DNA from: Methanomicrobia archaeon
GTDB taxonomy: Archaea; Methanobacteriota_B; Thermococci; Methanofastidiosales; NM3
Length of the DNA: 64,000 nucleotides
Direction: 5' to 3'
Assembly (NCBI GenBank): GCA_030603445.1
Contig: JAUVXU010000001.1
Span: 43,924 to 107,923, forward strand
Shown: piece after piece, positions 1 through 64,000 of the stretch
Position numbering within the stretch: position 1 is the first letter of the stretch
Layout of the letters: the number at the start of each line of letters is the position of its first letter
Made by a program: the position numbers and the translations under genes
Notes under the pieces: generated by a model
Databases searched by the model: none
What the model saw: the letters and a program-made list of their open reading frames with translations, nothing else
Told to the model about the DNA's origin: nothing

Positions 1-1
1 C

Positions 2-1051
2 TGCCCAGGCGTTACTGGGAACATGCTGCGCGCATATGTAAATGCAGGAATATCAACAGACCATGAATCAACGACGCTTGAAGAGGCCATGGAAAAATCA
101 TCTATAGGCATGAAGATCCTTGTAAGGGAGGGTTCTAGCGCACATAATCTTGAAGCACTTGCCGGCCTAAAAGACGCTTTTGCATTTTGCACGGACGATA
201 AGCATGTTTTTGACCTGCTTTCTGCAGGCCATATGGATGCGATTCTTGCAAAAGCCGTGTCGTTTGGCATTGACCCGCTTCGCGCCCTGAAAATGGCAAC
301 TTTTAATCCGGCATCACACTATAACATAGAGGGGGGCGCTATTAAAGAAAACGCGCCTGCAACGATGCTTGTGCTAAAAGACCTATCCTCTTTTATGCCA
401 GAACGAGTATACATCCGCGGAAATATCGTGGCAAAGGACGGTGTAGCCCTCCAAATACCTAAAAAGCGGCCACAGCCGCTTACCCGCATGTCGGCTTCTT
501 CCATATCCGCAAGCGATATCAAGGTGCGCGGAAAAGATGCATCACATATCATAGGCGCCCATAATAGCGAGCTTTTGACAGATCACCTAACAACTGCTTC
601 AGAAGGTGGCAAATACCAAAAAATAGTCGTTGTTAACAGGTATGGGGGAGGACACGTGGCTGCAGGCCACATTAAGGGTATGAATATGAAGAATTGTGCT
701 ATTGCACAGACCATAGCACATGATTCCCACAACATTATTGCAACGGGTTCAAGTGACGAATTGATAGTTAGTGCAATAAATGAAGTGATAAAATTAGGCG
801 GAGGAATTGTTGCGTGCTCCCCTAATAAAAGAAAGATTGTGCCCCTGGACATAGCCGGCCTCATGAGCACAAAAGACCCTGCTGTGGTTTCACAAGAGAT
901 GGAAGACCTTATGATATTTATTAAAAGACACGGCACAAAGATGCAAAATATCGTAACGACGCTTTCATTTATGGCGCTTCTTGTAATACCCCATCTAAAG
1001 ATCTCTGATCTGGGGCTTTTTGATGTAGATAGCTTCTCTTTTATAGGATAA
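2..1051 (+). CDS. Adenine deaminase / amidohydrolase-family protein, C-terminal ~350 aa (5' end lies outside the window)
   Basis: The reading frame is open from the first base of the window. The translation (…DHESTTLEEAMEK…HNSELLTDHL…GGHVAAGHIKGMN…) looks like an amidohydrolase-superfamily adenine deaminase C-terminal region. The family call is from memory of the fold and is not verified. Confidence 0.55.
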   Translation, partial: CPGVTGNMLRAYVNAGISTDHESTTLEEAMEKSSIGMKILVREGSSAHNLEALAGLKDAFAFCTDDKHVFDLLSAGHMDAILAKAVSFGIDPLRALKMATFNPASHYNIEGGAIKENAPATMLVLKDLSSFMPERVYIRGNIVAKDGVALQIPKKRPQPLTRMSASSISASDIKVRGKDASHIIGAHNSELLTDHLTTASEGGKYQKIVVVNRYGGGHVAAGHIKGMNMKNCAIAQTIAHDSHNIIATGSSDELIVSAINEVIKLGGGIVACSPNKRKIVPLDIAGLMSTKDPAVVSQEMEDLMIFIKRHGTKMQNIVTTLSFMALLVIPHLKISDLGLFDVDSFSFIG

Positions 1052-1094
1052 ATAATATATATTATATCCCACCATATGATGTGGGGGTCGGCAC

Positions 1095-2606
1095 GTGCAT
1101 TCTTTTCTTAATAATCTTGGAATAAAAAAGGAAAATTTAGGCGGTTGTTATGGTATAGACAACTGGGTGGGATATGGAGAGACCATTATATCTATTAATC
1201 CTGCAACAGGTGAACCTATTGCAAAAATAAGGCTAATTGATGAGGGAGAATATAACAACATAACCAAGAGCGCATGCTCTACTTTTAAGAAATGGCGCGA
1301 GCTTCCTGCACCAAAGCGAGGAGAAATAGTGCGTCAGATAGGAAATGCTCTTCGCAAGAAAAAAGAGGACCTTTCCAAGCTAGTATCACTTGAAACAGGA
1401 AAAATATACACAGAGGGGCAAGGCGAGGTCCAAGAAGCTATTGACATCTCTGATTTTGCTTGTGGTCTTTCCCGCCAACTCTATGGAAATACCATGCCAA
1501 GCGAGCGCCAATCACACCGGCTATATGAACAGTGGCATCCCTTAGGCAGCGTGGGAATAATTACGGCCTTCAACTTTCCTGTTGCAGTATGGGGATGGAA
1601 TGCTCTAATAGCATCGGTATGTGGTGATACCACAATATGGAAACCCTCCTCGAAAGTGCCCCTTTGCGCCATAGCAGTGCAGCATATAGTAAATGGCGTG
1701 CTTGCTGACAATGGATGGGAAACCGGGGTCTTTTGCCTTGCTTGCGGAGATGGAAAAACTGTGGGAAGTTGGATATCTAAAGACCCGCGCATACCGCTTG
1801 TTTCGGCAACTGGATCTGTTTCTATGGGCAAGAAAGTAGCAGAGAATGTTGCCAAGCGTTTGGGAAAAACCATCCTTGAGCTTGGGGGAAACAATGCAGT
1901 TATTGTAAGCGAACATGCAAATATGGACCTGACACTCCCCGCCATACTCTTTGGCGCCATTGGGACGGCAGGCCAAAGATGCACATCTTTACGAAGGGTG
2001 CTGGTGCATTCATCCCGCAAAGATGACCTCATAACGCGCCTCATAAAAGCATATTCATCAGTAGAGATAGGAGATCCACTTGACCCGGATGTTCGTATGG
2101 GCCCACTAATTGACGGTCGCGCAGTATCTGATATGATGATGGCGCTAGCCTCAGTTGAGGAACAGGGAGGTGCCATCATCTATGGAGGCAAGAGGCTGCG
2201 CGGAAATTTTGTAGAACCAGCAATAGTAGAGGTACCGGGAAATGTCCCAATCGTTTCCAAGGAGACTTTCGCACCCATTCTTTACATTATAGAGTACAGC
2301 GATTTTGATGAAGCAGTGCAACTCCAAAACGAGGTGCCTCAGGGGCTTTCAAGCGCAGCATTCACAACTAACTTAACAGAAGCAGAATATTTCCTATCAT
2401 GCAGTGGATCGGACTGCGGGATAGCAAACATCAATGTTAGCACCAGCGGTGCTGAGATAGGCGGGGCGTTTGGCGGAGAAAAAGAAACAGGAGGGGGCAG
2501 GGAAGCTGGTTCTGATGCCTGGAAAGCCTATATGCGGCGCCAGACCGTGACTATTAATTGGGGGAACAAAATGCCTCTCTCACAAGGGATCGACTTTTCT
2601 AAATAG
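1095..2606 (+). CDS. Aldehyde dehydrogenase, ALDH7/antiquitin-like (alpha-aminoadipic semialdehyde / piperideine-6-carboxylate dehydrogenase family)
   Basis: 503 aa with a GTG start. It carries ALDH hallmarks (ELGGNNA, GTAGQRCTS with the catalytic Cys, FAPILY, EVPQGLSSAAFT, SDCGIANINVSTSGAEIGGAFGGEKETGGGREAGSDAWKAYMRRQT). This is nearly collinear with vertebrate ALDH7A1 as I remember it. Confidence 0.85.
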   Translation: MHSFLNNLGIKKENLGGCYGIDNWVGYGETIISINPATGEPIAKIRLIDEGEYNNITKSACSTFKKWRELPAPKRGEIVRQIGNALRKKKEDLSKLVSLETGKIYTEGQGEVQEAIDISDFACGLSRQLYGNTMPSERQSHRLYEQWHPLGSVGIITAFNFPVAVWGWNALIASVCGDTTIWKPSSKVPLCAIAVQHIVNGVLADNGWETGVFCLACGDGKTVGSWISKDPRIPLVSATGSVSMGKKVAENVAKRLGKTILELGGNNAVIVSEHANMDLTLPAILFGAIGTAGQRCTSLRRVLVHSSRKDDLITRLIKAYSSVEIGDPLDPDVRMGPLIDGRAVSDMMMALASVEEQGGAIIYGGKRLRGNFVEPAIVEVPGNVPIVSKETFAPILYIIEYSDFDEAVQLQNEVPQGLSSAAFTTNLTEAEYFLSCSGSDCGIANINVSTSGAEIGGAFGGEKETGGGREAGSDAWKAYMRRQTVTINWGNKMPLSQGIDFSK

Positions 2607-3126
2607 GAAAATACTGTCCTTTTTCACCTTCGTCTTCTCCCATACCTCCACAATTCCCATAAGAGATGCCATTAGAAAGAAAATGGCTGGCCAGGTGCCA
2701 TGTATAAGCCACCACACAAGATACCCCGATATGACAACAAGTGCTACAACCAAGGGAATAGCAACATATAATGGAAGATATAATACTTTAATTTCTAACG
2801 AATGTATACGCATATTTCCCTCTTGTTAGGTCAACTTATTAAGTTTATTGTGGGTAGAAACGATAAGTTAAAAGAGCGAATGAAATAAAATCATTCTGGT
2901 TCAAGGTCCAGCAATAATATAAGGAGTGCTAGTATAACTGCAACTAGTGCCAAGATCCCCCTATCGTAGACATAGAGGATAAGGGCCGCAATAATAAACA
3001 GTATGGTGGATCTCGAGCCTACCTTCATGCCTGTATAAACCCACATACATTAAAAAAAGTATTGGTGGGTAAAGCAATAGAAAAAATTTTAAATGGAAGA
3101 AATGTTCTAAACTACTAAATAGCAAT

Positions 3127-3213
3127 GTCAGGGTGGCCCAGCCTGGTACGGCGCCGGCCTGCTAAGCCGGTTCTTGAAAGAGATCCGGGGTTCAAATCCC
3201 CGCCCTGACGCCA
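3127..3213 (+). tRNA. tRNA-Ser (anticodon GCT), class II with a long variable arm and encoded CCA
   Basis: Sequence GTCAGGGTGGCCCAGCCTGGTACGGCGCCGGCCTGCTAAGCCGGTTCTTGAAAGAGATCCGGGGTTCAAATCCCCGCCCTGACG+CCA. There is a 7-bp acceptor stem (GTCAGGG/CCCTGAC), a 5-bp anticodon stem (CCGGC/GCCGG) with loop CTGCTAA giving anticodon GCT, about 15 nt of extra arm, and a T-loop GGTTCAAATCC. Confidence 0.9.
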
Positions 3214-3307
3214 AATCTATTCTTGTTATGTTGCCCATACATTATTTGATGGATTTACGCATTTTTCCCCATATATTACGAAACCAAACACTTCATCCAA
3301 TACTTAG

Positions 3308-3332
3308 TTTGCAGTGGAAACGAAGGGGTATG
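3308..3332 (+). repeat. Isolated ORB-like element (TTTGCAGTGGAAACGAAGGGGTATG), near-identical to the ORB at oriC (28218–28245)
   Basis: It matches the oriC ORB at 28218–28245 at 18 of 19 core positions. It sits in a 430-bp AT-rich spacer about 95 bp downstream of tRNA-Ser. Confidence 0.6.
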
Positions 3333-3637
3333 AAATGATACTCTTCATTCCAATGAGCAGCTTCTTTTCCATGACATTATATGATATATTTATGCATAAA
3401 ATGCCATATCCAATTCGTGCCGTGAAAAACAAGGGATTAAATATAAATAATACCCTATAAAACTAAATCTATGGAACATGAAAAATTATTTATGGGGTGT
3501 GTTGCAGGCGGTATTATTTTAGGAATAATACCCTTTGGTTTTGAGTACAAGGCAATTGCCGTAGGTGTAGCAATAGGTTTGATTTTCTTTATGCAGATGA
3601 GAAATTATATTGACTGAAAAATTCTCCGATAGGTTGC

Positions 3638-4171
3638 CTATCTATCTGGAGGTCTTTTTCTTAGATATTTATTAAGCTCGCATCGCAGGTAGCTACGAGA
3701 AAACATCTCAAGCCCAAACTGGCTGTTTTGGGCCTCAAGTGGTGCCTCGAAACGAATAGAGTCTTTGTCAATTATATGTATACTGCCACCTTTTCCAATA
3801 GCAATGTTTAGTGGCCATTTCCCCATAAAGATACCATATCCAATTCCCCTTGACCGGAGTTCTTCTAATGTCGTATCAATTAATATGTTATTAGTAAGCG
3901 GAGTTATTATTACTATTCCCTTAGTGATACTGCTAGTTGGGTCAACGCAGCTTAAAAACTGCTCCAATTGCTCTTTACACTGTGCATTATAATCTATGTG
4001 CGTAAGATACTGTGCTTCTTTTGTTTCAATATATAACGAAAGGCAGGAAATGATGCTCGTTGTTTCTAGAAATTCTTCATCAGATGCTCTTTTACAAATG
4101 CAAGAGCGCTGAAATATCTTCTTCACATTCTCGGGCTCACGTATTAAAGTTACCAAGTAAATTACTCCCAT
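3638..4171 (-). CDS. Hypothetical protein (177 aa)
   Basis: ORF only; no recognisable motif. It overlaps the upstream ORF by 10 nt, as in an operon. Confidence 0.4.
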   Translation of the reverse strand: MGVIYLVTLIREPENVKKIFQRSCICKRASDEEFLETTSIISCLSLYIETKEAQYLTHIDYNAQCKEQLEQFLSCVDPTSSITKGIVIITPLTNNILIDTTLEELRSRGIGYGIFMGKWPLNIAIGKGGSIHIIDKDSIRFEAPLEAQNSQFGLEMFSRSYLRCELNKYLRKRPPDR

Positions 4172-4473
4172 CGCTTTTTGTTGTAGTAGGTTTTCTTGTA
4201 GGCAACGATAAAAGATCGGCCGTCAATATCTTCGTTTGCTACCACATAATCCATTGTAAACGAGTCTTCCTCTTCGCCCCGAACTGTTAGAACACTGTCT
4301 TTTGATTCTACAATAGGAAATCCGTTTTTATGAAAATATTCCCTCAATAATGGCTCTTTATCAGCTGGCACTCTAAGCGCCACCGTACCTGTGCATGAGG
4401 AATAAAGCTCCTCAATGTCTTTTGTGTTTGCCAATAGGCGCCATGTCATGTCGCAACTTTCGCCTAACATCAA
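4162..4473 (-). CDS. Hypothetical protein (103 aa)
   Basis: ORF overlapping the next gene by 10 nt. Function unknown. Confidence 0.4.
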   Translation of the reverse strand: MMLGESCDMTWRLLANTKDIEELYSSCTGTVALRVPADKEPLLREYFHKNGFPIVESKDSVLTVRGEEEDSFTMDYVVANEDIDGRSFIVAYKKTYYNKKRWE

Positions 4474-4581
4474 AACAAATCATGTTTGATAAATAAAAAT
4501 CTAATGCGATAGAAGGCATTTGTTATATCTGCCGGTCTTGATCCTTTCATTATTTATGATAAGAAATAATAACTTTCTAGC

Positions 4582-5781
4582 TTAGCTGCCCCTACACAAA
4601 CTCGCACAAAAAGCCACAGCTAACGTTTTTAAATTAACTGGGCGCTTTCTAACTGGCCTAACTTCCTCCTCGTTCTCAATTATCGTTGCAAGAAGATACC
4701 AATTTGAGAACACAATACGCCCCCCTAAATAATCCTTTGTCAAAGAATATCCTGGTGTTCCAAATCCAATGTTTTTTACCATTGCCCCAGCAAGAATAAA
4801 TGAGAATTCTCCAAGATATGTCTTGTAAGGTTCGCTGAAATATTCTTTCTCATCTGTCTTTTTGCCTATCTGAAGAAAATCATAACGATTGTCCTTGCCC
4901 AACGGCGCCTTGTAGATGTTTGCATCATCTACCCATATGTCATAAACGGCGCCCGTGTGATTCTGCATTCCTAAAAGCCACCCCCATGCATCCTCTAGTG
5001 CGTTGCCGTAACGTGTGCCAGCAGATATTTTGTACGCCATCCAAAGCCCCATCATTGTCATTGTCACGTAATGGACCGACCTATCCCATCTGGTCGGAAT
5101 CCTAAGGGCATATCCGTCATGCCAGGACCCATCCATTAACTGCATGTCATACAGCGCGTCTGCAAGCTTTATGCAGTATCCATAATAGGGGTCTTTTGCA
5201 ACGCCATAATAAGTTAGTGCACCTATTCCAAGGCCCACGATTCCCAAATCATTAGGGCTTGTCCAATAGTATGAAGTGAGGGATGATGTATTAAAACCCC
5301 CGTTGTGCTGGTTCAAACAACGGGTATCGTTGCATTCTGCAGGATATGTTTTCTCCCATCTGTCCATCTCCATTATTAGAAAATCACCGCATCTAATTGC
5401 GGCCTCTGCATAAGTGGTGTTGCCTGTATACCAATATGCTGCAGAAAGCACCCATGCACCAAGTCCTGTAATAAGCTTGGAATTTACATTTTCCTTATCC
5501 AAATACCTCTTTACCTCGCCATTCTTATCTGTCCTTAGAAGGATTGCATCAGCGCATTGCAAGGCCTTTTGCTGTACAGAATAACTAGGCTCATTCATGT
5601 CCAGATACATTAAGAAAATAAACCTATAACAAATGTTTATCCCGTCCTCCTCAGCTACAGGATCCCATATAGATAGTGTGCGCTCATAAATGGATGTTGC
5701 CTCTGTAGTTGATGCCACAACAGGGGGGCAGAAACCAACTATCAACATTGCCAAAAGAAAAGTCGTTACGTATCGGCGCAT
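4582..5781 (-). CDS. Secreted protein with a signal peptide, possibly an alpha/alpha-toroid (prenyltransferase / squalene-cyclase-like repeat) fold
   Basis: The N-terminus has a hydrophobic signal (MRRYVTTFLLAMLIVGFCPPVVAS). The mature part is Trp/Tyr/Gly-rich with repeated aromatic segments (DGSWHDGYA, NHTGAVYD, GGFNT). The fold guess is weak. Confidence 0.45.
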   Translation of the reverse strand: MRRYVTTFLLAMLIVGFCPPVVASTTEATSIYERTLSIWDPVAEEDGINICYRFIFLMYLDMNEPSYSVQQKALQCADAILLRTDKNGEVKRYLDKENVNSKLITGLGAWVLSAAYWYTGNTTYAEAAIRCGDFLIMEMDRWEKTYPAECNDTRCLNQHNGGFNTSSLTSYYWTSPNDLGIVGLGIGALTYYGVAKDPYYGYCIKLADALYDMQLMDGSWHDGYALRIPTRWDRSVHYVTMTMMGLWMAYKISAGTRYGNALEDAWGWLLGMQNHTGAVYDIWVDDANIYKAPLGKDNRYDFLQIGKKTDEKEYFSEPYKTYLGEFSFILAGAMVKNIGFGTPGYSLTKDYLGGRIVFSNWYLLATIIENEEEVRPVRKRPVNLKTLAVAFCASLCRGS

Positions 5782-6133
5782 TGCAAATAATTACAAGAGA
5801 ATAATATAAAACTATTTAGCATATGAAACGAATCATCAAAAACTATATTCTAGGAATCCCAAATTATCGAAAAAATTGGCAAGGGAAAAAAGGATGTATA
5901 CGCCGGCAAAATAACCGCAATAATACTTTATAATACATAATTTTCTCTAAAACCCTTAGTAAATATCGTAAGATTTATAAATAAGATATTTTCTACATCT
6001 ATAATGCGATGCTGATATGAACCCATCCATAAAAGGATTAAATAATCGTTGGCATCAAAAAATGGCAGAAAAATTTAAAAAGCATACGCTTAGATGTGAT
6101 GCTAATTCAATTTAAAGATTGGAGGACTAACCA

Positions 6134-7432
6134 ATGGCAAAAGAAAAACCACACTTAAATGTAGCATTTATTGGTCACGTTGACCACGGAAAGTCTACAA
6201 CTGTCGGACAGTTGCTGGTCCAACATGGTGACATTAGGGAAAATATAATCAAAAAGTTCGAGGATATGGGCGAGAAAGGTAAGACCTTTAAATTCGCATG
6301 GGTAATGGACAACCTCAAAGAAGAGCGTGAGCGGGGCGTGACAATCGACTTGGCTCATAAGAAGTTCGAGACAGATTCAAAGTACATCACGATCGTGGAC
6401 TGTCCAGGACACCGTGACTTCGTCAAGAATATGATCACTGGCGCCTCACAAGCTGATGCAGCCGTTCTTGTCGTTGACGCAAAAGACGGTGTAATGCCGC
6501 AGACGAAGGAACACGTCTTCTTGGCCAGAACGCTTGGTATCAAGCAACTCGCAGTTGCTGTAAACAAAATGGATGTAGTTGGCTACAAAGAAGAGAGGTA
6601 TAACGAGATAAAGGATTCTGTTTCAAAATTAATACGTGTTGTAGGCTTCAAGCCCGATGAGACACTATTTATTCCTATCTCCGCATTCGAAGGGGACAAT
6701 GTAACTAAATCTTCAGATAATCTATCCTGGTATAAGGGCAAGACTCTTCTTGATACCATAGACTCTTTCAAAGAGCCTTCAAAACCAGTTAACAAGCCCC
6801 TTAGGCTTCCGGTGCAGGATGTATTTACTATAACCGGCGTAGGGACCGTCCCTGTTGGCAGAGTGGAAACAGGCATAATGAAAATAGGGGACAAAGTGAT
6901 TTTTGAACCCGCATCAAACATCCTTGGTAAACCAGTAACTGGTGAAGTAAAGACTGTTGAGATGCATCATGTTACCTTAAAGCAAGCAGAGCCTGGGGAC
7001 AACATAGGATTTAACGTACGAGGCGTCGGAAAGAAGGACATCAGGAGAGGCGATGTTTTAGGACACGTTTCCAAACCACCAACGGTCGTAACACCAAAGG
7101 ACACATTCAGGGCGCAGATAGCCGTTCTCACCCACCCAACAGCCATCACCGCAGGATACACCCCGGTGTTCCATGCATATACTGCACAAGTAGCCTGCAC
7201 ATTCGAGGCACTTGTCGCAAAACTCGATAAGAAAACAGGCGGTATAGCTGAAGAGAATCCAAAATTCTTGAAGTCTGGCGACGCCGCAATCGTTGAGATA
7301 AGGCCAACAAAGCCAATGGTGATTGAGAACTACAAGGAACTCCCAGAAATGGGTCGATTTGCTATACGTGATATGGGTACAACAGTTGCTGCAGGTATGT
7401 GCATCGCTATTCACAAGGGTGGCAAGTACTAA
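6134..7432 (+). CDS. tuf: Translation elongation factor EF-1 alpha (aEF1A)
   Basis: The GTPase motifs are present ([24 protein letters not shown]), with the domain II/III conservation of archaeal EF-1alpha. There is a GGAGG Shine-Dalgarno 8 nt upstream. Confidence 0.97.
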
Positions 7433-7455
7433 ATAAGTAGTATTTAGCCCTGGAG

Positions 7456-7773
7456 ATGATAGCGTTGCAACGAGCACGTATTAGGCTTGCCAGCACCCAT
7501 CCTGTAAAACTTGATGATGTTTGTGAACAAGTAAAGAAGATTGCTGAAAGAACCGGCGTTAATATTTCCGGTCCTATCCCTCTTCCTACAAAAAAACTCA
7601 AAGTGCCAGTACGAAAATCACCAGATGGTGAAGGTACGGCAACATGGGACCGATGGGAAATGAGGATTCACAAACGACTCATGGAAGTTGATGCAGAAGA
7701 GCGCGCAATGAAGCAGGTCATGAGAGTAAGAGTACCCGATGGCGTCAGCATAGAAATAGAATTGATCTCTTAA
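7456..7773 (+). CDS. rps10: 30S ribosomal protein S10
   Basis: ARIRL…GPIPLPT… is the S10/NusE signature. It sits immediately downstream of EF-1alpha, which is the conserved archaeal tuf–rps10 arrangement. Confidence 0.93.
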
Positions 7774-7827
7774 ACGTAATCAATCTCTATTATTTTTCCT
7801 TCTTTTTTTAATATTAATTCTATCGCA

Positions 7828-8682
7828 CTAAACATCACTATTTCTAATAAATGACTTTACCTTGGAAATGTCCCAGGAGTGATCAAGATCTTGAGAAACC
7901 GGTGTTTCAAGTATCAGCGGAATATTGGTTAGTAAAGGGTCGTTTAAAAAACGCTTAAATGCCTCATCTCCTATATAACCCATGCCAATGTGTTCATGTT
8001 CGTCCTTGCGGCTGTCAAATGGATGCTTTGAATCATTGAGGTGAATAACTCCTAGATTCTCAATTCCTATTACCTCATCTAGCTTATCGATTGTTGACTC
8101 AAGACCTTTTTCAGTGTGAATTGGAAAACCACCGCAAAACGCATGGCATGTGTCAAAGCATATTCCAAGAGACGAAAAATCCTTATCAGAACCCTCAATA
8201 ATTGCAGCTAATTCTTCGAATGTGCGCCCTATTGTTGTTCCTTTGCCCGTGGTGTTCTCCAAAAGGAGTTTTGTATCCTTGGGAACTAATAATTCATTTA
8301 GTCCCTGGGAAATACGCTTTAATCCTTCCTCCCTTTCAAAACCCCCTGTATGGGCGCCCGGATGAAAAACAAAATACTCTATGCCCAGCATGTGCGCAAC
8401 ATTAAGCTCTTCTTGAAGCGCTTTTAAAGATTTATAGAATATATCATCGTTCTTTGTGCCCAAATTTACAAGGTACATTGAATGTACAACGTATGGGGCC
8501 TGATCAAATTTTTTGCGCTGCATCCTAAAACTAGATGCCTCTTCGCTAGAAGGGGGGGAAACCTTCCATATGCGCGGGGATGAGACAAATATCTGGCCAG
8601 TATTTCCGCCTATGTCTTGCTGTCTGTAAATAGCATTGCTAACTCCTCCAGCAATTGAAACATGGGCACCTATCCTACGCAT
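7828..8682 (-). CDS. nfo: Endonuclease IV (AP endonuclease family 2)
   Basis: 284 aa TIM-barrel with the metal ligands of the Nfo family (…HMYLVNLGT…, FVFHPG, IDKLDEVIGIENLG). Confidence 0.88.
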   Translation of the reverse strand: MRRIGAHVSIAGGVSNAIYRQQDIGGNTGQIFVSSPRIWKVSPPSSEEASSFRMQRKKFDQAPYVVHSMYLVNLGTKNDDIFYKSLKALQEELNVAHMLGIEYFVFHPGAHTGGFEREEGLKRISQGLNELLVPKDTKLLLENTTGKGTTIGRTFEELAAIIEGSDKDFSSLGICFDTCHAFCGGFPIHTEKGLESTIDKLDEVIGIENLGVIHLNDSKHPFDSRKDEHEHIGMGYIGDEAFKRFLNDPLLTNIPLILETPVSQDLDHSWDISKVKSFIRNSDV

Positions 8683-8685
8683 GGA

Positions 8686-9168
8686 TTATTCCTCGTTGGG
8701 TGAATTTATCATATTTTTTAGGACCTTGTCATAATAATAAATTAAAATCTTGTTAAGCTGCTTATAATCAGATTCGCTTGTAAAACATAGTGTCATGTCT
8801 GGACTGTAAACACTAAAATATAATCGAGTAAGCAGTTCTAGGAGTTCAATATCTTCCAATTTTCTCCATTCCCTGCTGTTATAAAGATCGCATATATTTA
8901 TCATAGGTATTGTTAGGTCGTTTTTCGTCCATCCGGTGCATTCGTTGTAATCAAAGGCCAAATGAGTATTTACATACAATCGCTCAAATAGCAGAGCAAC
9001 CTCAACAAGTTTGTCATCCTCATCCTTTTGATAACGATGCCCCCACTCAGACTTGCATACGGATGTTAAAAATTCCAAAGCATGTTCATCGTTGATAATG
9101 CCATTTATAATGAGGCATATTTCATTTGATTTAAATTTCCTGCGTTTGGATTTAATATCTTTACTCAT
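8686..9168 (-). CDS. Hypothetical protein (160 aa), co-transcribed with nfo (3-nt gap)
   Basis: ORF with no recognisable family. It lies 3 nt upstream of the nfo start. Confidence 0.45.
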   Translation of the reverse strand: MSKDIKSKRRKFKSNEICLIINGIINDEHALEFLTSVCKSEWGHRYQKDEDDKLVEVALLFERLYVNTHLAFDYNECTGWTKNDLTIPMINICDLYNSREWRKLEDIELLELLTRLYFSVYSPDMTLCFTSESDYKQLNKILIYYYDKVLKNMINSPNEE

Positions 9169-9285
9169 AAACAGTCTATAAAACTGCCTCTATTATAAAT
9201 TTTTTCACGAAACCAGATGCAGACAAAATTATTACAAATAGGCACAACACATTAATAAACGCATATTGCAAAAAAAATATGTGAT

Positions 9286-10056
9286 ATGATGGGATCAATA
9301 AAACACAAGATAATTGTTCTTAGTGGCAAAGGTGGGCTTGGAAAAACCACCATAGCTACAAATTTAGCATATGAACTCTCAACGCAAGGTTTTAAAGTTG
9401 GGTTGCTTGATGCTGACCTATATAGTGAAGCAGTTGTCCATATGCTTGGAATAAATGACTTGCAGCCGGAAATAAAAGACAAAAAGCTTATCCCAGTGCA
9501 GCTTACGCCATCACTAAAGATTATGTCAATAGGGTTACTCGTAGAGGAAGACGGAGCCCCATTAATCGTTAAAAACGCAGCACAGAAGAAGGCTGTTGAG
9601 CAATACGTCACGAACATAACTTGGGGGGACTTGGACTTCTTGATAATAGATCCTCCAAGCGGCATGGGGGAAGGGGCCTTAGATGCCATTGATGCCACAT
9701 CCCAAAAAGCTGCACTTTTCGTCACGACCCCGCAAAAGATAGCACTCAAAGACACTAAAAAGATTATTTCATTTGCCCGTGAAAAAGGGTTAATGCTCAT
9801 CGGACTAGTAGAAAATATGGGAAGTTATTCCTGCAGTAAATGCGGCGAGGAACAAAATATATTCGGTAATGAAGACCCTAAATACATTGCTATGGAAATG
9901 GGGCTGCCATTTCTTGGAAGCATCCCGCTATCGCACCACATAGTTGTTGCATGTGACAAAGGGATGCCCATATGCGAGACCAGCTCAGATTTACCAGAAA
10001 CACATGATTTTAAGGAAATAGTGAATTTTATAAGGATCTTCCTAGAAGGGAAGTGA
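9286..10056 (+). CDS. Mrp/NBP35-family Fe-S cluster carrier ATPase (ParA/MinD fold)
   Basis: Deviant Walker A (VLSGKGGLGKTT) and a C-terminal CSKCGEE Cys motif typical of Mrp/ApbC. Confidence 0.88.
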   Translation: MMGSIKHKIIVLSGKGGLGKTTIATNLAYELSTQGFKVGLLDADLYSEAVVHMLGINDLQPEIKDKKLIPVQLTPSLKIMSIGLLVEEDGAPLIVKNAAQKKAVEQYVTNITWGDLDFLIIDPPSGMGEGALDAIDATSQKAALFVTTPQKIALKDTKKIISFAREKGLMLIGLVENMGSYSCSKCGEEQNIFGNEDPKYIAMEMGLPFLGSIPLSHHIVVACDKGMPICETSSDLPETHDFKEIVNFIRIFLEGK

Positions 10057-10108
10057 ACTAAACATATGCATCATAATAAATTTAAAGCCCAATACACTAA
10101 ATCTACCT

Positions 10109-11341
10109 ATGCCAACTGCCACCGTGCTAGAAAAATATGCAACATGCCTGATATGTGCTGATAAATCTGTATTTACTGGCATTTCCAAATCAAAGTGTGC
10201 CATTTGTAAAGGGCGTTTATTTTGTGGACAGTTCCCTTGTCCAATATTATCGTCCCTAACTGTAGAGTACATGTCGCAGCGCGATATAAAAACATCAATA
10301 GAAGGGACTGCATATGATATTGTTGCTGGTTGGGAACAGTTCCCAAACGAACCATTGGGTCTTGTTGTAACAGATAATGAAAAGGCGCCCTCAGAGAAGG
10401 ATGCTGCCACTCGAGAGATTCTAATAAGAAAACTGCAAACAACATACTGCCCGTTTACAAATGAACCAATTTCAAGCAAAAACATTGATATTATGCACGA
10501 TGTCGTAATTTCCAGCACCCCCGTACAAATAGAAGTCGAACTCGATACCTTGCCCATGCAATCGGTGGAATTTAGTGGCGTGGAAGAGCCAATAAGCAAC
10601 AAATGCATACTTGATAAGATTGAAGTTATTGGGAATCCTACGGTGCCAGCTTACATCAAAGATATAGTTAACTCTGATATGGGAACAGAACAATGCATCG
10701 CTACTGCATTCTCAAAAGGGGCGGACCCGGATTATATTACAAAACTTTTTTCGTGCGGATATCTTGGAATGTCCAGTAAATTTCTGCCAACACGATGGGC
10801 CAAGACAACTATGTATAATACATGTTCCAATCTGCTAATAAAAGATATAAAGCGCATGCCAGTTTTAGAAGAACCATGTGTTTATTACAATGAGTGCTAT
10901 GGCAACCCATATGCAATAGTTTTTTTGCCACGCTCATGGGAGTTCGAACTTATAGAGGTCTGGCAACCCAGCACCCTGTGGGCCTTTGGGGAAACTGAAC
11001 CAATAGTTGTGCATGAACACGAAACGTATAATGGAATCTCTGATCAGGCCATGAGGGGGGGCGGTTCTTATTATGCGAGCCGACTTGGTGTGGCCGAACT
11101 GCTAACTAAAATAAATAATCAAGCCGCAACTATCGTTATGAGGGGATCTAGCGCTTGCACTTCTGTGCCATTTGGCTCTGGTGAGATACGAACAGGTGTT
11201 GCAGAAGCGAAGTTATACAAGTGGTACGAGTCGCCTGAAGCGGCAGTAGATGCGGCATGCGCTCTTGTGGGTGCCCCTGAAAAGAAGATACGCTCATTGT
11301 CTACTATCATGGCCCAAGACACGCTAACACGATGGTTTTAG
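10109..11341 (+). CDS. NreA-like DNA-repair protein (COG1602-like) with an N-terminal Cys4 zinc finger and a C-terminal PIP box
   Basis: The N-terminus is CLICADKS…CAICKGRLFCGQFPCP. The extreme C-terminus is QDTLTRWF, which fits the PCNA-interacting consensus Qxx[LIM]xx[FYW][FYW]. The size (410 aa) and architecture fit archaeal Nre proteins. The family assignment is from memory. Confidence 0.5.
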   Translation: MPTATVLEKYATCLICADKSVFTGISKSKCAICKGRLFCGQFPCPILSSLTVEYMSQRDIKTSIEGTAYDIVAGWEQFPNEPLGLVVTDNEKAPSEKDAATREILIRKLQTTYCPFTNEPISSKNIDIMHDVVISSTPVQIEVELDTLPMQSVEFSGVEEPISNKCILDKIEVIGNPTVPAYIKDIVNSDMGTEQCIATAFSKGADPDYITKLFSCGYLGMSSKFLPTRWAKTTMYNTCSNLLIKDIKRMPVLEEPCVYYNECYGNPYAIVFLPRSWEFELIEVWQPSTLWAFGETEPIVVHEHETYNGISDQAMRGGGSYYASRLGVAELLTKINNQAATIVMRGSSACTSVPFGSGEIRTGVAEAKLYKWYESPEAAVDAACALVGAPEKKIRSLSTIMAQDTLTRWF

Positions 11342-11556
11342 CGTTTAGTTAAAATGCGTTTCTCCCTTTTTTATCTCCAGAAGAAGCTACTAAACCAGGG
11401 ATTCGCCTGCAACTTCGTGATAGAAAGTAAAATTTTTTAGAAGATTTTTTTGTCTCTTTTTCATTTTTTATGAAAATAGTTTAGGGAAAAATTAATTTAC
11501 TTCCAAATTGATTTTTATATAGATTTAATCAAATTTCACTTTAACGCCCGAATGAA

Positions 11557-11587
11557 CTGTTAAACGAATAGAAAATTCGTTTAACAG
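11557..11587. repeat. Perfect 13-bp inverted repeat with a 5-nt loop (CTGTTAAACGAAT-AGAAA-ATTCGTTTAACAG)
   Basis: The hairpin or operator-like palindrome is read directly from the sequence. It lies in the AT-rich region just upstream of the APH-family gene. Confidence 0.7.
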
Positions 11588-12525
11588 TGGTTAGGCAAAA
11601 TTTGAAAAAACAAACACTTTTAAATAATGATAATTATGGCAATTTTATGAAAGCGGAATTCTTTTTACAACAGATTAAAAATGAGTTTCCACAAGTAGAG
11701 TGGAAAAAATATCGTATACTTACACATGGTTGGGATCATGTAGTTATTGTTTTTGATGAAAAACTCATTTTTCGCTTCCCAAAAGATAAGGAGTATAAAG
11801 AAGAATTCAAAAATGAAATACAACTACTTAGTTATCTGAAAAAAAGAATAAAAGTTGGTATCCCAGAATATACTTATGTATCTAAAGATAAATCACTTGC
11901 TGGATATGAAATGTCGAATGGTCGAGAGCTTAAATCTTCTCACTTCAAACGTTTTACAGGCTCGGAAAAAGAACTGTTTGCTAAACAAATGGCTGATTTT
12001 CTTACAAATCTACATGCAACACCAAACTCAGCCATTTCAAAATTCAATATAAGTGTCAATAATCCAAAAAAAGACTATAACGAACTAGTTAGCAATACAG
12101 AGAAATTTCTTTTCCCTCGCATCAATAAAAAAGAAGTTTCGGTAATTGAAAAATATTTAGATGAATTAAAAGTCACTCTCGATCATAGCAACTATCCAAA
12201 TGTGCTAACACATAATGATTTAACTTGGGAGCATATTCTTTGGAATAAAGATAATAATAAAGTAAATATTATTGATTTTAGCGACCGCACATTTGGAGAT
12301 CCAGCAATTGATTTCGCAGGTTTATGGGAGTATGGACAAATATTCGTCAATAGAGTTTATGGCTTGTATAAAGGCAAAAAAGATGACCAACTTTTACATA
12401 GATCACAATTGTATTTCAAAAGAATCCCGCTTTTTATAATGAAAGATGCTCTTGATGGTTATCCATGTACTTTTAAAGAGGGATATGAAATGTTTAAGAA
12501 AAGGTATAAAATTGCTAAAATTTAA
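11587..12525 (+). CDS. Aminoglycoside/antibiotic phosphotransferase (APH)-family small-molecule kinase
   Basis: The catalytic loop is HNDLTWEHIL (the HGD-type Brenner motif) and the Mg-binding motif is IIDFSD. The N-lobe is Lys-rich. The gene is AT-rich and bacterial-like. The start is either GTG at 11587 or ATG at 11647. Confidence 0.75.
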   Translation: MVRQNLKKQTLLNNDNYGNFMKAEFFLQQIKNEFPQVEWKKYRILTHGWDHVVIVFDEKLIFRFPKDKEYKEEFKNEIQLLSYLKKRIKVGIPEYTYVSKDKSLAGYEMSNGRELKSSHFKRFTGSEKELFAKQMADFLTNLHATPNSAISKFNISVNNPKKDYNELVSNTEKFLFPRINKKEVSVIEKYLDELKVTLDHSNYPNVLTHNDLTWEHILWNKDNNKVNIIDFSDRTFGDPAIDFAGLWEYGQIFVNRVYGLYKGKKDDQLLHRSQLYFKRIPLFIMKDALDGYPCTFKEGYEMFKKRYKIAKI

Positions 12526-12695
12526 TAGGGATGTATTTATTTTTTCAAACTCAAGGGGGCGTTGCACTTCACTCTCCCATATTTTGCTCCACTGCGTTCC
12601 GCAAAACATTGCATATACTGAAACGTTATATGAAATTCAGGATTCCGCCTTTAAAGGCAATAAAATTTATAAAATTACATAATTAAGTTAATAAT

Positions 12696-13130
12696 ATGGT
12701 CTACAAACATACGCAAATTGGATATCTAATAATTATCGCATTAATTATTCCATTATTGATATTATTTTTTGTTATGACCATTGCTGAATTTATCAAAATT
12801 TTACCAATTACATTTTCCATTTTATTAATAGCTTTGGCATTATTTCACTCATTAACAGTAGAAATAGATAAAACAAGACTTGTTATTAAGTTTGGTTTGG
12901 GAGTTATAAATAAAAAATTTATTTTAAAAGATATTGAATCGTGCCATGCTGTGAAAAATTCTTGGTATTATGGTTGGGGAATTAGGAGAACCCCTCATGG
13001 TTGGTTGTATAATATTTCTGGTTTATCAGCCGTTGAGATACAGATGAAAAATGGTAAAAAATATAGAATAGGCACGGATGAACCTAAAAGCTTGGAACAC
13101 GCAATTACACAAACAATTAAACAAACCTAA
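12696..13130 (+). CDS. Membrane protein with a C-terminal bacterial-PH-like domain
   Basis: Two N-terminal TM helices, then …WYYGWGIRRTPHGWLYNISG…VEIQMKNGKKYRIGTDEP…, which resembles bPH/YdbT-type domains. Confidence 0.5.
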   Translation: MVYKHTQIGYLIIIALIIPLLILFFVMTIAEFIKILPITFSILLIALALFHSLTVEIDKTRLVIKFGLGVINKKFILKDIESCHAVKNSWYYGWGIRRTPHGWLYNISGLSAVEIQMKNGKKYRIGTDEPKSLEHAITQTIKQT

Positions 13131-13272
13131 CAAACAACGGAACCCTTAACTCAAGCCACGTTGCACCCTATCTGGGTTTGGCCTTCAAAACATTCTGCTT
13201 CGCCTAACGCCGCATGACCAAAAAACGTTATATAACCTTCTGCCAAGACCTAATCGATAGGGGGGCTTAAAC

Positions 13273-13479
13273 ATGGATGGAACCATTCGAAATAATATTA
13301 CCCAAGGGTTACGTGTTGCAATCGTGTTAAAAAGGGATCAAAAAACCGGAAAGCTTACAACAGGTGTTGTTCAAAACATACTAACGAAGTCCAAAACACA
13401 TCCTCATGGAATTAAAGTTCGCCTTAAAAGCGGCGAAATCGGCAGAGTAAAAGAAATTTTATGTGATACCACGTCTTAA
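13273..13479 (+). CDS. YwbE-like small conserved protein (DUF2196 family)
   Basis: 68 aa with …RVAIVLKRDQKTGKLTTGVVQNILT…HGIKVRLKSGEIGRVKEI, typical of the Bacillus YwbE family. Confidence 0.55.
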   Translation: MDGTIRNNITQGLRVAIVLKRDQKTGKLTTGVVQNILTKSKTHPHGIKVRLKSGEIGRVKEILCDTTS

Positions 13480-13486
13480 AAGAAAA

Positions 13487-14725
13487 TCACGACTTCAAAA
13501 CACGTTCTTTTCTGTTTATGTTGTAAAGCCCAACTCTAAATAATAATGGCGTCAATATAATTGTAAATAGCGACACCAGAACTATTGTTGAAAAAATATC
13601 CTTCCCTATAATGCCGCTTGAATATCCATAAGTAACAATAGCAAGCTCAAGTGACCCCCTTCCGCACATGCCAAGACCTATTAGCAATGATTTATCGGCA
13701 GAAAAGCGTGTGAGACGAGCCCCAACTCCACATCCTACTATCTTGCCAGCAAATGCCGCTAAAGCAACAGCTATTATGAAAAACCAGCTAATCTCGCTGA
13801 CTGGATTAAGTTTCAGCCCCACAGAGATAAAGAAAAGCGGCATAAATATGGATTTAAGATACACCTCCAGGTGATCTATATTCTCGTTTAGGCATATCTG
13901 CACATTTAACATGGGGTCTTTTCGCTCGCGTATCCTTCCGATTATCAGTCCCGCCATATAAGCGCCAATCACCTCATGAAGACCAACCAACTTTGCAAAT
14001 ATGGCAAAGGAGAACGCCAGTATGAACATTATAGTTAACATCTGGTAATCATTTCTAAAATACTTGAGACGAAGCAGCTTGAATATATCCTTAACGATTA
14101 CCTTTTCTGAGATATAAAATATTACAACCAAAAATGCTACTATCTTTACGGTTATTATTGCAACCTCGGCAACGCTTGGAAGCGTTGTTGAGGTTATTGA
14201 TGAAAGCAGGCCTATGAGATATATTGCAATTATATCATCTGCCAGTGCAGCAGCAATGATAATTGGCCCTGTTCCATGGGTATTTTCCCTTATCACGATC
14301 CCAGAAACAACTTCTATTGAAGTGTTAGAAAGCAAAATCCCCAAAAAAAGTGATTGTGCCATGCCAAAACCAAAAGAATAGCATACAGCAAATCCCAATG
14401 TAAAACTCACTACTACCCCTAGCACCCCAATAACAGATGCCGATACCTTATGTCGTTTCATATCAGAGAATTTACTTGTCAGGCCGACATATAACATCAT
14501 CATTAATAGCCCCAGCTCTGCAAGCGCATCAAACTCTGTTGATGGAGAAACCATACCTAAAATAAACGGGCCTAGGCAGATGCCCGTCATAATTTCAGCT
14601 ACAACAGGGGACACGTTATATTTGCCTATAATCCCCCCTGCCACTTTGGCAACTAAAAGAAGAAGTACAACATCTGTTAATTCTATCATTTGCACTCTAC
14701 CTTTTGTAACGATCTGTTGATACAA
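13487..14725 (-). CDS. Monovalent cation:proton antiporter, CPA2 (Kef/NapA-type Na+/H+ exchanger)
   Basis: 412 aa with about 12 TM helices. The Na_H_exchanger signature region is AEIMTGICLGPFILG…LLMMMLYVGL. Confidence 0.85.
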   Translation of the reverse strand: MYQQIVTKGRVQMIELTDVVLLLLVAKVAGGIIGKYNVSPVVAEIMTGICLGPFILGMVSPSTEFDALAELGLLMMMLYVGLTSKFSDMKRHKVSASVIGVLGVVVSFTLGFAVCYSFGFGMAQSLFLGILLSNTSIEVVSGIVIRENTHGTGPIIIAAALADDIIAIYLIGLLSSITSTTLPSVAEVAIITVKIVAFLVVIFYISEKVIVKDIFKLLRLKYFRNDYQMLTIMFILAFSFAIFAKLVGLHEVIGAYMAGLIIGRIRERKDPMLNVQICLNENIDHLEVYLKSIFMPLFFISVGLKLNPVSEISWFFIIAVALAAFAGKIVGCGVGARLTRFSADKSLLIGLGMCGRGSLELAIVTYGYSSGIIGKDIFSTIVLVSLFTIILTPLLFRVGLYNINRKERVLKS

Positions 14726-15582
14726 AGAGCTTTATTTGCAACACCAAGCGCATCTTTTCCAACTAGATAAATACAAGGTTCTATTCCAAATGCACCTTTA
14801 TCAATCATATAATCACATGTTGCAGATATATTGCCCAATATTAAAGTAGCACCTTCTCTTTCTAATAATTTTGCCTCATATCCCTGTCTCTCGCATGCAG
14901 ATACTATTTTTTCAGAATAACGAATATTCATAAGCGAACATATCTCGTGCTGTATTGAATTAATGTTTAGCAGCAGATTTGTTGTATGTTTTGAAGCATT
15001 GAACTCTGGTGCTGTAGGGCTCCTCAAGTGCCCCCTCACAACAAGAAGCCTTCCTGGAATCGATGCAACGTCAAATGGACCTTTTGGATCTCGTGCTGAC
15101 ATGGCAAAGTTGGTACGAACTTCTGGTATGAGCGAGGTAATATTTTCCTTAATAAGCAGGTCGACGGCCTGCTCTAATATATGAAGCACCGCATTACGGG
15201 GATTGTATGTGGAATGCAGATTCATACAAGCATGGCAATTAATGTCGCCTGTCGTCTCCTGATGCAATGCACAAAGTTTTGCAGTTTCACGAAGTGAGAG
15301 ACAAAATGTGCATAGCGTCCTTGTCGCTTCTCCAGGAGACTCCAACACATCGGAAAGCTCCCGCGATATTCTGTCTATCTCGTCCTGAATATAACTATCG
15401 GTCAGCTTCTTTGTTCCGGATAAGTAATTGGATATCATTGCCTGGGTAACACCTAAAAGCTCTGCAGTGCGCTTTTGTGAATACCCGCGCTCGTTGACAA
15501 GTATTTTTGCCACCGTCTGGCGCACGACAGGTAATATCTTTTCCCCAATTAAGATACAAGGAGGCTTAATATACGTCACCAA
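14686..15582 (-). CDS. XRE-type HTH regulator fused to a ThiN-like domain (ThiR-like thiamine regulator)
   Basis: The N-terminal HTH is QKRTAELLGVTQAMISNYLSG. A C-terminal ~200-aa domain resembles archaeal ThiN. It is adjacent to a ThiB/ThiP-like transporter. Confidence 0.5.
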   Translation of the reverse strand: MVTYIKPPCILIGEKILPVVRQTVAKILVNERGYSQKRTAELLGVTQAMISNYLSGTKKLTDSYIQDEIDRISRELSDVLESPGEATRTLCTFCLSLRETAKLCALHQETTGDINCHACMNLHSTYNPRNAVLHILEQAVDLLIKENITSLIPEVRTNFAMSARDPKGPFDVASIPGRLLVVRGHLRSPTAPEFNASKHTTNLLLNINSIQHEICSLMNIRYSEKIVSACERQGYEAKLLEREGATLILGNISATCDYMIDKGAFGIEPCIYLVGKDALGVANKALCINRSLQKVECK

Positions 15583-15644
15583 TCATCTTTTCGTTATATA
15601 TCATTCTTAACTGCTCACTTTTTATAGCTATTTATCTATGTCGC

Positions 15645-17294
15645 CTAGAACTGCATTTTAGATCCCATACGCTCTATGATAAAGAAACTTGCAGCAGATA
15701 CCACCATCAGCACTACCCCCATGGCTGCGGCCGACCCGAATCTATACCCCCCGATATAACGGTAAATGTAGATAGGTATAGTTGTATAGCGTCCGCCATA
15801 TAGCATGAATGATGCAGCAAGTTCACCAAGGGATATTGCAAATGAGAATACAGCTGCAGCTATAATGCCTCCTTTAAGCAATGGCAGCTCAATTGAGACA
15901 AACGCATGCAAATTCGAAGCGCCAAGGCCTCGCGCCGCGTCTATTAGTCCTTCATCTATCTTTGCAAGCGAGGCTGAGATAGCACGTACGGAGAAAGGAA
16001 AGGAAATGATCGTGTGTATTATAACTATCGCCCAAAATGACACATCAAGCGAAATACGATTTTCCAACACAATGTAACCAAGAGACAATGTAATGGTAGA
16101 TATGCACAAGGGCACCATTGTAGCTACGCCAATTATGCTTTTTCCCCTAATATTTCCTTTAAGCATATACGCAACCCACATGCCAAAAGCGACAGATGCT
16201 ACCATGGCCAAGAGCGCAAATATAAAAGATGTAAATATAGCCTCAAGAGGTGATGCGCCAAGGAAGCTCTTGCCTCCGCCAGCTATTATCTCTTTAAACC
16301 AATGAAGGGTCAGATGCGTCTGCCCAAGTACTGTACGCTGCAGCGATGCGTAACACACACCAAGCATTGGCCCAAAAAGAAATGCCCCTATCATGACGGC
16401 GTATGCAACAACACCCATCTTGGCCGCGGGTGAAAGAGAGGATATGGACAATAACACCTTTCGTCCCTGCCCCCCTTTCTCAATATGTATGCGCATGTAT
16501 ATCCAAACGACCACTGACAAAAATACAAGCTGCAGTAATGCCAAAGCGCTAGAGAGGCCGTATGTCCCATAGAAAAGGGCTAAATTGTAGATAGACACCT
16601 CTATTGTTGCATACTGCGGGCCCCCCAAAGCCAGGACTATGGCAAATGATGTGAAAGAGTATATAAAAGTGAGGAGCATGCAAGAAAGGATGCCCTGACG
16701 GATAAATGGCAGCTCTATATCCTTTAATATTCTAAATCTAGAAGCTCCAACGTTTCTGGCCGCCTCTATCATCGAGTCGTCAATCTGGGTCCAGACCGAA
16801 GATACCAGCCTAAACACCAAGGGAATATTGTAAAAGGCATGCGCAAGCACTATTGCCCTCCAGCTATACAAAATCCGTAAGGGGGGTGCATCCAAGTTAA
16901 AAATGTCCATAAGCGTGCTGTTGACCACCCCTGTGTTTCCAAAAAATATTATGAAACCCAACACCACTAGCACCGAAGGCAGGACAAACGGCACAGTTGA
17001 TATTGCCATAAGCTGGGCTTTCCACTTAAAATCATAATTTGAAAATATGAACGCCCCTGGAAGCCCCAGGAGAAGCGTCACTGCCGAAGACAGCAATGCC
17101 TGTTCAAATGTGAAGATTATAGCCTTCTTATAATAGCTGTCTGTGAGTATATAGCTAAAGAACGAGAAATGATATCCTTTTTCCCCTGCTATCCCTGAAA
17201 ACAGTACTAATAACAACGGAAGCACGATTACTGCCAAAAAAACTGCCACAAGCAATCCTATCGACAGCAATCGCCACCGTCTTTCCATTCTCAT
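15645..17294 (-). CDS. ABC transporter permease with duplicated domains (ThiP/FbpB-like)
   Basis: About 550 aa with two tandem six-helix permease modules, each carrying an EAA-like loop (IEAARNVGASRFRILKDIELP and IDAARGLGASNLHAFVSIELP). The start is adjusted to an ATG that overlaps the upstream stop (ATGA). Confidence 0.8.
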   Translation of the reverse strand: MRMERRWRLLSIGLLVAVFLAVIVLPLLLVLFSGIAGEKGYHFSFFSYILTDSYYKKAIIFTFEQALLSSAVTLLLGLPGAFIFSNYDFKWKAQLMAISTVPFVLPSVLVVLGFIIFFGNTGVVNSTLMDIFNLDAPPLRILYSWRAIVLAHAFYNIPLVFRLVSSVWTQIDDSMIEAARNVGASRFRILKDIELPFIRQGILSCMLLTFIYSFTSFAIVLALGGPQYATIEVSIYNLALFYGTYGLSSALALLQLVFLSVVVWIYMRIHIEKGGQGRKVLLSISSLSPAAKMGVVAYAVMIGAFLFGPMLGVCYASLQRTVLGQTHLTLHWFKEIIAGGGKSFLGASPLEAIFTSFIFALLAMVASVAFGMWVAYMLKGNIRGKSIIGVATMVPLCISTITLSLGYIVLENRISLDVSFWAIVIIHTIISFPFSVRAISASLAKIDEGLIDAARGLGASNLHAFVSIELPLLKGGIIAAAVFSFAISLGELAASFMLYGGRYTTIPIYIYRYIGGYRFGSAAAMGVVLMVVSAASFFIIERMGSKMQF

Positions 17295-18319
17295 CCCCCT
17301 ATAGCTGAAAGCCACAGTCTTATCCATTCGTCTAGTGAAGATTCTAGCTGTGTGCGGTCCAGTGGGAGGATGTTATCGGTAGTTTCAACTATGCTAAAGG
17401 AGCCTGGCAGCTGGACACCCGGATTTACAGGCATCATGAACTGCGTGAGCGGAAGCTCCCTCTGGAACTCTTCGCTAATCATGAAGTCGATGAACTTTCT
17501 TGCAAGATCGCTATGTGCTGCACCATTCACGATGCCGGCCCCTTCGATCTGAAGAAATCCGCCTTCCTCAAAAATTACTCCTTTATACCTATTCGTATCC
17601 TCAAACTCCAGATGGTAAGCGGGGCTTGTGGAATAACTCACCACGAGAGGGGCCTCGCCTTCCAGAAACATCCCATAATATGCCGTGCTCCAACTTGGCG
17701 CAACTGTAAGCAGGCTTTCTTTAATAGATTCCCAATAAGCAGGGAATTCATCGCCGTATGCTGCCACGGTCCAGAGCAGAAACGAAAGTCCGGGCGATGA
17801 TGTTCTGGGGTCCTCGACGATAAGCTTGCCTTTCCACTTCTCATCCTTAAGGTCCTCAAAGCTTCTTGGTGGCTCGTCAATAACTTCAGAATCATAGATT
17901 ATAGACATGAATCCGTAGTCGTATGGAGTAACCCTCCATTCTTCATCCATTATCAAATATGCAGGTATCATGTCATATTCTTTTGGCTTATAACTTTCCA
18001 AAATATTGTGTTCTAAGACACGATACATCTGCAAATCGTTTATACCAAGCAAAATATCTGCCTTTGGATCATCCTTTTCCAATATTGCCCTTGATATCAT
18101 ATCCCCGGAACTTCCCATAGAAACGATGTTGACTTTAACGCCATGCTTTTCCTCAAACATAGGTATGACCATTGGGCCTGGGCCCCAATCAGATACAAAA
18201 CTGTCGTAAGTGTAGATAGTAAGCTCGGAGCTATCATCTCCTGTTATACATCCGCATAGAAGTACAACGCATATTAACGGAATAGCTAACAACTTTTTCA
18301 TAATATCACCATTACCCAT
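17291..18319 (-). CDS. ABC transporter substrate-binding lipoprotein, thiamine/Fe3+ (ThiB/FbpA) family
   Basis: Signal peptide plus a lipobox-like LLCGCITG. It has a family-1 solute-binding fold and is the first gene of the operon with the duplicated permease. Confidence 0.7.
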   Translation of the reverse strand: MGNGDIMKKLLAIPLICVVLLCGCITGDDSSELTIYTYDSFVSDWGPGPMVIPMFEEKHGVKVNIVSMGSSGDMISRAILEKDDPKADILLGINDLQMYRVLEHNILESYKPKEYDMIPAYLIMDEEWRVTPYDYGFMSIIYDSEVIDEPPRSFEDLKDEKWKGKLIVEDPRTSSPGLSFLLWTVAAYGDEFPAYWESIKESLLTVAPSWSTAYYGMFLEGEAPLVVSYSTSPAYHLEFEDTNRYKGVIFEEGGFLQIEGAGIVNGAAHSDLARKFIDFMISEEFQRELPLTQFMMPVNPGVQLPGSFSIVETTDNILPLDRTQLESSLDEWIRLWLSAIGG

Positions 18320-18540
18320 TTATAAAATAAATAATCCATTTATAAATCTTGTGATTAATATGCTATCAAATAGAAAAATATAATTTAAAATAAAGGGCAA
18401 ATAAGCAAAATATCCACATCCGGGTGTTGTTTCAAATCTTAAGCATTTTAAGAGATGCTAGTAAATACGTGCAAAACTCTTTCATTGATTTACTTACTTT
18501 TTTCGAAAAAATATTAACTGCAGATAAAGCGGACTATCGT

Positions 18541-19779
18541 TTAGCTTAGTCTTTCATTAATGGTTTTTAAGTTATAAAGAATAATTAATTGAAGCACTTG
18601 ATTTAAGCTATTATCATTTCTTTTTTTTGCACCTTTTGTTGAATCAAGATATTGTTCTAGAAGCCCTAAGGGAATATCAAAAATAGGGACACCTTGGGTC
18701 CTTAACAAATGAAACGTGATTAATCTTGTTGTCCTGCTGTTTCCATCTTCAAAAGGATGAATCTGCTGAAACTCATTATGAAAATATGCTACAAAGTCAA
18801 GAATTTTTGTTAATGTGTTTTTCTTTACTCTAAACTCATTATATTTTTTTATTAAAATATTTAGTTTAGGTTCTATTTCTTCGACTTTTGCAACTTTAAA
18901 ATAAGGTTTGCCTTTTATATAAACAGGAAGATCCCTTATTTTTCCTGCAATATCATCTCTATGTTGCATTGCCAAATAATGATAACTAGTTATAGCATTT
19001 TTTGTAAGTGGCATGTTGTTTAATGCATCCTGAAGCATTTTTTGCATAGCTTTCTGATAATTTTTTACTTCTTCAATACTTTCAACACTTAAATTTTTAG
19101 GAACAATATAATCTCTGAGAAGTTTAATTGTGTCTGGAAGGGTGATGGGGTTTCCTTCAAGAGTTAAACTATGATGAATAAAACTTATTTCAAACTCATC
19201 TATGATTTTTCTATAAACTATAGCATTTCTATCTTTTAACCTATTAAATTTTTTCAGTTCTCTTTCAATTTCACTGAAATATTCATTTTCTTTGTGTTTT
19301 ACAACCAATACTTTATGACTGAAATATGCAACTAAATTTTTTAGAAACGAATTATAAGGTATAATACCTATCAAGGGCTTTCTAGATATGATTATTAATA
19401 AGCCATTTTTTGCAAGAATATTTACATACTTTGAATACGTTCTTGGATGAATGTCAAAATCATTTATACCAAAATTCTTCTTTAAAAATCCCTTACTAAT
19501 AAATGCAGTAATATTCTCATCTAATAGCTCATTATAATTAATTTTGTTTGATACACAAAATTGAATCATCTGATACAAGAGATCATTTTTTTTGTTTCTT
19601 ATAACTTCAAACCCATGTTCCGACTTAGAAACCTGCTTCATTTCAGCCAGATCTGTCATTAACCTGTAAATGAATTTATAGTCCTTATCCAGCTTTTTAA
19701 AATAAGTGGCAACTTCTTTTGGTTGTATGATGCTGCCCTTGGAATACATAAACTCAAAAACATCGTATTTTGTTACCAT
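18541..19779 (-). CDS. Fic-family protein (putative AMPylator), 412 aa
   Basis: The Fic motif is HPFEDGNSRTTRL, a variant of HPFx[DE]GNGRxxR with a Gly-to-Ser change. An upstream inhibitory-helix-like SLTLEGN ([ST]xxxE[GN]) is present. There is an extra ~190-aa N-terminal region. Confidence 0.8.
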   Translation of the reverse strand: MVTKYDVFEFMYSKGSIIQPKEVATYFKKLDKDYKFIYRLMTDLAEMKQVSKSEHGFEVIRNKKNDLLYQMIQFCVSNKINYNELLDENITAFISKGFLKKNFGINDFDIHPRTYSKYVNILAKNGLLIIISRKPLIGIIPYNSFLKNLVAYFSHKVLVVKHKENEYFSEIERELKKFNRLKDRNAIVYRKIIDEFEISFIHHSLTLEGNPITLPDTIKLLRDYIVPKNLSVESIEEVKNYQKAMQKMLQDALNNMPLTKNAITSYHYLAMQHRDDIAGKIRDLPVYIKGKPYFKVAKVEEIEPKLNILIKKYNEFRVKKNTLTKILDFVAYFHNEFQQIHPFEDGNSRTTRLITFHLLRTQGVPIFDIPLGLLEQYLDSTKGAKKRNDNSLNQVLQLIILYNLKTINERLS

Positions 19780-19909
19780 GTACTACTTATAAGTGTTTTT
19801 TATTAATAAATTTTTCTATTTAGCACTAAAAAAAGATAAAATATCACTTTTTAATGCCATATGTAACTTATAGAATTTTTTGATTATCCTACCTCTATCC
19901 CTGGAGCGT

Positions 19910-20461
19910 TCACTTAATTATCCTGTGTATCATCTTAAACTCATCATTATTTGAAAGCTCTATGAAAGAGAATAGTGCTCCTTCCGTGCTTTCGATAATT
20001 GCTCCAGCCGTTTTCATGCGCTCAATCGCAATGTCTTTGTTTGAAAGCGTGCGTGATGTTACTGCATCAGCAACTACAAATACGTCGTATCCTTCCTCTA
20101 AAGCGTCAAGCACTGTCTTTGAAACGCATATATGGGCCTCAATGCCCACAACTAATAGTTGTCTCTTTCCCAGAGACTTGATCTTTTTCTTGAACGCCTC
20201 GTCCTTGAAGCAGGAAAATGCATCTTTCTCAAAATACGAATAAGATACCAAGGAATCCATTATCTCTGGGACTGTTTTGCCTACCCCCTTTGGATGCTGC
20301 TCCGTTAGGATTGTTGGAATATCAAGCACAGCGGTCCCATTAGCCAGTTTTACTATATTTTGAACTACCTCTTTTGGGGCGTCCAGTACTGGCATAAAGC
20401 GCTCCTGAACATCAATAATCACAAATACACAATCATCTCTTCTTAATTTTTTCACCATCAT
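19910..20461 (-). CDS. Isochorismatase-family cysteine hydrolase (nicotinamidase/PncA-like)
   Basis: The Asp/Lys/Cys triad is in context (VIIDVQ…, …K…, GIEAHICV). Confidence 0.85.
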   Translation of the reverse strand: MMVKKLRRDDCVFVIIDVQERFMPVLDAPKEVVQNIVKLANGTAVLDIPTILTEQHPKGVGKTVPEIMDSLVSYSYFEKDAFSCFKDEAFKKKIKSLGKRQLLVVGIEAHICVSKTVLDALEEGYDVFVVADAVTSRTLSNKDIAIERMKTAGAIIESTEGALFSFIELSNNDEFKMIHRIIK

Positions 20462-20881
20462 TTACTCACCATTTACTGTTATTATAATCTCTCTTGTGCG
20501 CGGCTTGTTGTCAAGTTCTATGAAAACTATCTGTTGCCACGTTCCAAGAGCCATTCTCCCCTTATTTAACGGGAGGGTAATTGATGGGCCCAAAAGCGAT
20601 GCACGAATGTGGGAATGCCCATTATCGTCGTGCCACATCTTGTGGTGTTCGTACTCTGCGTTGCGTGGCGCTATGCGCTCTAACGCGGCTTTCATATCTA
20701 TTACGAGGCCTGGTTCATACTCCATAGTAGTCACGCCTGCAGTAGAACCTATGACAAACACATTTACAATTCCTTCTTTTATACCAGAACGATCTACTTC
20801 AAGCCTCACAATATCTGTAACATTAAGTATATCAAGCTCCCCGGTCTTTGATAAAACAACTTTCGTACTATATACGCTCAA
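20462..20881 (-). CDS. YjbQ/UPF0047-family protein (secondary thiamine-phosphate synthase-like)
   Basis: 139 aa with …VNVFVIGSTAGVTTMEYEPGL… and HSHIRASLLGPS…, which is typical of YjbQ. Confidence 0.85.
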   Translation of the reverse strand: MSVYSTKVVLSKTGELDILNVTDIVRLEVDRSGIKEGIVNVFVIGSTAGVTTMEYEPGLVIDMKAALERIAPRNAEYEHHKMWHDDNGHSHIRASLLGPSITLPLNKGRMALGTWQQIVFIELDNKPRTREIIITVNGE

Positions 20882-21258
20882 CTTACCACCAAAAATCTCT
20901 CACGCGAAGGGAATAAAAAGTTTTTTAACATGGCGCTTAATGGCATATGAAACGGATGATAAGTTAAAATGCCTAAATAAGGTCTTTCTCGCTTCTGAGT
21001 TTTTCTATTACTGCTTGGTAAAGAAAATCAGATTTCGTCTTGTAGTACCCCTTTTTTACGAGTACCTCAATCTGTTTTTCAATTTCAGGAGGAACGCTTG
21101 TTCCTAAAGTTCTGTTTACTCTCATACAAACACCAATATATAATAACATATGTTCTATCTTAAATATTTTTTCTAAAAAACAGGGTTATGTTAACATATA
21201 TTTCCCAATAAATAATAAAATATCATGAAAAAAGAAAAAAGAGAGGTGTGTGAAATGC

Positions 21259-21543
21259 TCAATATGAAAGCATGTTGTGCATTACTGCACTGTGGCCTGT
21301 GTTAGTAAGTTTCGTTATGAAACAAGAAGACAAGCCTTCTAATTTATCCACATAACCTCTTTTTTCGAGTAGTTCGATGTAGGGCCTAAGTTCTTCGGTT
21401 GCCATATCTAGTCTTGCTCTTAGTATGCTTGACCCAACAAAGTAGGCAGGTTCTTTCTTATATTGTTCTTCTAACAACATAAGAATTTTTTCTAATCTTA
21501 TATCTTTTTTCATAGATACACCTAAATATAATATAATATTCAT
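21259..21543 (-). CDS. Small winged-helix protein, hypothetical regulator
   Basis: 94 aa with weak wHTH character. It is poorly supported. Confidence 0.35.
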   Translation of the reverse strand: MNIILYLGVSMKKDIRLEKILMLLEEQYKKEPAYFVGSSILRARLDMATEELRPYIELLEKRGYVDKLEGLSSCFITKLTNTGHSAVMHNMLSY

Positions 21544-21672
21544 ATTATTTAAATTTATTCCATATATAATCCTATAAAATAGAAATATAAGAATAATATT
21601 CCTATACTACAAAACATTATACAATATAACACCCAATAAAAATAATAAGTAAAATTATGTGCAATCAAGTGC

Positions 21673-24600
21673 CTAAGGCCCGAAATCTGCAAGAGTCATC
21701 TGCGTTACCTTCTCCTTGAAAACAGATTCAAGCTCTTTTTCGATTATATCAATGCGCTGCGCTATGTATGGATCAATTTTATAATTCCTAATAATGTCCT
21801 TGCTAACCTGCAAATACTTCTCAACAGATCCTTTCGATACTGTGAGCACCAAGCGTCCACCATAACATTTGCTGCACTTTCCAGATAGGGGTATACGCCG
21901 ATATATAGTATTACAGCTAACACAGCGAAAAGTCTGCTTTGAAAAGGAGCGCAAATTCCCTATAATGTCTGGTATGAAATGTGAAACTATGACCCGTTGC
22001 GCCGTATCATCTAGATCCACAGCACGTATCTTGCGTGCAAGCTCCAGCTGCGCATCTATTTTTTCTGCCATAGATCCGAGTGTCTTGTATGCCGAGACGC
22101 TTGGGCCATCAGCTATATCACGTGTTGGGAGCGTGTAATGCAAATTGTAAAGTGCCTTTTCACTTCCTAAATGGTCAGCAACTGTTGGCAAAGAACACTT
22201 TGAGGGGTGGATGTACTGCTGCGTCTGTTCATAAAATGACACTGGATAACGCCTTGAGGTATCTATATTATATGCCTCCTTATCAATTTCCTCGGGGTCT
22301 ATTCTGGTAGTTAACACAAGAGGGGCATCCATCTTTCCTCCCCTATGCACAGGTAAGTAGTGTCGTGAAAAATTTAACAATGCATCTAACAAAAGAATGA
22401 TTGCATCCTCATCTCCATCACAATTGCGCCGCTTGGATGCGTGGAAGAATGGATGGGCATAGCCCACCTTTGCGCAAGTGTATCCTATTATGCGCCCTAA
22501 TACTCCTGCAGATGTGTGTGGAGCAAGCCCTATTACAAGATGCCCTACTAGATCTTCTCGATTTTCTGTATTGTAAAATCGTGGGAGTTTGTATACTCGC
22601 TCCAGTAAATCGTCAATAAAAGAACAGCATTTTAAGAGATAATCTGCGCCATTGTCCGAAACTATGATATCTTGCACCTTTAGCTCCACTACCTGTTCTT
22701 CACTTGAAAGTGGTTTACCTGCTTCATCAACAGTATACCCCAATTCGCGCATCTTGTTAACTGATGTACTTATCTCCTGAGGGGTAACGTGAGTAACAGG
22801 GACATCCGTGGCATCAAATCTCATGGTCCCGTCCTTGAACACATAAACATGATTATGTGCGCGTAGTATCGCCTTTTCTATGGGTTCCGGGAACTTTTCA
22901 CCAGACATCATGCCAATTACGCCCTTGACCTCTTTTGGCATTGCAATACTTAGGCCCGTGATAGCCTGATTCATCTCAGTCTTGATGTCGATGTTTTGGT
23001 AGGAATAATCGGACATATTTCTGCCGCAAGAAGGGCATTGTTCTATCTTGGTGTCAAATATCTTGCTCTTTCCCATATTGCAATGTTTATTGTTGCATGC
23101 TGCGAACGGAATTGTTTCTTCGCCGCAAGAGGGACATATAAGCTTCGGTATTATTTTCTTGCATGATGGGCACTGCCTGTTTGACACTTCAACGCGTACA
23201 TAGTTATTTTCCCTTGCCTTTATAAGTGAACGTGTCTTGCCGCCAGCATGCCCGACAGGTATCAGGCCATGTACTGGAGGAGACATTGTTCGCTCCTTTG
23301 CTTTCTCCGGGCGCCCCATTCTCCCGCCGACTGTTATAGGGCATTTTGAGCGCATCATTATTCCCAGTGTCTTGCCGATTGCTTCAATCACTATCTCGCT
23401 CTCTGACTTCCCCTCAAGGGATATTAGTGGTATAATATCATCAAATTTCTCTTTGTTGACGCATCTTCTGAAAGTCTCTGATTCTATTGTTATGCCATCT
23501 TTTGTTACAATATGCGGCAGACATATTTTTTCAAGCAGTTCCTTTTCCTTGGACAGAGGGAGCAATAGATTTTCGTTCTTTACAACGCCTTTAGAACACC
23601 AATCGATCAGTTCTCTAAGCTCCTCTAAATTAACATCTTCCCAATGGTATGTGAACCGAGGGTGTAAAGGTATCCCTAACTCCTCAGATATCTTCAACGC
23701 ATCCTTCTCACCAATATCAAATGGATTGTCTATGTATCTCTGATACTTTCTTGAGGCATCGGCTTCTTCAAGTTCCTGCACCCACCACTCCTCCACATAC
23801 CCTGAAGGCACTAGTACGTGGTTATTCTCCAAAAACTCGCCATACCCTATGAGGGCGTCCCCAAGAAACAGTATCTCGTCCACCTTGTCGCATATTTCCT
23901 GTGCCTGTTTTGAGGTCTCTACCCTAAGAACGCTGCCGTTTCTTAACTTTACGATCGGGCCCTCTATGGAGTCGACCGGGGCCGTGACGTTGGCCTTACC
24001 TGGTCTTTCGGTCTTCATCTGCGTCCCTATGGCAAGAAAAGAGTCCACTAAGTACATAGTTGCAGGATGTATGCCCCATCCTGCAAAACCAGTGTTTCGC
24101 GAACGCCCATATCTGATGCGCATCCCCTCTCTAGCCATTGGGTGTGAAAATACGGGTCTGCCGGCAATGATATCCTTTAGATATGTCCAGTTTTCAGAAA
24201 CGCCCCCAACTTCTGCCTTTTTGGACTTCTTACTAGTGCCTACATCCTTGAGCCAGTCCCATCCAACTATAGATACCTTGGACGTTATCTTTAGAACCTT
24301 AGCCGACTTTTGCAATATGCCCTCACAAAGTGCGAGCATTGCCCCTCCACGAAGGCAGTTTGTTTCAATGCGGGGCAGGTCCCTGTGTCCTGTTGCTTCA
24401 ATGTTATCGGTCTTCTCGCCAGTTATCTCAACCCCAATGTTCTCAAGAGCCATCTTCACGTCCTCGCTAGGTGGTTTATACTGCAGGTGAACGCTCCTGT
24501 TATACAACTCGACCTCTTCAATGAAACGTTCTACTTCGTCCTGAGTTACCTTATATGGATCTAGGTGTAGTTTCTGGCGCACGTAATCAGCTATTAGCAC

Positions 24601-25074
24601 CGCCATAGCAGCTGCAGTTCCGCCAGCAGAACGTATTGGGCCAGCAAAGTATATGGCAAGGTACTTTGAATTATCTGAGTTCTCCTTTATCCTTACGCTG
24701 GCTATTCCCTCAAGCGGGGCTGACACTATCCCCTCGGTAAGTATTGCTAGAGCTGTGCGTACTGCCTGCTCTGCTGCTTTTTCTATTGGAAGTGAATCAA
24801 ATTCTCCCTGGCAGATGCGGCCAGCAACCTTAAACGACACCTCCTCACGGGAGATGCCACTGTTGTCAAGTTCTCTAATTAATGCCGCAACGTCGCTTGG
24901 CCCTACAAGACTCTCCACTCGGCTTGCCATATCTTTTGCAACAGGGATCTCGACTTCAAACGATGGATCGCGCCCTTTTTTACGTGCATCTCTGGCTACT
25001 TTATAAAGGATCTCAGCCTCATGTTCTAGCAAAGAAAAATAAGATTCATACGACATTCCCATATCAGTCACCAA
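21673..25074 (-). CDS. polD2: DNA polymerase II (family D) large catalytic subunit DP2
   Basis: 1133 aa with the DP2 Cys clusters (CPSCKK…CPSCGEE, CVSCN…CSKCYGGRL). It is collinear with archaeal PolD large subunits. The size argues against an intein. Confidence 0.95.
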   Translation of the reverse strand: MVTDMGMSYESYFSLLEHEAEILYKVARDARKKGRDPSFEVEIPVAKDMASRVESLVGPSDVAALIRELDNSGISREEVSFKVAGRICQGEFDSLPIEKAAEQAVRTALAILTEGIVSAPLEGIASVRIKENSDNSKYLAIYFAGPIRSAGGTAAAMAVLIADYVRQKLHLDPYKVTQDEVERFIEEVELYNRSVHLQYKPPSEDVKMALENIGVEITGEKTDNIEATGHRDLPRIETNCLRGGAMLALCEGILQKSAKVLKITSKVSIVGWDWLKDVGTSKKSKKAEVGGVSENWTYLKDIIAGRPVFSHPMAREGMRIRYGRSRNTGFAGWGIHPATMYLVDSFLAIGTQMKTERPGKANVTAPVDSIEGPIVKLRNGSVLRVETSKQAQEICDKVDEILFLGDALIGYGEFLENNHVLVPSGYVEEWWVQELEEADASRKYQRYIDNPFDIGEKDALKISEELGIPLHPRFTYHWEDVNLEELRELIDWCSKGVVKNENLLLPLSKEKELLEKICLPHIVTKDGITIESETFRRCVNKEKFDDIIPLISLEGKSESEIVIEAIGKTLGIMMRSKCPITVGGRMGRPEKAKERTMSPPVHGLIPVGHAGGKTRSLIKARENNYVRVEVSNRQCPSCKKIIPKLICPSCGEETIPFAACNNKHCNMGKSKIFDTKIEQCPSCGRNMSDYSYQNIDIKTEMNQAITGLSIAMPKEVKGVIGMMSGEKFPEPIEKAILRAHNHVYVFKDGTMRFDATDVPVTHVTPQEISTSVNKMRELGYTVDEAGKPLSSEEQVVELKVQDIIVSDNGADYLLKCCSFIDDLLERVYKLPRFYNTENREDLVGHLVIGLAPHTSAGVLGRIIGYTCAKVGYAHPFFHASKRRNCDGDEDAIILLLDALLNFSRHYLPVHRGGKMDAPLVLTTRIDPEEIDKEAYNIDTSRRYPVSFYEQTQQYIHPSKCSLPTVADHLGSEKALYNLHYTLPTRDIADGPSVSAYKTLGSMAEKIDAQLELARKIRAVDLDDTAQRVIVSHFIPDIIGNLRSFSKQTFRCVSCNTIYRRIPLSGKCSKCYGGRLVLTVSKGSVEKYLQVSKDIIRNYKIDPYIAQRIDIIEKELESVFKEKVTQMTLADFGP

Positions 25075-26635
25075 AGTTCATTAAGACAAGGTTGTGTGTT
25101 TGTAAATTTATTATGGGGACCTTGGCCACATCAGGCGTTATGTTTCTCATCTTCTGAAAGCTCGTCTGTGACTGCCAACCACCAGAATTTATAAGAGTAA
25201 CGCCGCGATACACCCCATTTCCATTCATGTGGGTATGTCCTGTCTGAAAGATGTCTGGTGTTTCATCTATGCAAAGATAATCGCTGGTCTCAGGAATTAT
25301 CTGCGTCCCTTTCCCATATACAGGCGCAAGATGCCTCTTTCGCAGCATCTCTATCATGGGGGGGATAGGCTTGTTAATCTCGAAACCCGGGACTTGTGAA
25401 AGAAAGTCAAATATCGAGTCGCCATGGTACGCAAGACACTTTACGCCGTGTAGCGAGAAAAAAGAAGGATTAGACACCATATGTATGTTATCCATATCGT
25501 AAAGGTCGTAGGCAAACGCTTTTGGGATAGGTATTTGGGGATTCCCGCTTCTTGTGGCATCGTGATTTCCTGGCGATACTATAACTTCTATCCAATCGGG
25601 GAGATACGATAGCAGCTGTGCCGTTTTCTCATACTGTTTGTATATGTCAGTAATGCAGAGCTCCTTATCCTGATTGGGGTATATGCCAACCCCATCAACA
25701 ACGTCGCCGCAGATAACTATATACTTTATCTTTGATGCTATCTCTTGCTGTTTCTCGTTGCCTGTCTCTAGGCGCAGCCATTTGATGAAGCGCAAAAAAG
25801 ATTTTTCCATAAAATTATTGCTTCCAACATGCACATCTGAAGTGAACACCGCACCAATGTCATAAGGGGATACATTACGATTCCTGCCAAGTGCAATATC
25901 TGGGAATTCGAAGTTATTTGAAAATATTATATCTTCCCCCAACGCCCCAGAAACACCTATAACCTCATCGCACACAATGTACTTTGCACGTTCTAATAAG
26001 CGTTCCTTCTTCGTAGAAACAAGAACTTTTATCGTACCGGAAAGATCCTCAAGCTCCAACATTACGTTTCCGTTCTTAGTTGTCTTCTTACTTCGCACAA
26101 TACCGACTATCTTCACCTGCGATTTTAGTTCATTGGCCTTTGCATTTTTGATACTGACGAAATCGCGAAGTTCTCTGTGTTGCTTGAATATCTTAGATAT
26201 TCGTGTGTAACGATCCTTAAAAAGAGAGAGAAAATCCTCAAATTTTCCTTCAGAATCATCTTTTCCCGACACATCCTTAATAATCTTAATATCCTTATCT
26301 ACGTCCTTTGAAGGTATATGCTTTACTTTTATAGATTTTCTCTTTTTCTCGCTTTTGGGGACCTCGTCGGGAAGTTCTGCTCTTTGTTCCACTGATTCTT
26401 TTTGCTGTCCTGATTCTATACGTGGATAGAAATAATCCTCATAAACGTCTTTTGTAACAATAAATATATTATTTTTCTTCAAATGTGTCATGAATTCTAG
26501 AATAATATCTTCATTTGCTGCATCCTCAAGAAATTTAGCATATGCCTCTTCATTAAGAAGTACACCTTCGTCAAGGAACATGCCTGGTATGTTAATTTTA
26601 CAACTTTGTGTTGATGCCATAAGCCCTCTGCCCAC
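25064..26635 (-). CDS. polD1: DNA polymerase II (family D) small subunit DP1 (Mre11-like calcineurin phosphoesterase exonuclease)
   Basis: It has an OB-fold and a phosphoesterase domain with the metallophosphatase motifs (DVHVGS, GDVVDG, GNHD, GHTH). It overlaps dp2 by 11 nt and orc1 by 1 nt. Confidence 0.95.
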   Translation of the reverse strand: MGRGLMASTQSCKINIPGMFLDEGVLLNEEAYAKFLEDAANEDIILEFMTHLKKNNIFIVTKDVYEDYFYPRIESGQQKESVEQRAELPDEVPKSEKKRKSIKVKHIPSKDVDKDIKIIKDVSGKDDSEGKFEDFLSLFKDRYTRISKIFKQHRELRDFVSIKNAKANELKSQVKIVGIVRSKKTTKNGNVMLELEDLSGTIKVLVSTKKERLLERAKYIVCDEVIGVSGALGEDIIFSNNFEFPDIALGRNRNVSPYDIGAVFTSDVHVGSNNFMEKSFLRFIKWLRLETGNEKQQEIASKIKYIVICGDVVDGVGIYPNQDKELCITDIYKQYEKTAQLLSYLPDWIEVIVSPGNHDATRSGNPQIPIPKAFAYDLYDMDNIHMVSNPSFFSLHGVKCLAYHGDSIFDFLSQVPGFEINKPIPPMIEMLRKRHLAPVYGKGTQIIPETSDYLCIDETPDIFQTGHTHMNGNGVYRGVTLINSGGWQSQTSFQKMRNITPDVAKVPIINLQTHNLVLMNFGD

Positions 26636-27954
26636 TAAAGTTTATGCTGTATCGGGGGCACGTATGTAGCAACACGCTCTATTTTTCTGTCAAGCTCTAG
26701 AACACGTTTGGCTTGGGTGACCGGAACGCCCATACGTATTTCTTTAGTGCGGCCGTAGCGCCCTTTACTAACAACTTTTGCATTTAATATGCCTAGCATA
26801 TCTAGCTCGGATATAATATCAGATATTCTTCGCTGCGTCAATATCTCGCTTGAAGAAAGCTTACACAAGTCACGATAGACTGTATAGACCTCCCCAGTAG
26901 AAATTCCAGAAGGTTCATATTTTTCTAGTAATATACAGGAGTATAAAACAAGCTTTGATTGTATCGGCAGCGTTTTAACGACTTCTACTATTCTGTCCTG
27001 TTCTATATGGTCCTTTGCCTCACGTACATGTTTCTCGGTGATCCTTTTGCTTTTCTCGCGCTCTGCCAGTTCTCCTGCAACCCTGAAAAGATCAAGTGCA
27101 CGTCTAGCATCTCCATGCTCCTGGGCAGCATATGCAGAGCATAACGGTACTACACCAGTATCTATTAAATTAATTGACCTGCAAGACATCTTCGCACGTT
27201 GTGTGAGTATGTCCTGAAGCTGTATGGCGTCGTATGGCGGAAACACTATCTCCTCTTCCCCAAGCGAGCTTCGTACACGAGGATCCAGAAATTCTATGAA
27301 GTTGAGGTCGTTTGTTATACCGATAATGCTAACGCGCGCGTTAACAAGATCAGAGTTTACGCGTGTAAGGTTATATAATACTTCATCGCTCCCCTTTCGA
27401 AGCAATCTATCGATCTCATCGAGAACTATTATGACCAGGCGCTTTTCGCGATCCAGTGTTGAAAAGAACGTGTCATACACCTTATCCGTGGGCCACCCTG
27501 TTAAGGGTATGGACTGCCCAAAATATTCACCCAACTTCGCCAAAAGACGGTATTGTGTATCAACTATTTCACAGTTCATATAAATAAACCAGACTGGATA
27601 ATCATTATCAGTAACAGCAGAGTAGTCGGGAACTATATTATTGTCTCGAAAAGTCTTTGAAAAGAATTTCCCGCCGATCTTTTTGACAAGTGCTTTGCCA
27701 ATATGTTTAACAACAGCTGTTTTTCCAGTACCTGTCTTTCCATACACAAATATATTAGAAGGCGTTTCTCCCTTGAAAACGGATACTAGTATAGCTGCTA
27801 CCTCTTCTATTTGACGCTGTCTATGAGGTAGTTGATCAGGCGTATAAGAATGACGTAAAACCTCTTTATTAATAAAAATGCGTTCATTGCTTAAAAGTTC
27901 ATCAAATAAACAGTCTAGACTCTTTTGGTTGTTCATCATTGCACCTGGTTCCAC
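26635..27954 (-). CDS. orc1: Orc1/Cdc6 replication initiator
   Basis: AAA+ fold with Walker A YGKTGTGKTA, Walker B IIVLDEID, and a C-terminal winged helix. It is adjacent to the ORB-containing origin. Confidence 0.95.
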   Translation of the reverse strand: MEPGAMMNNQKSLDCLFDELLSNERIFINKEVLRHSYTPDQLPHRQRQIEEVAAILVSVFKGETPSNIFVYGKTGTGKTAVVKHIGKALVKKIGGKFFSKTFRDNNIVPDYSAVTDNDYPVWFIYMNCEIVDTQYRLLAKLGEYFGQSIPLTGWPTDKVYDTFFSTLDREKRLVIIVLDEIDRLLRKGSDEVLYNLTRVNSDLVNARVSIIGITNDLNFIEFLDPRVRSSLGEEEIVFPPYDAIQLQDILTQRAKMSCRSINLIDTGVVPLCSAYAAQEHGDARRALDLFRVAGELAEREKSKRITEKHVREAKDHIEQDRIVEVVKTLPIQSKLVLYSCILLEKYEPSGISTGEVYTVYRDLCKLSSSEILTQRRISDIISELDMLGILNAKVVSKGRYGRTKEIRMGVPVTQAKRVLELDRKIERVATYVPPIQHKL

Positions 27955-28292
27955 TAGAAACGGTCCTTTTTATATATTTCCTCTACCCCTTTGTTTCCAA
28001 TGGAAAATTATAATAGAACACCATATTATAAGATATTTTAAGATATTATTAAATGAGGCAGTCCTTCATTTCCAGTGGAACATTTTTTACGAAATTTGGT
28101 TGATTTGCGCTTCAGAAAATGTAATTGCGAAAACTATTTATAGATAGAATGAAATAAGCTTTTAGAACCTTTTTTTATTACAATAATAAAGCATTAAAAA
28201 ATCTTTTTATTATTCTACTCCACTGGAAACGAAGGGGTAGGGGTCAAGCATAATTTAAAAAGGTTTATTAACTAAAATATATTATAAATCGT
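27955..28292. other. Chromosomal replication origin (oriC): inverted ORB elements flanking an AT-rich duplex-unwinding element
   Basis: There is a mini-ORB GTTTCCAATGGAAAA (27993–28007). ORB at 28058–28082 reads, on the minus strand, GTTCCACTGGAAATGAAGGAC. ORB at 28218–28245 reads CTCCACTGGAAACGAAGGGGTAGGGGTC on the plus strand. Between them lies about 130 bp of more than 75% A+T. This is the canonical archaeal origin architecture directly upstream of orc1/cdc6. Confidence 0.8.
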
Positions 28293-28943
28293 ATGGACAA
28301 TTTGTCGGAGAAAAAATCCCTCAATCATTTTCTTCTTGTTCCACACGGCATTAAGTTATATTCTGGGAAGATAGGTTGTTCGAATATAGATGCATACGAT
28401 GCTACGTCTATCATATTTAAAAATATTTTAAAATGGATTTTTGTGGATTATAATATAAAGGAATTCTCATTTATTGGGTTAACATTAAATGCGATGCAGA
28501 CTAGAAGTGCGGAAGAATTAACACCAATTATGGAAGTCGAGTCCACAACATATGAAGATCCTGATTTAGTATCGTTTCTAATGGAGAATCAAATTAAGGT
28601 AACGTTCAAAGGAAACTTCTCTAAACTTCCAAAATATTATAGACGTGCCATGAAGAATATTACAAAGCTCACGGAAAATCACATGGCCCACAAGCTCAAT
28701 ATTTTAGTTGGATATGGCCTTGGCAAAAAAAGTCTTTTTTCAAAGATAAAAAAGAAGCTTTTTAGGGATATTTTTACAAGCGACCCTCCCGACCTAATGG
28801 TAAGCACTGCAGGTAGAGATTTTAGTATTATTTTGGAGAAAATTCCCAAGACTACAAAGACGCTAGTAGTTGATACTATTTTTCCAGAGCTAACGCAGCA
28901 GAATATAAAATCTTTTGTTGATTATTATTTTGCTACACCCTAA
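28293..28943 (+). CDS. Cis-prenyltransferase (UPPS)-fold protein lacking the catalytic DGNRRWA motif (possible non-catalytic NgBR/Nus1-like subunit)
   Basis: 216 aa, collinear with UPPS. HFLLVPHGIKLYSGK replaces H.AIIMDGNGRWA. FIGLTLNAMQTRSAEELTPIMEV corresponds to LTLYAFSSENWNRPAQEVSALMEL. The C-terminal DPPDLMVSTAGRDFSIIL corresponds to PVDLVIRTGGEHRISNFL. This is homology by eye only. Confidence 0.45.
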   Translation: MDNLSEKKSLNHFLLVPHGIKLYSGKIGCSNIDAYDATSIIFKNILKWIFVDYNIKEFSFIGLTLNAMQTRSAEELTPIMEVESTTYEDPDLVSFLMENQIKVTFKGNFSKLPKYYRRAMKNITKLTENHMAHKLNILVGYGLGKKSLFSKIKKKLFRDIFTSDPPDLMVSTAGRDFSIILEKIPKTTKTLVVDTIFPELTQQNIKSFVDYYFATP

Positions 28944-29028
28944 GCACGCAGGATTTATGCAGGGGCTTTTCGAGTTAACGCTTGCTAAATTAAGTAGTAG
29001 CCATACGCTGAAATAGGAAGTCGTTCAT

Positions 29029-30396
29029 CTACTTAGTTGGGAGTAGTTCATTATTTACTATTTCTTTTATTTTTTTAAGATACTTCTTATATTCGTAATG
29101 TAACGTTTGTGATTTAAAATCAAAGTAAGGCTCTTCAAGTGAGATGCTTTGCTCAAAATAATACCGCATACGGGGAGCACGAGATTTCCTGCTTTCGTGG
29201 TATGAGATGGACCATACGTTGTATCGTATCTTTGAGTTAATAAAAGGGGTGTTTAGCAGTCCCATTATTCTTTCTTTATATAGGGGATGGCATCTTATGT
29301 GTACACACCAGTGATATTTACCGTAATCATTTTCATTTAGAGATTTGACGAAGGCGCCAGCTTTTAATGTGCGGGCGCATGCACCAACACTTGCGGCAAT
29401 CTTTTTCGTGTCATCGTAGTTTTTTCCTGTGAGCATTAGGAAGAAATGGGAGCATTTGTCCTTTGGCATTGGATAAACTGTGTAGAATTTGCGTACTATT
29501 CCTGCGTTTTTTAGTTTCTCATAAGAATATCGCCATGCATTATATCCAAATATGTAAGGGTTATTCCCTTCCTTGTCTATTATTTGTGCATCGTGCTTCA
29601 TTAGTCTAGATAAGTCTCCATTATAATATCCTGATTGTAGGTACATTATAAGGCGCGTATCTAGCAGCGATAGACGCAGGCGTTTTTCTTTAGTTGCCTC
29701 GAAAGCGGGTTTGAATGTTTTGTCAAAGTTTATTTTATCGACAACTAATGGCGTCTCACAAATGTTGTTAGGATTTTTCGTAAGATGGTATGGATTGTAT
29801 ATATCCAGTAATCCTTCTAGTTCAAATGCGGTGTAATAAAACAAGACCCCTTCGTCTTTTAGATAGTCCATAATTCGAATTATGGCTTTGGAGTCTGTGT
29901 TGTATACGGATACTAGCATCTCGTTGAATACGCCCTCTTCCAAAGGATAGAAGAAGCTCCAGCTATCAATAGTCTGCAGCAGCGAGATTAGGTAGTCATA
30001 AGTGTACTTCTTTGGGAACATTATGAAAAAGATTAACCTATTAACAGGATTCGTTGAGATCTTCGAAAGATCTATCCAATAGTTCGCTCCGGAAAGATAA
30101 CCTCTCTTCTTTAGTATGGTATTTTTCACGGTTGATATATAGTTGTAGTATTTAAATCCCACAAGTTTGGCTATTTCCCTGTCAGTTAGATCCGGCTGAT
30201 GTCCTAAGATATCTAGAATAGCCATTTGTGAATGGCTTAGCCTTTCATCTTTTTCTAACATTGTTATAGAATTTTCTAGAGATATCATATATATAATGCG
30301 CTCCCTTGTGGTATAGATGGAGGTGATAAGTTGCGTGGATTTCCGCCAGGTTTTGGGCCAGGATTTACTGCACCATGCATTGATGGAGACCCCCAC
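29029..30396 (-). CDS. Hypothetical 420–455-aa protein with an N-terminal winged-helix (MarR/wHTH-like) domain; last gene of the RPA operon
   Basis: A wHTH is present (LSHSQMAILDILGHQPDLTDREIAKLVGF). The remaining ~350 aa are Tyr/Lys-rich with no recognisable family. The alternative start MISLENS… is at 30288. Confidence 0.5.
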   Translation of the reverse strand: MGVSINAWCSKSWPKTWRKSTQLITSIYTTRERIIYMISLENSITMLEKDERLSHSQMAILDILGHQPDLTDREIAKLVGFKYYNYISTVKNTILKKRGYLSGANYWIDLSKISTNPVNRLIFFIMFPKKYTYDYLISLLQTIDSWSFFYPLEEGVFNEMLVSVYNTDSKAIIRIMDYLKDEGVLFYYTAFELEGLLDIYNPYHLTKNPNNICETPLVVDKINFDKTFKPAFEATKEKRLRLSLLDTRLIMYLQSGYYNGDLSRLMKHDAQIIDKEGNNPYIFGYNAWRYSYEKLKNAGIVRKFYTVYPMPKDKCSHFFLMLTGKNYDDTKKIAASVGACARTLKAGAFVKSLNENDYGKYHWCVHIRCHPLYKERIMGLLNTPFINSKIRYNVWSISYHESRKSRAPRMRYYFEQSISLEEPYFDFKSQTLHYEYKKYLKKIKEIVNNELLPTK

Positions 30397-31181
30397 TAGG
30401 CTAACATATAGTGGCCTATGGCTGGTTCAAATATATCTCCAAGTGATAACAGTGATTTAAGTGCTTCCTCAATTTCTGCAGTAGTGAACTTAGAATCTAG
30501 TTCGGCTATAAGTACATCTAGCTCAACGCCTTTCTCATCGCTTTGGAGACTCACTATTTTTTCTAATATTTGTTTTTTTACTATTTCAAGATTTTGTACA
30601 TTAACAGATTCGTCCCTTTCTTTTTCAAGGAGATAATCAAGTTCGTCAATCCCCTCTAATATCTCCGGGGCTATGTTTTCTTTACTTGCAAGTTCTAGGG
30701 CTTTTCTCATCGCTCCGGTAGTCTCCATCAACTCACGTGCACGAAAAGCTGTTTTCTTGAAATGCAGCACACGTGCTACTGTTTCAGCACGCGCCAAAAG
30801 AAGGAATTCCGGTGATACAGAAGTTACTGCTTCTATAGTGAGCTGCTTGTTGTCCTGCCATTCCCTAGGTTTTGCAATTAGTTGAACGAGCATGCCTCGC
30901 TCTAAAGGTTTTATAAGCTGGGCGCGCTCCCTAAACGCAGATCCCCACATCGTGGCAGTAGTATCATCAAGCAGTATTCTTGCATAAGAGTCGTCGTCAC
31001 TAAAATATGGCCCAGAAACTATTGTTGCAACGATTTTGGCACGGTGGATTTTTTCCCCATTTTTAGTAAGAATATAGTTTGGGTCAAAATCTCCCTCTTT
31101 TTCTACATAGTAGCCTGTTTGTAATTCTGATAGGTATACTCGTTTTGCTGGAAGTCGTTTCTTCATATACGTTCCTCCCAT
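30396..31181 (-). CDS. RPA32-like protein (OB-fold plus C-terminal winged helix)
   Basis: The OB core is RAKIVATIVSGPYF…ARILLDDTTATMWGSAF. A C-terminal acidic/helical wH-like region (…AEIEEALKSLLSLGDIFEP) follows. It overlaps the upstream gene by 19 nt. Confidence 0.6.
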   Translation of the reverse strand: MGGTYMKKRLPAKRVYLSELQTGYYVEKEGDFDPNYILTKNGEKIHRAKIVATIVSGPYFSDDDSYARILLDDTTATMWGSAFRERAQLIKPLERGMLVQLIAKPREWQDNKQLTIEAVTSVSPEFLLLARAETVARVLHFKKTAFRARELMETTGAMRKALELASKENIAPEILEGIDELDYLLEKERDESVNVQNLEIVKKQILEKIVSLQSDEKGVELDVLIAELDSKFTTAEIEEALKSLLSLGDIFEPAIGHYMLA

Positions 31182-31537
31182 TTTTTGATCTTGTGGTATA
31201 TATCCATATCCACAGAGGAGAAGTCTTGAATAACTTCTGCGTTTATGCCTTTTCCCATCTCAAAGGGCTTTCCGATGACCCGTATGACAGTTCCTATTTC
31301 ATAGAGTTTGTCTCCAAATATTGTTATTTGCCCTGTGCCATCGTCTATAATCATGGTGTAATCATTCGGGTTAGACCTAATTACAGTACCTATAACGGTA
31401 ACATAATCGTCTTCCTCTTCTATCTCCACTATTTCTTTTTCAACAGCAGGATTTCTACTCACCGTAATCACACTCCAGAATAGATAGGACGTTTTGTGTC
31501 TCTTTGTTAAATTCCAGGGGCCTAATATCCTGAACAT
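31163..31537 (-). CDS. Small OB-fold protein (RPA14-like or RPA-associated protein, COG3390-like)
   Basis: 124 aa; VTVIGTVIRSNPNDYTMIIDDGTGQITIFG is a classic OB-fold ssDNA-binding core. It overlaps the upstream RPA gene. Confidence 0.5.
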   Translation of the reverse strand: MFRILGPWNLTKRHKTSYLFWSVITVSRNPAVEKEIVEIEEEDDYVTVIGTVIRSNPNDYTMIIDDGTGQITIFGDKLYEIGTVIRVIGKPFEMGKGINAEVIQDFSSVDMDIYHKIKKWEERI

Positions 31538-32498
31538 TGATATTTATCCCAGTATACTCATTTTCTGAGATAGACCCTATAAGCACTATCTCCTTTCCAA
31601 GAATATCTGGTTTTTTCTCTAGGATGTACTCAAGGCCAGCGCTCTTTCCTGTGTATCCTGCATCAAGGTAGCCTTGTAGATCACGTGCTATGTTATCTGG
31701 GGACTCTCCGAGGAGTTCTGATGCGCTGTCGCTAAACAAGACGGCCCGGATGTGGTTTGTTCCATCATCTATTCCTATCTCAACTACCATGGCTTTCTTC
31801 GGAACAATGCGTATCTTGCAGTTATCACAAAAGAAGGAATCTTTTGATTTAATGGCCCGTTTATGACATGTAGGACAAGCATCATAGATAAGAAGACGGT
31901 ATATATTGGATATAGTCGCCCTTATCTCTATCGAATGTTCTCCTGGGGATATGTCTATTAGTTTTTTTCTCACTACATTTTGAGGGGATTTGTATGTAAG
32001 TTCTGGGAAATTGCTTTCATCCTCTACTATGATCCTGCCTTTGTAACCGAGGCGTAGTTGTGGGCCTGACGGCCCTTTTACAGATATGCAATTTATTAGG
32101 CGTATCACATTGCCATCATGAATTTTATTATATATGTCTAATTCTCTGTCCCATAAAGTCAAATATATCTTTCCTGTTGGGTCTCCAAGAAGGAATGATT
32201 GAAGCTGTTTTTTCTTCTTGTCTTCCTTGATGAATTCTTTTTTATCGAAAACTCGTAGCACACGAGTAATTAAATGTAGATTCATAAGCCCATCGGTTAT
32301 TTTATCGATTGTGAGCTCTGGCGATTCAACTGTTTCTGTTATGCCATGTTCTGCAGCAATTAGGGAGATTATTCCCTCATCAGTTATGTGGGACCCAATA
32401 GACTCCTTTTTTTCATTTATCATACGTTCTATGGCGTCTTCTCCGAATCCTTTTTCTTTAAGTAATACGACGAGTTCATCTATTCCCATCTTTTTCAC
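31455..32498 (-). CDS. rpa: Replication protein A, short form (N-terminal domain, one OB-fold, C4 zinc finger)
   Basis: The N-terminus (EGIISLIAAEHGI) resembles that of the second RPA at 38162. The OB fold is LTLWDRE…, and there is a Zn finger CPTCHKR…CDNCK. Confidence 0.7.
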   Translation of the reverse strand: MKKMGIDELVVLLKEKGFGEDAIERMINEKKESIGSHITDEGIISLIAAEHGITETVESPELTIDKITDGLMNLHLITRVLRVFDKKEFIKEDKKKKQLQSFLLGDPTGKIYLTLWDRELDIYNKIHDGNVIRLINCISVKGPSGPQLRLGYKGRIIVEDESNFPELTYKSPQNVVRKKLIDISPGEHSIEIRATISNIYRLLIYDACPTCHKRAIKSKDSFFCDNCKIRIVPKKAMVVEIGIDDGTNHIRAVLFSDSASELLGESPDNIARDLQGYLDAGYTGKSAGLEYILEKKPDILGKEIVLIGSISENEYTGININVQDIRPLEFNKETQNVLSILECDYGE

Positions 32499-32590
32499 CT
32501 TAACACGTTATATCAATGATATTTTAGATGCTTTTTCCCTTATATAAATATATAGCAAATCTTTAAATGTAACAATGCAAAAAATATAGT

Positions 32591-33871
32591 GTGAATTGTT
32601 ATTTAATTCGTTATGCGGAGATTGGAATAAAATCCTCCCAGATACGAAATAAGTGGTTACACCAATTAAGGCAGAATATAGAAAGATGCCTTTTTTGGAA
32701 CGCCGTATCATTTGGCCGCGTTGTTATAGTTCAAGGTAGGCTTATAGTATATTCTAATGACAAAAAGGCGGCCGACGCTATGCACCATGTTATGGGGATA
32801 TCCTCAATATCTCCTGCCACAGAAATTGATTTGGATATGGGGGAGCTAAAAAACGTTGCATTAAGGATTTATCACGAAAGGAATCCAAAGACATTTAGAA
32901 TATCCACTCAGCGCGTTACAAAAGATTACCAACTTACCTCCCAAGAGATCAATGAACAGATCGGCGAGGCCGTTTATGAGGCCGGCGGGACAGTAAGCCT
33001 AACAAAGCATGAGCTTAACATATCTTTTGAAATTATCAATGACAAAGCATACGTCTTTACCGAAGTCAACAGAGGAGTCGGTGGCCTTCCACTCGGTGTG
33101 CAAAATGTTGGCTGTGCTGTCGTAAAAACACTTCGCGATTTAGTGGCCTGTTGGTTATTTATGAGGCGGGGATGCCCTGTTGAGGTCGTAGCATATAACA
33201 CTAATCACACGAGCATTTACATTGACATATTGCAGTCATTTGCCTGTAGCGGCCTGAGAATACAACTTATCAATAGCACAGATGATCTAAAGGAAGTTCT
33301 GCCTTCGTATCTTAAGCGTGATATCGAGGTAGTTGTCAGTGGCACACAAATCGATGCCCCGGAAGGCATGGTAAACTTATGCCCATGTGAACTTTTCACT
33401 ACCATTCAGTTAAATGACACGCTTCGTATGGCCGGAATAGTTCTTCCACACCCTATCGAAAATCATATGCTCTCTGCAGGAGGGATCGTCTACAAAGACA
33501 ATAAAATTTTTCTTTTTAGGCGAAAGGATGAAAGGACATGGCTGCTCCCAAAAGGTGGGGCGGATAACAAGGAGCATCTTAGAGAGGCGGCATTGCGTGA
33601 AATATGTGAGGAAACTGGTCTGTGCAATGTAGATATTGGTGATATGGTTGGAAAGGCGCAGTACTCATTTGTTAGGGAAGGCATAAAATACACCAAAGAT
33701 GTTTACTATTATCTGTGCACTACTTGCGACGAGCTAGTTACTTTAGAACCACTCTTTGACGATCATGCTTTCTTAAGTCCGAATGATGCGGAAAAACGTG
33801 CCACATTCGTGAACGACAAAAGAATGATAAGGTGTTCGCAACGGCTCCGCGACGCACGCAGACGTTCATAA
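32591..33871 (+). CDS. ThiI-like ferredoxin/THUMP protein with a degenerate PP-loop domain fused to a C-terminal Nudix hydrolase
   Basis: The N-terminus (CYLIRYAEIGIKS…) is THUMP/ThiI-like. The segment GCAVVKTLRDLVACWLFMRRGCPVEVV aligns to the ThiI PP-loop region, but SGGxDS is replaced by KTLRDL. The C-terminus has a Nudix box GGADNKEHLREAALREICEETGL. Confidence 0.7.
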   Translation: MNCYLIRYAEIGIKSSQIRNKWLHQLRQNIERCLFWNAVSFGRVVIVQGRLIVYSNDKKAADAMHHVMGISSISPATEIDLDMGELKNVALRIYHERNPKTFRISTQRVTKDYQLTSQEINEQIGEAVYEAGGTVSLTKHELNISFEIINDKAYVFTEVNRGVGGLPLGVQNVGCAVVKTLRDLVACWLFMRRGCPVEVVAYNTNHTSIYIDILQSFACSGLRIQLINSTDDLKEVLPSYLKRDIEVVVSGTQIDAPEGMVNLCPCELFTTIQLNDTLRMAGIVLPHPIENHMLSAGGIVYKDNKIFLFRRKDERTWLLPKGGADNKEHLREAALREICEETGLCNVDIGDMVGKAQYSFVREGIKYTKDVYYYLCTTCDELVTLEPLFDDHAFLSPNDAEKRATFVNDKRMIRCSQRLRDARRRS

Positions 33872-34202
33872 TGCATGCACAATGAGAAAAGCTTTTTAAA
33901 CAAACGGAAATTATCTTCTTTATTAGCGTGATTTATATGAAAAAAGAAAAGTGGAAAGAAATCATTGAGCAGCTAGAAAATGGAGAGATAAGCGAAGAGA
34001 GTGCACACGAGGAGATAATGCGAAATTACGGCATACCCGATCAGGAGCGCATACGCCAGTGCAATTAGGGAATTCTTTCACTCTTTTTTATTATAGATTT
34101 TTTTGATTAACCTACTTCTTTCAGTTAGGTTTGCATGCTTTGATTTTCAGGGTGGTTTTTGACAGCAATCTTTTAATATATAGGTATTAACATTTAAGTA
34201 TT

Positions 34203-35594
34203 ATGAAACGCCAATCTAATGCTATTGTTGCATCTTTTTTTATCCTTGCTATTATTGGATTATCAGTATTCTCTGGTTGTATAAATGGCGATATAAACAT
34301 CACGTCCGAGCCAAAAGTTGTGGATTCGGATGGCGACGGCATTCAGGATGTCTACGATAAGTGCCCATTTATCTATGGCCCCATATCAAACGATGGTTGT
34401 CCTGTTGAGGACTTGGATACCCCAGACTTGGATACCCCACCTCCAACTACCACAGTTGCACCCACCACACAGCCACCAACGACCACTTCTCCCCCAACAT
34501 CGCCACCGGCATCAACCCTTCCACCAACAACAGCTCCTCCAACACCCCTCCCTTCCCTAAAAAATTCTGATTGGCCGATGAGGGGATATGATATTGAAGC
34601 TACGGGATACACTCAAAGTTCTGGCATAGTAGTTCAGGCAACACAATGGACTTATCCTCTACTAAACTATGTTTCCTCCGTTCCTTCAGTAGGGTATGGG
34701 AACGTGTATGTGGGGGACGTGGACGGGAATTTTTACTGCATGGACCAGACAACCGGGGGGCTTAAGTGGACATACAAGGCGCGAGATCAGATTATTTCCA
34801 CACCAGCACTTTACAAGGGAAAAGTGTACTTTGGTTCTTACGATAGATATGTTTATTGTTTGGATGCCGTTACTGGCGATCTTGTCTGGAAATACAGGAC
34901 GGGGGATGCTGTGTATTCCTCTGCATTCGTGTACAGGGATAAGGCATATATAGGGTCATGGGACGGAAAGATGTATTGCTTTGATGCAGGTACGGGCGAA
35001 GTTATATGGGATTTTGACACAGGTGCCCTTATACTATCCTCACCTTCCTATTCCAATGGCAGCGTTGTGTTTGGAAACGATAATGGAAATATGTACTGCC
35101 TTAATTATCTTGACGGATCCCTTATATGGGCAACGAATATACCCCATTGCACGATATATGCTACCCCCGCCATTTATGAAGAAAGGATATTTATCACAAT
35201 GTCATCGCGCGACGTTATTTGTCTGGATGAAAAAACAGGAAATCAATTGTGGACATATACTACAAAAGATATCATTCATACCTCTGTGGCAGTTCATGAC
35301 GGCATGGTCTATGCAACATCATTCGATTCTTTTATATACTGTCTAGATGCTTATTCTGGCACACTGTTGTGGCTGCATAAGACATCAGATACCGCTTCCA
35401 CCCCAACAATTTCCAATGGGGTTGTGTATTTGTTGGAAAGTGACGGTCTTGTTTGCTTGAATGCAACAACAGGGATGGCGGAGTCCAGGTATCCTGCGTC
35501 CGGATTCAAGGGGTTATCAGCGATACTAGCAGATTCCCTTCTTTACTTCACTTCGGGAAATACGTTGTACTGCCTTGGGTATATCACAAATTAG
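34203..35594 (+). CDS. Secreted PQQ-repeat beta-propeller protein with a Thr/Pro-rich linker
   Basis: It has a signal peptide and a TTTVAPTTQPPTTTSPPTSPP linker. Repeated G-x-V/LYxGSxDGxxYCLDAxTGxxxW blades (eight or more) are present. Confidence 0.8.
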   Translation: MKRQSNAIVASFFILAIIGLSVFSGCINGDINITSEPKVVDSDGDGIQDVYDKCPFIYGPISNDGCPVEDLDTPDLDTPPPTTTVAPTTQPPTTTSPPTSPPASTLPPTTAPPTPLPSLKNSDWPMRGYDIEATGYTQSSGIVVQATQWTYPLLNYVSSVPSVGYGNVYVGDVDGNFYCMDQTTGGLKWTYKARDQIISTPALYKGKVYFGSYDRYVYCLDAVTGDLVWKYRTGDAVYSSAFVYRDKAYIGSWDGKMYCFDAGTGEVIWDFDTGALILSSPSYSNGSVVFGNDNGNMYCLNYLDGSLIWATNIPHCTIYATPAIYEERIFITMSSRDVICLDEKTGNQLWTYTTKDIIHTSVAVHDGMVYATSFDSFIYCLDAYSGTLLWLHKTSDTASTPTISNGVVYLLESDGLVCLNATTGMAESRYPASGFKGLSAILADSLLYFTSGNTLYCLGYITN

Positions 35595-35803
35595 GTATAT
35601 TTTTGCGTCATGTTTTCAGTGACCCATATTTTAATAGTCTTATTTATGTATGTGATTTGATTATAGAATTATCCATTCAGTCATCCTCTTTATTGAAAAG
35701 AATATTAATCATAATTCTCTATATATTAACATATTTAAAGTCTATTTTTGTATCAAGTTTCTAAAGACAAAAGTGTTTAATACACTATAGTCTTAGTGGA
35801 TGC

Positions 35804-36280
35804 ATGGAGTCGGTAATCGTATCTATTGAAAAGGAAGCCGGTGTGGAGTGTATCATCGGCCAGGGGAATTTTTCAATATTCACTGTGGATAATTTAGCAA
35901 CAACCCTAAAGACGTCTGTTCCATCCATTTCATTTGGGCTCTCGATGAACGAGGCTAAACCCAAGCTGGTGCGCGTGGAAGGAAATGATAAAGTGCTCAA
36001 GGCAGCAAGCGCCAAGGCTTGCCTGGAAATTGGTGCCGGACACGTATTTGTCATAATGATGAAGGGGACATTTCCAATAAACGTTCTAAATGCCATTAAA
36101 GCGCATCCTGCAGTATGTACAATTTACGGTGCATCGGAAAATCCATTGGAAGTTGTAGTTGGGATAACTGAGTTAGGGAGATGCGTACTAGGCATCGTTG
36201 ATGGCTTTGCTGCCACTTCTATCGAGAGCGAGAAACAAAAGAAGGAACGAAAGGATTTGCTGGCAATGATTGGTTATTAA
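35804..36280 (+). CDS. Small conserved archaeal protein, possibly adenosine-specific-kinase-like (COG1839 / PF04008)
   Basis: 158 aa. The family call is a weak recollection based on size and the HVFVIMMKGTFPINVLNAIK region. Confidence 0.3.
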   Translation: MESVIVSIEKEAGVECIIGQGNFSIFTVDNLATTLKTSVPSISFGLSMNEAKPKLVRVEGNDKVLKAASAKACLEIGAGHVFVIMMKGTFPINVLNAIKAHPAVCTIYGASENPLEVVVGITELGRCVLGIVDGFAATSIESEKQKKERKDLLAMIGY

Positions 36281-36360
36281 TAAATATTGTTCACATTCCT
36301 CAAGGAAAGCTTTATCAAAAGGTTTATATTTTTTTGAAAATAACATTTTAAGGTGTTTTA

Positions 36361-38157
36361 ATGAAGTTACTTATGATGGGCAACGAGGCCATTGGACGCG
36401 GTGCAATAGAAGCTGGCGCAAGCGTTGTTTGTGCCTATCCAGGAACACCCTCTTCGGAGATACCTGCGTATGTGGCGCATCATGCTCACAATCACGGGAT
36501 GTATGTTGAGTATTCCACCAACGAGAAGGTAGCACTTGAGGTAGCTATAGGTACTAGCTGGTCTGGGTTGAGGGCGATGGTGACCATGAAGCATGTAGGT
36601 GTGAACGTAGCTTCTGATGCACTTTTGTCTTTGACGTATACAGGCGTTGAAGGCGGTCTTGTTCTGGTGTCAGCTGACGATCCTACCTGTCACTCATCAC
36701 AAAACGAGCAGGACAGCCGATATTATGCATTGTTGGCAAACATCCCTGCTATGGAACCATCATCACCACAGGAAGCATTGGAGATGACCAAGGTTGCGTT
36801 TGATATATCAGAGGATATAGGGCTCCCAATAATGATGCGCCCAACAACTCGTTTGTGTCATTGCAGGGCGGATGTTGCCATAGGTGTGATACGTGAGAAG
36901 AACGATGGACCAGATTTCAAGAGGGATATTAGTCACAAGGTAACGATACCCTCACACGCACGCCTCTTACATCCCGAACTTCTAGAAAAGATAGAGAAGA
37001 CGAGGGAACTATTTGAAAATAGTCAGTTCAATTGGATCGAAGGAAAAGGAAAGCTTGGCGTCATAGGTTCTGGCATTGCATACACCTACGTTGTCGAGGC
37101 TGCTGCTTTACTCAAAGCTGAAGTGTCAATTCTAAAACTTGGAACTCTGCACCCCCTTCCTAAAGGTGTATTACTTGACTTCTTACGCGACAAGGACATA
37201 GTCGTAGTTGTAGAGGAGATGGAACCAATAGTTGAGCAATATGTGAAAGAGATTGCTTACGACAATGGGTTAACATTAAAAATAAGAGGAAAAGACGTTA
37301 TACCAAAGGTAGGAGAACTGAATACCAAAATTGTCCGAAATGGACTTTCTGAAGCATTTTCGTACGCATATGAAGAAACTATGGCATGTGGAGTACCAGA
37401 AAATACCTTATTACCACCACGCCCGCCCACACTGTGTCCAGGATGCCCCCACAGGGCCACGTTTTACTGTATCAACAAGATGGCAAAAAAGTCTATAAAG
37501 ACCAGCGATATAGGGTGTTATACTCTAGGTGTAGTCCCGCCATTATCTGCTGTTGACACGACATTATGTATGGGAGCAAGCATAGGTATCGCTTGTGGTC
37601 TTTCCGCTGCAGGAAATGAAAAGATAATAGCCACGATAGGCGACTCTACATTTTTCCATACGGGAATGCCAGGATTAGTGAATGCAGTATATAATAATCA
37701 TAATATACTAATGGTCATCCTTGATAACAGGACAACTGCCATGACAGGCCATCAACCCCATCCAGGAACAGGCAAAACTGCCATGGGTGAGCGCGTGCCA
37801 ATAATAGATATAAGGAAGATATGCGAAGCGGTCGGTGCATATACCCAAGAGGTAGACCCGTTCGACCTCAAAGACACCATAGAATGCATGAAGCGCGCAT
37901 TTGAGCATGAAGGCGCATCTGTGATAATTTCGAAGCGTCCATGTACTTTGCTATTAGGCCCTATCGAACGAGAGGCAGAGAATTTTGAGGTGGACAAAGA
38001 TACGTGCAATGGATGCAAACTATGCATAAAACAGCTTGGCTGTCCTGCGCTTTTGTTTGAAGAAGAGAGTAAAAAGGCGGAGATAGACAATCTATTGTGC
38101 ACGAACTGTGGCGTTTGTGCACAAGTGTGTCCGTTCGATGCTATAAGGAGTAAGTGA
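36361..38157 (+). CDS. iorA: Indolepyruvate:ferredoxin oxidoreductase alpha subunit (TPP-dependent, with a C-terminal 2×[4Fe-4S] domain)
   Basis: 598 aa with a TPP-binding region (GDSTFFHTGMPGLVNAVYNN) and C-terminal CNGCKLCIKQLGCPA / CTNCGVCAQVCP ferredoxin motifs. No iorB is adjacent. Confidence 0.85.
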   Translation: MKLLMMGNEAIGRGAIEAGASVVCAYPGTPSSEIPAYVAHHAHNHGMYVEYSTNEKVALEVAIGTSWSGLRAMVTMKHVGVNVASDALLSLTYTGVEGGLVLVSADDPTCHSSQNEQDSRYYALLANIPAMEPSSPQEALEMTKVAFDISEDIGLPIMMRPTTRLCHCRADVAIGVIREKNDGPDFKRDISHKVTIPSHARLLHPELLEKIEKTRELFENSQFNWIEGKGKLGVIGSGIAYTYVVEAAALLKAEVSILKLGTLHPLPKGVLLDFLRDKDIVVVVEEMEPIVEQYVKEIAYDNGLTLKIRGKDVIPKVGELNTKIVRNGLSEAFSYAYEETMACGVPENTLLPPRPPTLCPGCPHRATFYCINKMAKKSIKTSDIGCYTLGVVPPLSAVDTTLCMGASIGIACGLSAAGNEKIIATIGDSTFFHTGMPGLVNAVYNNHNILMVILDNRTTAMTGHQPHPGTGKTAMGERVPIIDIRKICEAVGAYTQEVDPFDLKDTIECMKRAFEHEGASVIISKRPCTLLLGPIEREAENFEVDKDTCNGCKLCIKQLGCPALLFEEESKKAEIDNLLCTNCGVCAQVCPFDAIRSK

Positions 38158-38161
38158 TATT

Positions 38162-39838
38162 ATGTCAGAGGATTTCGAGCGATTCAAGGGGAAGATATCT
38201 AAAGAGGATTTCGAGTGCAGAGTAGCTGAGAAGATAAAGGAATTTCAAGGACTACTGACCAAGGAAGGCGCAATATCTATTATAGCATCAGAGCTTGGAG
38301 TTGAACAAGCGCAACCAGCAGATATATCGATTAAAGTGAGCGACATTGTAGAAGGCATGACAAACATAGATATTGTTGGGCGCGTGACACGAATATCCTC
38401 TGTTAAAGAATTTATACGAAAGACAACAGGAGACACAGGAAAGGTTCTTAGTTTTGTATTGGCAGATGAAACTGATTCTATACGCGTTGTCTTGTGGGAT
38501 GATATTGCAGATAGCGCACGCATGTTTAGTGTTGGTGATGTGGTAAGGGTAACTGGCGGTTTCGCTAAGAAAGGTTTCAACGATTATTTGGAGATATCCC
38601 TCTCAAGGAGAGGAAAAGTGCGTGCATCCACAGCAGAGGTAGATATACCGGTGGTAAATTTTGAGCGTGTTGATATTGGCGATTTGTCGGAGGCCATGGC
38701 AAACATCATGTTGGTTGGGGTAGTTGCAGGAATCTCGGATGTTAAAGAACATGAGCGCAATGGCAGGACGTTTAAAGTATGTTCGATGTATCTTAAAGAT
38801 AACACAGGGCAAACACGCATTTCGTTGTGGAACAATCACGCGGAACTTACTAGAAATTTTTCTATTGGGGATATTATACAGCTAAAAGGTTGTTATACCA
38901 AGGCAGGATTCAATGGCATAGAGGTCCAAACAAATTCGTATACAGAGATCGAGACAAATCCTGTCATTGAGGGTCTTGCTCTACCGACAATAGATCATGA
39001 GCTGCAGCTGGCAGATATTACGTCAGACCACCAGTTCTTTACTGTCAGAGGAACAATAAAACAAGTTTTTGAAAAACGAACATTCGCACGTGATGATGGT
39101 ACCCAAAGTTCAGTAGGGACCATGGAGATACAAGACGAGTCAGGCACGTGTAAGGTAGCGCTGTGGGAGGATAAGGCAGATCTTGTCACATTACTGGCGC
39201 CAGGGACTTGCATCACGATAGAAGGATGCAAAGCACGCGAAGGCCTCGATGGAGTAGAAATTAGTGTTGGAAGATCCGGAAGGGTGGTGCCGCACCTGCC
39301 TGATACACTTGACGTAGGCTTGATGCCAGAAGGCTTGGCAAGGATAATCGAAATAAAGGATGGGACCATCAAGGCGATTAGCAAAGAATCTCAGTTCCTT
39401 ATAAAAACAGAGTCCCAGGACTTTAAGGCAGGAGACCTGATAATTTATAAGGGGCGCCTGGAAGGAGATATTGTAGTAGCAGATTCTGTACATGCAGCTT
39501 CAGACGACTATCCAACTATTGATGATCTTCTTTCGCCCCCATATAAATTTATAAAGGATATTCAATGCGACGAGGTCGTAAGGCTACAGGGCATAGTTCG
39601 TTCTGTGGCAAAGATCAAAGACCACACGCTACTTCATCTTGACGATGGAAGCGGGAACATCACAGGGTATATAAAAGACAATGGAGTTGCTGCAGGGAGT
39701 GAGTACTTTTTTGTTGCTAGGATATTCAATAATGGATTTGGGCCCGAATTTGTCTCACACACCAGTGGACCAGTAGATATGGAGAAGGAAGCATACCAGT
39801 TATTAGAACTTATAGGTGAGGAAGGTAAAGATGAGTGA
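38162..39838 (+). CDS. rpa: Replication protein A, long single-chain form with four tandem OB folds
   Basis: 558 aa with repeated OB modules (…VLWDD…, …ISLWNN…, …VALWED…). Its end overlaps the radA start by 23 nt. Confidence 0.85.
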
Positions 39839-40781
39839 TATTATAAAAGAGATTGAGGACCTGCCTGGAGTAGGACCTATAACAGCCGAAAAGTTACGGG
39901 GCGGAGGATTTTCAACTTTGGAGGCTATAGCAGTGTCATCTCCCCTTGAGCTTCATGAGATAGCCGATATAACGGAAGCCACTGCAGCAAAAGTGATTTT
40001 GGCAGCACGAAATGCTGCAGATGTAGGGGGATTTATCTCTGGTGAGGAATTATATGAGCGAAGACAGACCATAGGCCGGATAACCTCTGGCAGCAGTCGC
40101 CTCGATGAGCTTATTGGCGGGGGTTTTGAGACACAGGCCATAATAGAGGCTTTTGGTGAGTTTGGAAGTGGCAAATCTCAAATTGCGCACCAGCTTATAG
40201 CGGCCGTACAGCTGCCAATTGAGAAGGGTGGGCTTGATTCGGGCGCTGTTTATATAGATACTGAAAACACATTTCGCCCAGAGCGCACAATGTCTATAGC
40301 AAAACATTTGGGCCAGGACCCACATGAGGCGTTACGAAATATTCATGTTGCCCGAGCCTTCAATTCAAGCCACCAGATACTCCTTGCAGAGCGTGCTGAG
40401 GAAATCTTCGAGAAAGGAGACGCGCGGCTACTTGTAGTTGACTCTCTAACAGCGATGTTTAGAGCAGAGTATATTGGGCGGGGCACGCTTGCCGAAAGGC
40501 AACAAAAATTAGGGATGCATCTACGCCAACTACACAAGATTGCAAATGTATATGATGCATGCGTTTATGTTACAAACCAGGTTTCAGCAAAACCAGATGC
40601 TTTCTTTGGGGATCCAACACGCCCTATTGGCGGCCATGTTCTTGGACATTCTGCAACACTTAGGCTTTATTTAAGAAAAAGTAAGCAAGGGCAGCGCATA
40701 GCAAGACTTGTAGACTCCCCGTCACTACCCGAGGGTGAGGCACTCTTCATGCTTACCGAAAACGGCATTGAGGATAAGTAG
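39816..40781 (+). CDS. radA: DNA repair and recombination protein RadA
   Basis: An N-terminal HhH region ([12 protein letters not shown]), Walker [10 protein letters not shown], and Walker [10 protein letters not shown] are present. The true start may be MSDII at 39831. Confidence 0.95.
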
Positions 40782-40933
40782 AGCCCGGAAAATTGAGGGA
40801 ATATATTTGGCACTGATATTATCGGTGCAAAGAACCATGGGCTTAAGGTAGTACTTACCATGACAGGAGTAGCAAGGCCACAAGACTTTGTAAGTAGTCA
40901 AGTCTTTGAATAATATATTCTTGGGCGATCCAT

Positions 40934-41581
40934 ATGATAGGCATTGATGAGGCAGGGCGTGGAGCGGTATTGGGTCCACTAGTTGTTGGGGCCGTCCAGG
41001 TAGCGGATGAACAACTGTTTTTAGATATGGGAGTTAGGGACTCAAAACAGCTTTCAAGAAAGAGGCGCGTAATTATCGATACGAAGATACGTGCTTGCTC
41101 GAAAGTTTCATTAACAAGCGTAAGCGCAAAGGAAATCGATACCTTCAGGCAACAAGTATCGCTAAACATTATAGAGGAGCGCCTATTCATTCAAGCATTA
41201 ACTAGGCTTCCATGCAAAGGAGAGGTCGTATATATAGATAGCTTTGATACTGTGGAGGGAAGGATAGGAGACAAAGTGTCATCTAAAGTCGGAGGCGTAA
41301 CCGTCTTTTCCAAACACAAGGCAGACGAGAATTATCCTTGCGTTGCAGCAGCATCAATAGTTGCAAAAGTGGCCCGGGATGCGGCTATAACAAATATTGA
41401 TGAATTGGCAGTGAGAACATGGGGGTTGCATATAGGGAGCGGTTATCCAAGCGACCCGACAACATGTGCATTTTTGAGGCATATCGCAGATAAGGGGGAA
41501 AAGTTTCCGGGCTTTGTAAGACAGTCATGGAAAACTGTGCAGCGCTTGTCACAACTAACGCTTGATGCCTACAACAAATGA
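40934..41581 (+). CDS. rnhB: Ribonuclease HII
   Basis: The catalytic motif is GIDEAGRGAVLGPLVV. Confidence 0.95.
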   Translation: MIGIDEAGRGAVLGPLVVGAVQVADEQLFLDMGVRDSKQLSRKRRVIIDTKIRACSKVSLTSVSAKEIDTFRQQVSLNIIEERLFIQALTRLPCKGEVVYIDSFDTVEGRIGDKVSSKVGGVTVFSKHKADENYPCVAAASIVAKVARDAAITNIDELAVRTWGLHIGSGYPSDPTTCAFLRHIADKGEKFPGFVRQSWKTVQRLSQLTLDAYNK

Positions 41582-42205
41582 ATGGTCCTTCTCATATTGC
41601 CCTATGTCTATTATCTCAACAATATCCACTGCCTGGCTTAGTGTTTCTATTTCTTTTTTGAACATCTCATTAGGGTCTTTTGTCACATCTATGCTGCGTG
41701 CCTTTATGCAAAGCATAATATGGCCGCCTTTCTTTAGGAAAGGGAGATTTCGCAACACTATCTCTGCCTGTTCAACCTGAGCAATGTCTTGGTATATGAC
41801 ATCGACCGTTTCTAATAAGGGGGCATATTCAATAGGTTGTTTCGCATCTGCGAGAATTGGCACTAGGTTGTTTCGCATCTTGGCGTTGCCAATGAAGTCA
41901 CGCATAGAGCGGGGTGAAAATTCTACACAGTATATCATCCCTTCTGAAACAATATCTGAAATATGGGACACTGTGGTGCCTGTTGCAGACCCCAAGTATA
42001 ATACTTTGGATGAGGGTGTAAATGGAATTATTGTTAGCCCAAGCATGAGGGCAGAGGCGAGCTTTGATCGATTTGGATTCCATGCTCTGTATTCTTCCTC
42101 ATTATAGGTAACTAATTTTTCGCCGTAGACGCGAATACCAGGAACAAGATTTTTTGTCAGGAATCCTATGTCGTCATAATATACGTTGCTAAACTTCTCT
42201 TTCAT
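41555..42205 (-). CDS. flpA: Fibrillarin (C/D box sRNP 2'-O-methyltransferase)
   Basis: SAM-binding VLYLGSATGTTVSHISD with archaeal fibrillarin collinearity. It overlaps nop5 by 4 nt. Confidence 0.95.
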   Translation of the reverse strand: MKEKFSNVYYDDIGFLTKNLVPGIRVYGEKLVTYNEEEYRAWNPNRSKLASALMLGLTIIPFTPSSKVLYLGSATGTTVSHISDIVSEGMIYCVEFSPRSMRDFIGNAKMRNNLVPILADAKQPIEYAPLLETVDVIYQDIAQVEQAEIVLRNLPFLKKGGHIMLCIKARSIDVTKDPNEMFKKEIETLSQAVDIVEIIDIGQYEKDHSFVVGIKR

Positions 42206-43314
42206 AGTTTTCTCCCTCTTCCCTTGTTCTTTTTCCTTGGAGGGTATTGATTCTTTTTCCTGATTTCATTAACTCGTGCTTCTAGTTTATCAATAAGACC
42301 CTGAGCCATCATCTCCCCAGAAAAATAGTCTATTCTCGCAGCTATGGAAAGCTCAGCTGCCATCGTACGCGCTATTTTCCCCCGTTGCCAGTATTTTGCA
42401 TTGTGCACTAACGGATGTTGGAATATGATGCCGTGCTTTGGTGGCTTTGCCCCTGTTTTAAGATGCCTGAAAAGAGCCTTTTCTGCACCAAGCATCTGCA
42501 TGGTAGAAGCTGGTTTTTTGGATAGATTCTTTAGTCCGCCTGCAAGCGCTATCAAGCGTGCAGTTATGAGCGGCCCCACAAGGGCGGTCATGTTCGGTGC
42601 CACAGCACTGACACCTTCTTCAATATAAGATGTATAGGACTCACGTATTTTTCCAAGATCTACTACTTGTTTTGCAAGGCATTGTATGATATGCATATCT
42701 TTCCCAGAGATTTGCACCCCCATGCTAGTTTTTGCAGCAGCAGATATCCTATCATCTTTGAAGTCATCTCTCCATCCAATTTGTGCAATCATTGTACAGT
42801 ACTGCACGTTGTCGCCAACAAGTTTTTCAAGTTCTGGAAAGTGAAGTCCATACCATTCGTTTAATCGTTCTGTGAAAAGATTGATGGTCTGATCTAATTC
42901 GTCAATGGCATTAATTGCTTGAGATATGGAAAGGTCTTTGGAGGATGCTGCAACCTTAAGTTGCTTTTCAACAAGCAGAAATGATACTTCGCGACGAAGC
43001 AGGCTCAACTCTTCTGAGCTAGTTTGGGTGTAAGCCATTATCTGGCTTTCTATCATGGAATAGTATGTTGTCCTTTCCTCAAGCGGCAGCTGCCTACAAG
43101 AAAGATGGTCCGCGATCGTTGGGTCGTCACATAGATTTATGTCCAGTTCTTCTAGCGTTTGTAAATCTGAGGGAAAAATGCCTTGCCTCAACGACAATAA
43201 CATCTCTGCTATGGTTGTAGCATTTTTCTCAAAAGGGATTACCTTTTCTACGGCCGCCTCGAAGTTAAGCAGAGCAAAACCCATGAGCGAAGTTATAAGT
43301 ATCATTCGAATCAC
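42202..43314 (-). CDS. nop5: Nop5/Nop56 C/D box sRNP protein
   Basis: It has a Nop domain (…ALVGPLITARLIALAGGLKNLSKKPASTMQMLGAEKALFRHL…) and a C-terminal KKN-rich tail. It is co-transcribed with fibrillarin. Confidence 0.9.
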   Translation of the reverse strand: MIRMILITSLMGFALLNFEAAVEKVIPFEKNATTIAEMLLSLRQGIFPSDLQTLEELDINLCDDPTIADHLSCRQLPLEERTTYYSMIESQIMAYTQTSSEELSLLRREVSFLLVEKQLKVAASSKDLSISQAINAIDELDQTINLFTERLNEWYGLHFPELEKLVGDNVQYCTMIAQIGWRDDFKDDRISAAAKTSMGVQISGKDMHIIQCLAKQVVDLGKIRESYTSYIEEGVSAVAPNMTALVGPLITARLIALAGGLKNLSKKPASTMQMLGAEKALFRHLKTGAKPPKHGIIFQHPLVHNAKYWQRGKIARTMAAELSIAARIDYFSGEMMAQGLIDKLEARVNEIRKKNQYPPRKKNKGRGRKL

Positions 43315-43402
43315 ATTATAGTTACAAAAAACTATTTAAATAGCTATTGTTTTTGAAAAGACTTATAAAGCTATATTTATTAACTACTAAATAAGAGGGA
43401 TC

Positions 43403-44149
43403 TTGTTGTCAAAACTTTCAATCTCACAAATATATTCATTATCTGGAAGCGTATATAAGGAGAATTTCTTCAAGCTACTTTTACCAGCCATTATACCGAC
43501 AATACTGCTCATTGGAGTTTCCCTTATATTTTATTTAACAACTCTCCCTACGCTTATGATCGATGATATATCCCAATACTATTCTTTTTCCACGTATCAG
43601 GCCTTGGAGAGGATACTTGGGACGTGGTATGATATATTTTTTGCATCACTCATAATATATGGAATTATGATGCTGTATTCTATATCTTCAATCACGGGTG
43701 TTATTAGCGATGGGCTTGCATCCGGGTCGTTGTCGTTGGATAAAGGGGCCCGCAAAGGCAGACGAGGGTTTTTAAATTCTGTGATACCTTTGTCAGTATT
43801 TGTTGTATTGGCATATTTTTTATTGATTAATTATGGCCGTTATTCTTTTGTAATAATATTTATTATCGCCTATTTTCTGAATTATGTGATATCTTCAAGT
43901 GTAGTTGATGGTGCGATATTTGGGAAAAATATTGCAATGAGCATATCAAAGGTTGTTAGGGCGCCAATATTCTCTATGGTGGTGTTTACAGTGCCTTTGG
44001 CGTTGATATTATTTGTAGGAGGCGTGGCTTTTATGACGTCGTTATTATACGCCCCATCACTTATTTTTGTCATCACGCCATTTGTTATAATGTTTCTTAT
44101 ACCTTATGCGGCTATCGTAAATGCGGTTGCTTATCTCTCACTTAAATAG
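43403..44149 (+). CDS. Hypothetical polytopic membrane protein (about 6 TM helices)
   Basis: The hydrophobic profile supports about six helices. Its stop abuts the Elp3 start with a 1-nt gap. Confidence 0.5.
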   Translation: MLSKLSISQIYSLSGSVYKENFFKLLLPAIIPTILLIGVSLIFYLTTLPTLMIDDISQYYSFSTYQALERILGTWYDIFFASLIIYGIMMLYSISSITGVISDGLASGSLSLDKGARKGRRGFLNSVIPLSVFVVLAYFLLINYGRYSFVIIFIIAYFLNYVISSSVVDGAIFGKNIAMSISKVVRAPIFSMVVFTVPLALILFVGGVAFMTSLLYAPSLIFVITPFVIMFLIPYAAIVNAVAYLSLK

Positions 44150-45829
44150 TTGAGCGCGATGGATCAAGAAAACGAAGCACTACAAGAAATTTGTAGGAAA
44201 ATAGACGATGGAACAATTAAAAATAGAAAAGACCTCTCTAGTGCAAAGCGCATGGTAGCGATAAAGTATAAGCTGAAAAGAATTGTTAAGAATTCTGATA
44301 TTATTTTCTTTTATGGCAAGTCTGTAGATTTTCTCCAGCGAAAACCCACGCGCACAATGTCCGGTGTTGCAATTGTTGCAGTCATGGCGCGCCCAGCTAA
44401 TTGTCCTCATGGCAAATGCACTTTTTGTCCCGGGGGTCCAGAAAACGATAGCCCGCAATCATACACGGGGCATGAACCAGCAGCTATGAGGGCTATACAG
44501 AATAAATACCATCCATTCTTACAAACATACAAGCGAATAGAGCAGTTAAGGGCAATTGGTCATCCGACCGACAAGATAGAGCTTATAATCATGGGAGGAA
44601 CATTCCCCTCACAAGACTTGGATTACCAGGAGTACTTTGTACGTGAATGCCTTTCTGCCATGAACTTCTATAGCTCCGACGTATTAGCATCATCTATTGA
44701 GAATTGTCTTTTCTTCCCTTCAACAGATGTCTCTTTAAAGGAGGCACGATTGCTGCTCTCAAAGCGCCCGCTACTGTTAGAAAAAGCCCAGAAGCTAAAT
44801 GAAAAAGCACAAAATCGCTGTGTGGGCATGACCTTTGAAACACGTCCGGATTGGGCATTCGAACCACAGATAAAGCGCATGCTAGCTTATGGGGGAACAA
44901 GGGTGGAGCTTGGTGTTCAGACGGTATACGACTTCATATATTCAAAAATAAAAAGAGGGCACACCACGCGTGATACAAAACATGCAACAGCTCTTCTTAA
45001 AGATCAGGGATTTAAGATAAACTATCATATGATGCCTGGGCTCCCTGGATCAAATCAGGGGCGTGACTTACGTATGTTTGAACGTATTTTCACAGATCCA
45101 GATTATTGTCCTGATATGGTAAAGATTTATACCTGTCTTGTGATGGAAAGAACACCACTTCATGACAAGTATCTTGCAGGGGAATTTGTTCCATATACAA
45201 CAGAACAGACCGTTGATTTTATTATAAAGGCAAAATTGTCAATGCCACCATGGGTGCGTACTATGCGTATTCAGCGTGATATACCAACAACACTAGTTGC
45301 TGCCGGGGGCGATAAATCAAACATAGGGCAGATTGTGGAAGAAGAGATGAAGCGTAGGCATATCTCATGCAAATGCATACGTTGCAGGGAGATGGGACTT
45401 AAGGTATACAAAGAAGGCATCATACCACGGGAACAGGACATAAAGTTAGTGAAGCGAAAGTATAATGCTTCAGGTGGCAAGGAAATATTTTTGAGCTATG
45501 AGGATACCAAAAACGATGCCATCATAGGATTTTTACGTATGAGGATCCCTGGAGGGAACGTCTTTAAGAAAGAGATCACAGATGCCACCGCCCTTGTAAG
45601 GGAGCTGCATGTTTATGGGCCACTGACACCAATAGGGGACACAAAAAAAACATGGTGGCAGCACAAAGGATATGGGAACAAGCTATTGAAAGCTGCAGAG
45701 GACATGGCACGTGAAAAGTATGATAAGGATAAGATGGTCATTATATCGGGCATAGGGGTGCGCGAGTACTATAGGCGATTTGGTTATAAAAAAGATGGGC
45801 CGTACGTATCAAAGAACTTAAAATTATAA
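44150..45829 (+). CDS. elp3: Elp3-family radical SAM / GNAT tRNA-modification enzyme
   Basis: A Cys cluster (ANCPHGKCTFCPGG) is followed by the radical-SAM core and a C-terminal GNAT (…GYGNKLL…). Confidence 0.9.
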   Translation: MSAMDQENEALQEICRKIDDGTIKNRKDLSSAKRMVAIKYKLKRIVKNSDIIFFYGKSVDFLQRKPTRTMSGVAIVAVMARPANCPHGKCTFCPGGPENDSPQSYTGHEPAAMRAIQNKYHPFLQTYKRIEQLRAIGHPTDKIELIIMGGTFPSQDLDYQEYFVRECLSAMNFYSSDVLASSIENCLFFPSTDVSLKEARLLLSKRPLLLEKAQKLNEKAQNRCVGMTFETRPDWAFEPQIKRMLAYGGTRVELGVQTVYDFIYSKIKRGHTTRDTKHATALLKDQGFKINYHMMPGLPGSNQGRDLRMFERIFTDPDYCPDMVKIYTCLVMERTPLHDKYLAGEFVPYTTEQTVDFIIKAKLSMPPWVRTMRIQRDIPTTLVAAGGDKSNIGQIVEEEMKRRHISCKCIRCREMGLKVYKEGIIPREQDIKLVKRKYNASGGKEIFLSYEDTKNDAIIGFLRMRIPGGNVFKKEITDATALVRELHVYGPLTPIGDTKKTWWQHKGYGNKLLKAAEDMAREKYDKDKMVIISGIGVREYYRRFGYKKDGPYVSKNLKL

Positions 45830-45898
45830 CTTCAATAAGAATTGAACCTTATCAAAAACAATATATATCACTAAAGTAACATTATTTATAGTGATTAT

Positions 45899-46729
45899 AT
45901 GATAAAATTAAAACGTACATATATTGGAATAGCTTTTTTAGTTTTAATGATTTCAGCTGTGGGTGCAGCATCTTTCTGGCCTTCAGAAAATGGTAATGAT
46001 AATGATATACATTATATGGACGAGCCCTCTGGTGGATATGATAATTTTGAAGGGACAAAAGAATTCACGCAAACCCCCACAAGCGTTACTGACAGAAAAG
46101 TGATACGTTCTGGATATTTTGTAATTGAAGTAGAAAACTTCGATAGCTCATATGCGGCCGTCTTTGCAGTAGCACAAGGCACTGGCGGATGGATAGAAAG
46201 CTCCAACGTATATAAAGATAAAGACGGAAGGAGAATAGGTTACATCACATTAAGGGTGCCTAGCGATAATTTTGATGCCGTATTCAATGAGATAAAACAG
46301 TATGGTGACGTAAAGAGTGAACAGACTTCAAATATGGATGTTACAGAGGAATTCATTGATCTAAGCGCACGACTAGACGTTCTTTATGCCCAGGAAGTAA
46401 GATATATGGAACTATTGGGAAAGGCAGAGACCGTTGAGGATATCCTAAGCATAGAAGTGCAGCTTGAGCGCATCAGGTCAAACATAGAATCGCTTGAGGG
46501 AAGAATAACATACCTTTCAAGCCAGATAGACATGGCCCGCATAAATGTAACATTACAAGAACCTGAAAAAGGAGAGGAGTTTCCCCTCGTCAGTGCATTT
46601 AAAAGAGCCGCAAGCGCGTTTGTTGATGCATTTGTTTGGATAATTATCCTTATCGGATATGCTATACCAATAGCAATAGTCGGAACATTAGGTTATTTTG
46701 GAGTAAAAAGGATTAGAAGGAAGAAATAG
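45899..46729 (+). CDS. DUF4349-family secreted/membrane-anchored protein
   Basis: It has a signal peptide, a coiled-coil middle region, and a C-terminal TM. The segment YFVIEVENFDSSYAAV…GYITLRVPSDNFDAV is typical of DUF4349. Confidence 0.6.
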   Translation: MIKLKRTYIGIAFLVLMISAVGAASFWPSENGNDNDIHYMDEPSGGYDNFEGTKEFTQTPTSVTDRKVIRSGYFVIEVENFDSSYAAVFAVAQGTGGWIESSNVYKDKDGRRIGYITLRVPSDNFDAVFNEIKQYGDVKSEQTSNMDVTEEFIDLSARLDVLYAQEVRYMELLGKAETVEDILSIEVQLERIRSNIESLEGRITYLSSQIDMARINVTLQEPEKGEEFPLVSAFKRAASAFVDAFVWIIILIGYAIPIAIVGTLGYFGVKRIRRKK

Positions 46730-47033
46730 TATTCTCAATCTTTTTCTCTATTTTTTTATATTTTTCTAAAAGGTCTTTTCCTTTTTGGGATAATAAGGAG
46801 CTTCCCCCGCCTGTGCCCCCACGAGTCTTTTCAACTATGGTTGCGCCAAAATGAGCTTCCATTTTTCTTATTTTTTTCCATGCATGCGCATAGGAAATCT
46901 CGCTCTTCTTGGCCGCTTCTGAAAGGGATCCCGTATTTTCTATATTTTCAAGTAGTTTGCACATGCCCTCTCCAATTACAAAGGTCCCATCCTCGTTTTC
47001 TAGCCATAATTTAAATTTTGGGCGTATTTCCAT
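46713..47033 (-). CDS. ModE-N-terminal-like winged-helix regulator (molybdate-type HTH without TOBE domains)
   Basis: The translation reads …FVIGEGMCKLLENIENTGSLSEAAKKSEISYAHAWKKIRKMEAHFGATIVEKTRGGTGGGSSLLSQKGKDLL, which matches the ModE N-domain pattern. Confidence 0.55.
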   Translation of the reverse strand: MEIRPKFKLWLENEDGTFVIGEGMCKLLENIENTGSLSEAAKKSEISYAHAWKKIRKMEAHFGATIVEKTRGGTGGGSSLLSQKGKDLLEKYKKIEKKIENTISSF

Positions 47034-47092
47034 AAGTTACGTTTGCAGTGCATTTATAAAATTCTTTTGCAAAGATTTTTGCTGCATTATTT

Positions 47093-48106
47093 TTAATACT
47101 CATAGGTATCTGCTTCTTCTATTATTGCAACTAGTAGATCTATAAGGGATTTGATATCATTGATATCAATTATCTCATTGCCAGTATGCATGTACCTTAA
47201 TGGAATGAGAAGTGCAACAGTTGGTATACCGCCGTTTGCAGTATGTATTGGGGACGCATCCGTTCCACCTTTTGAGATGTCATATTGTAGAGTGATTTTA
47301 TGGGATTTTGCAATACCTTCTATAAATTCGCGCATTTTAGGTGAAAGAATATACTTATCATCTTTTAGAGTCATTGCAGGCCCGCCGCCAAGCACGGTGT
47401 TAATATCCCTTGCTTCTTTTTTTTGCGGAGTGTCATAAGCGAAGGTGACATCAACTGCAATGGCAATATCTGGCTTTTGCATTTGTGCTGCTACCTTTGC
47501 TCCCCTGGTGCCTACTTCCTCTTGGCTGGATGCGACCGCTATTAGTGTTCCAGGAAAAGATATCACTTTCTGGAATGCTTCAAGCATTGCACAAAGCCCT
47601 GCCCTGTTGTCAAATGATTTAGACACGTAACGAGATCCAAGCAGCTTTTCAAAAGAGGGCATCCTCGTTATTGGGCTCCCTATTTTTATATTAAGGTCTT
47701 CGAGATCCTCTTTGTTCTTTGCCCCAACGTCTATGTAAAGGTCCTTTAATTCTAGTTTTTCGTTTTTTGGAATGTCCCTTATTTGTATTATTCCAGTAAC
47801 AGATGGGCCAATGTGCACCCTTGAACCTAAGAGCTCGCTTGGGGATTGATGTCCTATGCTATCAAAGAAGATGAATCCTTTTTCATCAATATAGCGCACC
47901 ATTCCGCCAACTTCGTCCATGTGGGCACTAATTAGCATTGTAGGGCCGGGACGAGTTCCTTTCTTTGTCATCATAACGTTTCCTATAGAATCGCTTTCTA
48001 TGGAATCTGCCACGCCTTTCATCTCTTTTTTTATTAAGGATGCCACATTAGACTCATTACCTGAAACACCCTTTGCATTACATAATTTTCTTAATAGTTG
48101 TTCCAT
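47093..48106 (-). CDS. M42-family (TET/FrvX) aminopeptidase, paralog 1
   Basis: The M42 metal-ligand context is present (…SAHMDEVGGMV…, EEVGTRGA). The start is trimmed to MEQLLRKL, giving a TAATG overlap with the upstream stop. Confidence 0.85.
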   Translation of the reverse strand: MEQLLRKLCNAKGVSGNESNVASLIKKEMKGVADSIESDSIGNVMMTKKGTRPGPTMLISAHMDEVGGMVRYIDEKGFIFFDSIGHQSPSELLGSRVHIGPSVTGIIQIRDIPKNEKLELKDLYIDVGAKNKEDLEDLNIKIGSPITRMPSFEKLLGSRYVSKSFDNRAGLCAMLEAFQKVISFPGTLIAVASSQEEVGTRGAKVAAQMQKPDIAIAVDVTFAYDTPQKKEARDINTVLGGGPAMTLKDDKYILSPKMREFIEGIAKSHKITLQYDISKGGTDASPIHTANGGIPTVALLIPLRYMHTGNEIIDINDIKSLIDLLVAIIEEADTYEY

Positions 48107-49098
48107 TATATCCCCTCCACTAGACGCAATGATGCTGCCATTATAAGTTTTGAAGTGTAATTTATGTCTTTTTTGCTTGCTACAGCGCATGGCGAATGAA
48201 TATACCTGCAAGCTGTTGCGATAACGCCGCTTGGAGTGCCGTTTTCAAGATGAAAGGCACCGGCATCAGTACCGCCGGCAAAAGGTTTTTTGTATTGGTA
48301 GGGAATATCGTTTTCATATGCAGCAGCTTCAATGGATTCACGTAACAGTTTGTCAGCTATAAGAGTATTATCGGAGATTGTTATAGCAGGGCCGTTTCCC
48401 ATAACAGGCATACGTTCTTCCTTGGCCAACCCTGGAAAATCCAAAGCAAAGGTTCCCTCACACGCAATTGCATAGTCACAATTTACTTTTGTTCGTGCAA
48501 CCATGGCACCTCTTGTCCCTATTTCTTCTTGAACAGTAAAGATGCAGGTAATAGGAATTCCAAGCTGTGCTTTTAACATTTCTATAAGACATACGCACCC
48601 TATGCGGTCATCAAAGGCTTTTCCCATATATATATCGCCCTGCGACCTGAACGATGTTTCGAATGTTATCATATCACCTATTTGAACGTCTTCTGGGCCG
48701 ATATCGCCACAATCTATGCGCAGCTCGCTCTTTTTTACTGGAGAATCTTTCTTTTCCTTTGATTGTAGATGTAAAGGAGGGAACCCCACCACCCCAGACA
48801 AGCGTTTTTCTCCAATAGATACTACAGCCCCAGGAAGAAGATCATCCCTTATACCGCCGACCGTATCGAAGTCTATTATTCCATTTTCTTCAATGGCCGT
48901 TGCCATCATACCCACCTCGTCCATGTGGGCAAGGAGGCATATGGATGGGCCACTTCCTGATTGTGTGGCATAGAGATTTCCCATGGCGTCGGTACGCATT
49001 TTGTCACAGTAATCCAATATATTGTCTTTTATTATGGAGCGCACATCGTTTTCGTATCCTGCTATGCCGCGGGCATTGGAAAGTTCTTTTAGTAGCAA
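48106..49098 (-). CDS. M42-family (TET/FrvX) aminopeptidase, paralog 2
   Basis: …LAHMDEVGMMA…, QEEIGTRGA. Confidence 0.85.
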   Translation of the reverse strand: MLLKELSNARGIAGYENDVRSIIKDNILDYCDKMRTDAMGNLYATQSGSGPSICLLAHMDEVGMMATAIEENGIIDFDTVGGIRDDLLPGAVVSIGEKRLSGVVGFPPLHLQSKEKKDSPVKKSELRIDCGDIGPEDVQIGDMITFETSFRSQGDIYMGKAFDDRIGCVCLIEMLKAQLGIPITCIFTVQEEIGTRGAMVARTKVNCDYAIACEGTFALDFPGLAKEERMPVMGNGPAITISDNTLIADKLLRESIEAAAYENDIPYQYKKPFAGGTDAGAFHLENGTPSGVIATACRYIHSPCAVASKKDINYTSKLIMAASLRLVEGI

Positions 49099-50111
49099 GA
49101 GAATTCCTCCAAAAAAGGTGCATCCAACGATGATATGAATGATTTTAACAACATGGCTGATGCCTCCATATCCCTAATATCTGCCACTTCTGATGGAGTA
49201 TGCATATAGCGCACAGGCAGGCTTAAAAGAGCACCCGGAACGCCAGATTCTTGAATTGTGCGTAGGTTGGTCGGGGTTGCGGCAGGGTATGCTTTTATGG
49301 TGTGGGAAATGTTTTTTCTTTCTGCAATTTTCCTTAACCTATCTGATATGGTATTGTGAATGTTAGGCCCCACTCCTATTATTGGTCCACTCCCCAAAAC
49401 GCGCGTCTTGTTCTTATCAACGCCCTTCATATCACCATGTGTGGCATCAATTGAAATGGCAAACACAGGAGAGCAGAGTGCAATAGCACTTTGTACCCCT
49501 CTTGCCCCGACTTCTTCTTGAGAAGAAAATAAGAAGGCAATATTGTACTGGCTATCAATTATTTTAGAAAGGTGGCACAACACAGCACATCCTGCTCTAT
49601 TGTCTAGCGCCTTGGAGCATATCTTGGTCCCGCCCAAGCTGCGCAAGGGGGAATGGAAGGTAACTGGGTCCCCTATACGCACAAATCTCTCAAGTTCCTC
49701 TTTGGCCAAGCCAGTGTCTATTGGCAAATCTTGAAACTTAGGGATTTTATTTTCTTTGCATATGTGGGGAGGCGGGACACCTATGGTGCCGATAAGTTCC
49801 TTCTTACCATTTATTAATGCCTGTTTTCCAGTCATGATTCGTGGGTCTATTTTGCATATGGGCTCAAGGAATATATACCCATCATCGTCGATATGGCGCA
49901 CAAGGCCGCCTATCTCATCCATATGGGCATCAAGCAGTATTGTTGGCGCGTTTTTGTCCGCTTCCTTAATACAAATAAGATTCCCCATCGGGTCCGTCAT
50001 ATGGGACGTAAAATCACAAATCTTTAGGATGGCGTCAGATACATTGTGTTCATGCCCTGGGACGCCTGATTGTTCGGTTAATATTTTTAAATATTCAAAA
50101 AGAGAGGTCAC
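49089..50111 (-). CDS. M42-family (TET/FrvX) aminopeptidase, paralog 3
   Basis: …DAHMDEIGGLV…, QEEVGARGV. Confidence 0.85.
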   Translation of the reverse strand: MTSLFEYLKILTEQSGVPGHEHNVSDAILKICDFTSHMTDPMGNLICIKEADKNAPTILLDAHMDEIGGLVRHIDDDGYIFLEPICKIDPRIMTGKQALINGKKELIGTIGVPPPHICKENKIPKFQDLPIDTGLAKEELERFVRIGDPVTFHSPLRSLGGTKICSKALDNRAGCAVLCHLSKIIDSQYNIAFLFSSQEEVGARGVQSAIALCSPVFAISIDATHGDMKGVDKNKTRVLGSGPIIGVGPNIHNTISDRLRKIAERKNISHTIKAYPAATPTNLRTIQESGVPGALLSLPVRYMHTPSEVADIRDMEASAMLLKSFISSLDAPFLEEFSCY

Positions 50112-50226
50112 GTTATGATAGTAGGATGGTAAATTAAAAAATGTTTTGATGAACCTGTTTTATGGCAATTGATATTATGAAATAAACCATTACATTTATA
50201 AATTAAAAAAAATCTACATCCCATAG

Positions 50227-50661
50227 GTGAAAACAATGTCTATCATCGGAGTTAGAATTGATAAAATTGAAGCTTCAAGAAATAATCAGACAAAAGTGGA
50301 TGGTCCAGTCAGAATAGGCTCAACGCCAAGGATATTATCACTTATAGAAACCCAGATCAACAGCGGGACAGGAAAGATGAACGTCATTGAGGTCGGTTTT
50401 GAATATTTTACAAATTATGATCCTGCTCTTGGTTCAATACGCGTAAATGGCGTTGTTTGGGCACAGGAAAATGATGATAAGAGGAAAAATATACTTTCCA
50501 AGTGGAAGAAAGATCATGCACTGCCGCCAGAGGTCTCTACCGAGCTGCTAACACATCTTACACAAAGGGCAATGCTTATCACAATGCTGCTTGCTCGTGA
50601 ACTTAGTTTGCCAAGCCCCCTTCCATTAAGGATAAACCAGTCTGAAGAACCTAAAAAGTAA
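50227..50661 (+). CDS. Hypothetical protein (144 aa)
   Basis: ORF with a plausible AT-rich upstream region. No family recognised. Confidence 0.4.
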   Translation: MKTMSIIGVRIDKIEASRNNQTKVDGPVRIGSTPRILSLIETQINSGTGKMNVIEVGFEYFTNYDPALGSIRVNGVVWAQENDDKRKNILSKWKKDHALPPEVSTELLTHLTQRAMLITMLLARELSLPSPLPLRINQSEEPKK

Positions 50662-50682
50662 GACTGCGTTTACTTTTTCTTT

Positions 50683-52008
50683 TTATTTTTCTTTATTTAC
50701 AAAATCTTCTAGTATTTTCTTTAAGTTAAGATTACCTATTTCTTCTAGATCATAGTGCACGCGCACGTAGGGTTTGTGAATTTTCATGATCCGTGTGAGG
50801 TCTATTGGCGTCCCCATAACGACCGCATCGCAGTTAGTCGCAGTAATGGTATCCTGCAGGTCACGAACTTGGGATTTGTTGTAGCCCATTGCCGGAACAA
50901 CGTGTTCTAAGTGAGGATATTTTTCAAATGTTTCCTTAAGCGACCCCACTAGAAACGGCCTTGGATCAACAATTTCTTTCACCCCGTATTTTTGGGCAGC
51001 GATATATCCTGCACCATACCCCATCCCGCCATGGGTCACAGTAGGGCCATCCTCAATGACTAGCACCCGTTTTTCTTTGATAAGGTCCGGATTGTTGATA
51101 GTCACTGGAGATGCAGCTTCTATTATTTCTGCTCCCGGATTGATCATTGATATGTTCTTGCGCACCCTTCTTACCTCCTCCCCACATGCGGTGTCTATTT
51201 TATTTATTATGCATACGTCCGCCATGCGCACATTAGCCTCCCCGGGATAATAGGTAAGTTCATTACCGGAGCGCAGGGGGTCTAGCACAACGATATAAAG
51301 GTCTGAAACATAAAAAGAGAAATCATTGTTGCCACCATCCCACAGGATAATGTCTGCTTCCATTTCCGCCTCACGTATTATCTTTTCATAGTTTACTCCG
51401 GCAAAAACAACAAAACCATTGTCTATGTGCGGCTCGTACTCTTCTCTTTCCTCTATTGTGGTGTTATATTTGTCGAGGTCTTTGTAAGTAGAAAAACGCT
51501 GGCATTCCTGTTCTTGGAGATTTCCATATGGCATTGGGTGGCGGATAACAACAACACGGTAACCCATCTCCTTTAGTTGCAGGGCTATTTTTCGTGTTAC
51601 TTGGCTTTTTCCACTGCCTGTACGGGATGCGCATACAGAAATAAGGGGCTTGTTACATTTTATCATAGTAGTTTTTGGCCCCATTATCCAATAATCGGCA
51701 CCAGCCGCCAGGACTCTTGAACCTAGCTGCATAACATGATCATATGGGAGGTCAGAATATGCCATTATCACTCTATCGATTTTATTTTTCTTTATCAGTT
51801 TCTCTAAATCCGCTTCTGGATATATGGGGATGCCTTCTGGATACAAGTCTCCAGTGAGTTTAGAAGGATATCTTCTTTTATCTATATCTGGTATCTGTGC
51901 AGCTGTGAAACACACGACATCATACTTGGAATTATCTTTGAAGTAAACGTTGAAGTTTTGAAAATCCCTTCCGGCAGCACCTAAAATAATTACTTTCGTT
52001 TTGTTCAT
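50683..52008 (-). CDS. Cyclic 2,3-diphosphoglycerate synthetase-like protein (COG2403 family)
   Basis: 441 aa with an N-terminal Rossmann-like segment (KVIILGAAGRDFQNF) and a P-loop (SRTGSGKSQVTRKIA). Size and layout recall methanogen cDPG synthetase. This is not verified. Confidence 0.5.
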   Translation of the reverse strand: MNKTKVIILGAAGRDFQNFNVYFKDNSKYDVVCFTAAQIPDIDKRRYPSKLTGDLYPEGIPIYPEADLEKLIKKNKIDRVIMAYSDLPYDHVMQLGSRVLAAGADYWIMGPKTTMIKCNKPLISVCASRTGSGKSQVTRKIALQLKEMGYRVVVIRHPMPYGNLQEQECQRFSTYKDLDKYNTTIEEREEYEPHIDNGFVVFAGVNYEKIIREAEMEADIILWDGGNNDFSFYVSDLYIVVLDPLRSGNELTYYPGEANVRMADVCIINKIDTACGEEVRRVRKNISMINPGAEIIEAASPVTINNPDLIKEKRVLVIEDGPTVTHGGMGYGAGYIAAQKYGVKEIVDPRPFLVGSLKETFEKYPHLEHVVPAMGYNKSQVRDLQDTITATNCDAVVMGTPIDLTRIMKIHKPYVRVHYDLEEIGNLNLKKILEDFVNKEK

Positions 52009-52077
52009 AACCCTTCCACCATTTAATGTATTGAAAAATAAGTTTTATATATCTTATCCATTTACCACGCAAGTATT

Positions 52078-54336
52078 CTATTTTGCATATTGTTTTATGA
52101 TAAAGAGCAAGGTCGCGAAGGTGGAGGGATGGAGATATGATGGTATTTTTTTGGAGTTCACGTATATTTCTGGCATCTTGCCTTCCCATTCTGTGATAAA
52201 GTACCGTAATTTTCCACCAGAATAAAACGATGCACGCAGCACATTGTTAATAATATCATTTGAGATATCAGAATCCTTTTTGAGAAACATTTCAATAGTG
52301 ACAACAGGTAAGCGCCTTAGTTCTTGGATGTTTTTATCAGAAATTCCTCTTTTTGGAGTTTGTACCATGCTTCCGTGGTGCGCCCGGATTAGTGGGACAT
52401 GGGCACCCTTCCCATACAATGCGAACAAGCCGTCATAGTGGCATGATGCAAGTATTGCCCCAGGAGATTTTGCATTAAACGATGACAAGGGATACTTTTC
52501 ATTTGATTTAATGTCTAGAGTTCCAATTATATTACTACAAGTCTTTTGTTTACAAATGTTTGTGCATCGCTGGGCATTGCATGAGATGTATATGTCATTG
52601 TATGTTTCCTCTACTCTGCGCACAAACTGCAAGAATGCATTTACATTATTAACAGGTCCAGTATATAGCTGGCCATTAGTGATTATAATTGGTGTTTCCA
52701 CAAAACCACTGTACACTGCCTTATAGTAGTCGGCTGATTTTTCATCATAATATATGTTGTGTTTGTGCACAATATAGTCTGAGGAACCCTCAAGCCGCAT
52801 TATGGGATTTGACAGTTCCGTATGTGATTTGTAGAATACATCAATATAAACCGGCCGTTTCCATATATGCACTCGAGGTGCATCTACTTTTGGGATAGGC
52901 GGTTTAGGGGCCGGCCTTGTAACAGTGGTAGTGAATTTATTTGTAGATTCTTGGATGCGGGGTTCTCTTTCACGTTTTATTTTTATTTTTGGAAGTTTAA
53001 ATTGGGGGCGTGGCACACTAAATTGCGGTTTGTAATCAAATGAGATTGTAAGGGCGCCTGAAACTCTTTTGCATGCCTCAACACATTCACCACAAAGAGT
53101 ACAGTTTGTCTGTTCTTTATTTATTGTGTCAAAAATTATATTGGGTATGGAGCGCTTCTCTTGTTGTTTTTTTAGAAATAGTTCAGGGGATAGTTCCATA
53201 GGGCATGCTTTTTTGCATAGCCCACAAGAAATGCACCTGCTCTCATCTAGCTTTAATCGCAATAATGAAAAGCGATTGAAGTGTCCTGCAAGATGCCCCA
53301 ATGGGCAGAAGAATCTGCACCAGAAGCGTGAAACAACTATAGCAATTAGAAGTAGTGATGTGAAAATTACCACACGCATAACAAAGAGAGTGTCAGAGAA
53401 CACGTTGTGGGACAATCTGTATGGAAGTGCAGCTTCAAGCAGGCCTGCTGGGCACAACTTGCAAAACATTGTGTCAACAAACTCCCATGCAAACAAAATT
53501 AGGGCAATAAATACTATGGTGCGGGTTAAGTAAGTCAAGGCGCCCAAATGGTCTAAGCGAGGCCTTGCCGATTTTTTCGGCATGCCGGATATTTTTTTCC
53601 TAAGCAGTATGCATTTAATTCTGTAAAGATCATGGCTCAAATTTGTTCGGCTATACTTCACATTAGTTATTTTATCAACAACGTCATGTAGGAATCCGAA
53701 AGGACAGGCCCAACCACAAAACGCCCGGCCAACTATTGCGAAGAGGGTAAGGAAGTAACCCAAAAGATAGTAAGGTATCTCGCCCATAATGACCCAGTTC
53801 TGGAGTAGTCCAATAGGACAACCAGCAGTTGCCCACGGGCATGCATAACAGTGAAGACCGGGTGCTATTAGATGTTTTGCAACTATTCCCAGCGCCCCTA
53901 AATTGAACATTATGAGGGAGAATGTTTGGTAGATTTTTCTCCTGTTCGAAAGTGAGCTGTTTAGTTTTAGTATGATATATGTAAATAATATTATTCCAAT
54001 TGCAAGCAGTATCGTACCGGGCCAAATAGCAATATTTGTGGATTCTTTTGATCCAGTTATCTCATAGCGTACGAGAGCCAGACCATATAACGCGGTAGAG
54101 CTAAGAAAAATGGTTACAAAGAATACATACTTCTTATTAAGGATGTTTGATGCCCCTATACCCAAAAGAACTATACCACAATATCCCATAGTAAGTGTCA
54201 CTGCAGAATACCCTTTTGTCCCGAGTATTCCTGTGATCATGGATAGCAGGCTAACAAGCACTATTACTGTGCCTATGGTCACCATGATTTTCCAGGCGAT
54301 ATTTTGATCATTATTCGTTTTTTTCTGCTGTTCCAA
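52078..54336 (-). CDS. NapH/MauN-like membrane polyferredoxin fused to a ~350-aa C-terminal domain of unknown function
   Basis: There are multiple TM helices, then CGWACPFGFLHD…, CPLGHL…, CISCGLCKKACP, CTLCGECVEAC iron-sulfur motifs. These are followed by a Pro/Lys-rich linker and an uncharacterised Cys-containing domain. Confidence 0.6.
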   Translation of the reverse strand: MEQQKKTNNDQNIAWKIMVTIGTVIVLVSLLSMITGILGTKGYSAVTLTMGYCGIVLLGIGASNILNKKYVFFVTIFLSSTALYGLALVRYEITGSKESTNIAIWPGTILLAIGIILFTYIILKLNSSLSNRRKIYQTFSLIMFNLGALGIVAKHLIAPGLHCYACPWATAGCPIGLLQNWVIMGEIPYYLLGYFLTLFAIVGRAFCGWACPFGFLHDVVDKITNVKYSRTNLSHDLYRIKCILLRKKISGMPKKSARPRLDHLGALTYLTRTIVFIALILFAWEFVDTMFCKLCPAGLLEAALPYRLSHNVFSDTLFVMRVVIFTSLLLIAIVVSRFWCRFFCPLGHLAGHFNRFSLLRLKLDESRCISCGLCKKACPMELSPELFLKKQQEKRSIPNIIFDTINKEQTNCTLCGECVEACKRVSGALTISFDYKPQFSVPRPQFKLPKIKIKREREPRIQESTNKFTTTVTRPAPKPPIPKVDAPRVHIWKRPVYIDVFYKSHTELSNPIMRLEGSSDYIVHKHNIYYDEKSADYYKAVYSGFVETPIIITNGQLYTGPVNNVNAFLQFVRRVEETYNDIYISCNAQRCTNICKQKTCSNIIGTLDIKSNEKYPLSSFNAKSPGAILASCHYDGLFALYGKGAHVPLIRAHHGSMVQTPKRGISDKNIQELRRLPVVTIEMFLKKDSDISNDIINNVLRASFYSGGKLRYFITEWEGKMPEIYVNSKKIPSYLHPSTFATLLFIIKQYAK

Positions 54337-54856
54337 GCTCTACCACCATATCAATAACTTGAATAATATACCGTATGTCGTCTGGCCTTGGGTAGTTGGT
54401 AATGTAAGACTCATAAAGCCAGCTTTTGTAGTCATTGTTTTCGTTGGTTACCACGACCCAGGGCACACCAACGCTCTCAGCACCTGAATCATACATGGCT
54501 GCAAGCTCACGAAATAGTTCGACATCGTTGTCATATTTTACCTCAATGGCGGTCACGTTTTCGGAGAATCTGGCAAGCTCTTGGCACATTGCAATGACAC
54601 GAGGGCAAGATTTACAGGTTTCCGTAGAAAAGATGTATATGGTAATATCTTGTTCGAACTCCGTGTATTGTATTTTGGTCAAGTCATCTATTACTAAATA
54701 ATCGCTTGTTGTATTTGTGATACCCAAACAAGAGAGGCATATCACAGAAGATATATTCCTGCTCCTGGTCACATCATCGTATTGTGGGAGGACACCAATA
54801 ATTAGAAAAATGATGCCAAGAATCAAAATAATATACGGAGCAAGTCTTTTTCTCAT
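54311..54856 (-). CDS. Membrane-anchored thioredoxin-like protein (CxxC)
   Basis: It has an N-terminal TM anchor and an FSTETCKSCP CxxC motif in a thioredoxin-fold context. Confidence 0.5.
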   Translation of the reverse strand: MRKRLAPYIILILGIIFLIIGVLPQYDDVTRSRNISSVICLSCLGITNTTSDYLVIDDLTKIQYTEFEQDITIYIFSTETCKSCPRVIAMCQELARFSENVTAIEVKYDNDVELFRELAAMYDSGAESVGVPWVVVTNENNDYKSWLYESYITNYPRPDDIRYIIQVIDMVVELGTAEKNE

Positions 54857-55527
54857 ATCGTTCTACCTCTATTCACACCCAAATAAAGCTTTTCATACAA
54901 TTCATTCCAGTCTAATTTAGTCTCGATGCATCCAAGTGTTTCCAATAATACGCCCTGCACAGCGATACCGGCGTTTTGAACCGCCTTCATACCTTCTGCT
55001 AGGTCAGCAAAACAACCTACCCCAAGCACTGCTTTTGGATGCTCCATCTTAACGATCCTTTGCACGAAAGTTCCACCCGGAACAATAAATACTTTGTACC
55101 CCAATTGTTCAGCATTCAATTTGAAATCATCAATGGGGCATTTTTTGCATCCTGCACAGTTAATTCCATACTTCGAGGATAATTTAGCAGGGCAAGAAAT
55201 AGAACGCAGGCATTGCGGTAAAACTACGATACGCTTTTTAAGATCCGTTTTTGAAAATTTATTTTCATTTATGCGATTTTTTAATTGTATGTCTAGCAAG
55301 TCTATTGTATTAGGTTTTATTTTAAGAAGGATCATTATGCCTTTGAAGATGGGATGAAGTGTATCAATAAGGAAGGATTGAAATGTGGGAAAAATAAATA
55401 TTTTAGTGTGGATTGAAATAATAAATTGTAAAAGGCCAATTACAACAAGCAGGATAATTATGATGAGTAAATAAAAAACTGCCTCCCCAATTATTTGAAA
55501 CAACGATGTGTCAAGAGTTAAAATCAT
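54853..55527 (-). CDS. DUF116-family membrane protein
   Basis: N-terminal TM helices are followed by a conserved Cys-rich cytoplasmic domain (VLPQCLRSISCP…CAGCKKCP…GYKVFIVPGGT). Confidence 0.55.
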   Translation of the reverse strand: MILTLDTSLFQIIGEAVFYLLIIIILLVVIGLLQFIISIHTKIFIFPTFQSFLIDTLHPIFKGIMILLKIKPNTIDLLDIQLKNRINENKFSKTDLKKRIVVLPQCLRSISCPAKLSSKYGINCAGCKKCPIDDFKLNAEQLGYKVFIVPGGTFVQRIVKMEHPKAVLGVGCFADLAEGMKAVQNAGIAVQGVLLETLGCIETKLDWNELYEKLYLGVNRGRTI

Positions 55528-55660
55528 ATTATCTACCTTACTTATAAGAGATTGTTTTTAATATTATACTTAAATATTTCTAGAAAACTTTCAAAATTCT
55601 CTAACAGTAAATTTATAAAAGTAATGGAAAAGATTAATAAAAGGACAACCTTAGCTAAGG

Positions 55661-55909
55661 ATGGTGAAAAAGGAAATGGAAATGACACCTGAGGAAATAG
55701 AAGAAACAGATAGACAAAACATCAAACGTGTTTTCGAGGTTACAGGCCTATCGTTAAAAGACGACAAATGTGAAGATATCAGAAAGGCGATGCTTAAGGC
55801 TATTGCATTAAAACAAATCGCAGCAACGGCACTAGTTGACGGCGATGCAAAGGATCCTGACGTACTTGTAGCACTATATACTGTTGCATTATCTTCCCTT
55901 GTTAAGTGA
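55661..55909 (+). CDS. Small acidic hypothetical protein (82 aa)
   Basis: ORF whose stop overlaps the downstream start (ATGA). Confidence 0.35.
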   Translation: MVKKEMEMTPEEIEETDRQNIKRVFEVTGLSLKDDKCEDIRKAMLKAIALKQIAATALVDGDAKDPDVLVALYTVALSSLVK

Positions 55910-57030
55910 AAGTAATGGTATTTCGAAAATATTATGCTCTGATAGTAGTGGTTGTTATATTTGGGGCTTTATTATTTAGCTTTAATATACAAAGATATTT
56001 TGCCCCCCTCTCTTCTTTTGAAGATCCCTTGCAACAGGACAATGATTATTTTTCTATAGGGAAATATCCCTTTGGTTATAATGGGGCATGCATGGTTACT
56101 GTCGATGATGTTTCTTTTTGGACTTTGACAGAAGAGTTGCAATCATTACGAGAAATCACGCGATTGCATGGCGTGCATGCAACATATTTTGTTATACCGG
56201 CGCATGGTGGAGCAGCATATCCCATTTCAAATAACATGGAAGTAGTGGAATTACTGCTTAAATGCATGGGAGAGGGAGATGAAGTGGCCCTACACGGATA
56301 CACACATTCCCCCACCACCGAGCTTAAAGGAAAATCCAGGGCAGATCAAGAAGAGATAATACGCAAAGGATTAGCGGAACTGACAAATATATTTGGCCCA
56401 GTATATGGTTTTAGGCCGCCTGCATTTTGGAAAAATACAGCCACATATTCTGTGCTTGAGGAACTGGAGTTTTTGTACTGTGCATCTGCTTGTGTGTTTA
56501 ATGTGAATCCTTACCATCCTTTTGACACATTCTCTCCTTTCTTTGGAGAGGAGATCAACCTTATTGAGATCCCTTGTTTCCCTACCGATTATCTGGCAAA
56601 CATAACATCCGAGAACTCTTCTGAACAACTATTCAAACTCAAAACGCGTTTTGATGGCTGTTATGAAAAAGGTGCGCCATTTGTGTTTTTTTCACATTTG
56701 GAGACTCTTTTATATATTGATAAATCTTCGGGACGCTATGAGGGATTAAGTGCTCTTGATAATTTCCTTAGTTATACACACTCGCTAAATATGTGGATGC
56801 CCACTATGTTAGAATATGCAAAATGGCAGATTTTTTTAGAAGACATTAAAATAAGCTATAATATCTCTTCAAATAAGATTAATATTTCAATGATGTCGGA
56901 TGATGTCATTGATGGCATTACAATATATATGAATCTCCCCGATGACATCAATGATGTTACAATATCTTTTAATAACGTAGTTTGTTACAAATGCGATACA
57001 TGCTCCAAGAACGAGATTATTATTCTCTAA
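55906..57030 (+). CDS. Membrane-anchored polysaccharide deacetylase-like (CE4/DUF2334-like) protein
   Basis: An N-terminal TM is followed by TVDDV (a TFDDG-like motif) and ALHGYTHSP (an H-x-x-x-H-like motif). Confidence 0.45.
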   Translation: MKVMVFRKYYALIVVVVIFGALLFSFNIQRYFAPLSSFEDPLQQDNDYFSIGKYPFGYNGACMVTVDDVSFWTLTEELQSLREITRLHGVHATYFVIPAHGGAAYPISNNMEVVELLLKCMGEGDEVALHGYTHSPTTELKGKSRADQEEIIRKGLAELTNIFGPVYGFRPPAFWKNTATYSVLEELEFLYCASACVFNVNPYHPFDTFSPFFGEEINLIEIPCFPTDYLANITSENSSEQLFKLKTRFDGCYEKGAPFVFFSHLETLLYIDKSSGRYEGLSALDNFLSYTHSLNMWMPTMLEYAKWQIFLEDIKISYNISSNKINISMMSDDVIDGITIYMNLPDDINDVTISFNNVVCYKCDTCSKNEIIIL

Positions 57031-58268
57031 TAATATACTATTTTTTCTTTTATGTGTTCTATGGCCAAATGACCTTTGTATATTTTTTTCTCCGCTTTCT
57101 TGAGGTAAGTTCCCATGCCTCTTCCATTCTTGATAATATCTTCAATGAGGTCATTAACATCACAATACTTCCGTTTTCGAAATGAATATAGTTTTCCTTT
57201 TTCGACATAAGTTTTGGGATTGACGTGTTTAAATTTTGATACATTATCGTAGTTATCTATTGGGGGGCCAACATGTTTTTTAAATTCAGGAAGAGATTTT
57301 ATCTCAACGTCAATTGCCACTCCTCTTTCATAAACCCCATGTTTATATATGGAAAATCCATAATGTTCACACTCTTGAACAGTAGACTCTACGAACCTCC
57401 TAGCTTGGGCATAGAATGTAGATTCATGTACGTCTGTATAAAGATCTATTAATATTAATAATCCACTATCTACAGAGTCATATCCTTTTTTAGGGCCAAT
57501 AAACATCGTGTTGTCCTTTGTCTCTTCATAGGTGTGGCAGGCATCCATAAATAAGGAGAAAGAATTAAGAGATACAGCAGAGGCAACATTGCGTTTTGGG
57601 TCTACAGGGTCCACAACAATCAATGGGTCAGAGAATTCCTTTACTGGGTCTATGAAATTTATTTGGGTGCCTATTTTCCATTTTGTTGCATTAGCAACTA
57701 AATTGATAAACGTTCTATAGTGTATTATTAATAATTCACAAAGATATCCAGAAAATCCATTTGTCCTTGAATCTGCACCATATATTTTCTGTGCTTTTAA
57801 GAATCGTTTGAGTAATCTAACTTCATCCCTTTGCTCAGGCTTTAAATTAGCTAAGACATATTCCAAGTGAAAAGGCGTTCTATCAACAGCAGAAATAATC
57901 TCGGGCGCTGTTTGCACGTTGTAGCATGGAACTAATTCAACAGAGAATTTATCGACAATTCCCGATACGTAAGGATGTTCAGCATAGGATATTTTATATT
58001 GAATTCCAAGATGTCTGAATACAGATTTACCTATTTCAATGCCTTCTTTTACTAATATTCTTATCGGCGTATTAGGTGGGAAAAAAATGAAAATGTCCAG
58101 ATCTTTATCATTTTTTAGAAAAGTGTCTTTTGCTACCGATCCAACTAAAATTGATTCTTTGCCATAATCAGATTTTATATAGGAATATATTTTTTTATAT
58201 ATCTCGATGGCATTATCCTTTTCTTCATCGGAGGGTCGGATATTGTTTTTTATAGTATCTAGGTTCAT
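57027..58268 (-). CDS. cca: CCA-adding enzyme (archaeal class I tRNA nucleotidyltransferase)
   Basis: The nucleotidyltransferase motif is GSVAKDTFL…DLDIFIFF. The size and architecture match archaeal CCA enzymes. Confidence 0.88.
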   Translation of the reverse strand: MNLDTIKNNIRPSDEEKDNAIEIYKKIYSYIKSDYGKESILVGSVAKDTFLKNDKDLDIFIFFPPNTPIRILVKEGIEIGKSVFRHLGIQYKISYAEHPYVSGIVDKFSVELVPCYNVQTAPEIISAVDRTPFHLEYVLANLKPEQRDEVRLLKRFLKAQKIYGADSRTNGFSGYLCELLIIHYRTFINLVANATKWKIGTQINFIDPVKEFSDPLIVVDPVDPKRNVASAVSLNSFSLFMDACHTYEETKDNTMFIGPKKGYDSVDSGLLILIDLYTDVHESTFYAQARRFVESTVQECEHYGFSIYKHGVYERGVAIDVEIKSLPEFKKHVGPPIDNYDNVSKFKHVNPKTYVEKGKLYSFRKRKYCDVNDLIEDIIKNGRGMGTYLKKAEKKIYKGHLAIEHIKEKIVYY

Positions 58269-58816
58269 AGCTTAAACACCTTTTCATCGGAATACATTGG
58301 TCCATTTGGCGTGAGAACACTTTTTTTCAAATAAATTTTATTTACTTTGTCTTTACCAAGAACAGTATCTTTTAATGACACAATGATATCATTGGTCTTT
58401 TGTTTATTATAAACTTCCTTAACACGCGCAATCGTGATGTGAGGCGAAAATGGCCTTGTTTCCTTAGCAATACCTATTGTAGCAAAATTTGTATCTATAT
58501 TCTTGGATAATTCAAGCATACGGGGGCTGCTACAGCCCACCCATATTATTTTTGGATTTCGCGAATTCGGAAATGCACCAACTTTTTTATAATCAATTTC
58601 AAATTGGGATATATCATTGCATGATTTATTTATAGCTTCAATGATGTCGTTGATGTCATCGTAAGGTTTTTCTCCAATGAATTTCAACGTTATATGCATA
58701 TTATTTTTGGTTGTAAATTTGGCTCGTAAAATAGAATCAGGAAAGTTATACTTCATTTTTTTTATCTTTTCTTTTATTTCATCTGATAATTCTATTGAAA
58801 CAAAGAGGCGTGTCAT
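58265..58816 (-). CDS. thpR: RNA 2',3'-cyclic phosphodiesterase / 2'-5' RNA ligase (2H phosphoesterase, ThpR/LigT)
   Basis: There are two H-x-T/S-x motifs (HITLKF and HITIAR). The start is trimmed to MTRLFVSIEL, giving a 4-nt overlap with the upstream stop. Confidence 0.85.
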   Translation of the reverse strand: MTRLFVSIELSDEIKEKIKKMKYNFPDSILRAKFTTKNNMHITLKFIGEKPYDDINDIIEAINKSCNDISQFEIDYKKVGAFPNSRNPKIIWVGCSSPRMLELSKNIDTNFATIGIAKETRPFSPHITIARVKEVYNKQKTNDIIVSLKDTVLGKDKVNKIYLKKSVLTPNGPMYSDEKVFKL

Positions 58817-59289
58817 CTTATAACTCCATTTCCTCTTGATATTGGTATTTTTTCCCAAGGAAATATTATCCATTTGTCAGTTTCAAATACATAATAATCT
58901 GGATCTATAATACTATGTGATTTTTTTGCTATAACGGCTATTCTTATTTCTTTGGCGTTTTTATTACTCAAATGTTCTTTAATTGCCATAAGGGTTTTAC
59001 CAGTATCAGCGACATCATCAACAATTAAAACGTTTAAATTATCTATTTTATCGGTCAAAGGAACCATAATATTGGGTTTTTCTCTTCTTTTTTCTACATC
59101 TTTATAAAATTTTACATCAACAACCCTCATAAGAATATTATTTGAGATATGAGATAATCTTACGGCAGGAATAAGTCCTCCTCTTGCTACACCTACAATC
59201 ATGTCTGGCGTGAAGTCTTTTAGAATTTCATCTTTTAGAGTCCACACTGCTTCATCAATTTTTATCCAATCTAAATATTCTTTGTTCAT
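58813..59289 (-). CDS. gpt: Xanthine-guanine phosphoribosyltransferase-like purine PRTase
   Basis: Collinear with bacterial Gpt: VARGGLIP, the PRPP motif VLIVDDVADTGKT, and C-terminal DYYVFE…WIIFPWE. Confidence 0.8.
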   Translation of the reverse strand: MNKEYLDWIKIDEAVWTLKDEILKDFTPDMIVGVARGGLIPAVRLSHISNNILMRVVDVKFYKDVEKRREKPNIMVPLTDKIDNLNVLIVDDVADTGKTLMAIKEHLSNKNAKEIRIAVIAKKSHSIIDPDYYVFETDKWIIFPWEKIPISRGNGVIR

Positions 59290-59371
59290 ATCTATATCAC
59301 AAAATTACTCTAGTTTTCATTATATAAATATTGTCATAGCAAGGTTTATATATATTTTTAAGTTATACTAT

Positions 59372-59391
59372 GTCAAGTAAAATGACTTGAC
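59372..59391. promoter_or_regulatory. Palindromic operator-like element GTCAAGT-AAAATG-ACTTGAC at the start of the downstream HTH gene
   Basis: A 7-bp inverted repeat with a 6-nt spacer ends 12 nt before the ATG at 59404. Confidence 0.5.
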
Positions 59392-59403
59392 TTGGTGTTT
59401 GTT

Positions 59404-59805
59404 ATGAAATACTCTTTCAATTATGTGGAAAAATGGATAGATACAGATTATTTTGCTAATAAATTATTAGATATGAGTTATTTTACTAAAATTCAATTAA
59501 AAGATTACGTTTCTTACGTTTGGAACAAAGAATATGGAGATAATGTTACATATATCGAGTTAGCAAACAATAGAAATGTATCAAAACAGGCGATTTCTGA
59601 TAATATACGCCTTGCAAAAGATAATATTGACAAAGCAATCTCAACTTTTATTTTAGGTATTTACGCTAATCTCATCCCGTTGGAATCTATTGAAATATAT
59701 ACAGAATTTTTAGAGCTTTTGAAGGAAGCAAAAGAAAGCGAAAGTGAACGAGACTTTCAAAAAATGAGAAAAAGAATGATAAATGTTTTGGATGAATTAT
59801 TGTGA
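59404..59805 (+). CDS. Small HTH protein (133 aa), hypothetical regulator
   Basis: An HTH-like segment is present (TYIELANNRNVSKQAISDNIRLAKDNI). The sequence is AT-rich. Confidence 0.45.
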   Translation: MKYSFNYVEKWIDTDYFANKLLDMSYFTKIQLKDYVSYVWNKEYGDNVTYIELANNRNVSKQAISDNIRLAKDNIDKAISTFILGIYANLIPLESIEIYTEFLELLKEAKESESERDFQKMRKRMINVLDELL

Positions 59806-59808
59806 TAT

Positions 59809-59844
59809 CAATGATGTCATAATGATGTTATTGATGTCATCGAT
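59809..59844. repeat. Tandem short direct repeats CAATGATGTCAT / AATGATGTTAT / TGATGTCAT(CGAT) between two convergent genes
   Basis: Three consecutive copies of an AATGATGTYAT motif are read directly from the sequence. Confidence 0.7.
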
Positions 59845-59845
59845 A

Positions 59846-60457
59846 TTATAACTTGTTATAAATATATTCTTTCCCTTTTCGTTTTCTTGAGAGATATCCT
59901 TTTTTGTGCAGTGCTTTAAGTATTCTTGATATATGCCCTTTGGACATCTTTGTTTCTTCTACGATCATATCTGTGGTAATATTCGTTGAATACTTACTGA
60001 GTATTTCTTCTTCGAATTCTGTTAGTGTTTCCTCGTTTTGAATTATTTCTTTTTTAGAAACTATTGGTCTTTTATTTAAGGCGAAATCTATAAATTTTTC
60101 AGTTATTTTATTTTGGGACTCTTTTATGTCTTTTATTTCGTTTTGAACCATTTCTATTTCTTTTTTTGTTAAATTTAATTCATCTTTATATACAACTTTT
60201 AACATTTCATTATCCGTTTCCATTATTTTCTCTGCCAATTTATTTAGTTTGAATTCGTGTTTATCGCTTACTGTGTTAATATCTTTTAATTCCAGTTTTA
60301 TATCTTGTATCTCAGAAAATATGGTTCTTACGTCTGTTTTAAAGATTTGAAAGTCTTGGATATTTTGTTCTTCTAGCGTTGTCTTTATTATTTCAAGTTC
60401 TTTTTCTATTTTATTGTCTTCTTTCTTTTTTAATCCCAACAATGATAATAATCCCAT
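59846..60457 (-). CDS. Coiled-coil protein with a C-terminal winged-helix DNA-binding domain
   Basis: The N-terminal ~150 aa are heptad-rich (EKELEIIKTTLEEQ…). The C-terminus is a wHTH (TDMIVEETKMSKGHISRILKALHKKGYLSRKRKGKEYIY). Confidence 0.55.
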   Translation of the reverse strand: MGLLSLLGLKKKEDNKIEKELEIIKTTLEEQNIQDFQIFKTDVRTIFSEIQDIKLELKDINTVSDKHEFKLNKLAEKIMETDNEMLKVVYKDELNLTKKEIEMVQNEIKDIKESQNKITEKFIDFALNKRPIVSKKEIIQNEETLTEFEEEILSKYSTNITTDMIVEETKMSKGHISRILKALHKKGYLSRKRKGKEYIYNKL

Positions 60458-60491
60458 GAGTAAATAATTAATATTTTCCTATATATATCTT

Positions 60492-60618
60492 TCGATGATG
60501 TCATTGAAACTAGCATAATATTTGATATTTTTTTAATTAAAATGATATTTTTTAATTAAAACAATTCAATGATATCAATGATGTAATTTAATATTATTTA
60601 ACATCAATGATGTTATCG
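60492..60618. repeat. Cluster of AATGATGTYAT-family motifs (CGATGATGTCAT, CAATGATATCAATGATGTAAT, CAATGATGTTAT) upstream of the coiled-coil wHTH gene, extending into the rpiA 3' end
   Basis: At least four copies lie within 130 bp. The motif is the same as in the 59809–59844 repeats. Confidence 0.65.
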
Positions 60619-61259
60619 TGTGCGATTATTATTTTGCATGGTCGTGTGAATATACCATTTTCTACTACGCCGGGTATATTGTTTAATTTTTGTTCTAATG
60701 TTGGTGGGTCATTAATCATAATCTTTAGATCTATTATGAAGTTTCCATTATCTGAGATCACAGGCCCGTCTTTAGCTTTTGCTTCTCTTAGTATTGGTTT
60801 TCCTATTTTTTCTAATTTATTCATAACGGTGGTTAAGCTCATGGGTATAATTTCTATTGGGAGTGCAAAATTCGTTCCTAGTGTGGCAACGAGTTTTGAC
60901 TTATCAATAAGCACGTAGAATTCCTTTGCTGCATAATCTACGATTTTTTCTTGTGTTAGAGCTCCACCCCTCCCTTTTATTAGATGATTATGTGGATTGA
61001 CCTCATCTGCCCCATCAAATGCTACTTCTGGTAGGTGCTCTGGTAAACTTGTGATTCGTAGGTTATTTTCTATGCATAAATTATATGATTGGTAAGAGGT
61101 AGGTATAGCATAAAATTCCTCCCCTTGTTCTATGCGTTTTCTTAGAGCTTTAGCATAGAGTGCTATAGTACTGCCCGTACCTAACCCAATTACTTGCCCT
61201 TCTTTTGTTAAGTTTGCAGCATAATCAGCAACTTTCTGTTTCTGTTGTATTATATTCAT
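60594..61259 (-). CDS. rpiA: Ribose-5-phosphate isomerase A
   Basis: GLGTGST…, DGADEV…, KGRGGALTQEK are the RpiA signature segments. Confidence 0.9.
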   Translation of the reverse strand: MNIIQQKQKVADYAANLTKEGQVIGLGTGSTIALYAKALRKRIEQGEEFYAIPTSYQSYNLCIENNLRITSLPEHLPEVAFDGADEVNPHNHLIKGRGGALTQEKIVDYAAKEFYVLIDKSKLVATLGTNFALPIEIIPMSLTTVMNKLEKIGKPILREAKAKDGPVISDNGNFIIDLKIMINDPPTLEQKLNNIPGVVENGIFTRPCKIIIAHDNIIDVK

Positions 61260-61300
61260 ATTGGTAAAAACATTTTTATTATTTTTATATATATCTTATA

Positions 61301-62932
61301 TTGATGCAACATATACGATATTTTTCATTGATATTTATTTTTTTATTGTTTTTTGAATCATTCTCTTTTTGTGCATCTCTTGAATCGAATGAAAATGTAG
61401 ATTTAGCTTTGGATAGTGGAAAAATTGTAGTTTTATATTTTTGGCAATCTGATTGTTCTTCATGTGGTAGCGTAGATGTTTCTATGACATCTATAGAAAC
61501 AATGTATGGCGATAGTATTGTTCTTTTCAGGCTTAATTTAGATCAAGGGGAAATTGTGTTAGAAACACGTTATTCTGTCAGCGTTACCCCAACTGTTGTT
61601 ATTTTTGATAGTTTAGGTAGAATTTTTGATACTTTGGCGGGTGCTAAAACCTTATCTTATTACATTGATCGCATTGATGCAGCATTTGCTGCAGAGGGGG
61701 GATTTAGAGATGAGGCCAATAAATATTATGACAATGCTTTACTCTTTTTTAATATTGAAAAGTATTCCAATGCAAAACAGTACTTTACGAAGGCACGTGA
61801 ATTGTATTCAAAAATAGGCGATGTTACTAAGACCATATTATGTGACCAGTTTATTCAGAAATCCGATAAATATATGGATGCAGCATTATATTTGGAACAG
61901 GCCGATGATAATTTTTTGGAAGAAGATTACCTACTTGCTAAATCTAATTATAATGTTGCTTTATCTTATTATTTGAATTTAAACGATTTAGATAAGATGG
62001 ATTATTGTAGTTTACAAATTGATAAATGTGATTTGTATCCCTCTCTTGAAGAGAATATGATTATTGCACAAAGGTATGTGTATGAACATAAATATGCATC
62101 TGCAAAAGTAGCTTTAATAGAAATTCGCAATGGATATGAGCAGTTAGGTGAGACAGAGAAAGTTGTTGAAATAGAAAATACTATCAAATTATGTAGCGAC
62201 TATATCTTAGCAAACCAATATTTTTCAGATGCGACTGTAGCAATTAATAACAAAAATTACGAAGTTGCAATTTCTAATTTTAATGAAGCAAAAAATATCT
62301 ATATTTCTTATGGCGACGAGGAAAAAATAATGTTATGTGACCAAAACATTGCTATTGCAAATCAATTATTGGAATTGCAGGTATCAATTACGCCCCCCCC
62401 TGCTGGTTTAGGAACGGATTACAGTAAGTATTATCCTTATGTGGCATTCATAGTATTTTGTGTATTAATTATAGGCGGAATAATAATATATTATACTAAA
62501 AGAAAAAAGAATAAATCTGGTGTTTCATCTTCTTCAAAAGTCCCTGCAATTGACAGAATATCTAAACAGTTGGATATTTCTTTTGATAAAAATACAATTG
62601 AAGAAGCAGAAATTCTAAGCGAAGAGGAGGATAAAGAACCGTCTTTTATACCCGAGGACCCGTTTAATTCTTATAAAAGTACTACTATTGAAGCAAAAAA
62701 TGAGCTTCTTTCTAACTTTTTACAGTGGGCAGAAGAGCTTGTTAAAGAACTCGATAATGCAAATTCAAAGGATTATTTTATATATCGTGACAAATTGGAT
62801 CAATTGTATTCTTTTTTCACACGTTCTTTTAGCTCGGATGAAGCATATCTTGACAAAGACCTACTTTCCTTGGTAAATGAACGCATTCATATTTGTCAAA
62901 CAAAGCTTACTGACTTGATAGACATAATATGA
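61301..62932 (+). CDS. Secreted/membrane-anchored TPR-like repeat protein with a C-terminal TM and acidic cytoplasmic tail
   Basis: It has a signal peptide and repeated ~34-aa Tyr/Ala/Asn-rich helical hairpins (…ANKYYDNALLFFNIEKYSNAKQYFTKARELYSK…). The TM is YVAFIVFCVLIIGGIIIYY. Confidence 0.5.
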   Translation: MMQHIRYFSLIFIFLLFFESFSFCASLESNENVDLALDSGKIVVLYFWQSDCSSCGSVDVSMTSIETMYGDSIVLFRLNLDQGEIVLETRYSVSVTPTVVIFDSLGRIFDTLAGAKTLSYYIDRIDAAFAAEGGFRDEANKYYDNALLFFNIEKYSNAKQYFTKARELYSKIGDVTKTILCDQFIQKSDKYMDAALYLEQADDNFLEEDYLLAKSNYNVALSYYLNLNDLDKMDYCSLQIDKCDLYPSLEENMIIAQRYVYEHKYASAKVALIEIRNGYEQLGETEKVVEIENTIKLCSDYILANQYFSDATVAINNKNYEVAISNFNEAKNIYISYGDEEKIMLCDQNIAIANQLLELQVSITPPPAGLGTDYSKYYPYVAFIVFCVLIIGGIIIYYTKRKKNKSGVSSSSKVPAIDRISKQLDISFDKNTIEEAEILSEEEDKEPSFIPEDPFNSYKSTTIEAKNELLSNFLQWAEELVKELDNANSKDYFIYRDKLDQLYSFFTRSFSSDEAYLDKDLLSLVNERIHICQTKLTDLIDII

Positions 62933-62942
62933 GGCCATAATA

Positions 62943-64000
62943 ATGTTAGAGTTCACTGAAGGTAAGGCAGTAATTTCTGTACCCAAATTTGACAAAATTA
63001 CTTCACGCAATGCAGTTTTCTATAATCCCCTCATGTATTTTAATAGAGATATTTCTGTGCTATTTGTTGATGGCCTATCTGATGATTATACTATCCTTTG
63101 TGGCATGGCAGGTACAGGTATTCGTCCTTTAAGATATTTTTTGGAATCACGAAAGCGTGTTTTTGCCAATGATATAAATCCACGCGCTGCTGATATTATT
63201 AAGAAAAATGCAAAGAAAAACAATGTTATTTTGGAATATTTTAATGAGGATTTCAATGTATTAAAGGGCAAGTATGATATTATTGATATAGACCCATTCG
63301 GATCACCGGCAAGATATATGTCTGCTGGCATGCGCATGCTGCGAAAAGAGGGATATATATTTGCAACTGCAACAGATACTGCAGCGCTTTGCGGCTCTTC
63401 CCAAAAATCATGCCTGCGTAAGTATGGTGCCCACCCCTTAAAAACACATTATTGTCATGAGACCGGACTTCGAATCCTTATAGGCACAATTGTGAGTGAT
63501 GCGGCCAGGTGGGGATATGGTGCTACCCCACAACTTTGTTTTTATAAAGATCATTATATGCGGGTGCATGTTAAAATGGTAAAAGGAAAGCGACGCGCTG
63601 TTACTTCTATGAAACAGCTTGGTTTTATTAATCATTGTTGGTCGTGTCTTGATAGGTCCTTTTCTACAAAACCGGTAAGTGTTTGCAAGTGTGGTAACAA
63701 TTACGCACACGCATATCCTGTGTGGGGAGGCCCCATAAATGATAATGATGTAATTGAGCGCATGCTATCTGGAATTGAAAATTCATCAATTGATAATAAG
63801 GAACAAATAGAGAATTTTCTTTTAACCCTTAAATCTGAAGTTGATATACCCTTCCATTGGGACGCTCATGAGATTTCTTCATATTTGAAGATCCCTGCCC
63901 CAAAAATGGAGAAAATTCTTGAAGTTCTTGATAAAGAGGGGCACGAAAGCTCAAAAACACACTTTTCGCCTACAGCATTCAAGACTCGGGCAACGATTCA
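62943..64000 (+). CDS. trm1: tRNA (guanine26-N2)-dimethyltransferase Trm1 (3' end outside the window)
   Basis: The translation (MLEFTEGKAVISVPKF…NAVFYNPLMYFNRDISV…DPFGSP…) matches Trm1. A C-terminal Cys cluster CWSC…CKCG is present. This ORF has no stop within the window and is missing from the supplied ORF track. Confidence 0.85.
   Translation, partial: MLEFTEGKAVISVPKFDKITSRNAVFYNPLMYFNRDISVLFVDGLSDDYTILCGMAGTGIRPLRYFLESRKRVFANDINPRAADIIKKNAKKNNVILEYFNEDFNVLKGKYDIIDIDPFGSPARYMSAGMRMLRKEGYIFATATDTAALCGSSQKSCLRKYGAHPLKTHYCHETGLRILIGTIVSDAARWGYGATPQLCFYKDHYMRVHVKMVKGKRRAVTSMKQLGFINHCWSCLDRSFSTKPVSVCKCGNNYAHAYPVWGGPINDNDVIERMLSGIENSSIDNKEQIENFLLTLKSEVDIPFHWDAHEISSYLKIPAPKMEKILEVLDKEGHESSKTHFSPTAFKTRATI

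Follow-up and report, generated by a model that had tools for sequence, protein, structure and literature searches.

Archaeal Orc1/Cdc6 has been studied almost entirely as an initiator that binds replication origins. The window (the whole 64-kb stretch of DNA analysed here, a piece of a euryarchaeal chromosome with about 40% GC) has an origin of this kind and, 25 kb away from it, a single full-length ORB, the putative Orc1/Cdc6 recognition box, which lies behind a tRNA-Ser gene. What is the role of an origin box at such a place? The initial annotation of this DNA offered three readings: a transcriptional control site, a remnant of an integrated replicon, or a second, dormant origin. Comparison of the locus with its relatives favors the first of these and speaks against the other two. 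If a canonical origin box is indeed selected at the 5' end of an unrelated gene, this would suggest that the state of the initiator is read out into gene expression, as it is for DnaA.

The orphan box and the origin of the window

The origin served as the reference for the box, and has the following features:

27955–28292, no strand: oriC, a 338-bp spacer with 27% GC between orc1 and a 216-aa gene, recognised by its ORBs and the skew minimum
27984–28002, minus strand: full ORB at oriC (motif scan)
28221–28239, plus strand: full ORB at oriC (motif scan)
28059–28079, minus strand: weak ORB at oriC (motif scan)
27948–27964: mini-ORB at the orc1 start (motif scan)
26635–27954, minus strand: orc1/cdc6 initiator gene (NCBIfam NF001625 equivalog, 592 bits versus a cut-off of 501)

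The genes for PolD's small and large subunits adjoin orc1, RPA-like genes are found a few kb away, and the cumulative GC skew of the window has its minimum at oriC. With the ORC1-type initiator gene, the PolD genes and the skew minimum at 27955–28292, the real origin is where the initial annotation had placed it, 25 kb from the box. The two full oriC ORBs are inverted, with their dyad halves toward the AT-rich center and their G-strings outward, and the 218 bp between them have 24% GC. Each G-string points at the TATA-like box of the flanking gene (orc1 on one side and the 216-aa gene on the other). BLAST among the listed ORB loci showed that L019, from the MAG 'archaeon NM3', is the orthologue of this oriC region. 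In the relative NM3, an ORB is also found beside orc1 and dp1.

In the window, the orphan box reads TTTGCAGTGGAAACGAAGGGGTATG at 3308–3332. Its core (3310–3330) has the dyad half on the left and the G-string (GGGGTA) on the right, and the order of elements is that of an ORB: a dyad element, AAAC, and then the G-string. The sequence CAGTGGAAACGAAGGGGTA (3312–3330, plus strand) has one mismatch in 19 nt to the oriC ORB at 28221–28239, in agreement with the 18 of 19 core positions reported initially, and the inverted oriC ORB at 27984–28002 is a close match to the same 19-nt core as well. When up to 3 mismatches to the 19-nt core were allowed, only three sites were found in 64 kb, namely the box and the two full oriC ORBs, while 100 shuffles of the window had 0 such sites. 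A scan of the window with the 21-mer TCCAGTGGAAACGAAGGGGTA likewise returned three sites, with 1, 1 and 2 mismatches (the box has 1), and the next-best site was the weak oriC site with 5 mismatches. Because there is a single mismatch, with three sites per 64 kb and none in the shuffled sequences, the match is real and not due to chance. The Orc1 protein encoded at 26635–27954, which is the product of the nearest orc1 gene and is encoded 23 kb off, presumably binds the box.

Conservation of the tRNA-Ser locus

The features around the box are:

3080–3096, plus strand: BRE/TATA-like block (GAAAAAATTTTAAATGG) conserved upstream of the tRNA, putative promoter of tRNA-Ser
3127–3213, plus strand: tRNA-Ser, anticodon GCT (ARAGORN; Rfam RF00005, 55.6 bits)
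3214–3307, plus strand: tRNA-to-box spacer, 94 nt, 32% GC, whose T-runs are possible terminators of the tRNA transcript
3308–3332, plus strand: orphan full-length ORB, a putative Orc1/Cdc6 recognition box (match to the oriC ORBs and conservation)
3333–3470, plus strand: lineage-specific AT-rich insertion, 138 nt, 29% GC, which separates the small gene from the box
3471–3617, plus strand: gene for a small predicted membrane protein, 48 aa, the likely target of the box (gene calls in relatives; protein alignment)
3638–4171, minus strand: gene for a conserved 177-aa protein with a predicted CheD/NTAN1/CNF1-like Cys-His deamidase fold
4162–4473, minus strand: gene for a conserved 103-aa protein, overlapping the start of the 177-aa gene; syntenic in L119, L120–L124 and L130

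The box is downstream of the tRNA-Ser gene, as the initial annotation had stated; it starts 94 nt past the 3' end of tRNA-Ser(GCT). The 430-bp AT-rich spacer described there is AT-rich (32% GC versus 40% for the window) but shorter: the non-coding part, 3214–3470, is 257 bp, because 3471–3617 codes for the conserved 48-aa membrane protein. This small ORF is a real gene, since the protein is conserved in all three groups of relatives described below, with a length of 48–51 aa and the pattern GxPFY...G.AIG..F.MQMRNY. The two overlapping uncharacterised genes that were said to follow the box do exist as a pair; however, both are encoded on the minus strand and run toward the spacer, and the 177-aa gene, which is convergent with the small gene, does not lie under the box. 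A search of Rfam over 2800–4800 found the tRNA alone and no other RNA family, and Pfam, NCBIfam and PHROGs had no family for the 48-, 103-, 177- and 399-aa proteins. The 177-aa family is limited to this clade, with Cys24, Cys26 and His58 invariant. An AlphaFold2 model of the 177-aa protein (pLDDT 62.7) matched NTAN1 (6a0f, E 2.5e-5) and CheD (2f9z, E 5.2e-5) in a Foldseek search of the PDB, and a Cys-His deamidase fold of the CheD/NTAN1/CNF1 type is predicted for it.

Relatives of the locus (L119–L132) were retrieved through the adjacent 177-aa protein by protein searches, contig look-ups and a metagenome scan. Because they were found by a neighboring protein, this sample is blind to the ORB. 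An additional orthologue of the ALDH/tRNA-Ser locus, L064 from a MAG named 'Thermococci archaeon', was found by the ORB scan and BLAST, and has the box at the same place; its tRNA is 97.8% identical to the tRNA-Ser of the window. The neighbors of the box are tRNA-Ser, the small ORF, the 177-, 103- and 399-aa proteins, ALDH and EF-1alpha, and all the loci have one gene order, namely ALDH, 77 aa, 45 aa, tRNA-Ser, small ORF, 177 aa, 103 aa and 399 aa. The sequence GAAAAGATTTTAAAAGG is found about 30–40 nt 5' of tRNA-Ser in all relatives in the alignment. By their 177-aa proteins, the loci fall into three groups:

Group 1: window and L119, box present
Group 2: L064, L125, L126/L127 and L128/L129, box present
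Group 3: L120–L124 and L130/L131, box absent

Groups 1 and 2 share 47–55% amino acid identity in the 177-aa protein, and group 3 shares 41–47% with either of them. L132 also has the box; its partial 92-aa protein was outside the identity matrix, and we put it with group 2 because it shares the compact layout. In group 3, the spacer from the tRNA to the ATG is about 87 nt and holds a canonical Shine-Dalgarno sequence, AGGTGA, and no box. An alignment by MAFFT that placed the start-codon region of L120 under the box was judged spurious, because the ATGGAC of L120 aligns with the ATGGAC start of L126.

Where it is present, the box is kept as TTTGCAGTGGAAAC[A/G]AAGGGGTA, with 22 of the 23 columns invariant among six ORB-bearing spacers from two deep groups, and the invariant columns include an off-consensus left edge, TTTG. 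The sequence from the tRNA to the box, with a length of 80–94 nt in all the ORB-bearing relatives, is almost unalignable; in the six-spacer alignment, these 80–94 nt 5' of the box have almost no invariant column. Since the box is nearly invariant and the flanking spacer is almost unalignable, the box is under strong purifying selection. The alignment thus indicates that the box is selectively maintained and is neither a chance match nor a decaying copy. Its position and orientation relative to the start of the small gene are fixed in six relatives: the gaps between the end of the box and the ATG are 3, 4, 4, 4, 13 and 13 nt, with the gaps of 3–4 nt in L064, L125, L128/L129 and L132 and the gap of 13 nt in L126 and L127. 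An ORB conserved in synteny among relatives is not the 'stray' element that it was first taken for.

In the window and L119, on the other hand, the box ends 138 nt before the ATG. At the junction of box and gene, L132 reads GGGGTAtgaaATGGAAGATGAAAAACTG, whereas the window reads GGGGTAtgaaATGatactc..., followed by ATGGAACATGAAAAATTA only 138 nt further on; the junction GGGGTAtgaaATG is common to both. Because the junction of L132 is split by 138 nt in the window, the insertion was acquired by the window lineage (window and L119). It is absent from L064, L125, L126, L127, L128 and L132. Part of the insertion duplicates 3234–3262 (local score 31, compared with a maximum of 26 in 500 shuffles), the sole significantly duplicated stretch, and a TATA-like sequence, TTAAATATAAATAATA, is found in it at 3437–3452, 20 nt upstream of the small gene's ATG. 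An ORB-like stretch in the insertion, 3418–3438, was considered as a decayed duplicate of the box and rejected, as its 7 mismatches in 21 are indistinguishable from chance. The loci of the relatives have 54–59% GC, with 44–51% GC in the spacer. Since the insertion is confined to the window lineage, the origin-like AT-richness is a lineage-specific trait.

A candidate Orc1 operator and competing explanations

Judging from the position and conservation of the box, we propose, with about an even chance of being right, that it is an operator through which Orc1 acts at the 5' end of the small gene. Orc1, encoded 23 kb off, would bind a single high-affinity box outside the origin. In the ancestral layout, the box would have an A/T-rich, TATA-like stretch on one side and the small gene's start codon on the other, and bound Orc1 would hinder the recruitment of TBP, TFB and RNA polymerase or early elongation, so that expression of the small gene would track the amount or the nucleotide state of free initiator. 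If the mRNA is leaderless, the box would span about -5 to -27, with its conserved, A/T-rich (A/G)ATTTGCA edge at the TATA position; the TATA would then tentatively be assigned to GATTTGCA, at about -29 to -22. For an mRNA with a leader, the G-string would also serve as ribosome-binding site, with bound Orc1 as a roadblock. In both cases, we infer that the effect would be repression. The promoter layout is guesswork, because the GC-rich relatives have no clear conserved TATA upstream of the box. In the window lineage, the insertion with its own TATA-like box now parts the box from the gene. Control in the window may therefore be weaker or different, for example as a roadblock to transcripts that come from upstream.

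Several observations are consistent with an operator. The G-string of the box points toward the small gene, in the same orientation as both oriC ORBs have toward orc1 and the 216-aa gene; each of the oriC ORBs is just upstream of a TATA-like box, and the arrangement at orc1 is ORB, TATA, gene. A single full ORB is a high-affinity site for purified Pyrococcus Cdc6/Orc1, which a single mini-ORB is not, and single mini-ORBs are not occupied in vivo (Matsunaga et al. 2007, PMC1904270). Against an operator, 138 nt separate the box of the window from the gene, which has a TATA-like element of its own, the sister group (L120, L130) lacks the box, and ChIP-chip of Pyrococcus abyssi found Cdc6 essentially only at oriC. 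If the operator reading is correct, the locus offers a simple handle, with one 23-bp site and one small gene.

It is also possible, if rather unlikely, that the box in the window is a stranded relic, a box that worked in the ancestor right at the 5' end of the small gene and was uncoupled by the 138-nt insertion too recently to have decayed. The insertion is confined to the window and L119 and comes with a TATA-like box of its own, 20 nt upstream of the ATG, and L119 is the only close relative available, with 93% amino acid identity in the neighboring protein. Conservation of the box between the window and L119 is uninformative, because L119 is too similar and the 94 nt upstream are almost unchanged as well. 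Nevertheless, the box is still perfect, with 0–1 mismatch to the consensus, whereas in the 36 nt directly past it the window and L119 already have more than 10 differences. The insertion could also be old, since the group of the window is a deep branch.

Could the box serve the tRNA instead of the small gene? In that case, bound Orc1 would be a roadblock that stops read-through from tRNA-Ser or pauses the leftward fork from oriC, which we consider improbable. Because tRNA-Ser is transcribed toward oriC, fork and polymerase meet head-on at this gene. In all ORB-bearing loci, the box follows the tRNA 3' end at a nearly constant distance (80–94 nt), and in Methanoregulaceae an ORB is found 3' of a tRNA-Gly/tRNA-Val pair in the same orientation. 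However, a constant distance would equally be expected of a short spacer that holds a terminator and a promoter, there are already T-runs behind the tRNA, and the relatives without an ORB retain the tRNA and the gene layout. We know of no precedent for an Orc1 roadblock at a tRNA gene.

The G-string raises a further question, whether the 23-mer is an Orc1 site at all, or is kept as the 5' leader or ribosome-binding region of the small-gene mRNA. GGGGT is found 3–13 nt before the ATG, and the AAGGGGT of the G-string takes the place of the Shine-Dalgarno AGGTGA in the ORB-less relatives, so that part of the conservation of the box could be translational. As an explanation of the whole box this is distinctly improbable: about 5 nt suffice for a Shine-Dalgarno sequence, compared with 23 nt here, and the 23-mer reproduces the dyad and the spacing of the initiator site at the organism's own oriC. 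Rfam has no RNA family at this place, and the box of the window is separated from the ATG by 138 nt.

A second or dormant origin, in which Orc1 on the box would load MCM on the adjoining AT-rich DNA, is very unlikely. A full ORB beside AT-rich DNA (29–32% GC) with weak inverted ORB-like matches at 3361–3371 and 3528–3550 would fit such an origin, and dormant origins are known in haloarchaea (PMC4595724). Nevertheless, the box is a lone ORB without an inverted partner. The two weak matches were dropped as partners because they are not conserved even in L119, which is 93% identical in the neighboring protein, and in no relative is there an ORB or mini-ORB core within 400 nt. The relatives, with 54–59% GC, have no conserved AT-rich unwinding element, and coding starts 3–13 nt past the box. 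In Sulfolobus oriC1, two inverted ORBs flank the unwinding region (PMC12141716). The AT-rich insertion of the window is on the G-string side of the box, whereas the unwinding region at its own oriC is on the dyad side. There is no adjacent initiator gene (orc1/cdc6 or whiP), and an active origin is only 25 kb away. A GC-skew check, as the initial annotation had suggested, found the opposite of oriC: the box is at a convergent-gene junction with a local maximum of the cumulative skew and the minimum is at oriC, although the skew near 3.3 kb follows the gene strand and a 64-kb window is too short to resolve a weak origin. Motif-based origin predictors can flag orphan boxes of this kind as extra origins, and comparative context separates the two.

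The 3' ends of tRNA genes are common integration sites, and the genes next to this one are uncharacterised, which would fit a plasmid or virus that integrated at the 3' end of tRNA-Ser and brought its own ORB. An integrated remnant is nonetheless extremely unlikely, and we regard it as effectively refuted by the sequence comparison: relatives that have the box and relatives that lack it share one gene order on either side, the 25-nt tRNA 3' end occurs once in 64 kb with 3 mismatches allowed (thus no att repeat), the flanking ORFs have no integrase and no significant PHROG match, BLAST returned no plasmid or phage, and viral contigs do not contain the box variant. Likewise, 3214–4560 does not look like an indel at the tRNA 3' end. 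Among the relatives compared, only the box of about 25 nt (plus the 138-nt insertion in the window) varies, and the flanking genes are present in all. By a refuting condition that the initial annotation itself had set, this syntenic conservation speaks against an indel or an integration.

ORBs at other genes and known initiator systems

When one genome per species was scanned for CANTGGAAACRAAGGGGTA, more than 118 loci were returned. Because most of the listed loci are archaeal, the motif is a generic euryarchaeal ORB. Among the matches listed, about 56 archaeal ORBs have no orc1 within 1.2 kb. A general rule by which such ORBs point at genes was rejected, since a crude ORF-based survey of the 56 sites had no orientation bias (19 with a co-oriented gene start within 400 nt versus 17 divergent), which counts against the operator reading. 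Individual cases do share the geometry of the box, an ORB followed by an ATG, which speaks for it. In unrelated archaea, the gap between an ORB and the start of a gene is 3 nt for a Hel308-type helicase in Methanoculleus (L061), 5 nt for a beta-CASP nuclease in UBA226 (L048) and about 95 nt for mcm in Poseidoniales (L065, L082), and in at least 20 Methanomicrobiales MAGs an ORB is fused to a TATA box (GGGGTATAAAAGG). By their sequence context, orphan ORBs at promoters are clearly not unique to the window. We tentatively suggest, as a possibility that we ourselves doubt, that the non-origin ORBs form a small euryarchaeal Orc1 regulon with boxes 3–100 nt before start codons. Its candidates would be the small membrane protein, the Hel308-type helicase, the beta-CASP nuclease, mcm and the TATA-fused box of Methanomicrobiales. 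If such a regulon exists, the initiator would double as a DnaA-like transcription factor that couples its availability to expression. In the literature that we searched, there was no account of conserved orphan canonical ORBs acting at distant genes or promoters.

Compared with the ORBs of archaeal origins such as Sulfolobus oriC1 and Pyrococcus oriC, the box has the same dyad (TCCA-N-TGGA), AAC and then the G-string, and is nearly identical to the ORBs of its own oriC and to many ORBs of Euryarchaeota. It differs from them in that it is alone and 25 kb off, with no partner, no mini-ORB cluster and no conserved unwinding element, and in that its left edge is a clade-specific TTTG, not (T/C)TCC. 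In Thermococcales, copies of the ORB and mini-ORB are also found outside the intergenic origin, inside dp1 (Matsunaga 2007; Berthon 2008, PMC2643942); those copies are a few hundred bp from oriC and probably belong to the origin neighborhood, whereas the box is 25 kb off. The ORB and mini-ORB at the orc1 promoter (27948–28002), where autoregulation is presumed, are closer to the box in layout, with the G-string toward the gene at the core promoter or 5' end. In that case, however, the ORB serves the initiator gene at the origin, and the box, outside the origin, probably has as its target a small membrane-protein gene unrelated to the initiator.

There are two regulatory parallels. Orc1-2 of Sulfolobales is a non-initiator paralogue with a different short promoter motif that is not a canonical ORB, whereas the motif at the box is the canonical origin box. 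As a regulator of the DNA-damage response (PMC6061795, PMC9738581), Orc1-2 provides a precedent for an Orc1/Cdc6-family protein in transcription. The second parallel is in bacteria, where DnaA boxes outside oriC are known both from DnaA as a transcription factor and from sites of the datA/DARS type. As with those boxes, an origin motif appears to be reused at a distant promoter and is conserved among relatives; the initiator family and the domain of life are different, and a single box would titrate little. By analogy, we propose, as a view that we find about as easy to support as to doubt, that the orphan box is an archaeal counterpart both of the DnaA boxes at non-origin promoters and of Orc1 at its own promoter.

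Genes and insertion downstream of the lone ORB

From the lone ORB (window 3308-3332) up to and including the gene used to retrieve its relatives, the window contains the following features:

Window 3333-3470: AT-rich insertion of 138 nt, present only in the window and in its close relative L119
Window 3471-3617, + strand: gene for a 48-aa predicted membrane protein
Window 3638-4171, - strand: gene for a 177-aa protein, labelled 'uncharacterised' and without a Pfam family

Within the insertion, positions 3368-3397 are a duplicate of 3234-3262, and nowhere do the window and L119 differ more strongly than in the 36 nt directly 3' of the box. The small gene encodes a member of a family of predicted membrane proteins, 48-51 aa in length and with the pattern GxPFY..YG....G.AIG..F.MQMRNY, which had no match in any family library searched. 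In the window and its relatives, the order is always tRNA-Ser, small gene, deamidase-like gene. The AlphaFold2 model of the 177-aa protein (pLDDT 62.7) matched structures with a common Cys-His deamidase/amidohydrolase fold, those of NTAN1, CheD and the catalytic domain of CNF1, and Cys24, Cys26 and His58 do not vary within the family. The 177-aa protein family seems to be restricted to the archaeal clade of the window.

Further observations concern the relatives and the window itself. In L125, a relative in which the box is present, the orthologous Ser-type tRNA (1270-1356, - strand) has a long variable arm and the anticodon GTT instead of GCT, and was called tRNA-Asn by ARAGORN because of this anticodon; either a sequencing error or a C-to-T variant at one position could account for the GTT. 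The contig of L122 (2849-9450) shares the first 4.4 kb or so of L120, a relative without the box, with the same genes through ALDH. The ALDH call of L122, however, is longer and includes a ZapD match, and after it come type II secretion or type IV pilus-type genes absent from L120. The L122 contig looks like a chimeric assembly. In the window, a Fic/DOC-family protein gene (18541-19779, - strand) lies inside an island of 30% GC, compared with 40% GC for the window, and may therefore have been acquired horizontally. A second low-GC stretch of the window (58-62 kb) holds ordinary metabolic genes.

The oriC neighbourhood

On the side of oriC away from orc1, the window has two genes:

Window 28293-28943, + strand: gene for a 216-aa protein, directly adjoining oriC
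Window 29029-30396, - strand: gene for a protein of 455 aa that has no family

The only similarity of the 216-aa protein was to isoprenyl transferase (UppS), and it was weak and below threshold. The closest oriC relative among the matches listed, L019 (MAG 'archaeon NM3'), carries an additional full ORB (2198-2218) about 260 nt past the orc1 stop, placed within, or at, the 5' portion of the gene for the PolD small subunit; at the matching position beyond orc1 the window has no ORB. In Thermococcales, ORBs within dp1 have already been reported (PMC2643942).

ORB patterns in other genomes

The ORB pattern also occurred in at least six genomes of the bacterial genus Dyadobacter (L009, L017, L028, L079, L086 and L093) in an identical context (cgaCAATGGAAACAAAGGGGTAatcac), presumably as conserved coding or regulatory sequence with no relation to Orc1.

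In many Methanomicrobiales MAGs among the matches listed (L011, L015, L020, L023, L025, L027, L030, L031, L041, L051, L059, L060, L073, L087, L092, L095, L099, L102, L105, L113 and L115), the ORB runs straight into a TATA-like box, with a conserved block downstream (CAGTGGAAACAAAGGGGTATAAAAGGAT...ATTTGCCGGATT). No orc1 was detected on the 8-kb loci holding this fusion, and L113 has two copies of it, 215 nt apart. The fusion may mark a second origin; alternatively, it may be a promoter or ncRNA under Orc1 control.

Full ORBs were also found close to gene starts. In Methanoculleus (L061, 4237-4261), the ORB precedes a Hel308-type helicase gene, 3 nt from its ATG; in Euryarchaeota UBA226 (L048, about 6557-6580, - strand), the ORB lies 5 nt ahead of the ATG of a beta-CASP/metallo-beta-lactamase nuclease gene; and in Poseidoniales (L065, 3549-3644, and L082), it lies about 95 nt upstream of mcm. 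In Methanoregulaceae (L006, L016, L034, L053, L097 and L111), a tRNA-Gly(TCC)/tRNA-Val(CAC) pair has, roughly 110-600 nt downstream and in the same orientation, an ORB and then TATAAATA, a tRNA-then-ORB layout that parallels that of the window.

Follow-up and report, generated by a model that had tools for sequence, protein, structure and literature searches.

In the 64-kb stretch of DNA analysed here (the window), from a Methanofastidiosia archaeon, two core genes are separated by about 1.6 kb that, on the evidence of sequence comparison, is foreign DNA and carries a kinase gene and a membrane-protein gene. The explanation that we consider probable is that a fragment of a foreign cassette array was inserted into the spacer between the Nre and YwbE genes, that a perfect hairpin just before the kinase gene is the remnant of an attC site, and that the kinase cassette's own attC was halved at some later time.

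The host was placed by its Nre protein, which clusters at 90% or more with a protein from a Candidatus Methanofastidiosia MAG, and the representative of that cluster led to five related contigs (L007-L011), a scan of genome contigs with Nre having found no relative and exact searches with the window's own proteins no contig. All five have the gene order Nre, YwbE/DUF2196, Na+/H+ exchanger, and neither the kinase nor the membrane ORF is present at that locus in any of them; being nearly identical to one another, they bring only two lineages into the comparison. Since the relatives' locus lacks both genes, the insertion comprises some 1.6 kb (11539 to ~13173) and two genes, and YwbE is native. 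To the left of the island, the native Nre-YwbE spacer (11342-11538, plus strand) lines up with the relatives (89% identity over 11301-11538) until homology ends at ...AATCAAATTTCA, position 11538; it starts again at 13174, and the native upstream region with the YwbE/DUF2196 gene (13174-13479, plus strand; gene at 13273-13479) is 90% identical to the same five contigs. About 52-66 nt of native spacer was lost from the window at the insertion, and the island is without the flanking direct repeats of a target-site duplication. The left edge of the foreign DNA (11539-11555, plus strand), absent from the relatives, contains CTTTAAC (11539-11545), which is R''-like, and GCCCGAAT (11546-11553), which in DNA folds pairs with the GTT.GGC of the core site described below. 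On the right, foreign gives way to native DNA within a junction zone, CACGTTGCACCCTATCTG (13157-13174, plus strand), bounded by homology to another contig, L018, up to 13157 and by homology to L007 from 13174; the point at which L018 homology stops is the end of the L018 contig itself. Neither junction with native DNA shows a clean G|TT crossover, the left one reading TTTCA|CTTTAAC.

As only two lineages are compared, the polarity of the change is not proven by phylogeny, and the source is a MAG contig; it might be supposed that nothing was acquired in this lineage, the genes being ancestral and lost from the sampled relatives, or the contig chimeric. We regard this as extremely improbable. 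This one contig is collinear with the relatives on both sides of the insert, so that a chimera would need two precise false joins, and the 66 nt of spacer retained in the relatives carry no remnant of an insert. The inserted genes, moreover, are bounded as integron cassettes are, their DNA is 83-87% identical to that of copies in Bacteroidota, CPR and DPANN genomes, and they would have been foreign at some point whichever lineage had changed. The proposal of a sequence-only reading of this stretch, that the kinase and PH-domain genes are horizontally acquired cargo, is supported by their absence from the locus in five relatives and this level of identity in unrelated bacteria and DPANN. The Firmicutes affinity proposed with it finds no support: none of the three families concerned has its closest relatives there.

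Nor does the island hold the three genes that had been assigned to it. The kinase and membrane genes belong to it, but the third gene, together with 100 nt upstream, is native. That a YwbE-like protein is present is quite right, the 68-aa ORF scoring 107.7 bits against TIGR03833 (cutoff 63.4) and E = 7e-29 against PF09962 (YwbE/DUF2196). The gene and its upstream 100 nt are, however, syntenic in all five relatives, and its best matches are in Methanofastidiosia (93%) and ANME/Methanosarcinaceae (~81%), that is, both archaeal and syntenic, which the sequence-only reading had itself named as the observation that would count against cargo. The AT-rich stretch is real, with a GC content of 0.359 and 0.297 in the 1-kb segments at 11001-12000 and 12001-13000 against ~0.40 on both sides; the inserted block (11539-13173) as a whole is at 0.306, and GC3 is 0.225 in the kinase gene and 0.228 in the membrane ORF against 0.35-0.47 in neighbouring core genes. 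As evidence of foreign origin, composition is nonetheless weak: low GC is not diagnostic in this genome because housekeeping genes at 57-61 kb have values of 0.27-0.36. A log-likelihood of codon usage relative to core genes proved uninformative, the genome itself being heterogeneous.

It is the boundaries of the kinase gene, as read by alignment across unrelated genomes, from which we conclude that it is an integron gene cassette, TTAGGC...AAACG (11591-12625, plus strand). Homology begins at the 5' side exactly at G|TTAGGC in six unrelated contexts, always with a G before it and with unrelated sequences upstream: the window, L002-5, L006/L023 (Cyclobacteriaceae), L019/L025 (Woesearchaeota), L020 and L024 (Campbellbacteria). 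On the 3' side it stops at AAACG|TT, beyond which the sequences again differ between contexts. The 5' boundary in the window is an integron core site, GTTAGGC (11590-11596, plus strand), which conforms to GTTRRRY, the G|TT crossover falling between G11590 and T11591. The cassette is 83-86% identical in nucleotide sequence to its copies in L001, L002-5 and L006, and was also located, by its leader pattern, in L023, L024 and L025; the L019 kinase is 85% identical as a protein. One of these contexts, L002, is a true array of three successive ORFs with an attC after each, and in the window, L024 and L019/L025 the cassette lies in a chromosome outside any integron. The cassette has spread across domains, with close copies of the kinase in Cyclobacteriaceae (Bacteroidota), Campbellbacteria, Woesearchaeota and metagenomes, and since dS to the nearest known copy, the one from Woesearchaeota, is ~0.5 (0.52), no direct donor has been sampled. 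The plasmid collection contained only distant APH genes (~27%, below 30% identity to the kinase), a blastn search of phages gave no match, and a scan of viral contigs for the cassette leader returned one chance match only.

The kinase gene (11647-12525, plus strand, ATG start) is intact and under purifying selection (dN/dS 0.12-0.18), and its predicted product, a 292-aa APH(2'')/Mph-like small-molecule kinase, is identical to a protein already on record (P0001). Its earlier assignment to the APH family, based on HNDLTWEHIL and IIDFSD, holds: the translation carries both motifs and matches Pfam APH (PF01636) at E = 8.4e-19 and, as the best structural match, PDB 3tdv at E = 5.5e-24, with APH(2'')-IIIa as the best NCBIfam match at 86 bits, below the cutoff of 625. 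The enzyme may phosphorylate an aminoglycoside- or macrolide-like small molecule. Transcription would start from the cassette's own AT-rich leader, where a TTTTAAATA box (11618-11626) some 25 nt before the ATG would yield a leaderless mRNA.

At its 3' end the cassette bears a truncated attC (12560-12631, plus strand), from which R'' and L'' are missing. What is left consists of a deletion scar, CGTTGCACTT (12560-12569, from alignment to L019), a variable-loop hairpin TTTTGC...GCAAAA (12582-12606), L' (12607-12624) and the R' box GTTATAT (12625-12631). Between the window and L019 there is a single 73-nt gap, lying between two CGTTGCACTT repeats and taking out GCCTAAC-ACAGTATATGCGG, the R''/L'' part of the site. 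In L019 the kinase cassette has its full attC (GCCTAAC...GTTAAGT), which folds canonically on the bottom strand, as does the attC upstream of the kinase in L002, each forming an R-box/bulge/L-stem hairpin; L024 has, by sequence alone, the boxes of the same kinase-cassette attC (GCCTAAC...GTTGTTA). The window's kinase attC gives no fold signal, and whereas its relatives possess R'', L'', L' and R' in an imperfect hairpin, it is a truncated member of the same set. Two spacers of about 90 nt, 12545-12640 and 13150-13245, were considered as full attCs and rejected, as neither folds (z ~0); the first proved to be the truncated attC and the second to be mostly native sequence. A rule-based attC scanner was likewise set aside, with 2 hits in the window under strict rules against 2.9 expected from shuffles, and about 1 hit per kb everywhere under relaxed ones.

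The place where the next cassette would be expected is occupied by the second foreign module (12626-13166, plus strand), made up of a leader, the PH-domain membrane gene and a short 3' flank. Over 12634-13157 this module is 92.6% identical in nucleotide sequence to L018; in the other genomes (L012-17 and L026-29) the identity is 84-87% and homology is confined to the ORF. The coding sequence (12696-13130, plus strand) predicts a protein of 144 aa with two transmembrane helices at the N-terminus and then a PH-like beta-sandwich that has a C-terminal helix as its cap, an architecture that fits the bPH-domain membrane protein of the earlier reading, but no Pfam or NCBIfam match, even at E <= 10, ties it to the bPH sequence family. 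Its named relatives come from Aenigmarchaeota, Atribacteria, Dehalococcoidia, Nitrospirae and Anaerolineae. No attC belonging to this gene was recognisable in any context examined.

On the other side of the kinase cassette, the core site GTTAGGC starts one base past the stem of a perfect hairpin, ACTGTTAAACGAAT-AGAAA-ATTCGTTTAACAGT (11556-11588), whose arms (11556-11569 and 11575-11588) enclose a 5-nt loop. The inverted repeat had been correctly placed, but its stem, given as 13 bp, is actually 14 bp. With a DNA fold of -15 kcal/mol (z = -5.9), it is the sole perfect hairpin with a stem of at least 13 bp in the 64 kb, and a 14-bp stem was found in none of 100 block shuffles. It is absent from the relatives and came with the foreign DNA. 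The Campbellbacteria contig L024 has at the same position a 34-nt perfect palindrome of different sequence, in which 9 of the 14 arm positions are identical to those in the window and the remaining five have changed on both arms, in compensatory fashion; the right arm of the hairpin is also similar to the L' of the canonical attC that precedes the kinase in L002. Examined as an attC (11546-11596), the hairpin has an R' core of the form GTTRRRY, GTTAGGC, at its 3' end. In the place of an R'' box of the form RYYYAAC there is only CTTTAAC, which lies 10 nt from the stem and has a mismatch at R, or the bulged pairing of GCCCGAAT, and the L024 palindrome has no R'' either. Its 14-bp stem is perfect, without extrahelical bases, and its length of 46-51 nt falls below that of known attCs, which measure roughly 55-140 nt. 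Our reading of the hairpin, which we consider the most likely one, is that it derives from an attC, in atypical or degenerate form, and is not an operator.

The sequence-only reading had suggested an operator, or a hairpin for transcript processing, in control of the kinase gene, and the location is suggestive, 59 nt before the ATG and some 30 nt before the TATA-like box, as is the perfect dyad symmetry typical of dimeric repressor sites. Yet the counterpart in the CPR bacterium, which remains a perfect palindrome despite differing at 5 of 14 arm positions, suggests that it is structure that counts and not a sequence-specific protein shared across two domains; in place of the hairpin, other copies of the cassette show either unrelated sequence or a canonical attC; there is no regulator gene within the insertion; a search of Rfam with the hairpin gave no match; and the TATA-like box at 11618-11626 would leave the hairpin upstream of the transcript. 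We therefore consider control of the kinase gene very improbable as its role. The remnant of a recombination site is a better fit to a foreign palindrome that adjoins GTTAGGC and has a CPR counterpart of different sequence.

Subterminal hairpins are a recognition feature of IS200/IS605-type and similar elements, and as 17 nt separate it from the left junction, the hairpin here could be thought to mark the end of such an element, be it IS200/IS605-type, palindrome-associated or rolling-circle, that brought the genes in. It would greatly surprise us if this were so. IS200/IS605-type or palindrome-associated elements have hairpins at both ends and, in autonomous copies, a Y1 transposase or TnpB, whereas here there is a single hairpin, no matching hairpin or second structured end on the right side, and no transposase-like ORF or TnpB in or near the insertion. 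Furthermore, the boundary of the unit that is conserved over six contexts is the integron core site and not the hairpin, and the same gene is found within a regular attC array in L002.

If the hairpin is derived from an attC, it need not be the product of mere decay: it might be a distinct minimal recombination site, or the mark left by single-stranded cassettes settling in genomes that have no integron, although we think either decidedly unlikely. Hairpin-templated 'quasi-palindrome correction' during replication of an integrase intermediate can serve as an example of how the latter kind of mark could come about. The kinase cassettes of the L024 CPR bacterium and of this archaeon both have such a palindrome before them, with compensatory changes in its arms, and both lie between core genes with no integrase nearby; this could mean that cassettes spread among CPR, DPANN and methanogen-related hosts independently of any integron platform.

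According to the explanation that we prefer, a piece of about 1.6 kb of a foreign cassette array would have replaced the ~52-66 nt of native spacer between Nre and YwbE, carrying in order an attC-like hairpin with G|TTAGGC at its end, a complete kinase cassette and the small PH-domain membrane gene. The hairpin would most likely be left over from the recombination site that stood ahead of the kinase cassette in the array of the donor, and the kinase attC has since been stripped of its left half (R''/L'') by the 73-nt deletion between repeats. Sites of attC type work as folded single strands recognised by the integron integrase. No integrase-like gene was found in the 64 kb by tblastn with an approximate IntI1 query, and L001 has only the C-terminal fragment of a recombinase, not assignable to IntI. 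As there is no integrase nearby and the partner site is truncated, the hairpin is probably inert and the cassette immobilised.

Integration was apparently not a clean integrase event; it may have occurred by illegitimate or microhomology recombination of taken-up DNA, or through an integrase acting in trans, followed by deletions. The more specific form of the second route, in which an integron integrase in trans put two cassettes, as one circular molecule, into the Nre-YwbE spacer at a secondary GTT or attC-like site already present there, the junctions becoming blurred through later deletions, has several observations in its favour: in the relatives, the native element that precedes YwbE bears a weak resemblance to the L'-R' half of an attC of the kinase type (z ~4.5, 0 of 500 shuffles), CACG|TTGCAC in the right junction zone of the window corresponds to ACGTG|TTGCGC in the native spacer, the order of the genes, with the newest upstream of the older, is that of integron arrays, and CALINs, which are attC clusters without an integrase, are reported in Methanofastidiosum genomes. 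However, the L'-R'-like segment lies entirely to the right of the insertion, so that its G|TT is not the crossover point; no attC-like fold is obtained for the native element (z ~-0.7); the left junction falls elsewhere than at a G|TT, with 52-66 nt of native DNA lost; and the search of the 64 kb for an integrase, with its approximate IntI1 query, came up empty. On balance we find this route possible, if unlikely.

How the locus compares with what is known of integrons depends on the part considered. The canonical attC is the 59-base element of bacterial integrons, of which short forms exist, such as attC-aadA7. The hairpin shares with it a folded structure directly 5' of a GTTRRRY core with the crossover at G|TT, a partly paired outer box (GCC..AAT with GTT.GGC), an inner stem and a short loop, and differs in having neither the RYYYAAC inverse core nor extrahelical bases or stem imperfections, and in being shorter than usual. 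In integrons, loss or truncation of attCs gives rise to cassette fusions and immobilised cassettes; the kinase attC, without R''/L'' after a repeat-mediated deletion that joined the kinase to the gene downstream, resembles these, except that it resides in an archaeal chromosome outside an integron platform, and it provides an illustration of how a cassette becomes fixed. Integron cassettes are reportedly also inserted at non-classical genomic sites (attG or secondary sites), as Loot and colleagues are said to have described in 2024. The chromosomal copies in the window, L024 and L019/L025 are like such insertions in lying outside integrons, but the junctions in the window are not at GTT and native sequence was lost. 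The kinase itself has the APH fold family and the HNDxxxxH and IDFxD motifs in common with the APH(2'')/Mph phosphotransferases (APH(2'')-IIIa, PDB 3tdv; APH(2'')-IVa), from which it is set apart by its low identity (~27%), by a score of 86 rather than 625 bits and by not being found on the plasmids and phages of the collections searched. Because aminoglycoside kinases work as resistance markers in methanogens, it is plausible that a putative kinase of the APH(2'')/Mph clade would bring a selective benefit.

Taken as a whole, the locus belongs to a phenomenon already described, that of archaeal cassettes without an integrase (Ghaly et al., 2022, Sci Adv, PMC9668308). CALINs were reported there in Methanofastidiosum, and GCA_001587715.1 has three of them and a cassette annotated 'Phosphotransferase enzyme family' (PMC9668308, Data S1/S3). 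As in those CALINs, we find small co-oriented cassette ORFs with no integrase nearby, in the same archaeal order and with a phosphotransferase gene among them. The differences are that our locus has two genes, lies between conserved core genes and has a known empty site in relatives, and that, having a truncated attC and an atypical hairpin separated by 1 kb, it may fall outside the definition of a CALIN as two or more attC sites, called by IntegronFinder, with a spacing of less than 4 kb (an integron being defined by an intI gene with the IntI-specific domain; PMC9668308). It has been found that a bacterial integrase recombines archaeal attCs, and cross-domain sharing of cassettes has been proposed (Ghaly et al., 2022, PMC9668308). 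The survival of the empty site in close relatives offers a before-and-after view of such a transfer, and the occurrence of the same cassette, with the same boundaries, in Bacteroidota, the Candidate Phyla Radiation, DPANN and a methanogen-related archaeon supports the proposal of Ghaly et al. (2022) and adds to it junctions defined to the base.

The genes flanking the AT-rich island (encoding Nre, an HTH-ThiN protein, a Na+/H+ exchanger and a Mrp/NUBPL ATPase) are archaeal, and at 90% identity the window Nre clusters with a protein from a Candidatus Methanofastidiosia MAG. Five contigs encoding this Nre (four of JGI metagenomic origin, the fifth belonging to GCA_054798795.1) share a collinear stretch of ~20 kb with the window, and in all five the order is Nre, a 68-aa DUF2196 gene and the exchanger, with neither the kinase gene (11647-12525) nor the 144-aa membrane ORF (12696-13130). 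Because native homology (~89-90% nucleotide identity to the relatives) runs up to 11538 and resumes from 13174, and because the relatives lack both genes, the island is a ~1.6-kb two-gene insertion. The sequence-only reading had proposed acquired cargo, and had counted among it a YwbE-like gene (13273-13479) of a family rare in archaea, but that gene, like the region upstream of it, belongs to the native locus and is present in the relatives; its nearest relatives are from Methanofastidiosia (93%) and ANME/Methanosarcinaceae (~81%). The region is indeed AT-richer than its surroundings (GC 0.359 and 0.297 in 1-kb windows at 11-13 kb vs ~0.40 on each side), with a GC of 0.306 across the block 11539-13173; GC3 is 0.225 in the kinase gene and 0.228 in the membrane ORF, vs 0.35-0.47 in neighbouring core genes. 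Low GC by itself nevertheless proves little about foreignness in this genome, since genes for housekeeping functions (CCA-adding enzyme, LigT, RpiA and a phosphoribosyltransferase; GC 0.27-0.36 at 57-61 kb) lie in a long AT-rich stretch, 57000-63000, with a GC of 0.27-0.33. The same stretch contains a second perfect hairpin, of 12 bp, at 60531-60561. A Fic-domain gene at 18541-19779 has a GC of 0.28, as low as the island's, yet each of the five relatives carries it at this position; either it was acquired at an earlier time or it is just rich in AT.

The closest kinase homologues (72-85% amino-acid identity) are all metagenomic, homologues at 55-64% come from a scatter of taxa (Elizabethkingia, CPR bacteria, Bathyarchaeia, Methanofastidiosia and Theionarchaea), and the window DNA is 83-86% identical to contigs of very different make-up; a scan for the cassette-leader pattern matched a Cyclobacteriaceae chromosome and one contig each of Campbellbacteria and Woesearchaeota. 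In six unrelated contexts homology starts exactly at G/TTAGGC (window 11590-11596), the preceding base always being G and the remaining upstream sequences unrelated, and it ends at AAACG/TT, where the sequence continues as TTATAT (window), TTAAGT (L019, a Woesearchaeota contig) or TTGTTA (L024, the Campbellbacteria contig). Both boundaries are canonical integron cassette junctions (GTTRRRY, crossover G/TT), and the kinase gene is a cassette of integron type. The cassette array contig L002 has three ORFs in one orientation, with an attC recombination site behind each, and the kinase is the third of them. The bottom strand of the kinase-cassette attC of L019 (GCCTAAC, ACAGTATATGCGG, variable loop, CGCATATACT, AAAC, then GTTAAGT) adopts the expected fold, a hairpin with R-box, bulge and L-stem, as does that of the attC preceding the kinase in L002; the sequence of L024 has the same boxes. 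Alignment of the window with L019 leaves one 73-nt gap, between two CGTTGCACTT repeats, that takes out R'' and L'', while the variable-loop hairpin, L' and R' remain (12560-12631) at ~90% identity. What separates the kinase from the next gene is thus a truncated attC, the truncation accounting for its missing fold signal.

Other copies have fared differently. In L024 (oriented ~4480-4506) a stop at codon 9 cuts the kinase short and the attC of the cassette is intact, a pattern of decay opposite to that of the window copy, and in L002 an IS (DDE_Tnp_1 with DUF4372; 2560-3750) occupies the expected place of the R' box in the kinase-cassette attC, which suggests an attC-targeting insertion. L001, a marine, SusD-bearing (Bacteroidota-like) contig with a phage tape-measure gene, carries 2.6 kb upstream of the kinase, in divergent orientation, a stop-interrupted C-terminal tyrosine recombinase fragment (7128-7337, minus strand) that is 53% identical to IntI1 residues 259-328 but, its N-terminal part being missing, is not assignable to IntI. 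In the Cyclobacteriaceae contigs the kinase region is flanked by 63-nt hairpin repeats (ACAAAAC...GTTTTRT; L023:3607-3669 and 4998-5061, L006:4210-4272), each followed by an ORF starting MFDFERLEV. The Woesearchaeota cassette (L019/L025) adjoins ValRS and RNase HI genes, with a putative tRNA gene on the opposite strand (CGGGAGTCGAACCCGG...) ~260 nt upstream, and represents another chromosomal site outside an integron.

The window kinase ORF is intact, and a family dN/dS of 0.12-0.18 points to purifying selection. Its best matches (APH(2'')-IIIa, 86 bits; PDB 3tdv, E = 5.5e-24; ~27% identity) place it in the APH(2'')/Mph/capreomycin-kinase clade, at scores far below the cutoffs of every named resistance enzyme. 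A TTTTAAATA box at 11618-11626 could act as an archaeal TATA box, in which case the mRNA would be leaderless. The lowest dS among kinase copies is 0.52 (Woesearchaeota), so the direct donor is not among the sampled genomes.

The perfect inverted repeat noticed before the kinase gene is real, though its arms are 14 bp (11556-11569 and 11575-11588, 5-nt loop) rather than 13. It is the sole perfect hairpin with a stem of at least 13 bp in the window, 14-bp hairpins arose in 0/100 shuffles, and its DNA fold reaches -15 kcal/mol (z = -5.9); Rfam gave no match. It falls within the foreign DNA, with 17 nt between it and the left junction, and stops one base short of the GTTAGGC core site. The equivalent position holds an attC-like inverted repeat of 85-100 nt in L002 and L006/L023, and in L024 a 34-nt perfect palindrome, AGTTATTATACGAAATATATTTCGTATAATAACT, followed like the window by G/GTTAGGCA. 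Counted outward from the loop, 9/14 arm positions agree between window and L024, and the other five have changed on both arms with pairing still perfect. A regulatory operator, as first suggested, is unlikely, since no regulator arrived with the insertion and the bacterial counterpart keeps the symmetry in a different sequence; a transposon end is also unlikely, there being no transposase and no second structured end. The right arm ATTCGTTTAACAGTG is similar to L' of the L002 site (CTTCGTATATCCCTGAC), and an outer pairing between GCC..AAT and GTT.GGC is predicted. As the hairpin has no RYYYAAC inverse core, no extrahelical bases and a total site length of only 46-51 nt, we regard it as, on balance, probably an attC-derived site of atypical or degenerate form.

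The left junction, TTTCA/CTTTAAC, is not at a G/TT; the right one lies somewhere within 13157-13174, around CACGTTGCAC; 52-66 nt of native spacer were lost (positions 11429-11494 of the relative L007 have no counterpart in the window), and the island ends show no target-site duplication. A tblastn search with IntI1 found no integrase-like sequence in the 64-kb window. Clean integrase insertion at the resident site is excluded, as the insert ends entirely to the left of the native L'-R'-like segment. We favour capture of a ready-made array fragment, which would have occurred by illegitimate or microhomology recombination; the main alternative, an integrase acting in trans with deletions afterwards, seems rather improbable.

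That native segment, upstream of YwbE (13190-13233; L007 ~11520-11565; TTCGCCAAACGTCGCATAACCACAAAACATTATAT in relatives), weakly resembles the right (L'-R') half of the kinase-type attC (z ~4.5, 0/500 shuffles) but has no attC-type fold. It may be left over from an earlier cassette event, or the likeness may reflect a chance match to a BRE/TATA promoter. In one of the relatives, L010, the native Nre-YwbE spacer has a 76-nt deletion between direct repeats ACTTCCAA (L010:11380-11420 vs L007:11380-11500), and the spacer is prone to repeat-mediated deletion of the type that truncated the attC. Both foreign genes are followed by AACTCAAG-N3/4-CGTTGCAC (12548-12567, 13148-13166), which with AAACGTTATAT (12621, 13223) makes up a diverged pair of direct repeats of ~85 nt, one on each side of the PH-domain membrane-protein gene.

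Integrons and CALINs (attC clusters without an integrase) have been described in 75 archaeal MAGs, with cross-domain cassette transfer proposed (Ghaly et al., 2022; PMC9668308). Data S1/S3 of that study list a Methanofastidiosum MAG whose three CALINs total 16 attCs and include a cassette annotated 'Phosphotransferase enzyme family'. The locus here is a further, decayed example; what it adds is the empty-site comparison, base-level cassette boundaries common to at least two phyla each of archaea and bacteria, an attC whose truncation is documented, and an unusual site, a perfect palindrome, found in two hosts.

Follow-up and report, generated by a model that had tools for sequence, protein, structure and literature searches.

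Upstream of orc1 lies an intergenic region of 353 bp (27940-28292), bounded by orc1 on the minus strand and by a divergent plus-strand gene that starts at 28293. The question raised by this locus is whether it is the site at which the chromosome begins to replicate. The original prediction, made from the letters alone, had read it as a replication origin. We examined the reading in the window, i.e. the whole 64-kb stretch of DNA analysed, and in related loci. Judged by its sequence, the region is very probably a chromosomal replication origin of the oriC1 type, belonging to a Methanofastidiosa-like archaeon. Opposed origin recognition boxes (ORBs), an AT-rich tract, an adjacent gene of the Orc1-1 type and conservation, which characterize an Orc1/ORB origin at this level, were all found, and the predicted reading is upheld to that extent. 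In every feature, the region agrees with the oriC1/ORB class, which has long been known; its gene order is that of Thermococcales. A literature search yielded no paper on the origin of Methanofastidiosa.

Recognition boxes and AT-rich tracts upstream of orc1

Two full ORBs on opposite strands around an AT-rich stretch had been predicted, and both were recovered (Table 1). ORB1 and ORB2 each have a TTCCAnnGGAAA-type dyad followed by a G-string. ORB2 is inverted with respect to ORB1, with the dyads inward and the G-strings outward: the G-string of ORB1 is directed at orc1, i.e. away from the AT-rich tract, and that of ORB2 is directed away from orc1. A repeat search of the window returned the pair as an inverted repeat of 39 nt with 79% complementarity, the arms being 186 nt apart. 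Two further elements were additional to the original prediction: a degenerate middle ORB, oriented as ORB1 and 135 bp from ORB2, and a mini-ORB close to the orc1 start.

Table 1 Features of the putative origin and of the genes on either side, with positions in the window.
Feature	Position	Strand	Description
ORB1, full origin recognition box	27979-28006	-	TTTCCATTGGAAACAAAGGGGTAGAGGA; dyad TTCCATTGGAAA and G-string GGGGTAGAGG
ORB2, full origin recognition box	28217-28244	+	ACTCCACTGGAAACGAAGGGGTAGGGGT; dyad CTCCACTGGAAAC and G-string GGGGTAGGGGT
Middle ORB	28054-28081	-	GTTCCACTGGAAATGAAGGACTGCCTCA; dyad intact, G-string decayed
Mini-ORB	27948-27961	+	GTTCCACTAGAAAC; 14 nt, without G-string; between orc1 TATA box and orc1 ATG
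TATA box of orc1 promoter (probable, read from the sequence)	27969-27976	-	TATATAAA; 30-37 nt upstream of ATG
Main AT-rich tract, ORB2 to middle ORB	28082-28216	.	135 bp, 21% G+C
Second AT-rich tract, ORB1 to middle ORB	28007-28053	.	47 bp, 13% G+C
TATA-like near-palindrome	28134-28143	.	CTATTTATAG; conserved; about midway between ORB2 and middle ORB
TATA-like motif	28264-28271		TTTATTAA; conserved; ~25 nt before ATG of the divergent gene
orc1/cdc6 initiator	26635-27939	-	434 aa from ATG 27939 (ATG ATG AAC...); longest ORF from GTG 27954
dp1, PolD small subunit	25064-26620	-	518 aa from conserved ATG 26620; NF003118, 488 bits (cut-off 445)
dp2, PolD large subunit	21673-25062	-	1129 aa from conserved ATG 25062; NF003103, 1552 bits (cut-off 1269)
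cis-prenyltransferase-like gene	28293-28943	+	Pfam Prenyltransf, 41.5 bits; divergent; right boundary of the putative origin
Four-gene cluster beyond the prenyltransferase-like gene	29029-32498	-	
RPA41-like	31455-32498	-	weak to moderate RPA match
RPA14-like	31163-31537	-	weak to moderate RPA match
RPA32-like	30396-31181	-	weak to moderate RPA match
455-aa protein, 3' end of the RPA-like cluster	29029-30396	-	no Pfam or NCBIfam match

The 22-nt pattern TCCANTGGAAAYRAAGGGGTAG fitted both full ORBs with 0 mismatches, and 100 dinucleotide-preserving shuffles gave no match to it with up to 3 mismatches. The 11-nt core TCCANTGGAAA was found exactly at only three sites in 64 kb, all of them within the origin region; two of the three match on both strands, which makes five exact matches. 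For an independent score, a weight matrix of 28 columns was built from 20 ORBs of orthologous loci only, with the window left out. ORB1 scored 29.5 bits and ORB2 32.5 bits with this matrix, and the best scores in 200 shuffles of the window averaged 9.5 bits, with a maximum of 22.6 bits. The middle ORB, at 20.9 bits, is under the shuffle maximum and not significant by itself; it gains support because its position corresponds to that of an ORB in relatives.

Alternatively, the inverted repeat could have arisen by chance in a promoter region rich in AT, or the boxes could stem from an integrated plasmid or virus with an orc1 of its own. Many short repeats are present in AT-rich intergenic regions of the window, and Orc1 genes are common on archaeal mobile elements. 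Against a chance repeat, however, the shuffles gave no match to the 22-nt pattern, and the scores of both full ORBs with the independent matrix exceed every shuffle. Position and orientation of the ORBs are conserved over many lineages, the neighbouring genes are core chromosomal ones (PolD, RPA-like and EF-1 alpha at 6134-7432), and synteny is kept in five related metagenome-assembled genomes (MAGs). Shuffles, conservation and core-gene context together effectively refute an explanation by chance or by a mobile element, and we attach next to no probability to it.

The inner region between the two full ORBs (28007-28216, 210 bp) has a G+C content of 23%, vs. 40% for the window, which places it in the lowest 1.1% of 210-bp windows. 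The larger of the two tracts beside the middle ORB is a candidate duplex unwinding element. For the smaller one, the 40-step stacking energy was -39.0 kcal/mol, vs. a window mean of -51.8 kcal/mol. AT-rich intergenic tracts of comparable instability are common within the 64-kb window, so AT-richness alone is not diagnostic of an unwinding element. An Rfam scan of the whole window returned tRNA-Ser only, and no structured RNA in the putative origin.

On the orc1 side, TATATAAA probably serves as the TATA box of the orc1 promoter. It lies ~33 nt from the ATG with the mini-ORB in between, and from this layout we infer a near-leaderless orc1 transcript, the promoter of which would be occluded when Orc1 binds. 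The mini-ORB is a probable autoregulatory site, at which Orc1 would repress its own operon, including both PolD subunits.

Conservation in related loci and the pair of boxes that flanks the putative unwinding element

Relatives of the window Orc1 were collected by a scan with one genome per species. Those with 83-87% identity came from MAGs labelled Methanofastidiosia, "Thermococci" or "archaeon". They were followed by a second tier of the Methanofastidiosa group (62-68%), and further out by Methanoperedens (~56%), then Thermoplasmata, Halobacteriales and DPANN lineages.

The original prediction had tied its case to the presence of ORBs at orthologous loci, and there they were found. Upstream sequence was available for nine loci of the Methanofastidiosa group, which fall within L001-L011. 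All nine have a plus-oriented ORB 56-70 nt upstream of the orc1 start (offsets of the matrix hits) and a minus-oriented ORB at about -224 to -322, in the same arrangement with outward G-strings as in the window. The distant test set comprised 69 orc1 loci not used for the matrix (536 kb, cut-off 16 bits). Every one of the 157 matrix hits of at least 16 bits was upstream of orc1, and 145 of them were in the 600 bp immediately upstream, which represent 7% of the sequence scanned. The median offsets in these loci were -219 for plus-oriented and -492 for minus-oriented sites.

Among the Methanofastidiosa-group loci, L001-L003 share with the window a mini-ORB ~20 nt upstream of orc1 and an ORB at the middle position, and the block AAATATATAAAAAGGACCGTTTC is near-identical across them. 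The middle site is a full ORB in L002 (39.5 bits) and L003 (36.6 bits), and half of its dyad is lost in L001. L005-L011 have only two ORBs, ~135-145 bp apart, of which the proximal one abuts the orc1 TATA box. In an alignment of ten origins that starts at the distal ORB and runs inward, the first ORB of the other polarity is reached after a near-constant 135-145 bp. In the window, the ORB at that spacing is the middle ORB, not ORB1.

This spacing bears on the question of which boxes flank the unwinding element. The region may be a true origin in which the element lies between ORB2 and the middle ORB, 135 bp apart, with ORB1 as an accessory or promoter-proximal box, like the extra ORB of Sulfolobus oriC1. 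We give this arrangement appreciable but tentative credence. Its spacing equals that of the sole ORB pair in L005-L011, the unit resembles the 130-bp ORB3-DUE-ORB2 of S. islandicus (PMC12141716), the conserved TATA-like motif is about midway between its two boxes, and in L002 and L003 the middle site is occupied by a full ORB. However, the middle ORB of the window is without a G-string and scores below the shuffle maximum (20.9 vs. 22.6 bits). The loss of the G-string in the window and of a half-dyad in L001 suggests that the middle site is decaying, and ORB1 may have taken over from it.

A TATA-like motif was present near the inter-ORB centre in 10 of the 10 aligned Methanofastidiosa-group origins. 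It reads CTATAAAT(AG) in the group of the window (TATAAAT) and TATATAT or TATAAAG in the others. That the motif of the window (CTATTTATAG), midway between the opposed ORBs, is a required origin element seems to us unlikely. TBP or a nucleoid protein could bind to it, which would make it the positional equivalent, in Euryarchaeota, of the Sulfolobus ucm/UBP system located between the two MCM hexamers. In the AT-rich tract of the window, no match was seen to the Sulfolobus ucm motif ATTATACAAAC, to which UBP binds; the TATA-like motif at the tract centre is similar to ucm in position and differs from it in sequence.

The ORBs might instead be mainly operators through which Orc1 controls orc1-dp1-dp2, at a site that fires rarely or never, with recombination-dependent initiation as in some Thermococcales. 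The position of the mini-ORB, between the orc1 promoter's TATA box and the ATG, would agree with such a role, and so would the proximal ORB that abuts the TATA box in L005-L011. In T. kodakarensis and T. barophilus, an oriC/Cdc6 locus much like this one is deletable and sees little use in certain conditions (PMC5663688, PMC11005403). T. kodakarensis grows without Cdc6 and oriC (PMC5663688), and T. barophilus combines origin-dependent and recombination-dependent initiation (PMC11005403). With this precedent, sequence conservation does not prove use in vivo; by the same token, a flat marker-frequency profile alone would not disprove an Orc1-binding origin. However, the distal ORB of opposite polarity is kept in 9 of 9 close loci, 135-145 bp from the nearest proximal-side ORB and with AT-rich DNA between them. 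Promoter control alone needs no such spacing, and the conserved opposed arrangement therefore counts against a purely operator function. A coding-independent step in GC skew, compatible with the site (see below), would also point to long-term use as an origin. We judge the operator explanation improbable and continue to read the region as an origin.

Gene order was conserved to different degrees. Among L001-L012, the loci in which dp2 adjacency was checked, orc1-dp1-dp2 is kept in L001-L004 and L012. The adjacency of dp2 is absent in L005, L007, L008, L010 and L011, all with downstream sequence present, and orc1-dp1 is kept in these. On the other side, orthologues of the prenyltransferase-like gene, 62-74% identical, are at the corresponding place in L001-L003, and L002 and L003 have the RPA-like cluster together with the prenyltransferase-like gene beyond the origin.

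Replication genes and GC skew around the site

The genes downstream of the ORB pair had been predicted as orc1, dp1 and dp2, in that order, and this was confirmed by NCBIfam models, with all three proteins above the respective cut-offs. Orc1 matched NF001625 with 592 bits (cut-off 501) and TIGR02928 with 430 bits, and it has the Pfam domains Cdc6_C, Cdc6_lid and AAA. It is encoded by the single initiator gene within the window. Among solved structures, Orc1 is nearest to S. solfataricus Orc1-1 (2QBY_A, E 1e-107) and to A. pernix ORC1 (2V1U_A, E 2e-97), both crystallised on ORB DNA. From these similarities, the initiator of the window is assigned to the Orc1-1 class.

Orc1 aligned with 2QBY_A in two stretches, query residues 20-92 and 119-408 against chain residues 5-77 and 80-368. 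Conserved in the alignment are "TQRR" of the winged helix (wH) and "TG" of the AAA+ initiator-specific motif (ISM). With the chain numbering taken as 11 below the protein numbering, an offset derived in this analysis, these correspond to the positions R341 and G120, which are listed as contact or specificity positions (PMC3089459). Between the two stretches, residues 93-118 (~27586-27663, minus strand) contain an AAA+ insertion of ~24 residues relative to S. solfataricus Orc1-1.

The three genes had also been predicted to overlap, by 1 and 11 nt. These overlaps hold for the longest ORFs only, which start at GTG 26635 for dp1 and TTG 25074 for dp2. In tblastn searches against five related loci, the alignments begin at residue 1 of the proteins read from ATG 26620 (dp1) and ATG 25062 (dp2). 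The latter ATG has a Shine-Dalgarno-like motif, GGTGA, 5 nt upstream. Small gaps after the stop codon occur in relatives as well, among them L001-L003; in L001, for example, orc1 ends at 1933, dp1 extends over 1948-3501 and dp2 starts at 3506. GTG 26635 and TTG 25074 are probably not the true starts. From the conserved ATGs, the genes are separated by gaps of 14 nt (orc1/dp1) and 1 nt (dp1/dp2), which leave no space for a separate non-coding promoter. A single operon is the natural reading of these gaps, and co-transcription of orc1-dp1-dp2 is very plausible.

Replication genes flank the putative origin on both sides, with PolD on one side and the RPA-like genes on the other. The 455-aa protein at the end of the RPA-like cluster has 48-49% identity to proteins at the corresponding position in L002 and L003, and possibly acts with the RPA complex as an uncharacterised partner.

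GC skew was calculated along the window. The 1-kb normalised cumulative skew had its minimum at 28 kb, with a near-equal second minimum at 33 kb, and the minimum of the raw G-C count was at 32.5 kb. Gene orientation also switches near the site, and the skew was therefore split from the coding-strand effect. To the left of the site, the skew of the plus strand was +0.061 for plus-strand genes and -0.115 for minus-strand genes; to the right, it was +0.117 and -0.036, respectively. In a weighted regression with the break fixed at 28100, the terms were 0.084 for coding strand and 0.036 for side (F = 18.7, p ~7e-5), and the coding-corrected skew step across the site was +0.07. The residual sum of squares hardly varied as the break was moved from 25 to 37 kb, with a slight dip at 35-36 kb; over the 64 kb that the test spans, the break is resolved to about 5 kb at best. 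The sign change of the coding-corrected skew falls somewhere from 25 to 37 kb, compatible with an origin at the site without pinning it there. The cumulative GGGT/ACCC skew, by which the Pyrococcus origin was located, had no minimum at the site in the window.

Comparison with known archaeal origins and a possible mechanism

The oriC of Pyrococcus and other Thermococcales was reportedly studied by Myllykallio in 2000 and by Matsunaga in 2001 and 2007. As in the window, a single orc1/cdc6 gene adjoins the origin, with dp1 and dp2 after it. The oriC of P. abyssi has two long ORBs in inverted repeat, several 13-bp mini-ORBs and two AT-rich regions (PMC1904270), an anatomy equal to that seen in the window. 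The ORB dyad core TTCCAGTGGAAATGAA is common to both. The oligonucleotides bound in vitro by purified P. furiosus Cdc6, ORB1 and ORB2, contain GTTCCAGTGGAAATGAAACTCTGGGGGG (PMC1904270). They scored 21-22 bits with the local matrix, and the control oligonucleotide of the same study scored -18 bits.

The Thermococcales origins also differ from the window in several respects. The G-string of Pyrococcus is ~5 nt further from the dyad (GAAATGAAACTCTGGGGGG, vs. GAAACGAAGGGGTAGGGG in the window). The long ORB of Thermococcales comprises 34 bp, with the G-string ~8 nt after GGAAAT, whereas GGGG follows 3 nt after GGAAAC in the window, so that the window ORBs are outside this long form. Thermococcales have a second cluster of ORBs and mini-ORBs inside dp1 (PMC1904270). 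The dp1 gene of the window gave no matrix hit of at least 10 bits and no match to the core with up to 1 mismatch. In L001, a full ORB of 33.8 bits (2196-2223) is found in the dp1 linker, like the Thermococcales dp1 cluster. At the equivalent place in the window (26377-26398, minus strand), GAATCAGTGGAACAAAGAGCAG has only a faint, indel-bearing resemblance to the dp1 ORB, with a negative score. The gene on the far side is RadA in Thermococcus (PMC4640148), in contrast to the cis-prenyltransferase-like gene and RPA-like cluster of the window. DP1 and DP2 of the window, at 518 and 1129 aa, are shorter than those of Pyrococcus/Thermococcales.

The oriC1 of Sulfolobus and Aeropyrum is alike in its initiator, the window Orc1 being most similar to the 2QBY and 2V1U proteins. 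It is also alike in having opposed ORBs around an AT-rich element of ~130 bp and an extra ORB of the same orientation. Crenarchaeal ORBs have a short spacing between the dyad and GGGGT, and in this they resemble the window ORBs. In contrast to Sulfolobus and Aeropyrum oriC1, the window has a single initiator gene and an origin linked to the PolD genes. PolD genes are not known from Crenarchaeota.

In the oriC1-cdc6 loci of Methanoperedens, Halobacteriales and other Euryarchaeota (L013-L080), ORB clusters were found only upstream of orc1. Proximal sites were plus-oriented and distal sites minus-oriented, an arrangement shared with the window. These origins exceed that of the window in size, the distal ORB lying at ca. 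-450 to -530, and they have more proximal ORBs.

A mechanism can be drawn by analogy with Sulfolobus, Aeropyrum and Pyrococcus, from which we infer Orc1 binding, MCM loading, autorepression, co-transcription and firing. In opposed ORBs, one Orc1 monomer is bound per ORB with fixed polarity, and ORBs flanking an unwinding element have opposite polarity (PMC6742236, PMC12141716). The bound initiators face each other, and MCM is loaded onto the intervening AT-rich DNA (PMC6742236, PMC12141716). At the site in the window, Orc1 monomers would bind each ORB directionally, with the winged helix contacting the TTCCAnTGGAAA dyad and the G-string taken by the AAA+ initiator-specific motif. Because the G-strings are outward, the bound initiators would face one another across the AT-rich DNA at 28007-28216. 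ATP-bound Orc1 would then recruit two MCM hexamers onto this tract, which would melt, and replication would be bidirectional.

If the region is the origin, the position of oriC is fixed for an uncultured, little-studied methanogen lineage (Methanofastidiosa/WSA2), and knowing it helps to orient MAG contigs, to estimate growth rates from coverage and to annotate. The order orc1-dp1-dp2 in the window and its five closest relatives, with orc1-dp1 alone further out, is a small synteny character that links the lineage to Thermococcales. To the mechanism of archaeal replication initiation, nothing new is added.

Elsewhere in the window, a solitary full ORB-like element, TTTGCAGTGGAAACGAAGGGGTATGAAA, is present at 3308-3335 (plus strand), 24.6 kb from the putative origin and ~95 nt downstream of tRNA-Ser(GCT) (3127-3213). 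Its score was 20.7 bits. It fits the 22-nt pattern with 2 mismatches, a tolerance at which 0 matches are expected by chance. No initiator gene was found near it, nor did a search turn up an att-like repeat of the 3' end of tRNA-Ser, which might explain an ORB at this place. The next three genes (3638-5781, minus strand) have no Pfam match. The element may be either an isolated site of Orc1 regulation or a relic. Low-G+C islands were seen at 12000-13000, 18000-20000 and 58000-63000 (28-32%, vs. ~40%). They may be recently acquired DNA, and the island at 18-20 kb carries a Fic/DOC-domain protein (18541-19779).

Follow-up and report, generated by a model that had tools for sequence, protein, structure and literature searches.

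The window analysed here, that is the whole stretch of 64,000 nt of archaeal DNA, carries beside a predicted origin of replication a gene whose product has the fold of a cis-prenyltransferase (cis-PT) and has lost the residues with which these enzymes catalyse. An earlier note, made from the sequence, had compared the protein with the NgBR/Nus1-type partner subunits of heteromeric cis-PTs. The question raised by the locus is what such a protein, which we refer to together with its homologues as the PHGI family, is kept for, and whether it is a partner of an active enzyme, an enzyme of another kind or neither. The features considered are collected in Table 1.

Table 1. Features around the PHGI-family gene, in positions of the window
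Feature	Positions	Strand	Remarks
PolD DP2	21673-25074	-	
PolD DP1	25064-26635	-	
orc1/cdc6 initiator gene	26635-27954	-	divergent from the cis-PT-like gene; Pfam Cdc6_C 1e-29, Cdc6_lid 7e-24
orc1-proximal ORB (CCCCTTTGTTTCCAATGGAAA...)	27980-28018	+	inverted partner of 28205-28243
second orc1-side ORB, TTTCCAGTGGAAC core	28063-28081	+	further repeat copy
gene-proximal ORB (...CTCCACTGGAAACGAAGGGGTAGGGG)	28205-28243	+	inverted partner of 27980-28018
putative archaeal BRE/TATA, TTTAAAAAGGTTTATTAA	28254-28271	+	10 nt past the ORB, 21 nt before the ATG
degenerate cis-PT-fold gene (PHGI family)	28293-28943	+	216-aa ORF
remnant of the P-loop / Mg-diphosphate motif, P17-H18-G19-I20-K21-L22-Y23-S24	28341-28364	+	from the alignment; PDGNRRYA in relatives
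remnant of region II, L63-T64-L65-N66-A67-M68-Q69-T70-R71	28479-28505	+	S71 to T, N74 to A, R77 kept as R71
family-specific block F109-S-K-L-P-K-Y-Y-R-R-A-M120	28617-28652	+	beta-C/alpha-4 region; most conserved
C-terminal helix and stop (...FPELTQQNIKSFVDYYFATP)	28881-28943	+	without RXG
conserved protein of unknown function	29029-30396	-	no Pfam match above threshold; weak winged-helix hint at residues 55-80
three RPA-like genes (RPA trimer)	30396-32498	-	
second multi-OB RPA-like protein	38162-39838	+	
RadA	39816-40781	+	
RNase HII	40934-41581	+	

Fold and catalytic residues

The cis-PT fold proposed in the earlier note was confirmed. The protein matched PF01255 (Prenyltransf) at E 1.5e-10 with 41.5 bits, against a cut-off of 27 bits, over positions 18-211 of the 219 of the profile, the profile of the family matched UPPS 3ugs at 2.4e-9, and the UPPS alpha/beta fold was confidently predicted by AF2 from an input alignment of 15 sequences only. 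Matches to the NCBIfam UPPS equivalogs were far under their cut-offs. The AF2 model keeps strands beta-E and beta-F and a part of helix alpha-5; residues 141-160, which correspond to the dimer helix, have a pLDDT of 62-64, and this region is shortened and poorly conserved between the two subgroups of the family described below. Core and tunnel-lining columns, chosen from what we take to be their positions in the E. coli UPPS structure, remain hydrophobic and are more aromatic (F42, F58, F60, Y87, F105). Of the 12 positions of the family-specific block, 10 carry the same residue in every member of both subgroups and an eleventh is conserved in at least 90%, and the block was used as a diagnostic peptide pattern for scanning genome and metagenome collections. 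The close homologues come, by their NCBI names, from Candidatus Methanofastidiosa/Methanofastidiosia MAGs, in which they are annotated as 'undecaprenyl diphosphate synthase family protein'.

We aligned 16 members of the family with the 135 nearest canonical representatives from a library of 1.84 billion proteins, using as numbering ruler the E. coli UPPS sequence, which we take to be correct, its hallmark residues falling at the expected alignment positions and its numbering being self-consistent. Residues H18, G19, I20 and Y23 of the P-loop remnant are invariant in the 16 members. The column of D26, which is Asp in 99% of the canonical relatives and His in none of them, is His in every member; that of N28 (Asn in 77%, Ile in 2%) is invariantly Ile, and that of R30 (Arg in 97%) is variable. 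At the column of S71 (Ser in 97%) the family has Thr or Ser, at that of N74 (Asn in 98%) the invariant A67, and at that of R194 (Arg in 100%) Ser, Glu or Asn, and the residues at the columns of S202 (Ser in 99%) and E213 (Glu in 87%) are lost. At these columns, apart from the 2% Ile at N28, the residue of the family was seen in none of the 135 canonical sequences. The columns of R200 and R39 hold variable replacements, the change of N74 to Ala takes away the region of the catalytic base (LTLNAM in place of FSxENW), and the diphosphate site for IPP is variable or deleted, its segment being partly missing in subgroup 2.

At the C-terminus the protein stops about 8 residues before the R(R/N)FGK site of the canonical relatives, and no member of the family has [RKN]xG in its last 14 residues. 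We also considered, and rejected, that an RXG further on is reached by read-through of the stop: the in-frame sequence past the stop (ARRIYAGAFRVNAC, up to the next stop) has no RXG, and orthologues end differently. When the 332 nearest relatives were screened for six hallmarks (D26, R30, N74, R194, R200, RXG), all six were missing only in 18 sequences, each a member of the family. The positions retained are structural ones, precisely H20 (here H12), G27, R29 (R/K21), R77 (R71), E81 (E75), Y145 (Y141), T195 and P222.

Compared with homodimeric archaeal and bacterial UPPS (tritrans,polycis-undecaprenyl-diphosphate synthase, PF01255), the family has D26, N28, R30, R39, S71, N74, R194, R200, S202, E213 and RXG replaced or missing, and its segment between strands D and E (alpha-5, alpha-6) is about 25-40 residues shorter. 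The replacement of DGNRRWA by PHGIKLYSG and the alteration of other catalytic residues, both described in the earlier note, hence hold against the 135 canonical relatives, and the intact catalytic motif that would have spoken against them was sought in the alignment and is absent, with His at D26 in 16 of 16 members. With the loss, as shown by the alignment, of the Mg-binding Asp, the diphosphate-binding Arg, the Ser/Asn pair and the IPP site, the protein cannot condense IPP onto an allylic diphosphate; it can neither bind Mg-diphosphate in the usual manner of a cis-PT nor deprotonate IPP, and it has no site for IPP.

Distribution, selection and the neighbouring origin

The family is rare, with 15 clusters among 5.8 billion proteins, members in 6 of 185,579 species genomes and 13 loci in 241 million metagenome records. 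It falls into two subgroups. Subgroup 1 consists of proteins of 213-217 aa, 60-70% identical to that of the window, from Methanofastidiosa-type MAGs, and subgroup 2 of proteins of 197-203 aa, 35-40% identical to it, from MAGs titled Thermococci, Methanomicrobia or Methanobacteriota archaeon. Common to both are PHGI, DAYD, Ala at N74, EVE and the FSKLPKYYxRAM block, and 41 alignment columns are invariant across them. One carrier locus, L008 (DAINBB010000002.1), is titled 'Halobacteria archaeon' and matches the Methanofastidiosa locus L001 in its genes and in its tetranucleotides (correlation 1.00); the record has probably been given the wrong taxon in its title.

In all members, about 30 independent sequences, the ORF is intact, at 197-217 aa. 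Within subgroups pN is 0.14-0.26 at a pS of 0.73-0.98, which is saturated, and pN/pS is about 0.15-0.3. Since pN is low at saturated pS and invariant residues are shared, the gene is, judged from its substitutions, a working gene under purifying selection and not a relic. Between the window and loci L025-L031 Orc1/Cdc6 is 82-84% identical, except for one 131-residue fragment at 73%, and the adjacent cis-PT-like protein is 60-70% identical, so that the dead paralogue evolves much faster than its neighbour and is still constrained.

The spacer between orc1 and the cis-PT-like gene (27955-28292) is 338 bp long with 27% GC. Its inverted ORB pair has 39-nt arms that are 79% complementary, with the cores TTTCCAATGGAAA and CTCCACTGGAAAC, then GAAGGGGTAGGGG, and the two ORBs flank an AT-rich stretch that would unwind. 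Inverted ORBs around an AT-rich stretch, adjoining orc1/cdc6, make this a predicted origin, and the layout of ORBs and orc1 is kept in three other Methanofastidiosa-type loci (L001, L007, L009) of quite different GC content. The position beside oriC that had been assigned to the gene is thus supported by the ORB pair, by the third ORB, by the Pfam identification of orc1/cdc6 and by the same layout elsewhere.

The BRE/TATA-like element recurs at the same place as TTTAAAAAGCTTTATTAA or CTAAAAAGCTTTATTAA in L001 and L009 and as the variant TTTAATAAGCTTTATTAA in L007. Written as TTTAAAAAG(G/C)TTTATTAA, this conserved element lies 10 nt after the gene-proximal ORB in genomes of 40-56% GC (L001, at about 9928-10000, L007 and L009). 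We infer that this element is the BRE/TATA promoter of a leaderless mRNA, as is suggested by its distance of 21 nt from the ATG. Orc1 bound to the gene-proximal ORB would lie right at the upstream edge of the promoter, and expression may in this way depend on the occupancy of the origin.

The 20 kb or so around the origin (21673-41581) form an island of replication and recombination genes, interleaved with genes for a THUMP-NUDIX protein, a beta-propeller protein, a protein of the adenosine-specific-kinase family and a TPP/ferredoxin oxidoreductase. The gene of unknown function downstream of the cis-PT-like gene is probably the last of the RPA operon, since its ORF overlaps the stop of the RPA32-like gene. 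A 377-aa orthologue, 50% identical, occupies the same place in L001, and the 455-aa ORF of the window is probably over-extended, because the orthologue begins at its residue 70. The sole RNA gene found in the 64 kb by ARAGORN and Rfam is a tRNA-Ser(GCT) at 3127-3213 (+).

In subgroup 1 the PHGI-family gene always lies between the origin with orc1 and the conserved gene that ends the RPA operon, and orc1 is directly upstream of it in every locus with enough flank. In subgroup 2 its neighbours are alaS and purE, and orc1 is nowhere nearby. The position beside oriC therefore looks like synteny specific to the gene order of one lineage and not like a feature of the family, and its effect would at most be that Orc1 binding influences the promoter. 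In neither subgroup did the gene neighbours give a functional clue.

Relatives and the accessory-subunit question

The best matches outside the family among the 1.84 billion representatives are complete archaeal cis-PTs, including DPANN-type ones, and some of the nearest relatives, from Diapherotrites/Iainarchaeota-type MAGs, are complete, active-looking short archaeal enzymes. The closest clade (P0018, P0167-P0170) has an IIDGNRR motif and a [KN]xG tail. The family would have descended from short archaeal enzymes of the homodimer type (IPDGNRRYA ... RRFGK), with the whole architecture and the hydrophobic core kept. The comparison with NgBR drawn in the earlier note did not fare as well, in that the profile of the family matched UPPS at 2e-9 and DHDDS at 2e-3 and failed to match any NgBR or Nus1 chain at E<=10. 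Nearest relatives that are complete archaeal enzymes, the missing match to NgBR/Nus1 and the missing RXG together point to a degeneration independent of the NgBR lineage. No description of a protein like those of the PHGI family was found in the literature.

Within the nearest catalytic clade, P0169, P0271 and P0167 are encoded in a conserved cluster (L014 3430-6708, L022 2872-5822 and L018 6001-7890, respectively) made up of a KaiC-like ATPase, one or two V4R-domain proteins, a small unknown protein and the cis-PT. A UbiA prenyltransferase adjoins P0018 and P0167, and a geranylgeranyl-reductase-like flavoprotein adjoins P0167. The cluster may be an uncharacterised archaeal gene cluster for isoprenoid lipids.

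In homomeric cis-PTs and in accessory subunits a C-terminal RXG enters the active site of the neighbouring subunit, catalytic subunits of heteromeric enzymes are without it, and its mutation abolishes activity in NgBR, POC1, EcUPPS and the archaeal MaUPPS-B (bioRxiv 10.1101/139675; PMC12998183; PMC13586052). Methanosarcina and Archaeoglobus have proven heteromers in which a catalytic subunit pairs with a degenerate paralogue (PMC12998183; PMC13586052; bioRxiv 10.1101/139675). With NgBR/Nus1/Lew1/POC1, MaUPPS-B (MA4402), MM_0618 and Af0707 the PHGI family shares the state of a cis-PT paralogue without catalytic residues and the His equivalent to NgBR H100, here H12, but it is without their RXG. 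The catalytic subunits of heteromers (DHDDS, Rer2, MA3723, MM_1083, Af1219) have the full set of DGNRR, S/N and IPP-site Arg, of which the family has none. Of the NgBR/Nus1-type reading proposed earlier, the part that stands is a dead cis-PT fold, its catalytic residues being lost; the NgBR type does not, there being neither an RXG nor a profile match to NgBR/Nus1. As the missing RXG shows, the protein, unlike NgBR/Nus1-type subunits, cannot complete the active site of a partner.

It could nevertheless be a heteromeric cis-PT subunit that dimerises with the catalytic cis-PT of its genome, either as an NgBR-like activator or as a dominant-negative regulator, and we consider this unlikely. Proteins of this fold act as dimers, heteromers of the kind are proven in the two genera named above, beta-E, beta-F and part of alpha-5 are kept in the model, and H12 (also the equivalent of MaUPPS-B H29) is invariant in the family and is found in 79% of the catalytic relatives too. 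However, the RXG, the sole feature known to mediate the action of accessory subunits, is missing in every member; both sequence and structure are much closer to the catalytic enzymes than to NgBR/Nus1; and the region of the dimer helix is short, of low confidence and poorly conserved between subgroups. In a heterodimer without RXG inhibition would be more plausible than activation, as the site of the partner would be left incomplete.

A partner gene was also looked for. When the window and the collected loci were scanned in six frames with an HMM, no cis-PT came up other than the PHGI family itself and the P0018 comparison locus, in agreement with the earlier observation that the window has no intact UPPS gene, and in the 13 metagenome loci the same scan found none beyond the family. 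In terms of gene neighbourhood, this leaves the heteromer without a cis-PT gene in the 64 kb or within 10 kb of any Methanofastidiosa-type or subgroup-2 locus examined. Homologue searches with the PHGI family, with P0018 and with the profile of the P0018 clade returned no Methanofastidiosa-labelled cis-PT other than the family, and the supplements of a Methanofastidiosa genome paper contain no cis-PT annotation. The contexts of P0018, P0167, P0169 and P0271 have no genes in common with the Methanofastidiosa loci, and they come from other assemblies than the ones that carry the PHGI family. A comparison of tetranucleotides, likewise used in looking for the partner, followed GC content for the most part.

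Candidate roles of the family

We favour, with somewhat better than even confidence in the statement as a whole and far less in any given ligand, an independently evolved pseudoenzyme of the UPPS fold that would work as a binding or regulatory module and not as a catalyst. The argument comes from an asymmetry between the two old substrate sites. In fact, the IPP site is variable and partly deleted, whereas the remnant of the allylic site is remodelled but invariant, the replacements H18, I20, D33, Y35, D36, S39, F42, A67, E81, E83 and Y87 being fixed in both subgroups in what was the allylic pocket and tunnel mouth, a mapping which rests on E. coli UPPS numbering that we take to be correct. 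New residues fixed in the old pocket are unlike simple decay, and hence a binding or regulatory module is favoured. At the remodelled pocket and the invariant FSKLPKYYxRAM surface the protein would bind either a ligand or another protein as its partner, and would act as a regulator or carrier in connection with isoprenoid or glycan-carrier metabolism.

A repurposed enzyme, in which His18, Asp33, Asp36, Glu81, Glu83 and Arg71 would form a new active site for other chemistry, seems to us distinctly improbable. The fold has been reused for different chemistry in Rv3378c, the tuberculosinol synthase, but the repurposed members described so far all use prenyl diphosphates as substrates and retain the P-loop Asp for Mg. 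Rv3378c, the lavandulyl and cyclolavandulyl diphosphate synthases and MM_0014 bind and ionise prenyl diphosphates, whereas the PHGI family has lost the P-loop Asp, R30, R39, R194 and R200, and no operon partner points to a pathway.

We hold it very improbable that the gene belongs functionally to the origin island and that its product acts at or with oriC. The gene is the first beyond the ORB in every Methanofastidiosa-type locus, with its putative promoter 10 nt after that ORB, and it lies inside the island of PolD, Orc1, RPA, RadA and RNase HII, but subgroup 2 keeps all the family-specific residues while sitting between alaS and purE, the protein has no nucleic-acid-binding domain, the pI of the members lies anywhere between 5.1 and 9.2, and we know of no cis-PT-fold protein that acts in replication. 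A nucleic-acid-binding role, considered for the basic helix 145-160, was rejected on the same range of pI and because the helix is not conserved in subgroup 2.

A decaying pseudogene or mis-called ORF, which the loss of all catalytic residues might bring to mind, deserves practically no credence, being refuted by the pattern of conservation, that is a frame uninterrupted and constant in length across about 30 independent sequences, a low pN/pS at saturated synonymous sites and 41 columns invariant across subgroups that are 35-40% identical, together with a confidently predicted fold.

The pseudoenzyme acting as a binding or regulatory module thus remains the preferred reading, and a bolder form of it, doubtful as a whole, can be stated. 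The family would be a third functional class of the cis-PT fold, neither catalytic nor RXG-donating, whose pocket of inverted polarity (His18, Asp33, Asp36, Glu81 and Glu83 instead of Asp/Arg/Asn) would take up a novel ligand or metal or serve a novel chemistry. In Methanofastidiosales its expression would be controlled by Orc1 bound at the neighbouring ORB, so that a function in lipids or glycan carriers would be coupled to the initiation of replication. In the extreme version of this statement, these reduced genomes may encode no other homologue of cis-PTs.

The current picture of cis-PTs is a two-way one, in which a protein has the catalytic motifs, the RXG or both; the PHGI family has neither and yet is conserved, and it falls outside this two-class scheme. 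It is a natural example of the cis-PT fold being retained for a purpose outside chain elongation and the completion of an active site. The scope is narrow, the family being present in a handful of uncultured lineages. Where metabolism is reconstructed for Methanofastidiosa, an annotation as 'undecaprenyl diphosphate synthase family protein' should be taken with caution and not be read as an enzyme. From the ligand of the PHGI family one could learn of a regulatory or carrier step that is new to the archaeal metabolism of dolichol or glycan carriers, in an uncultured class of methanogens.
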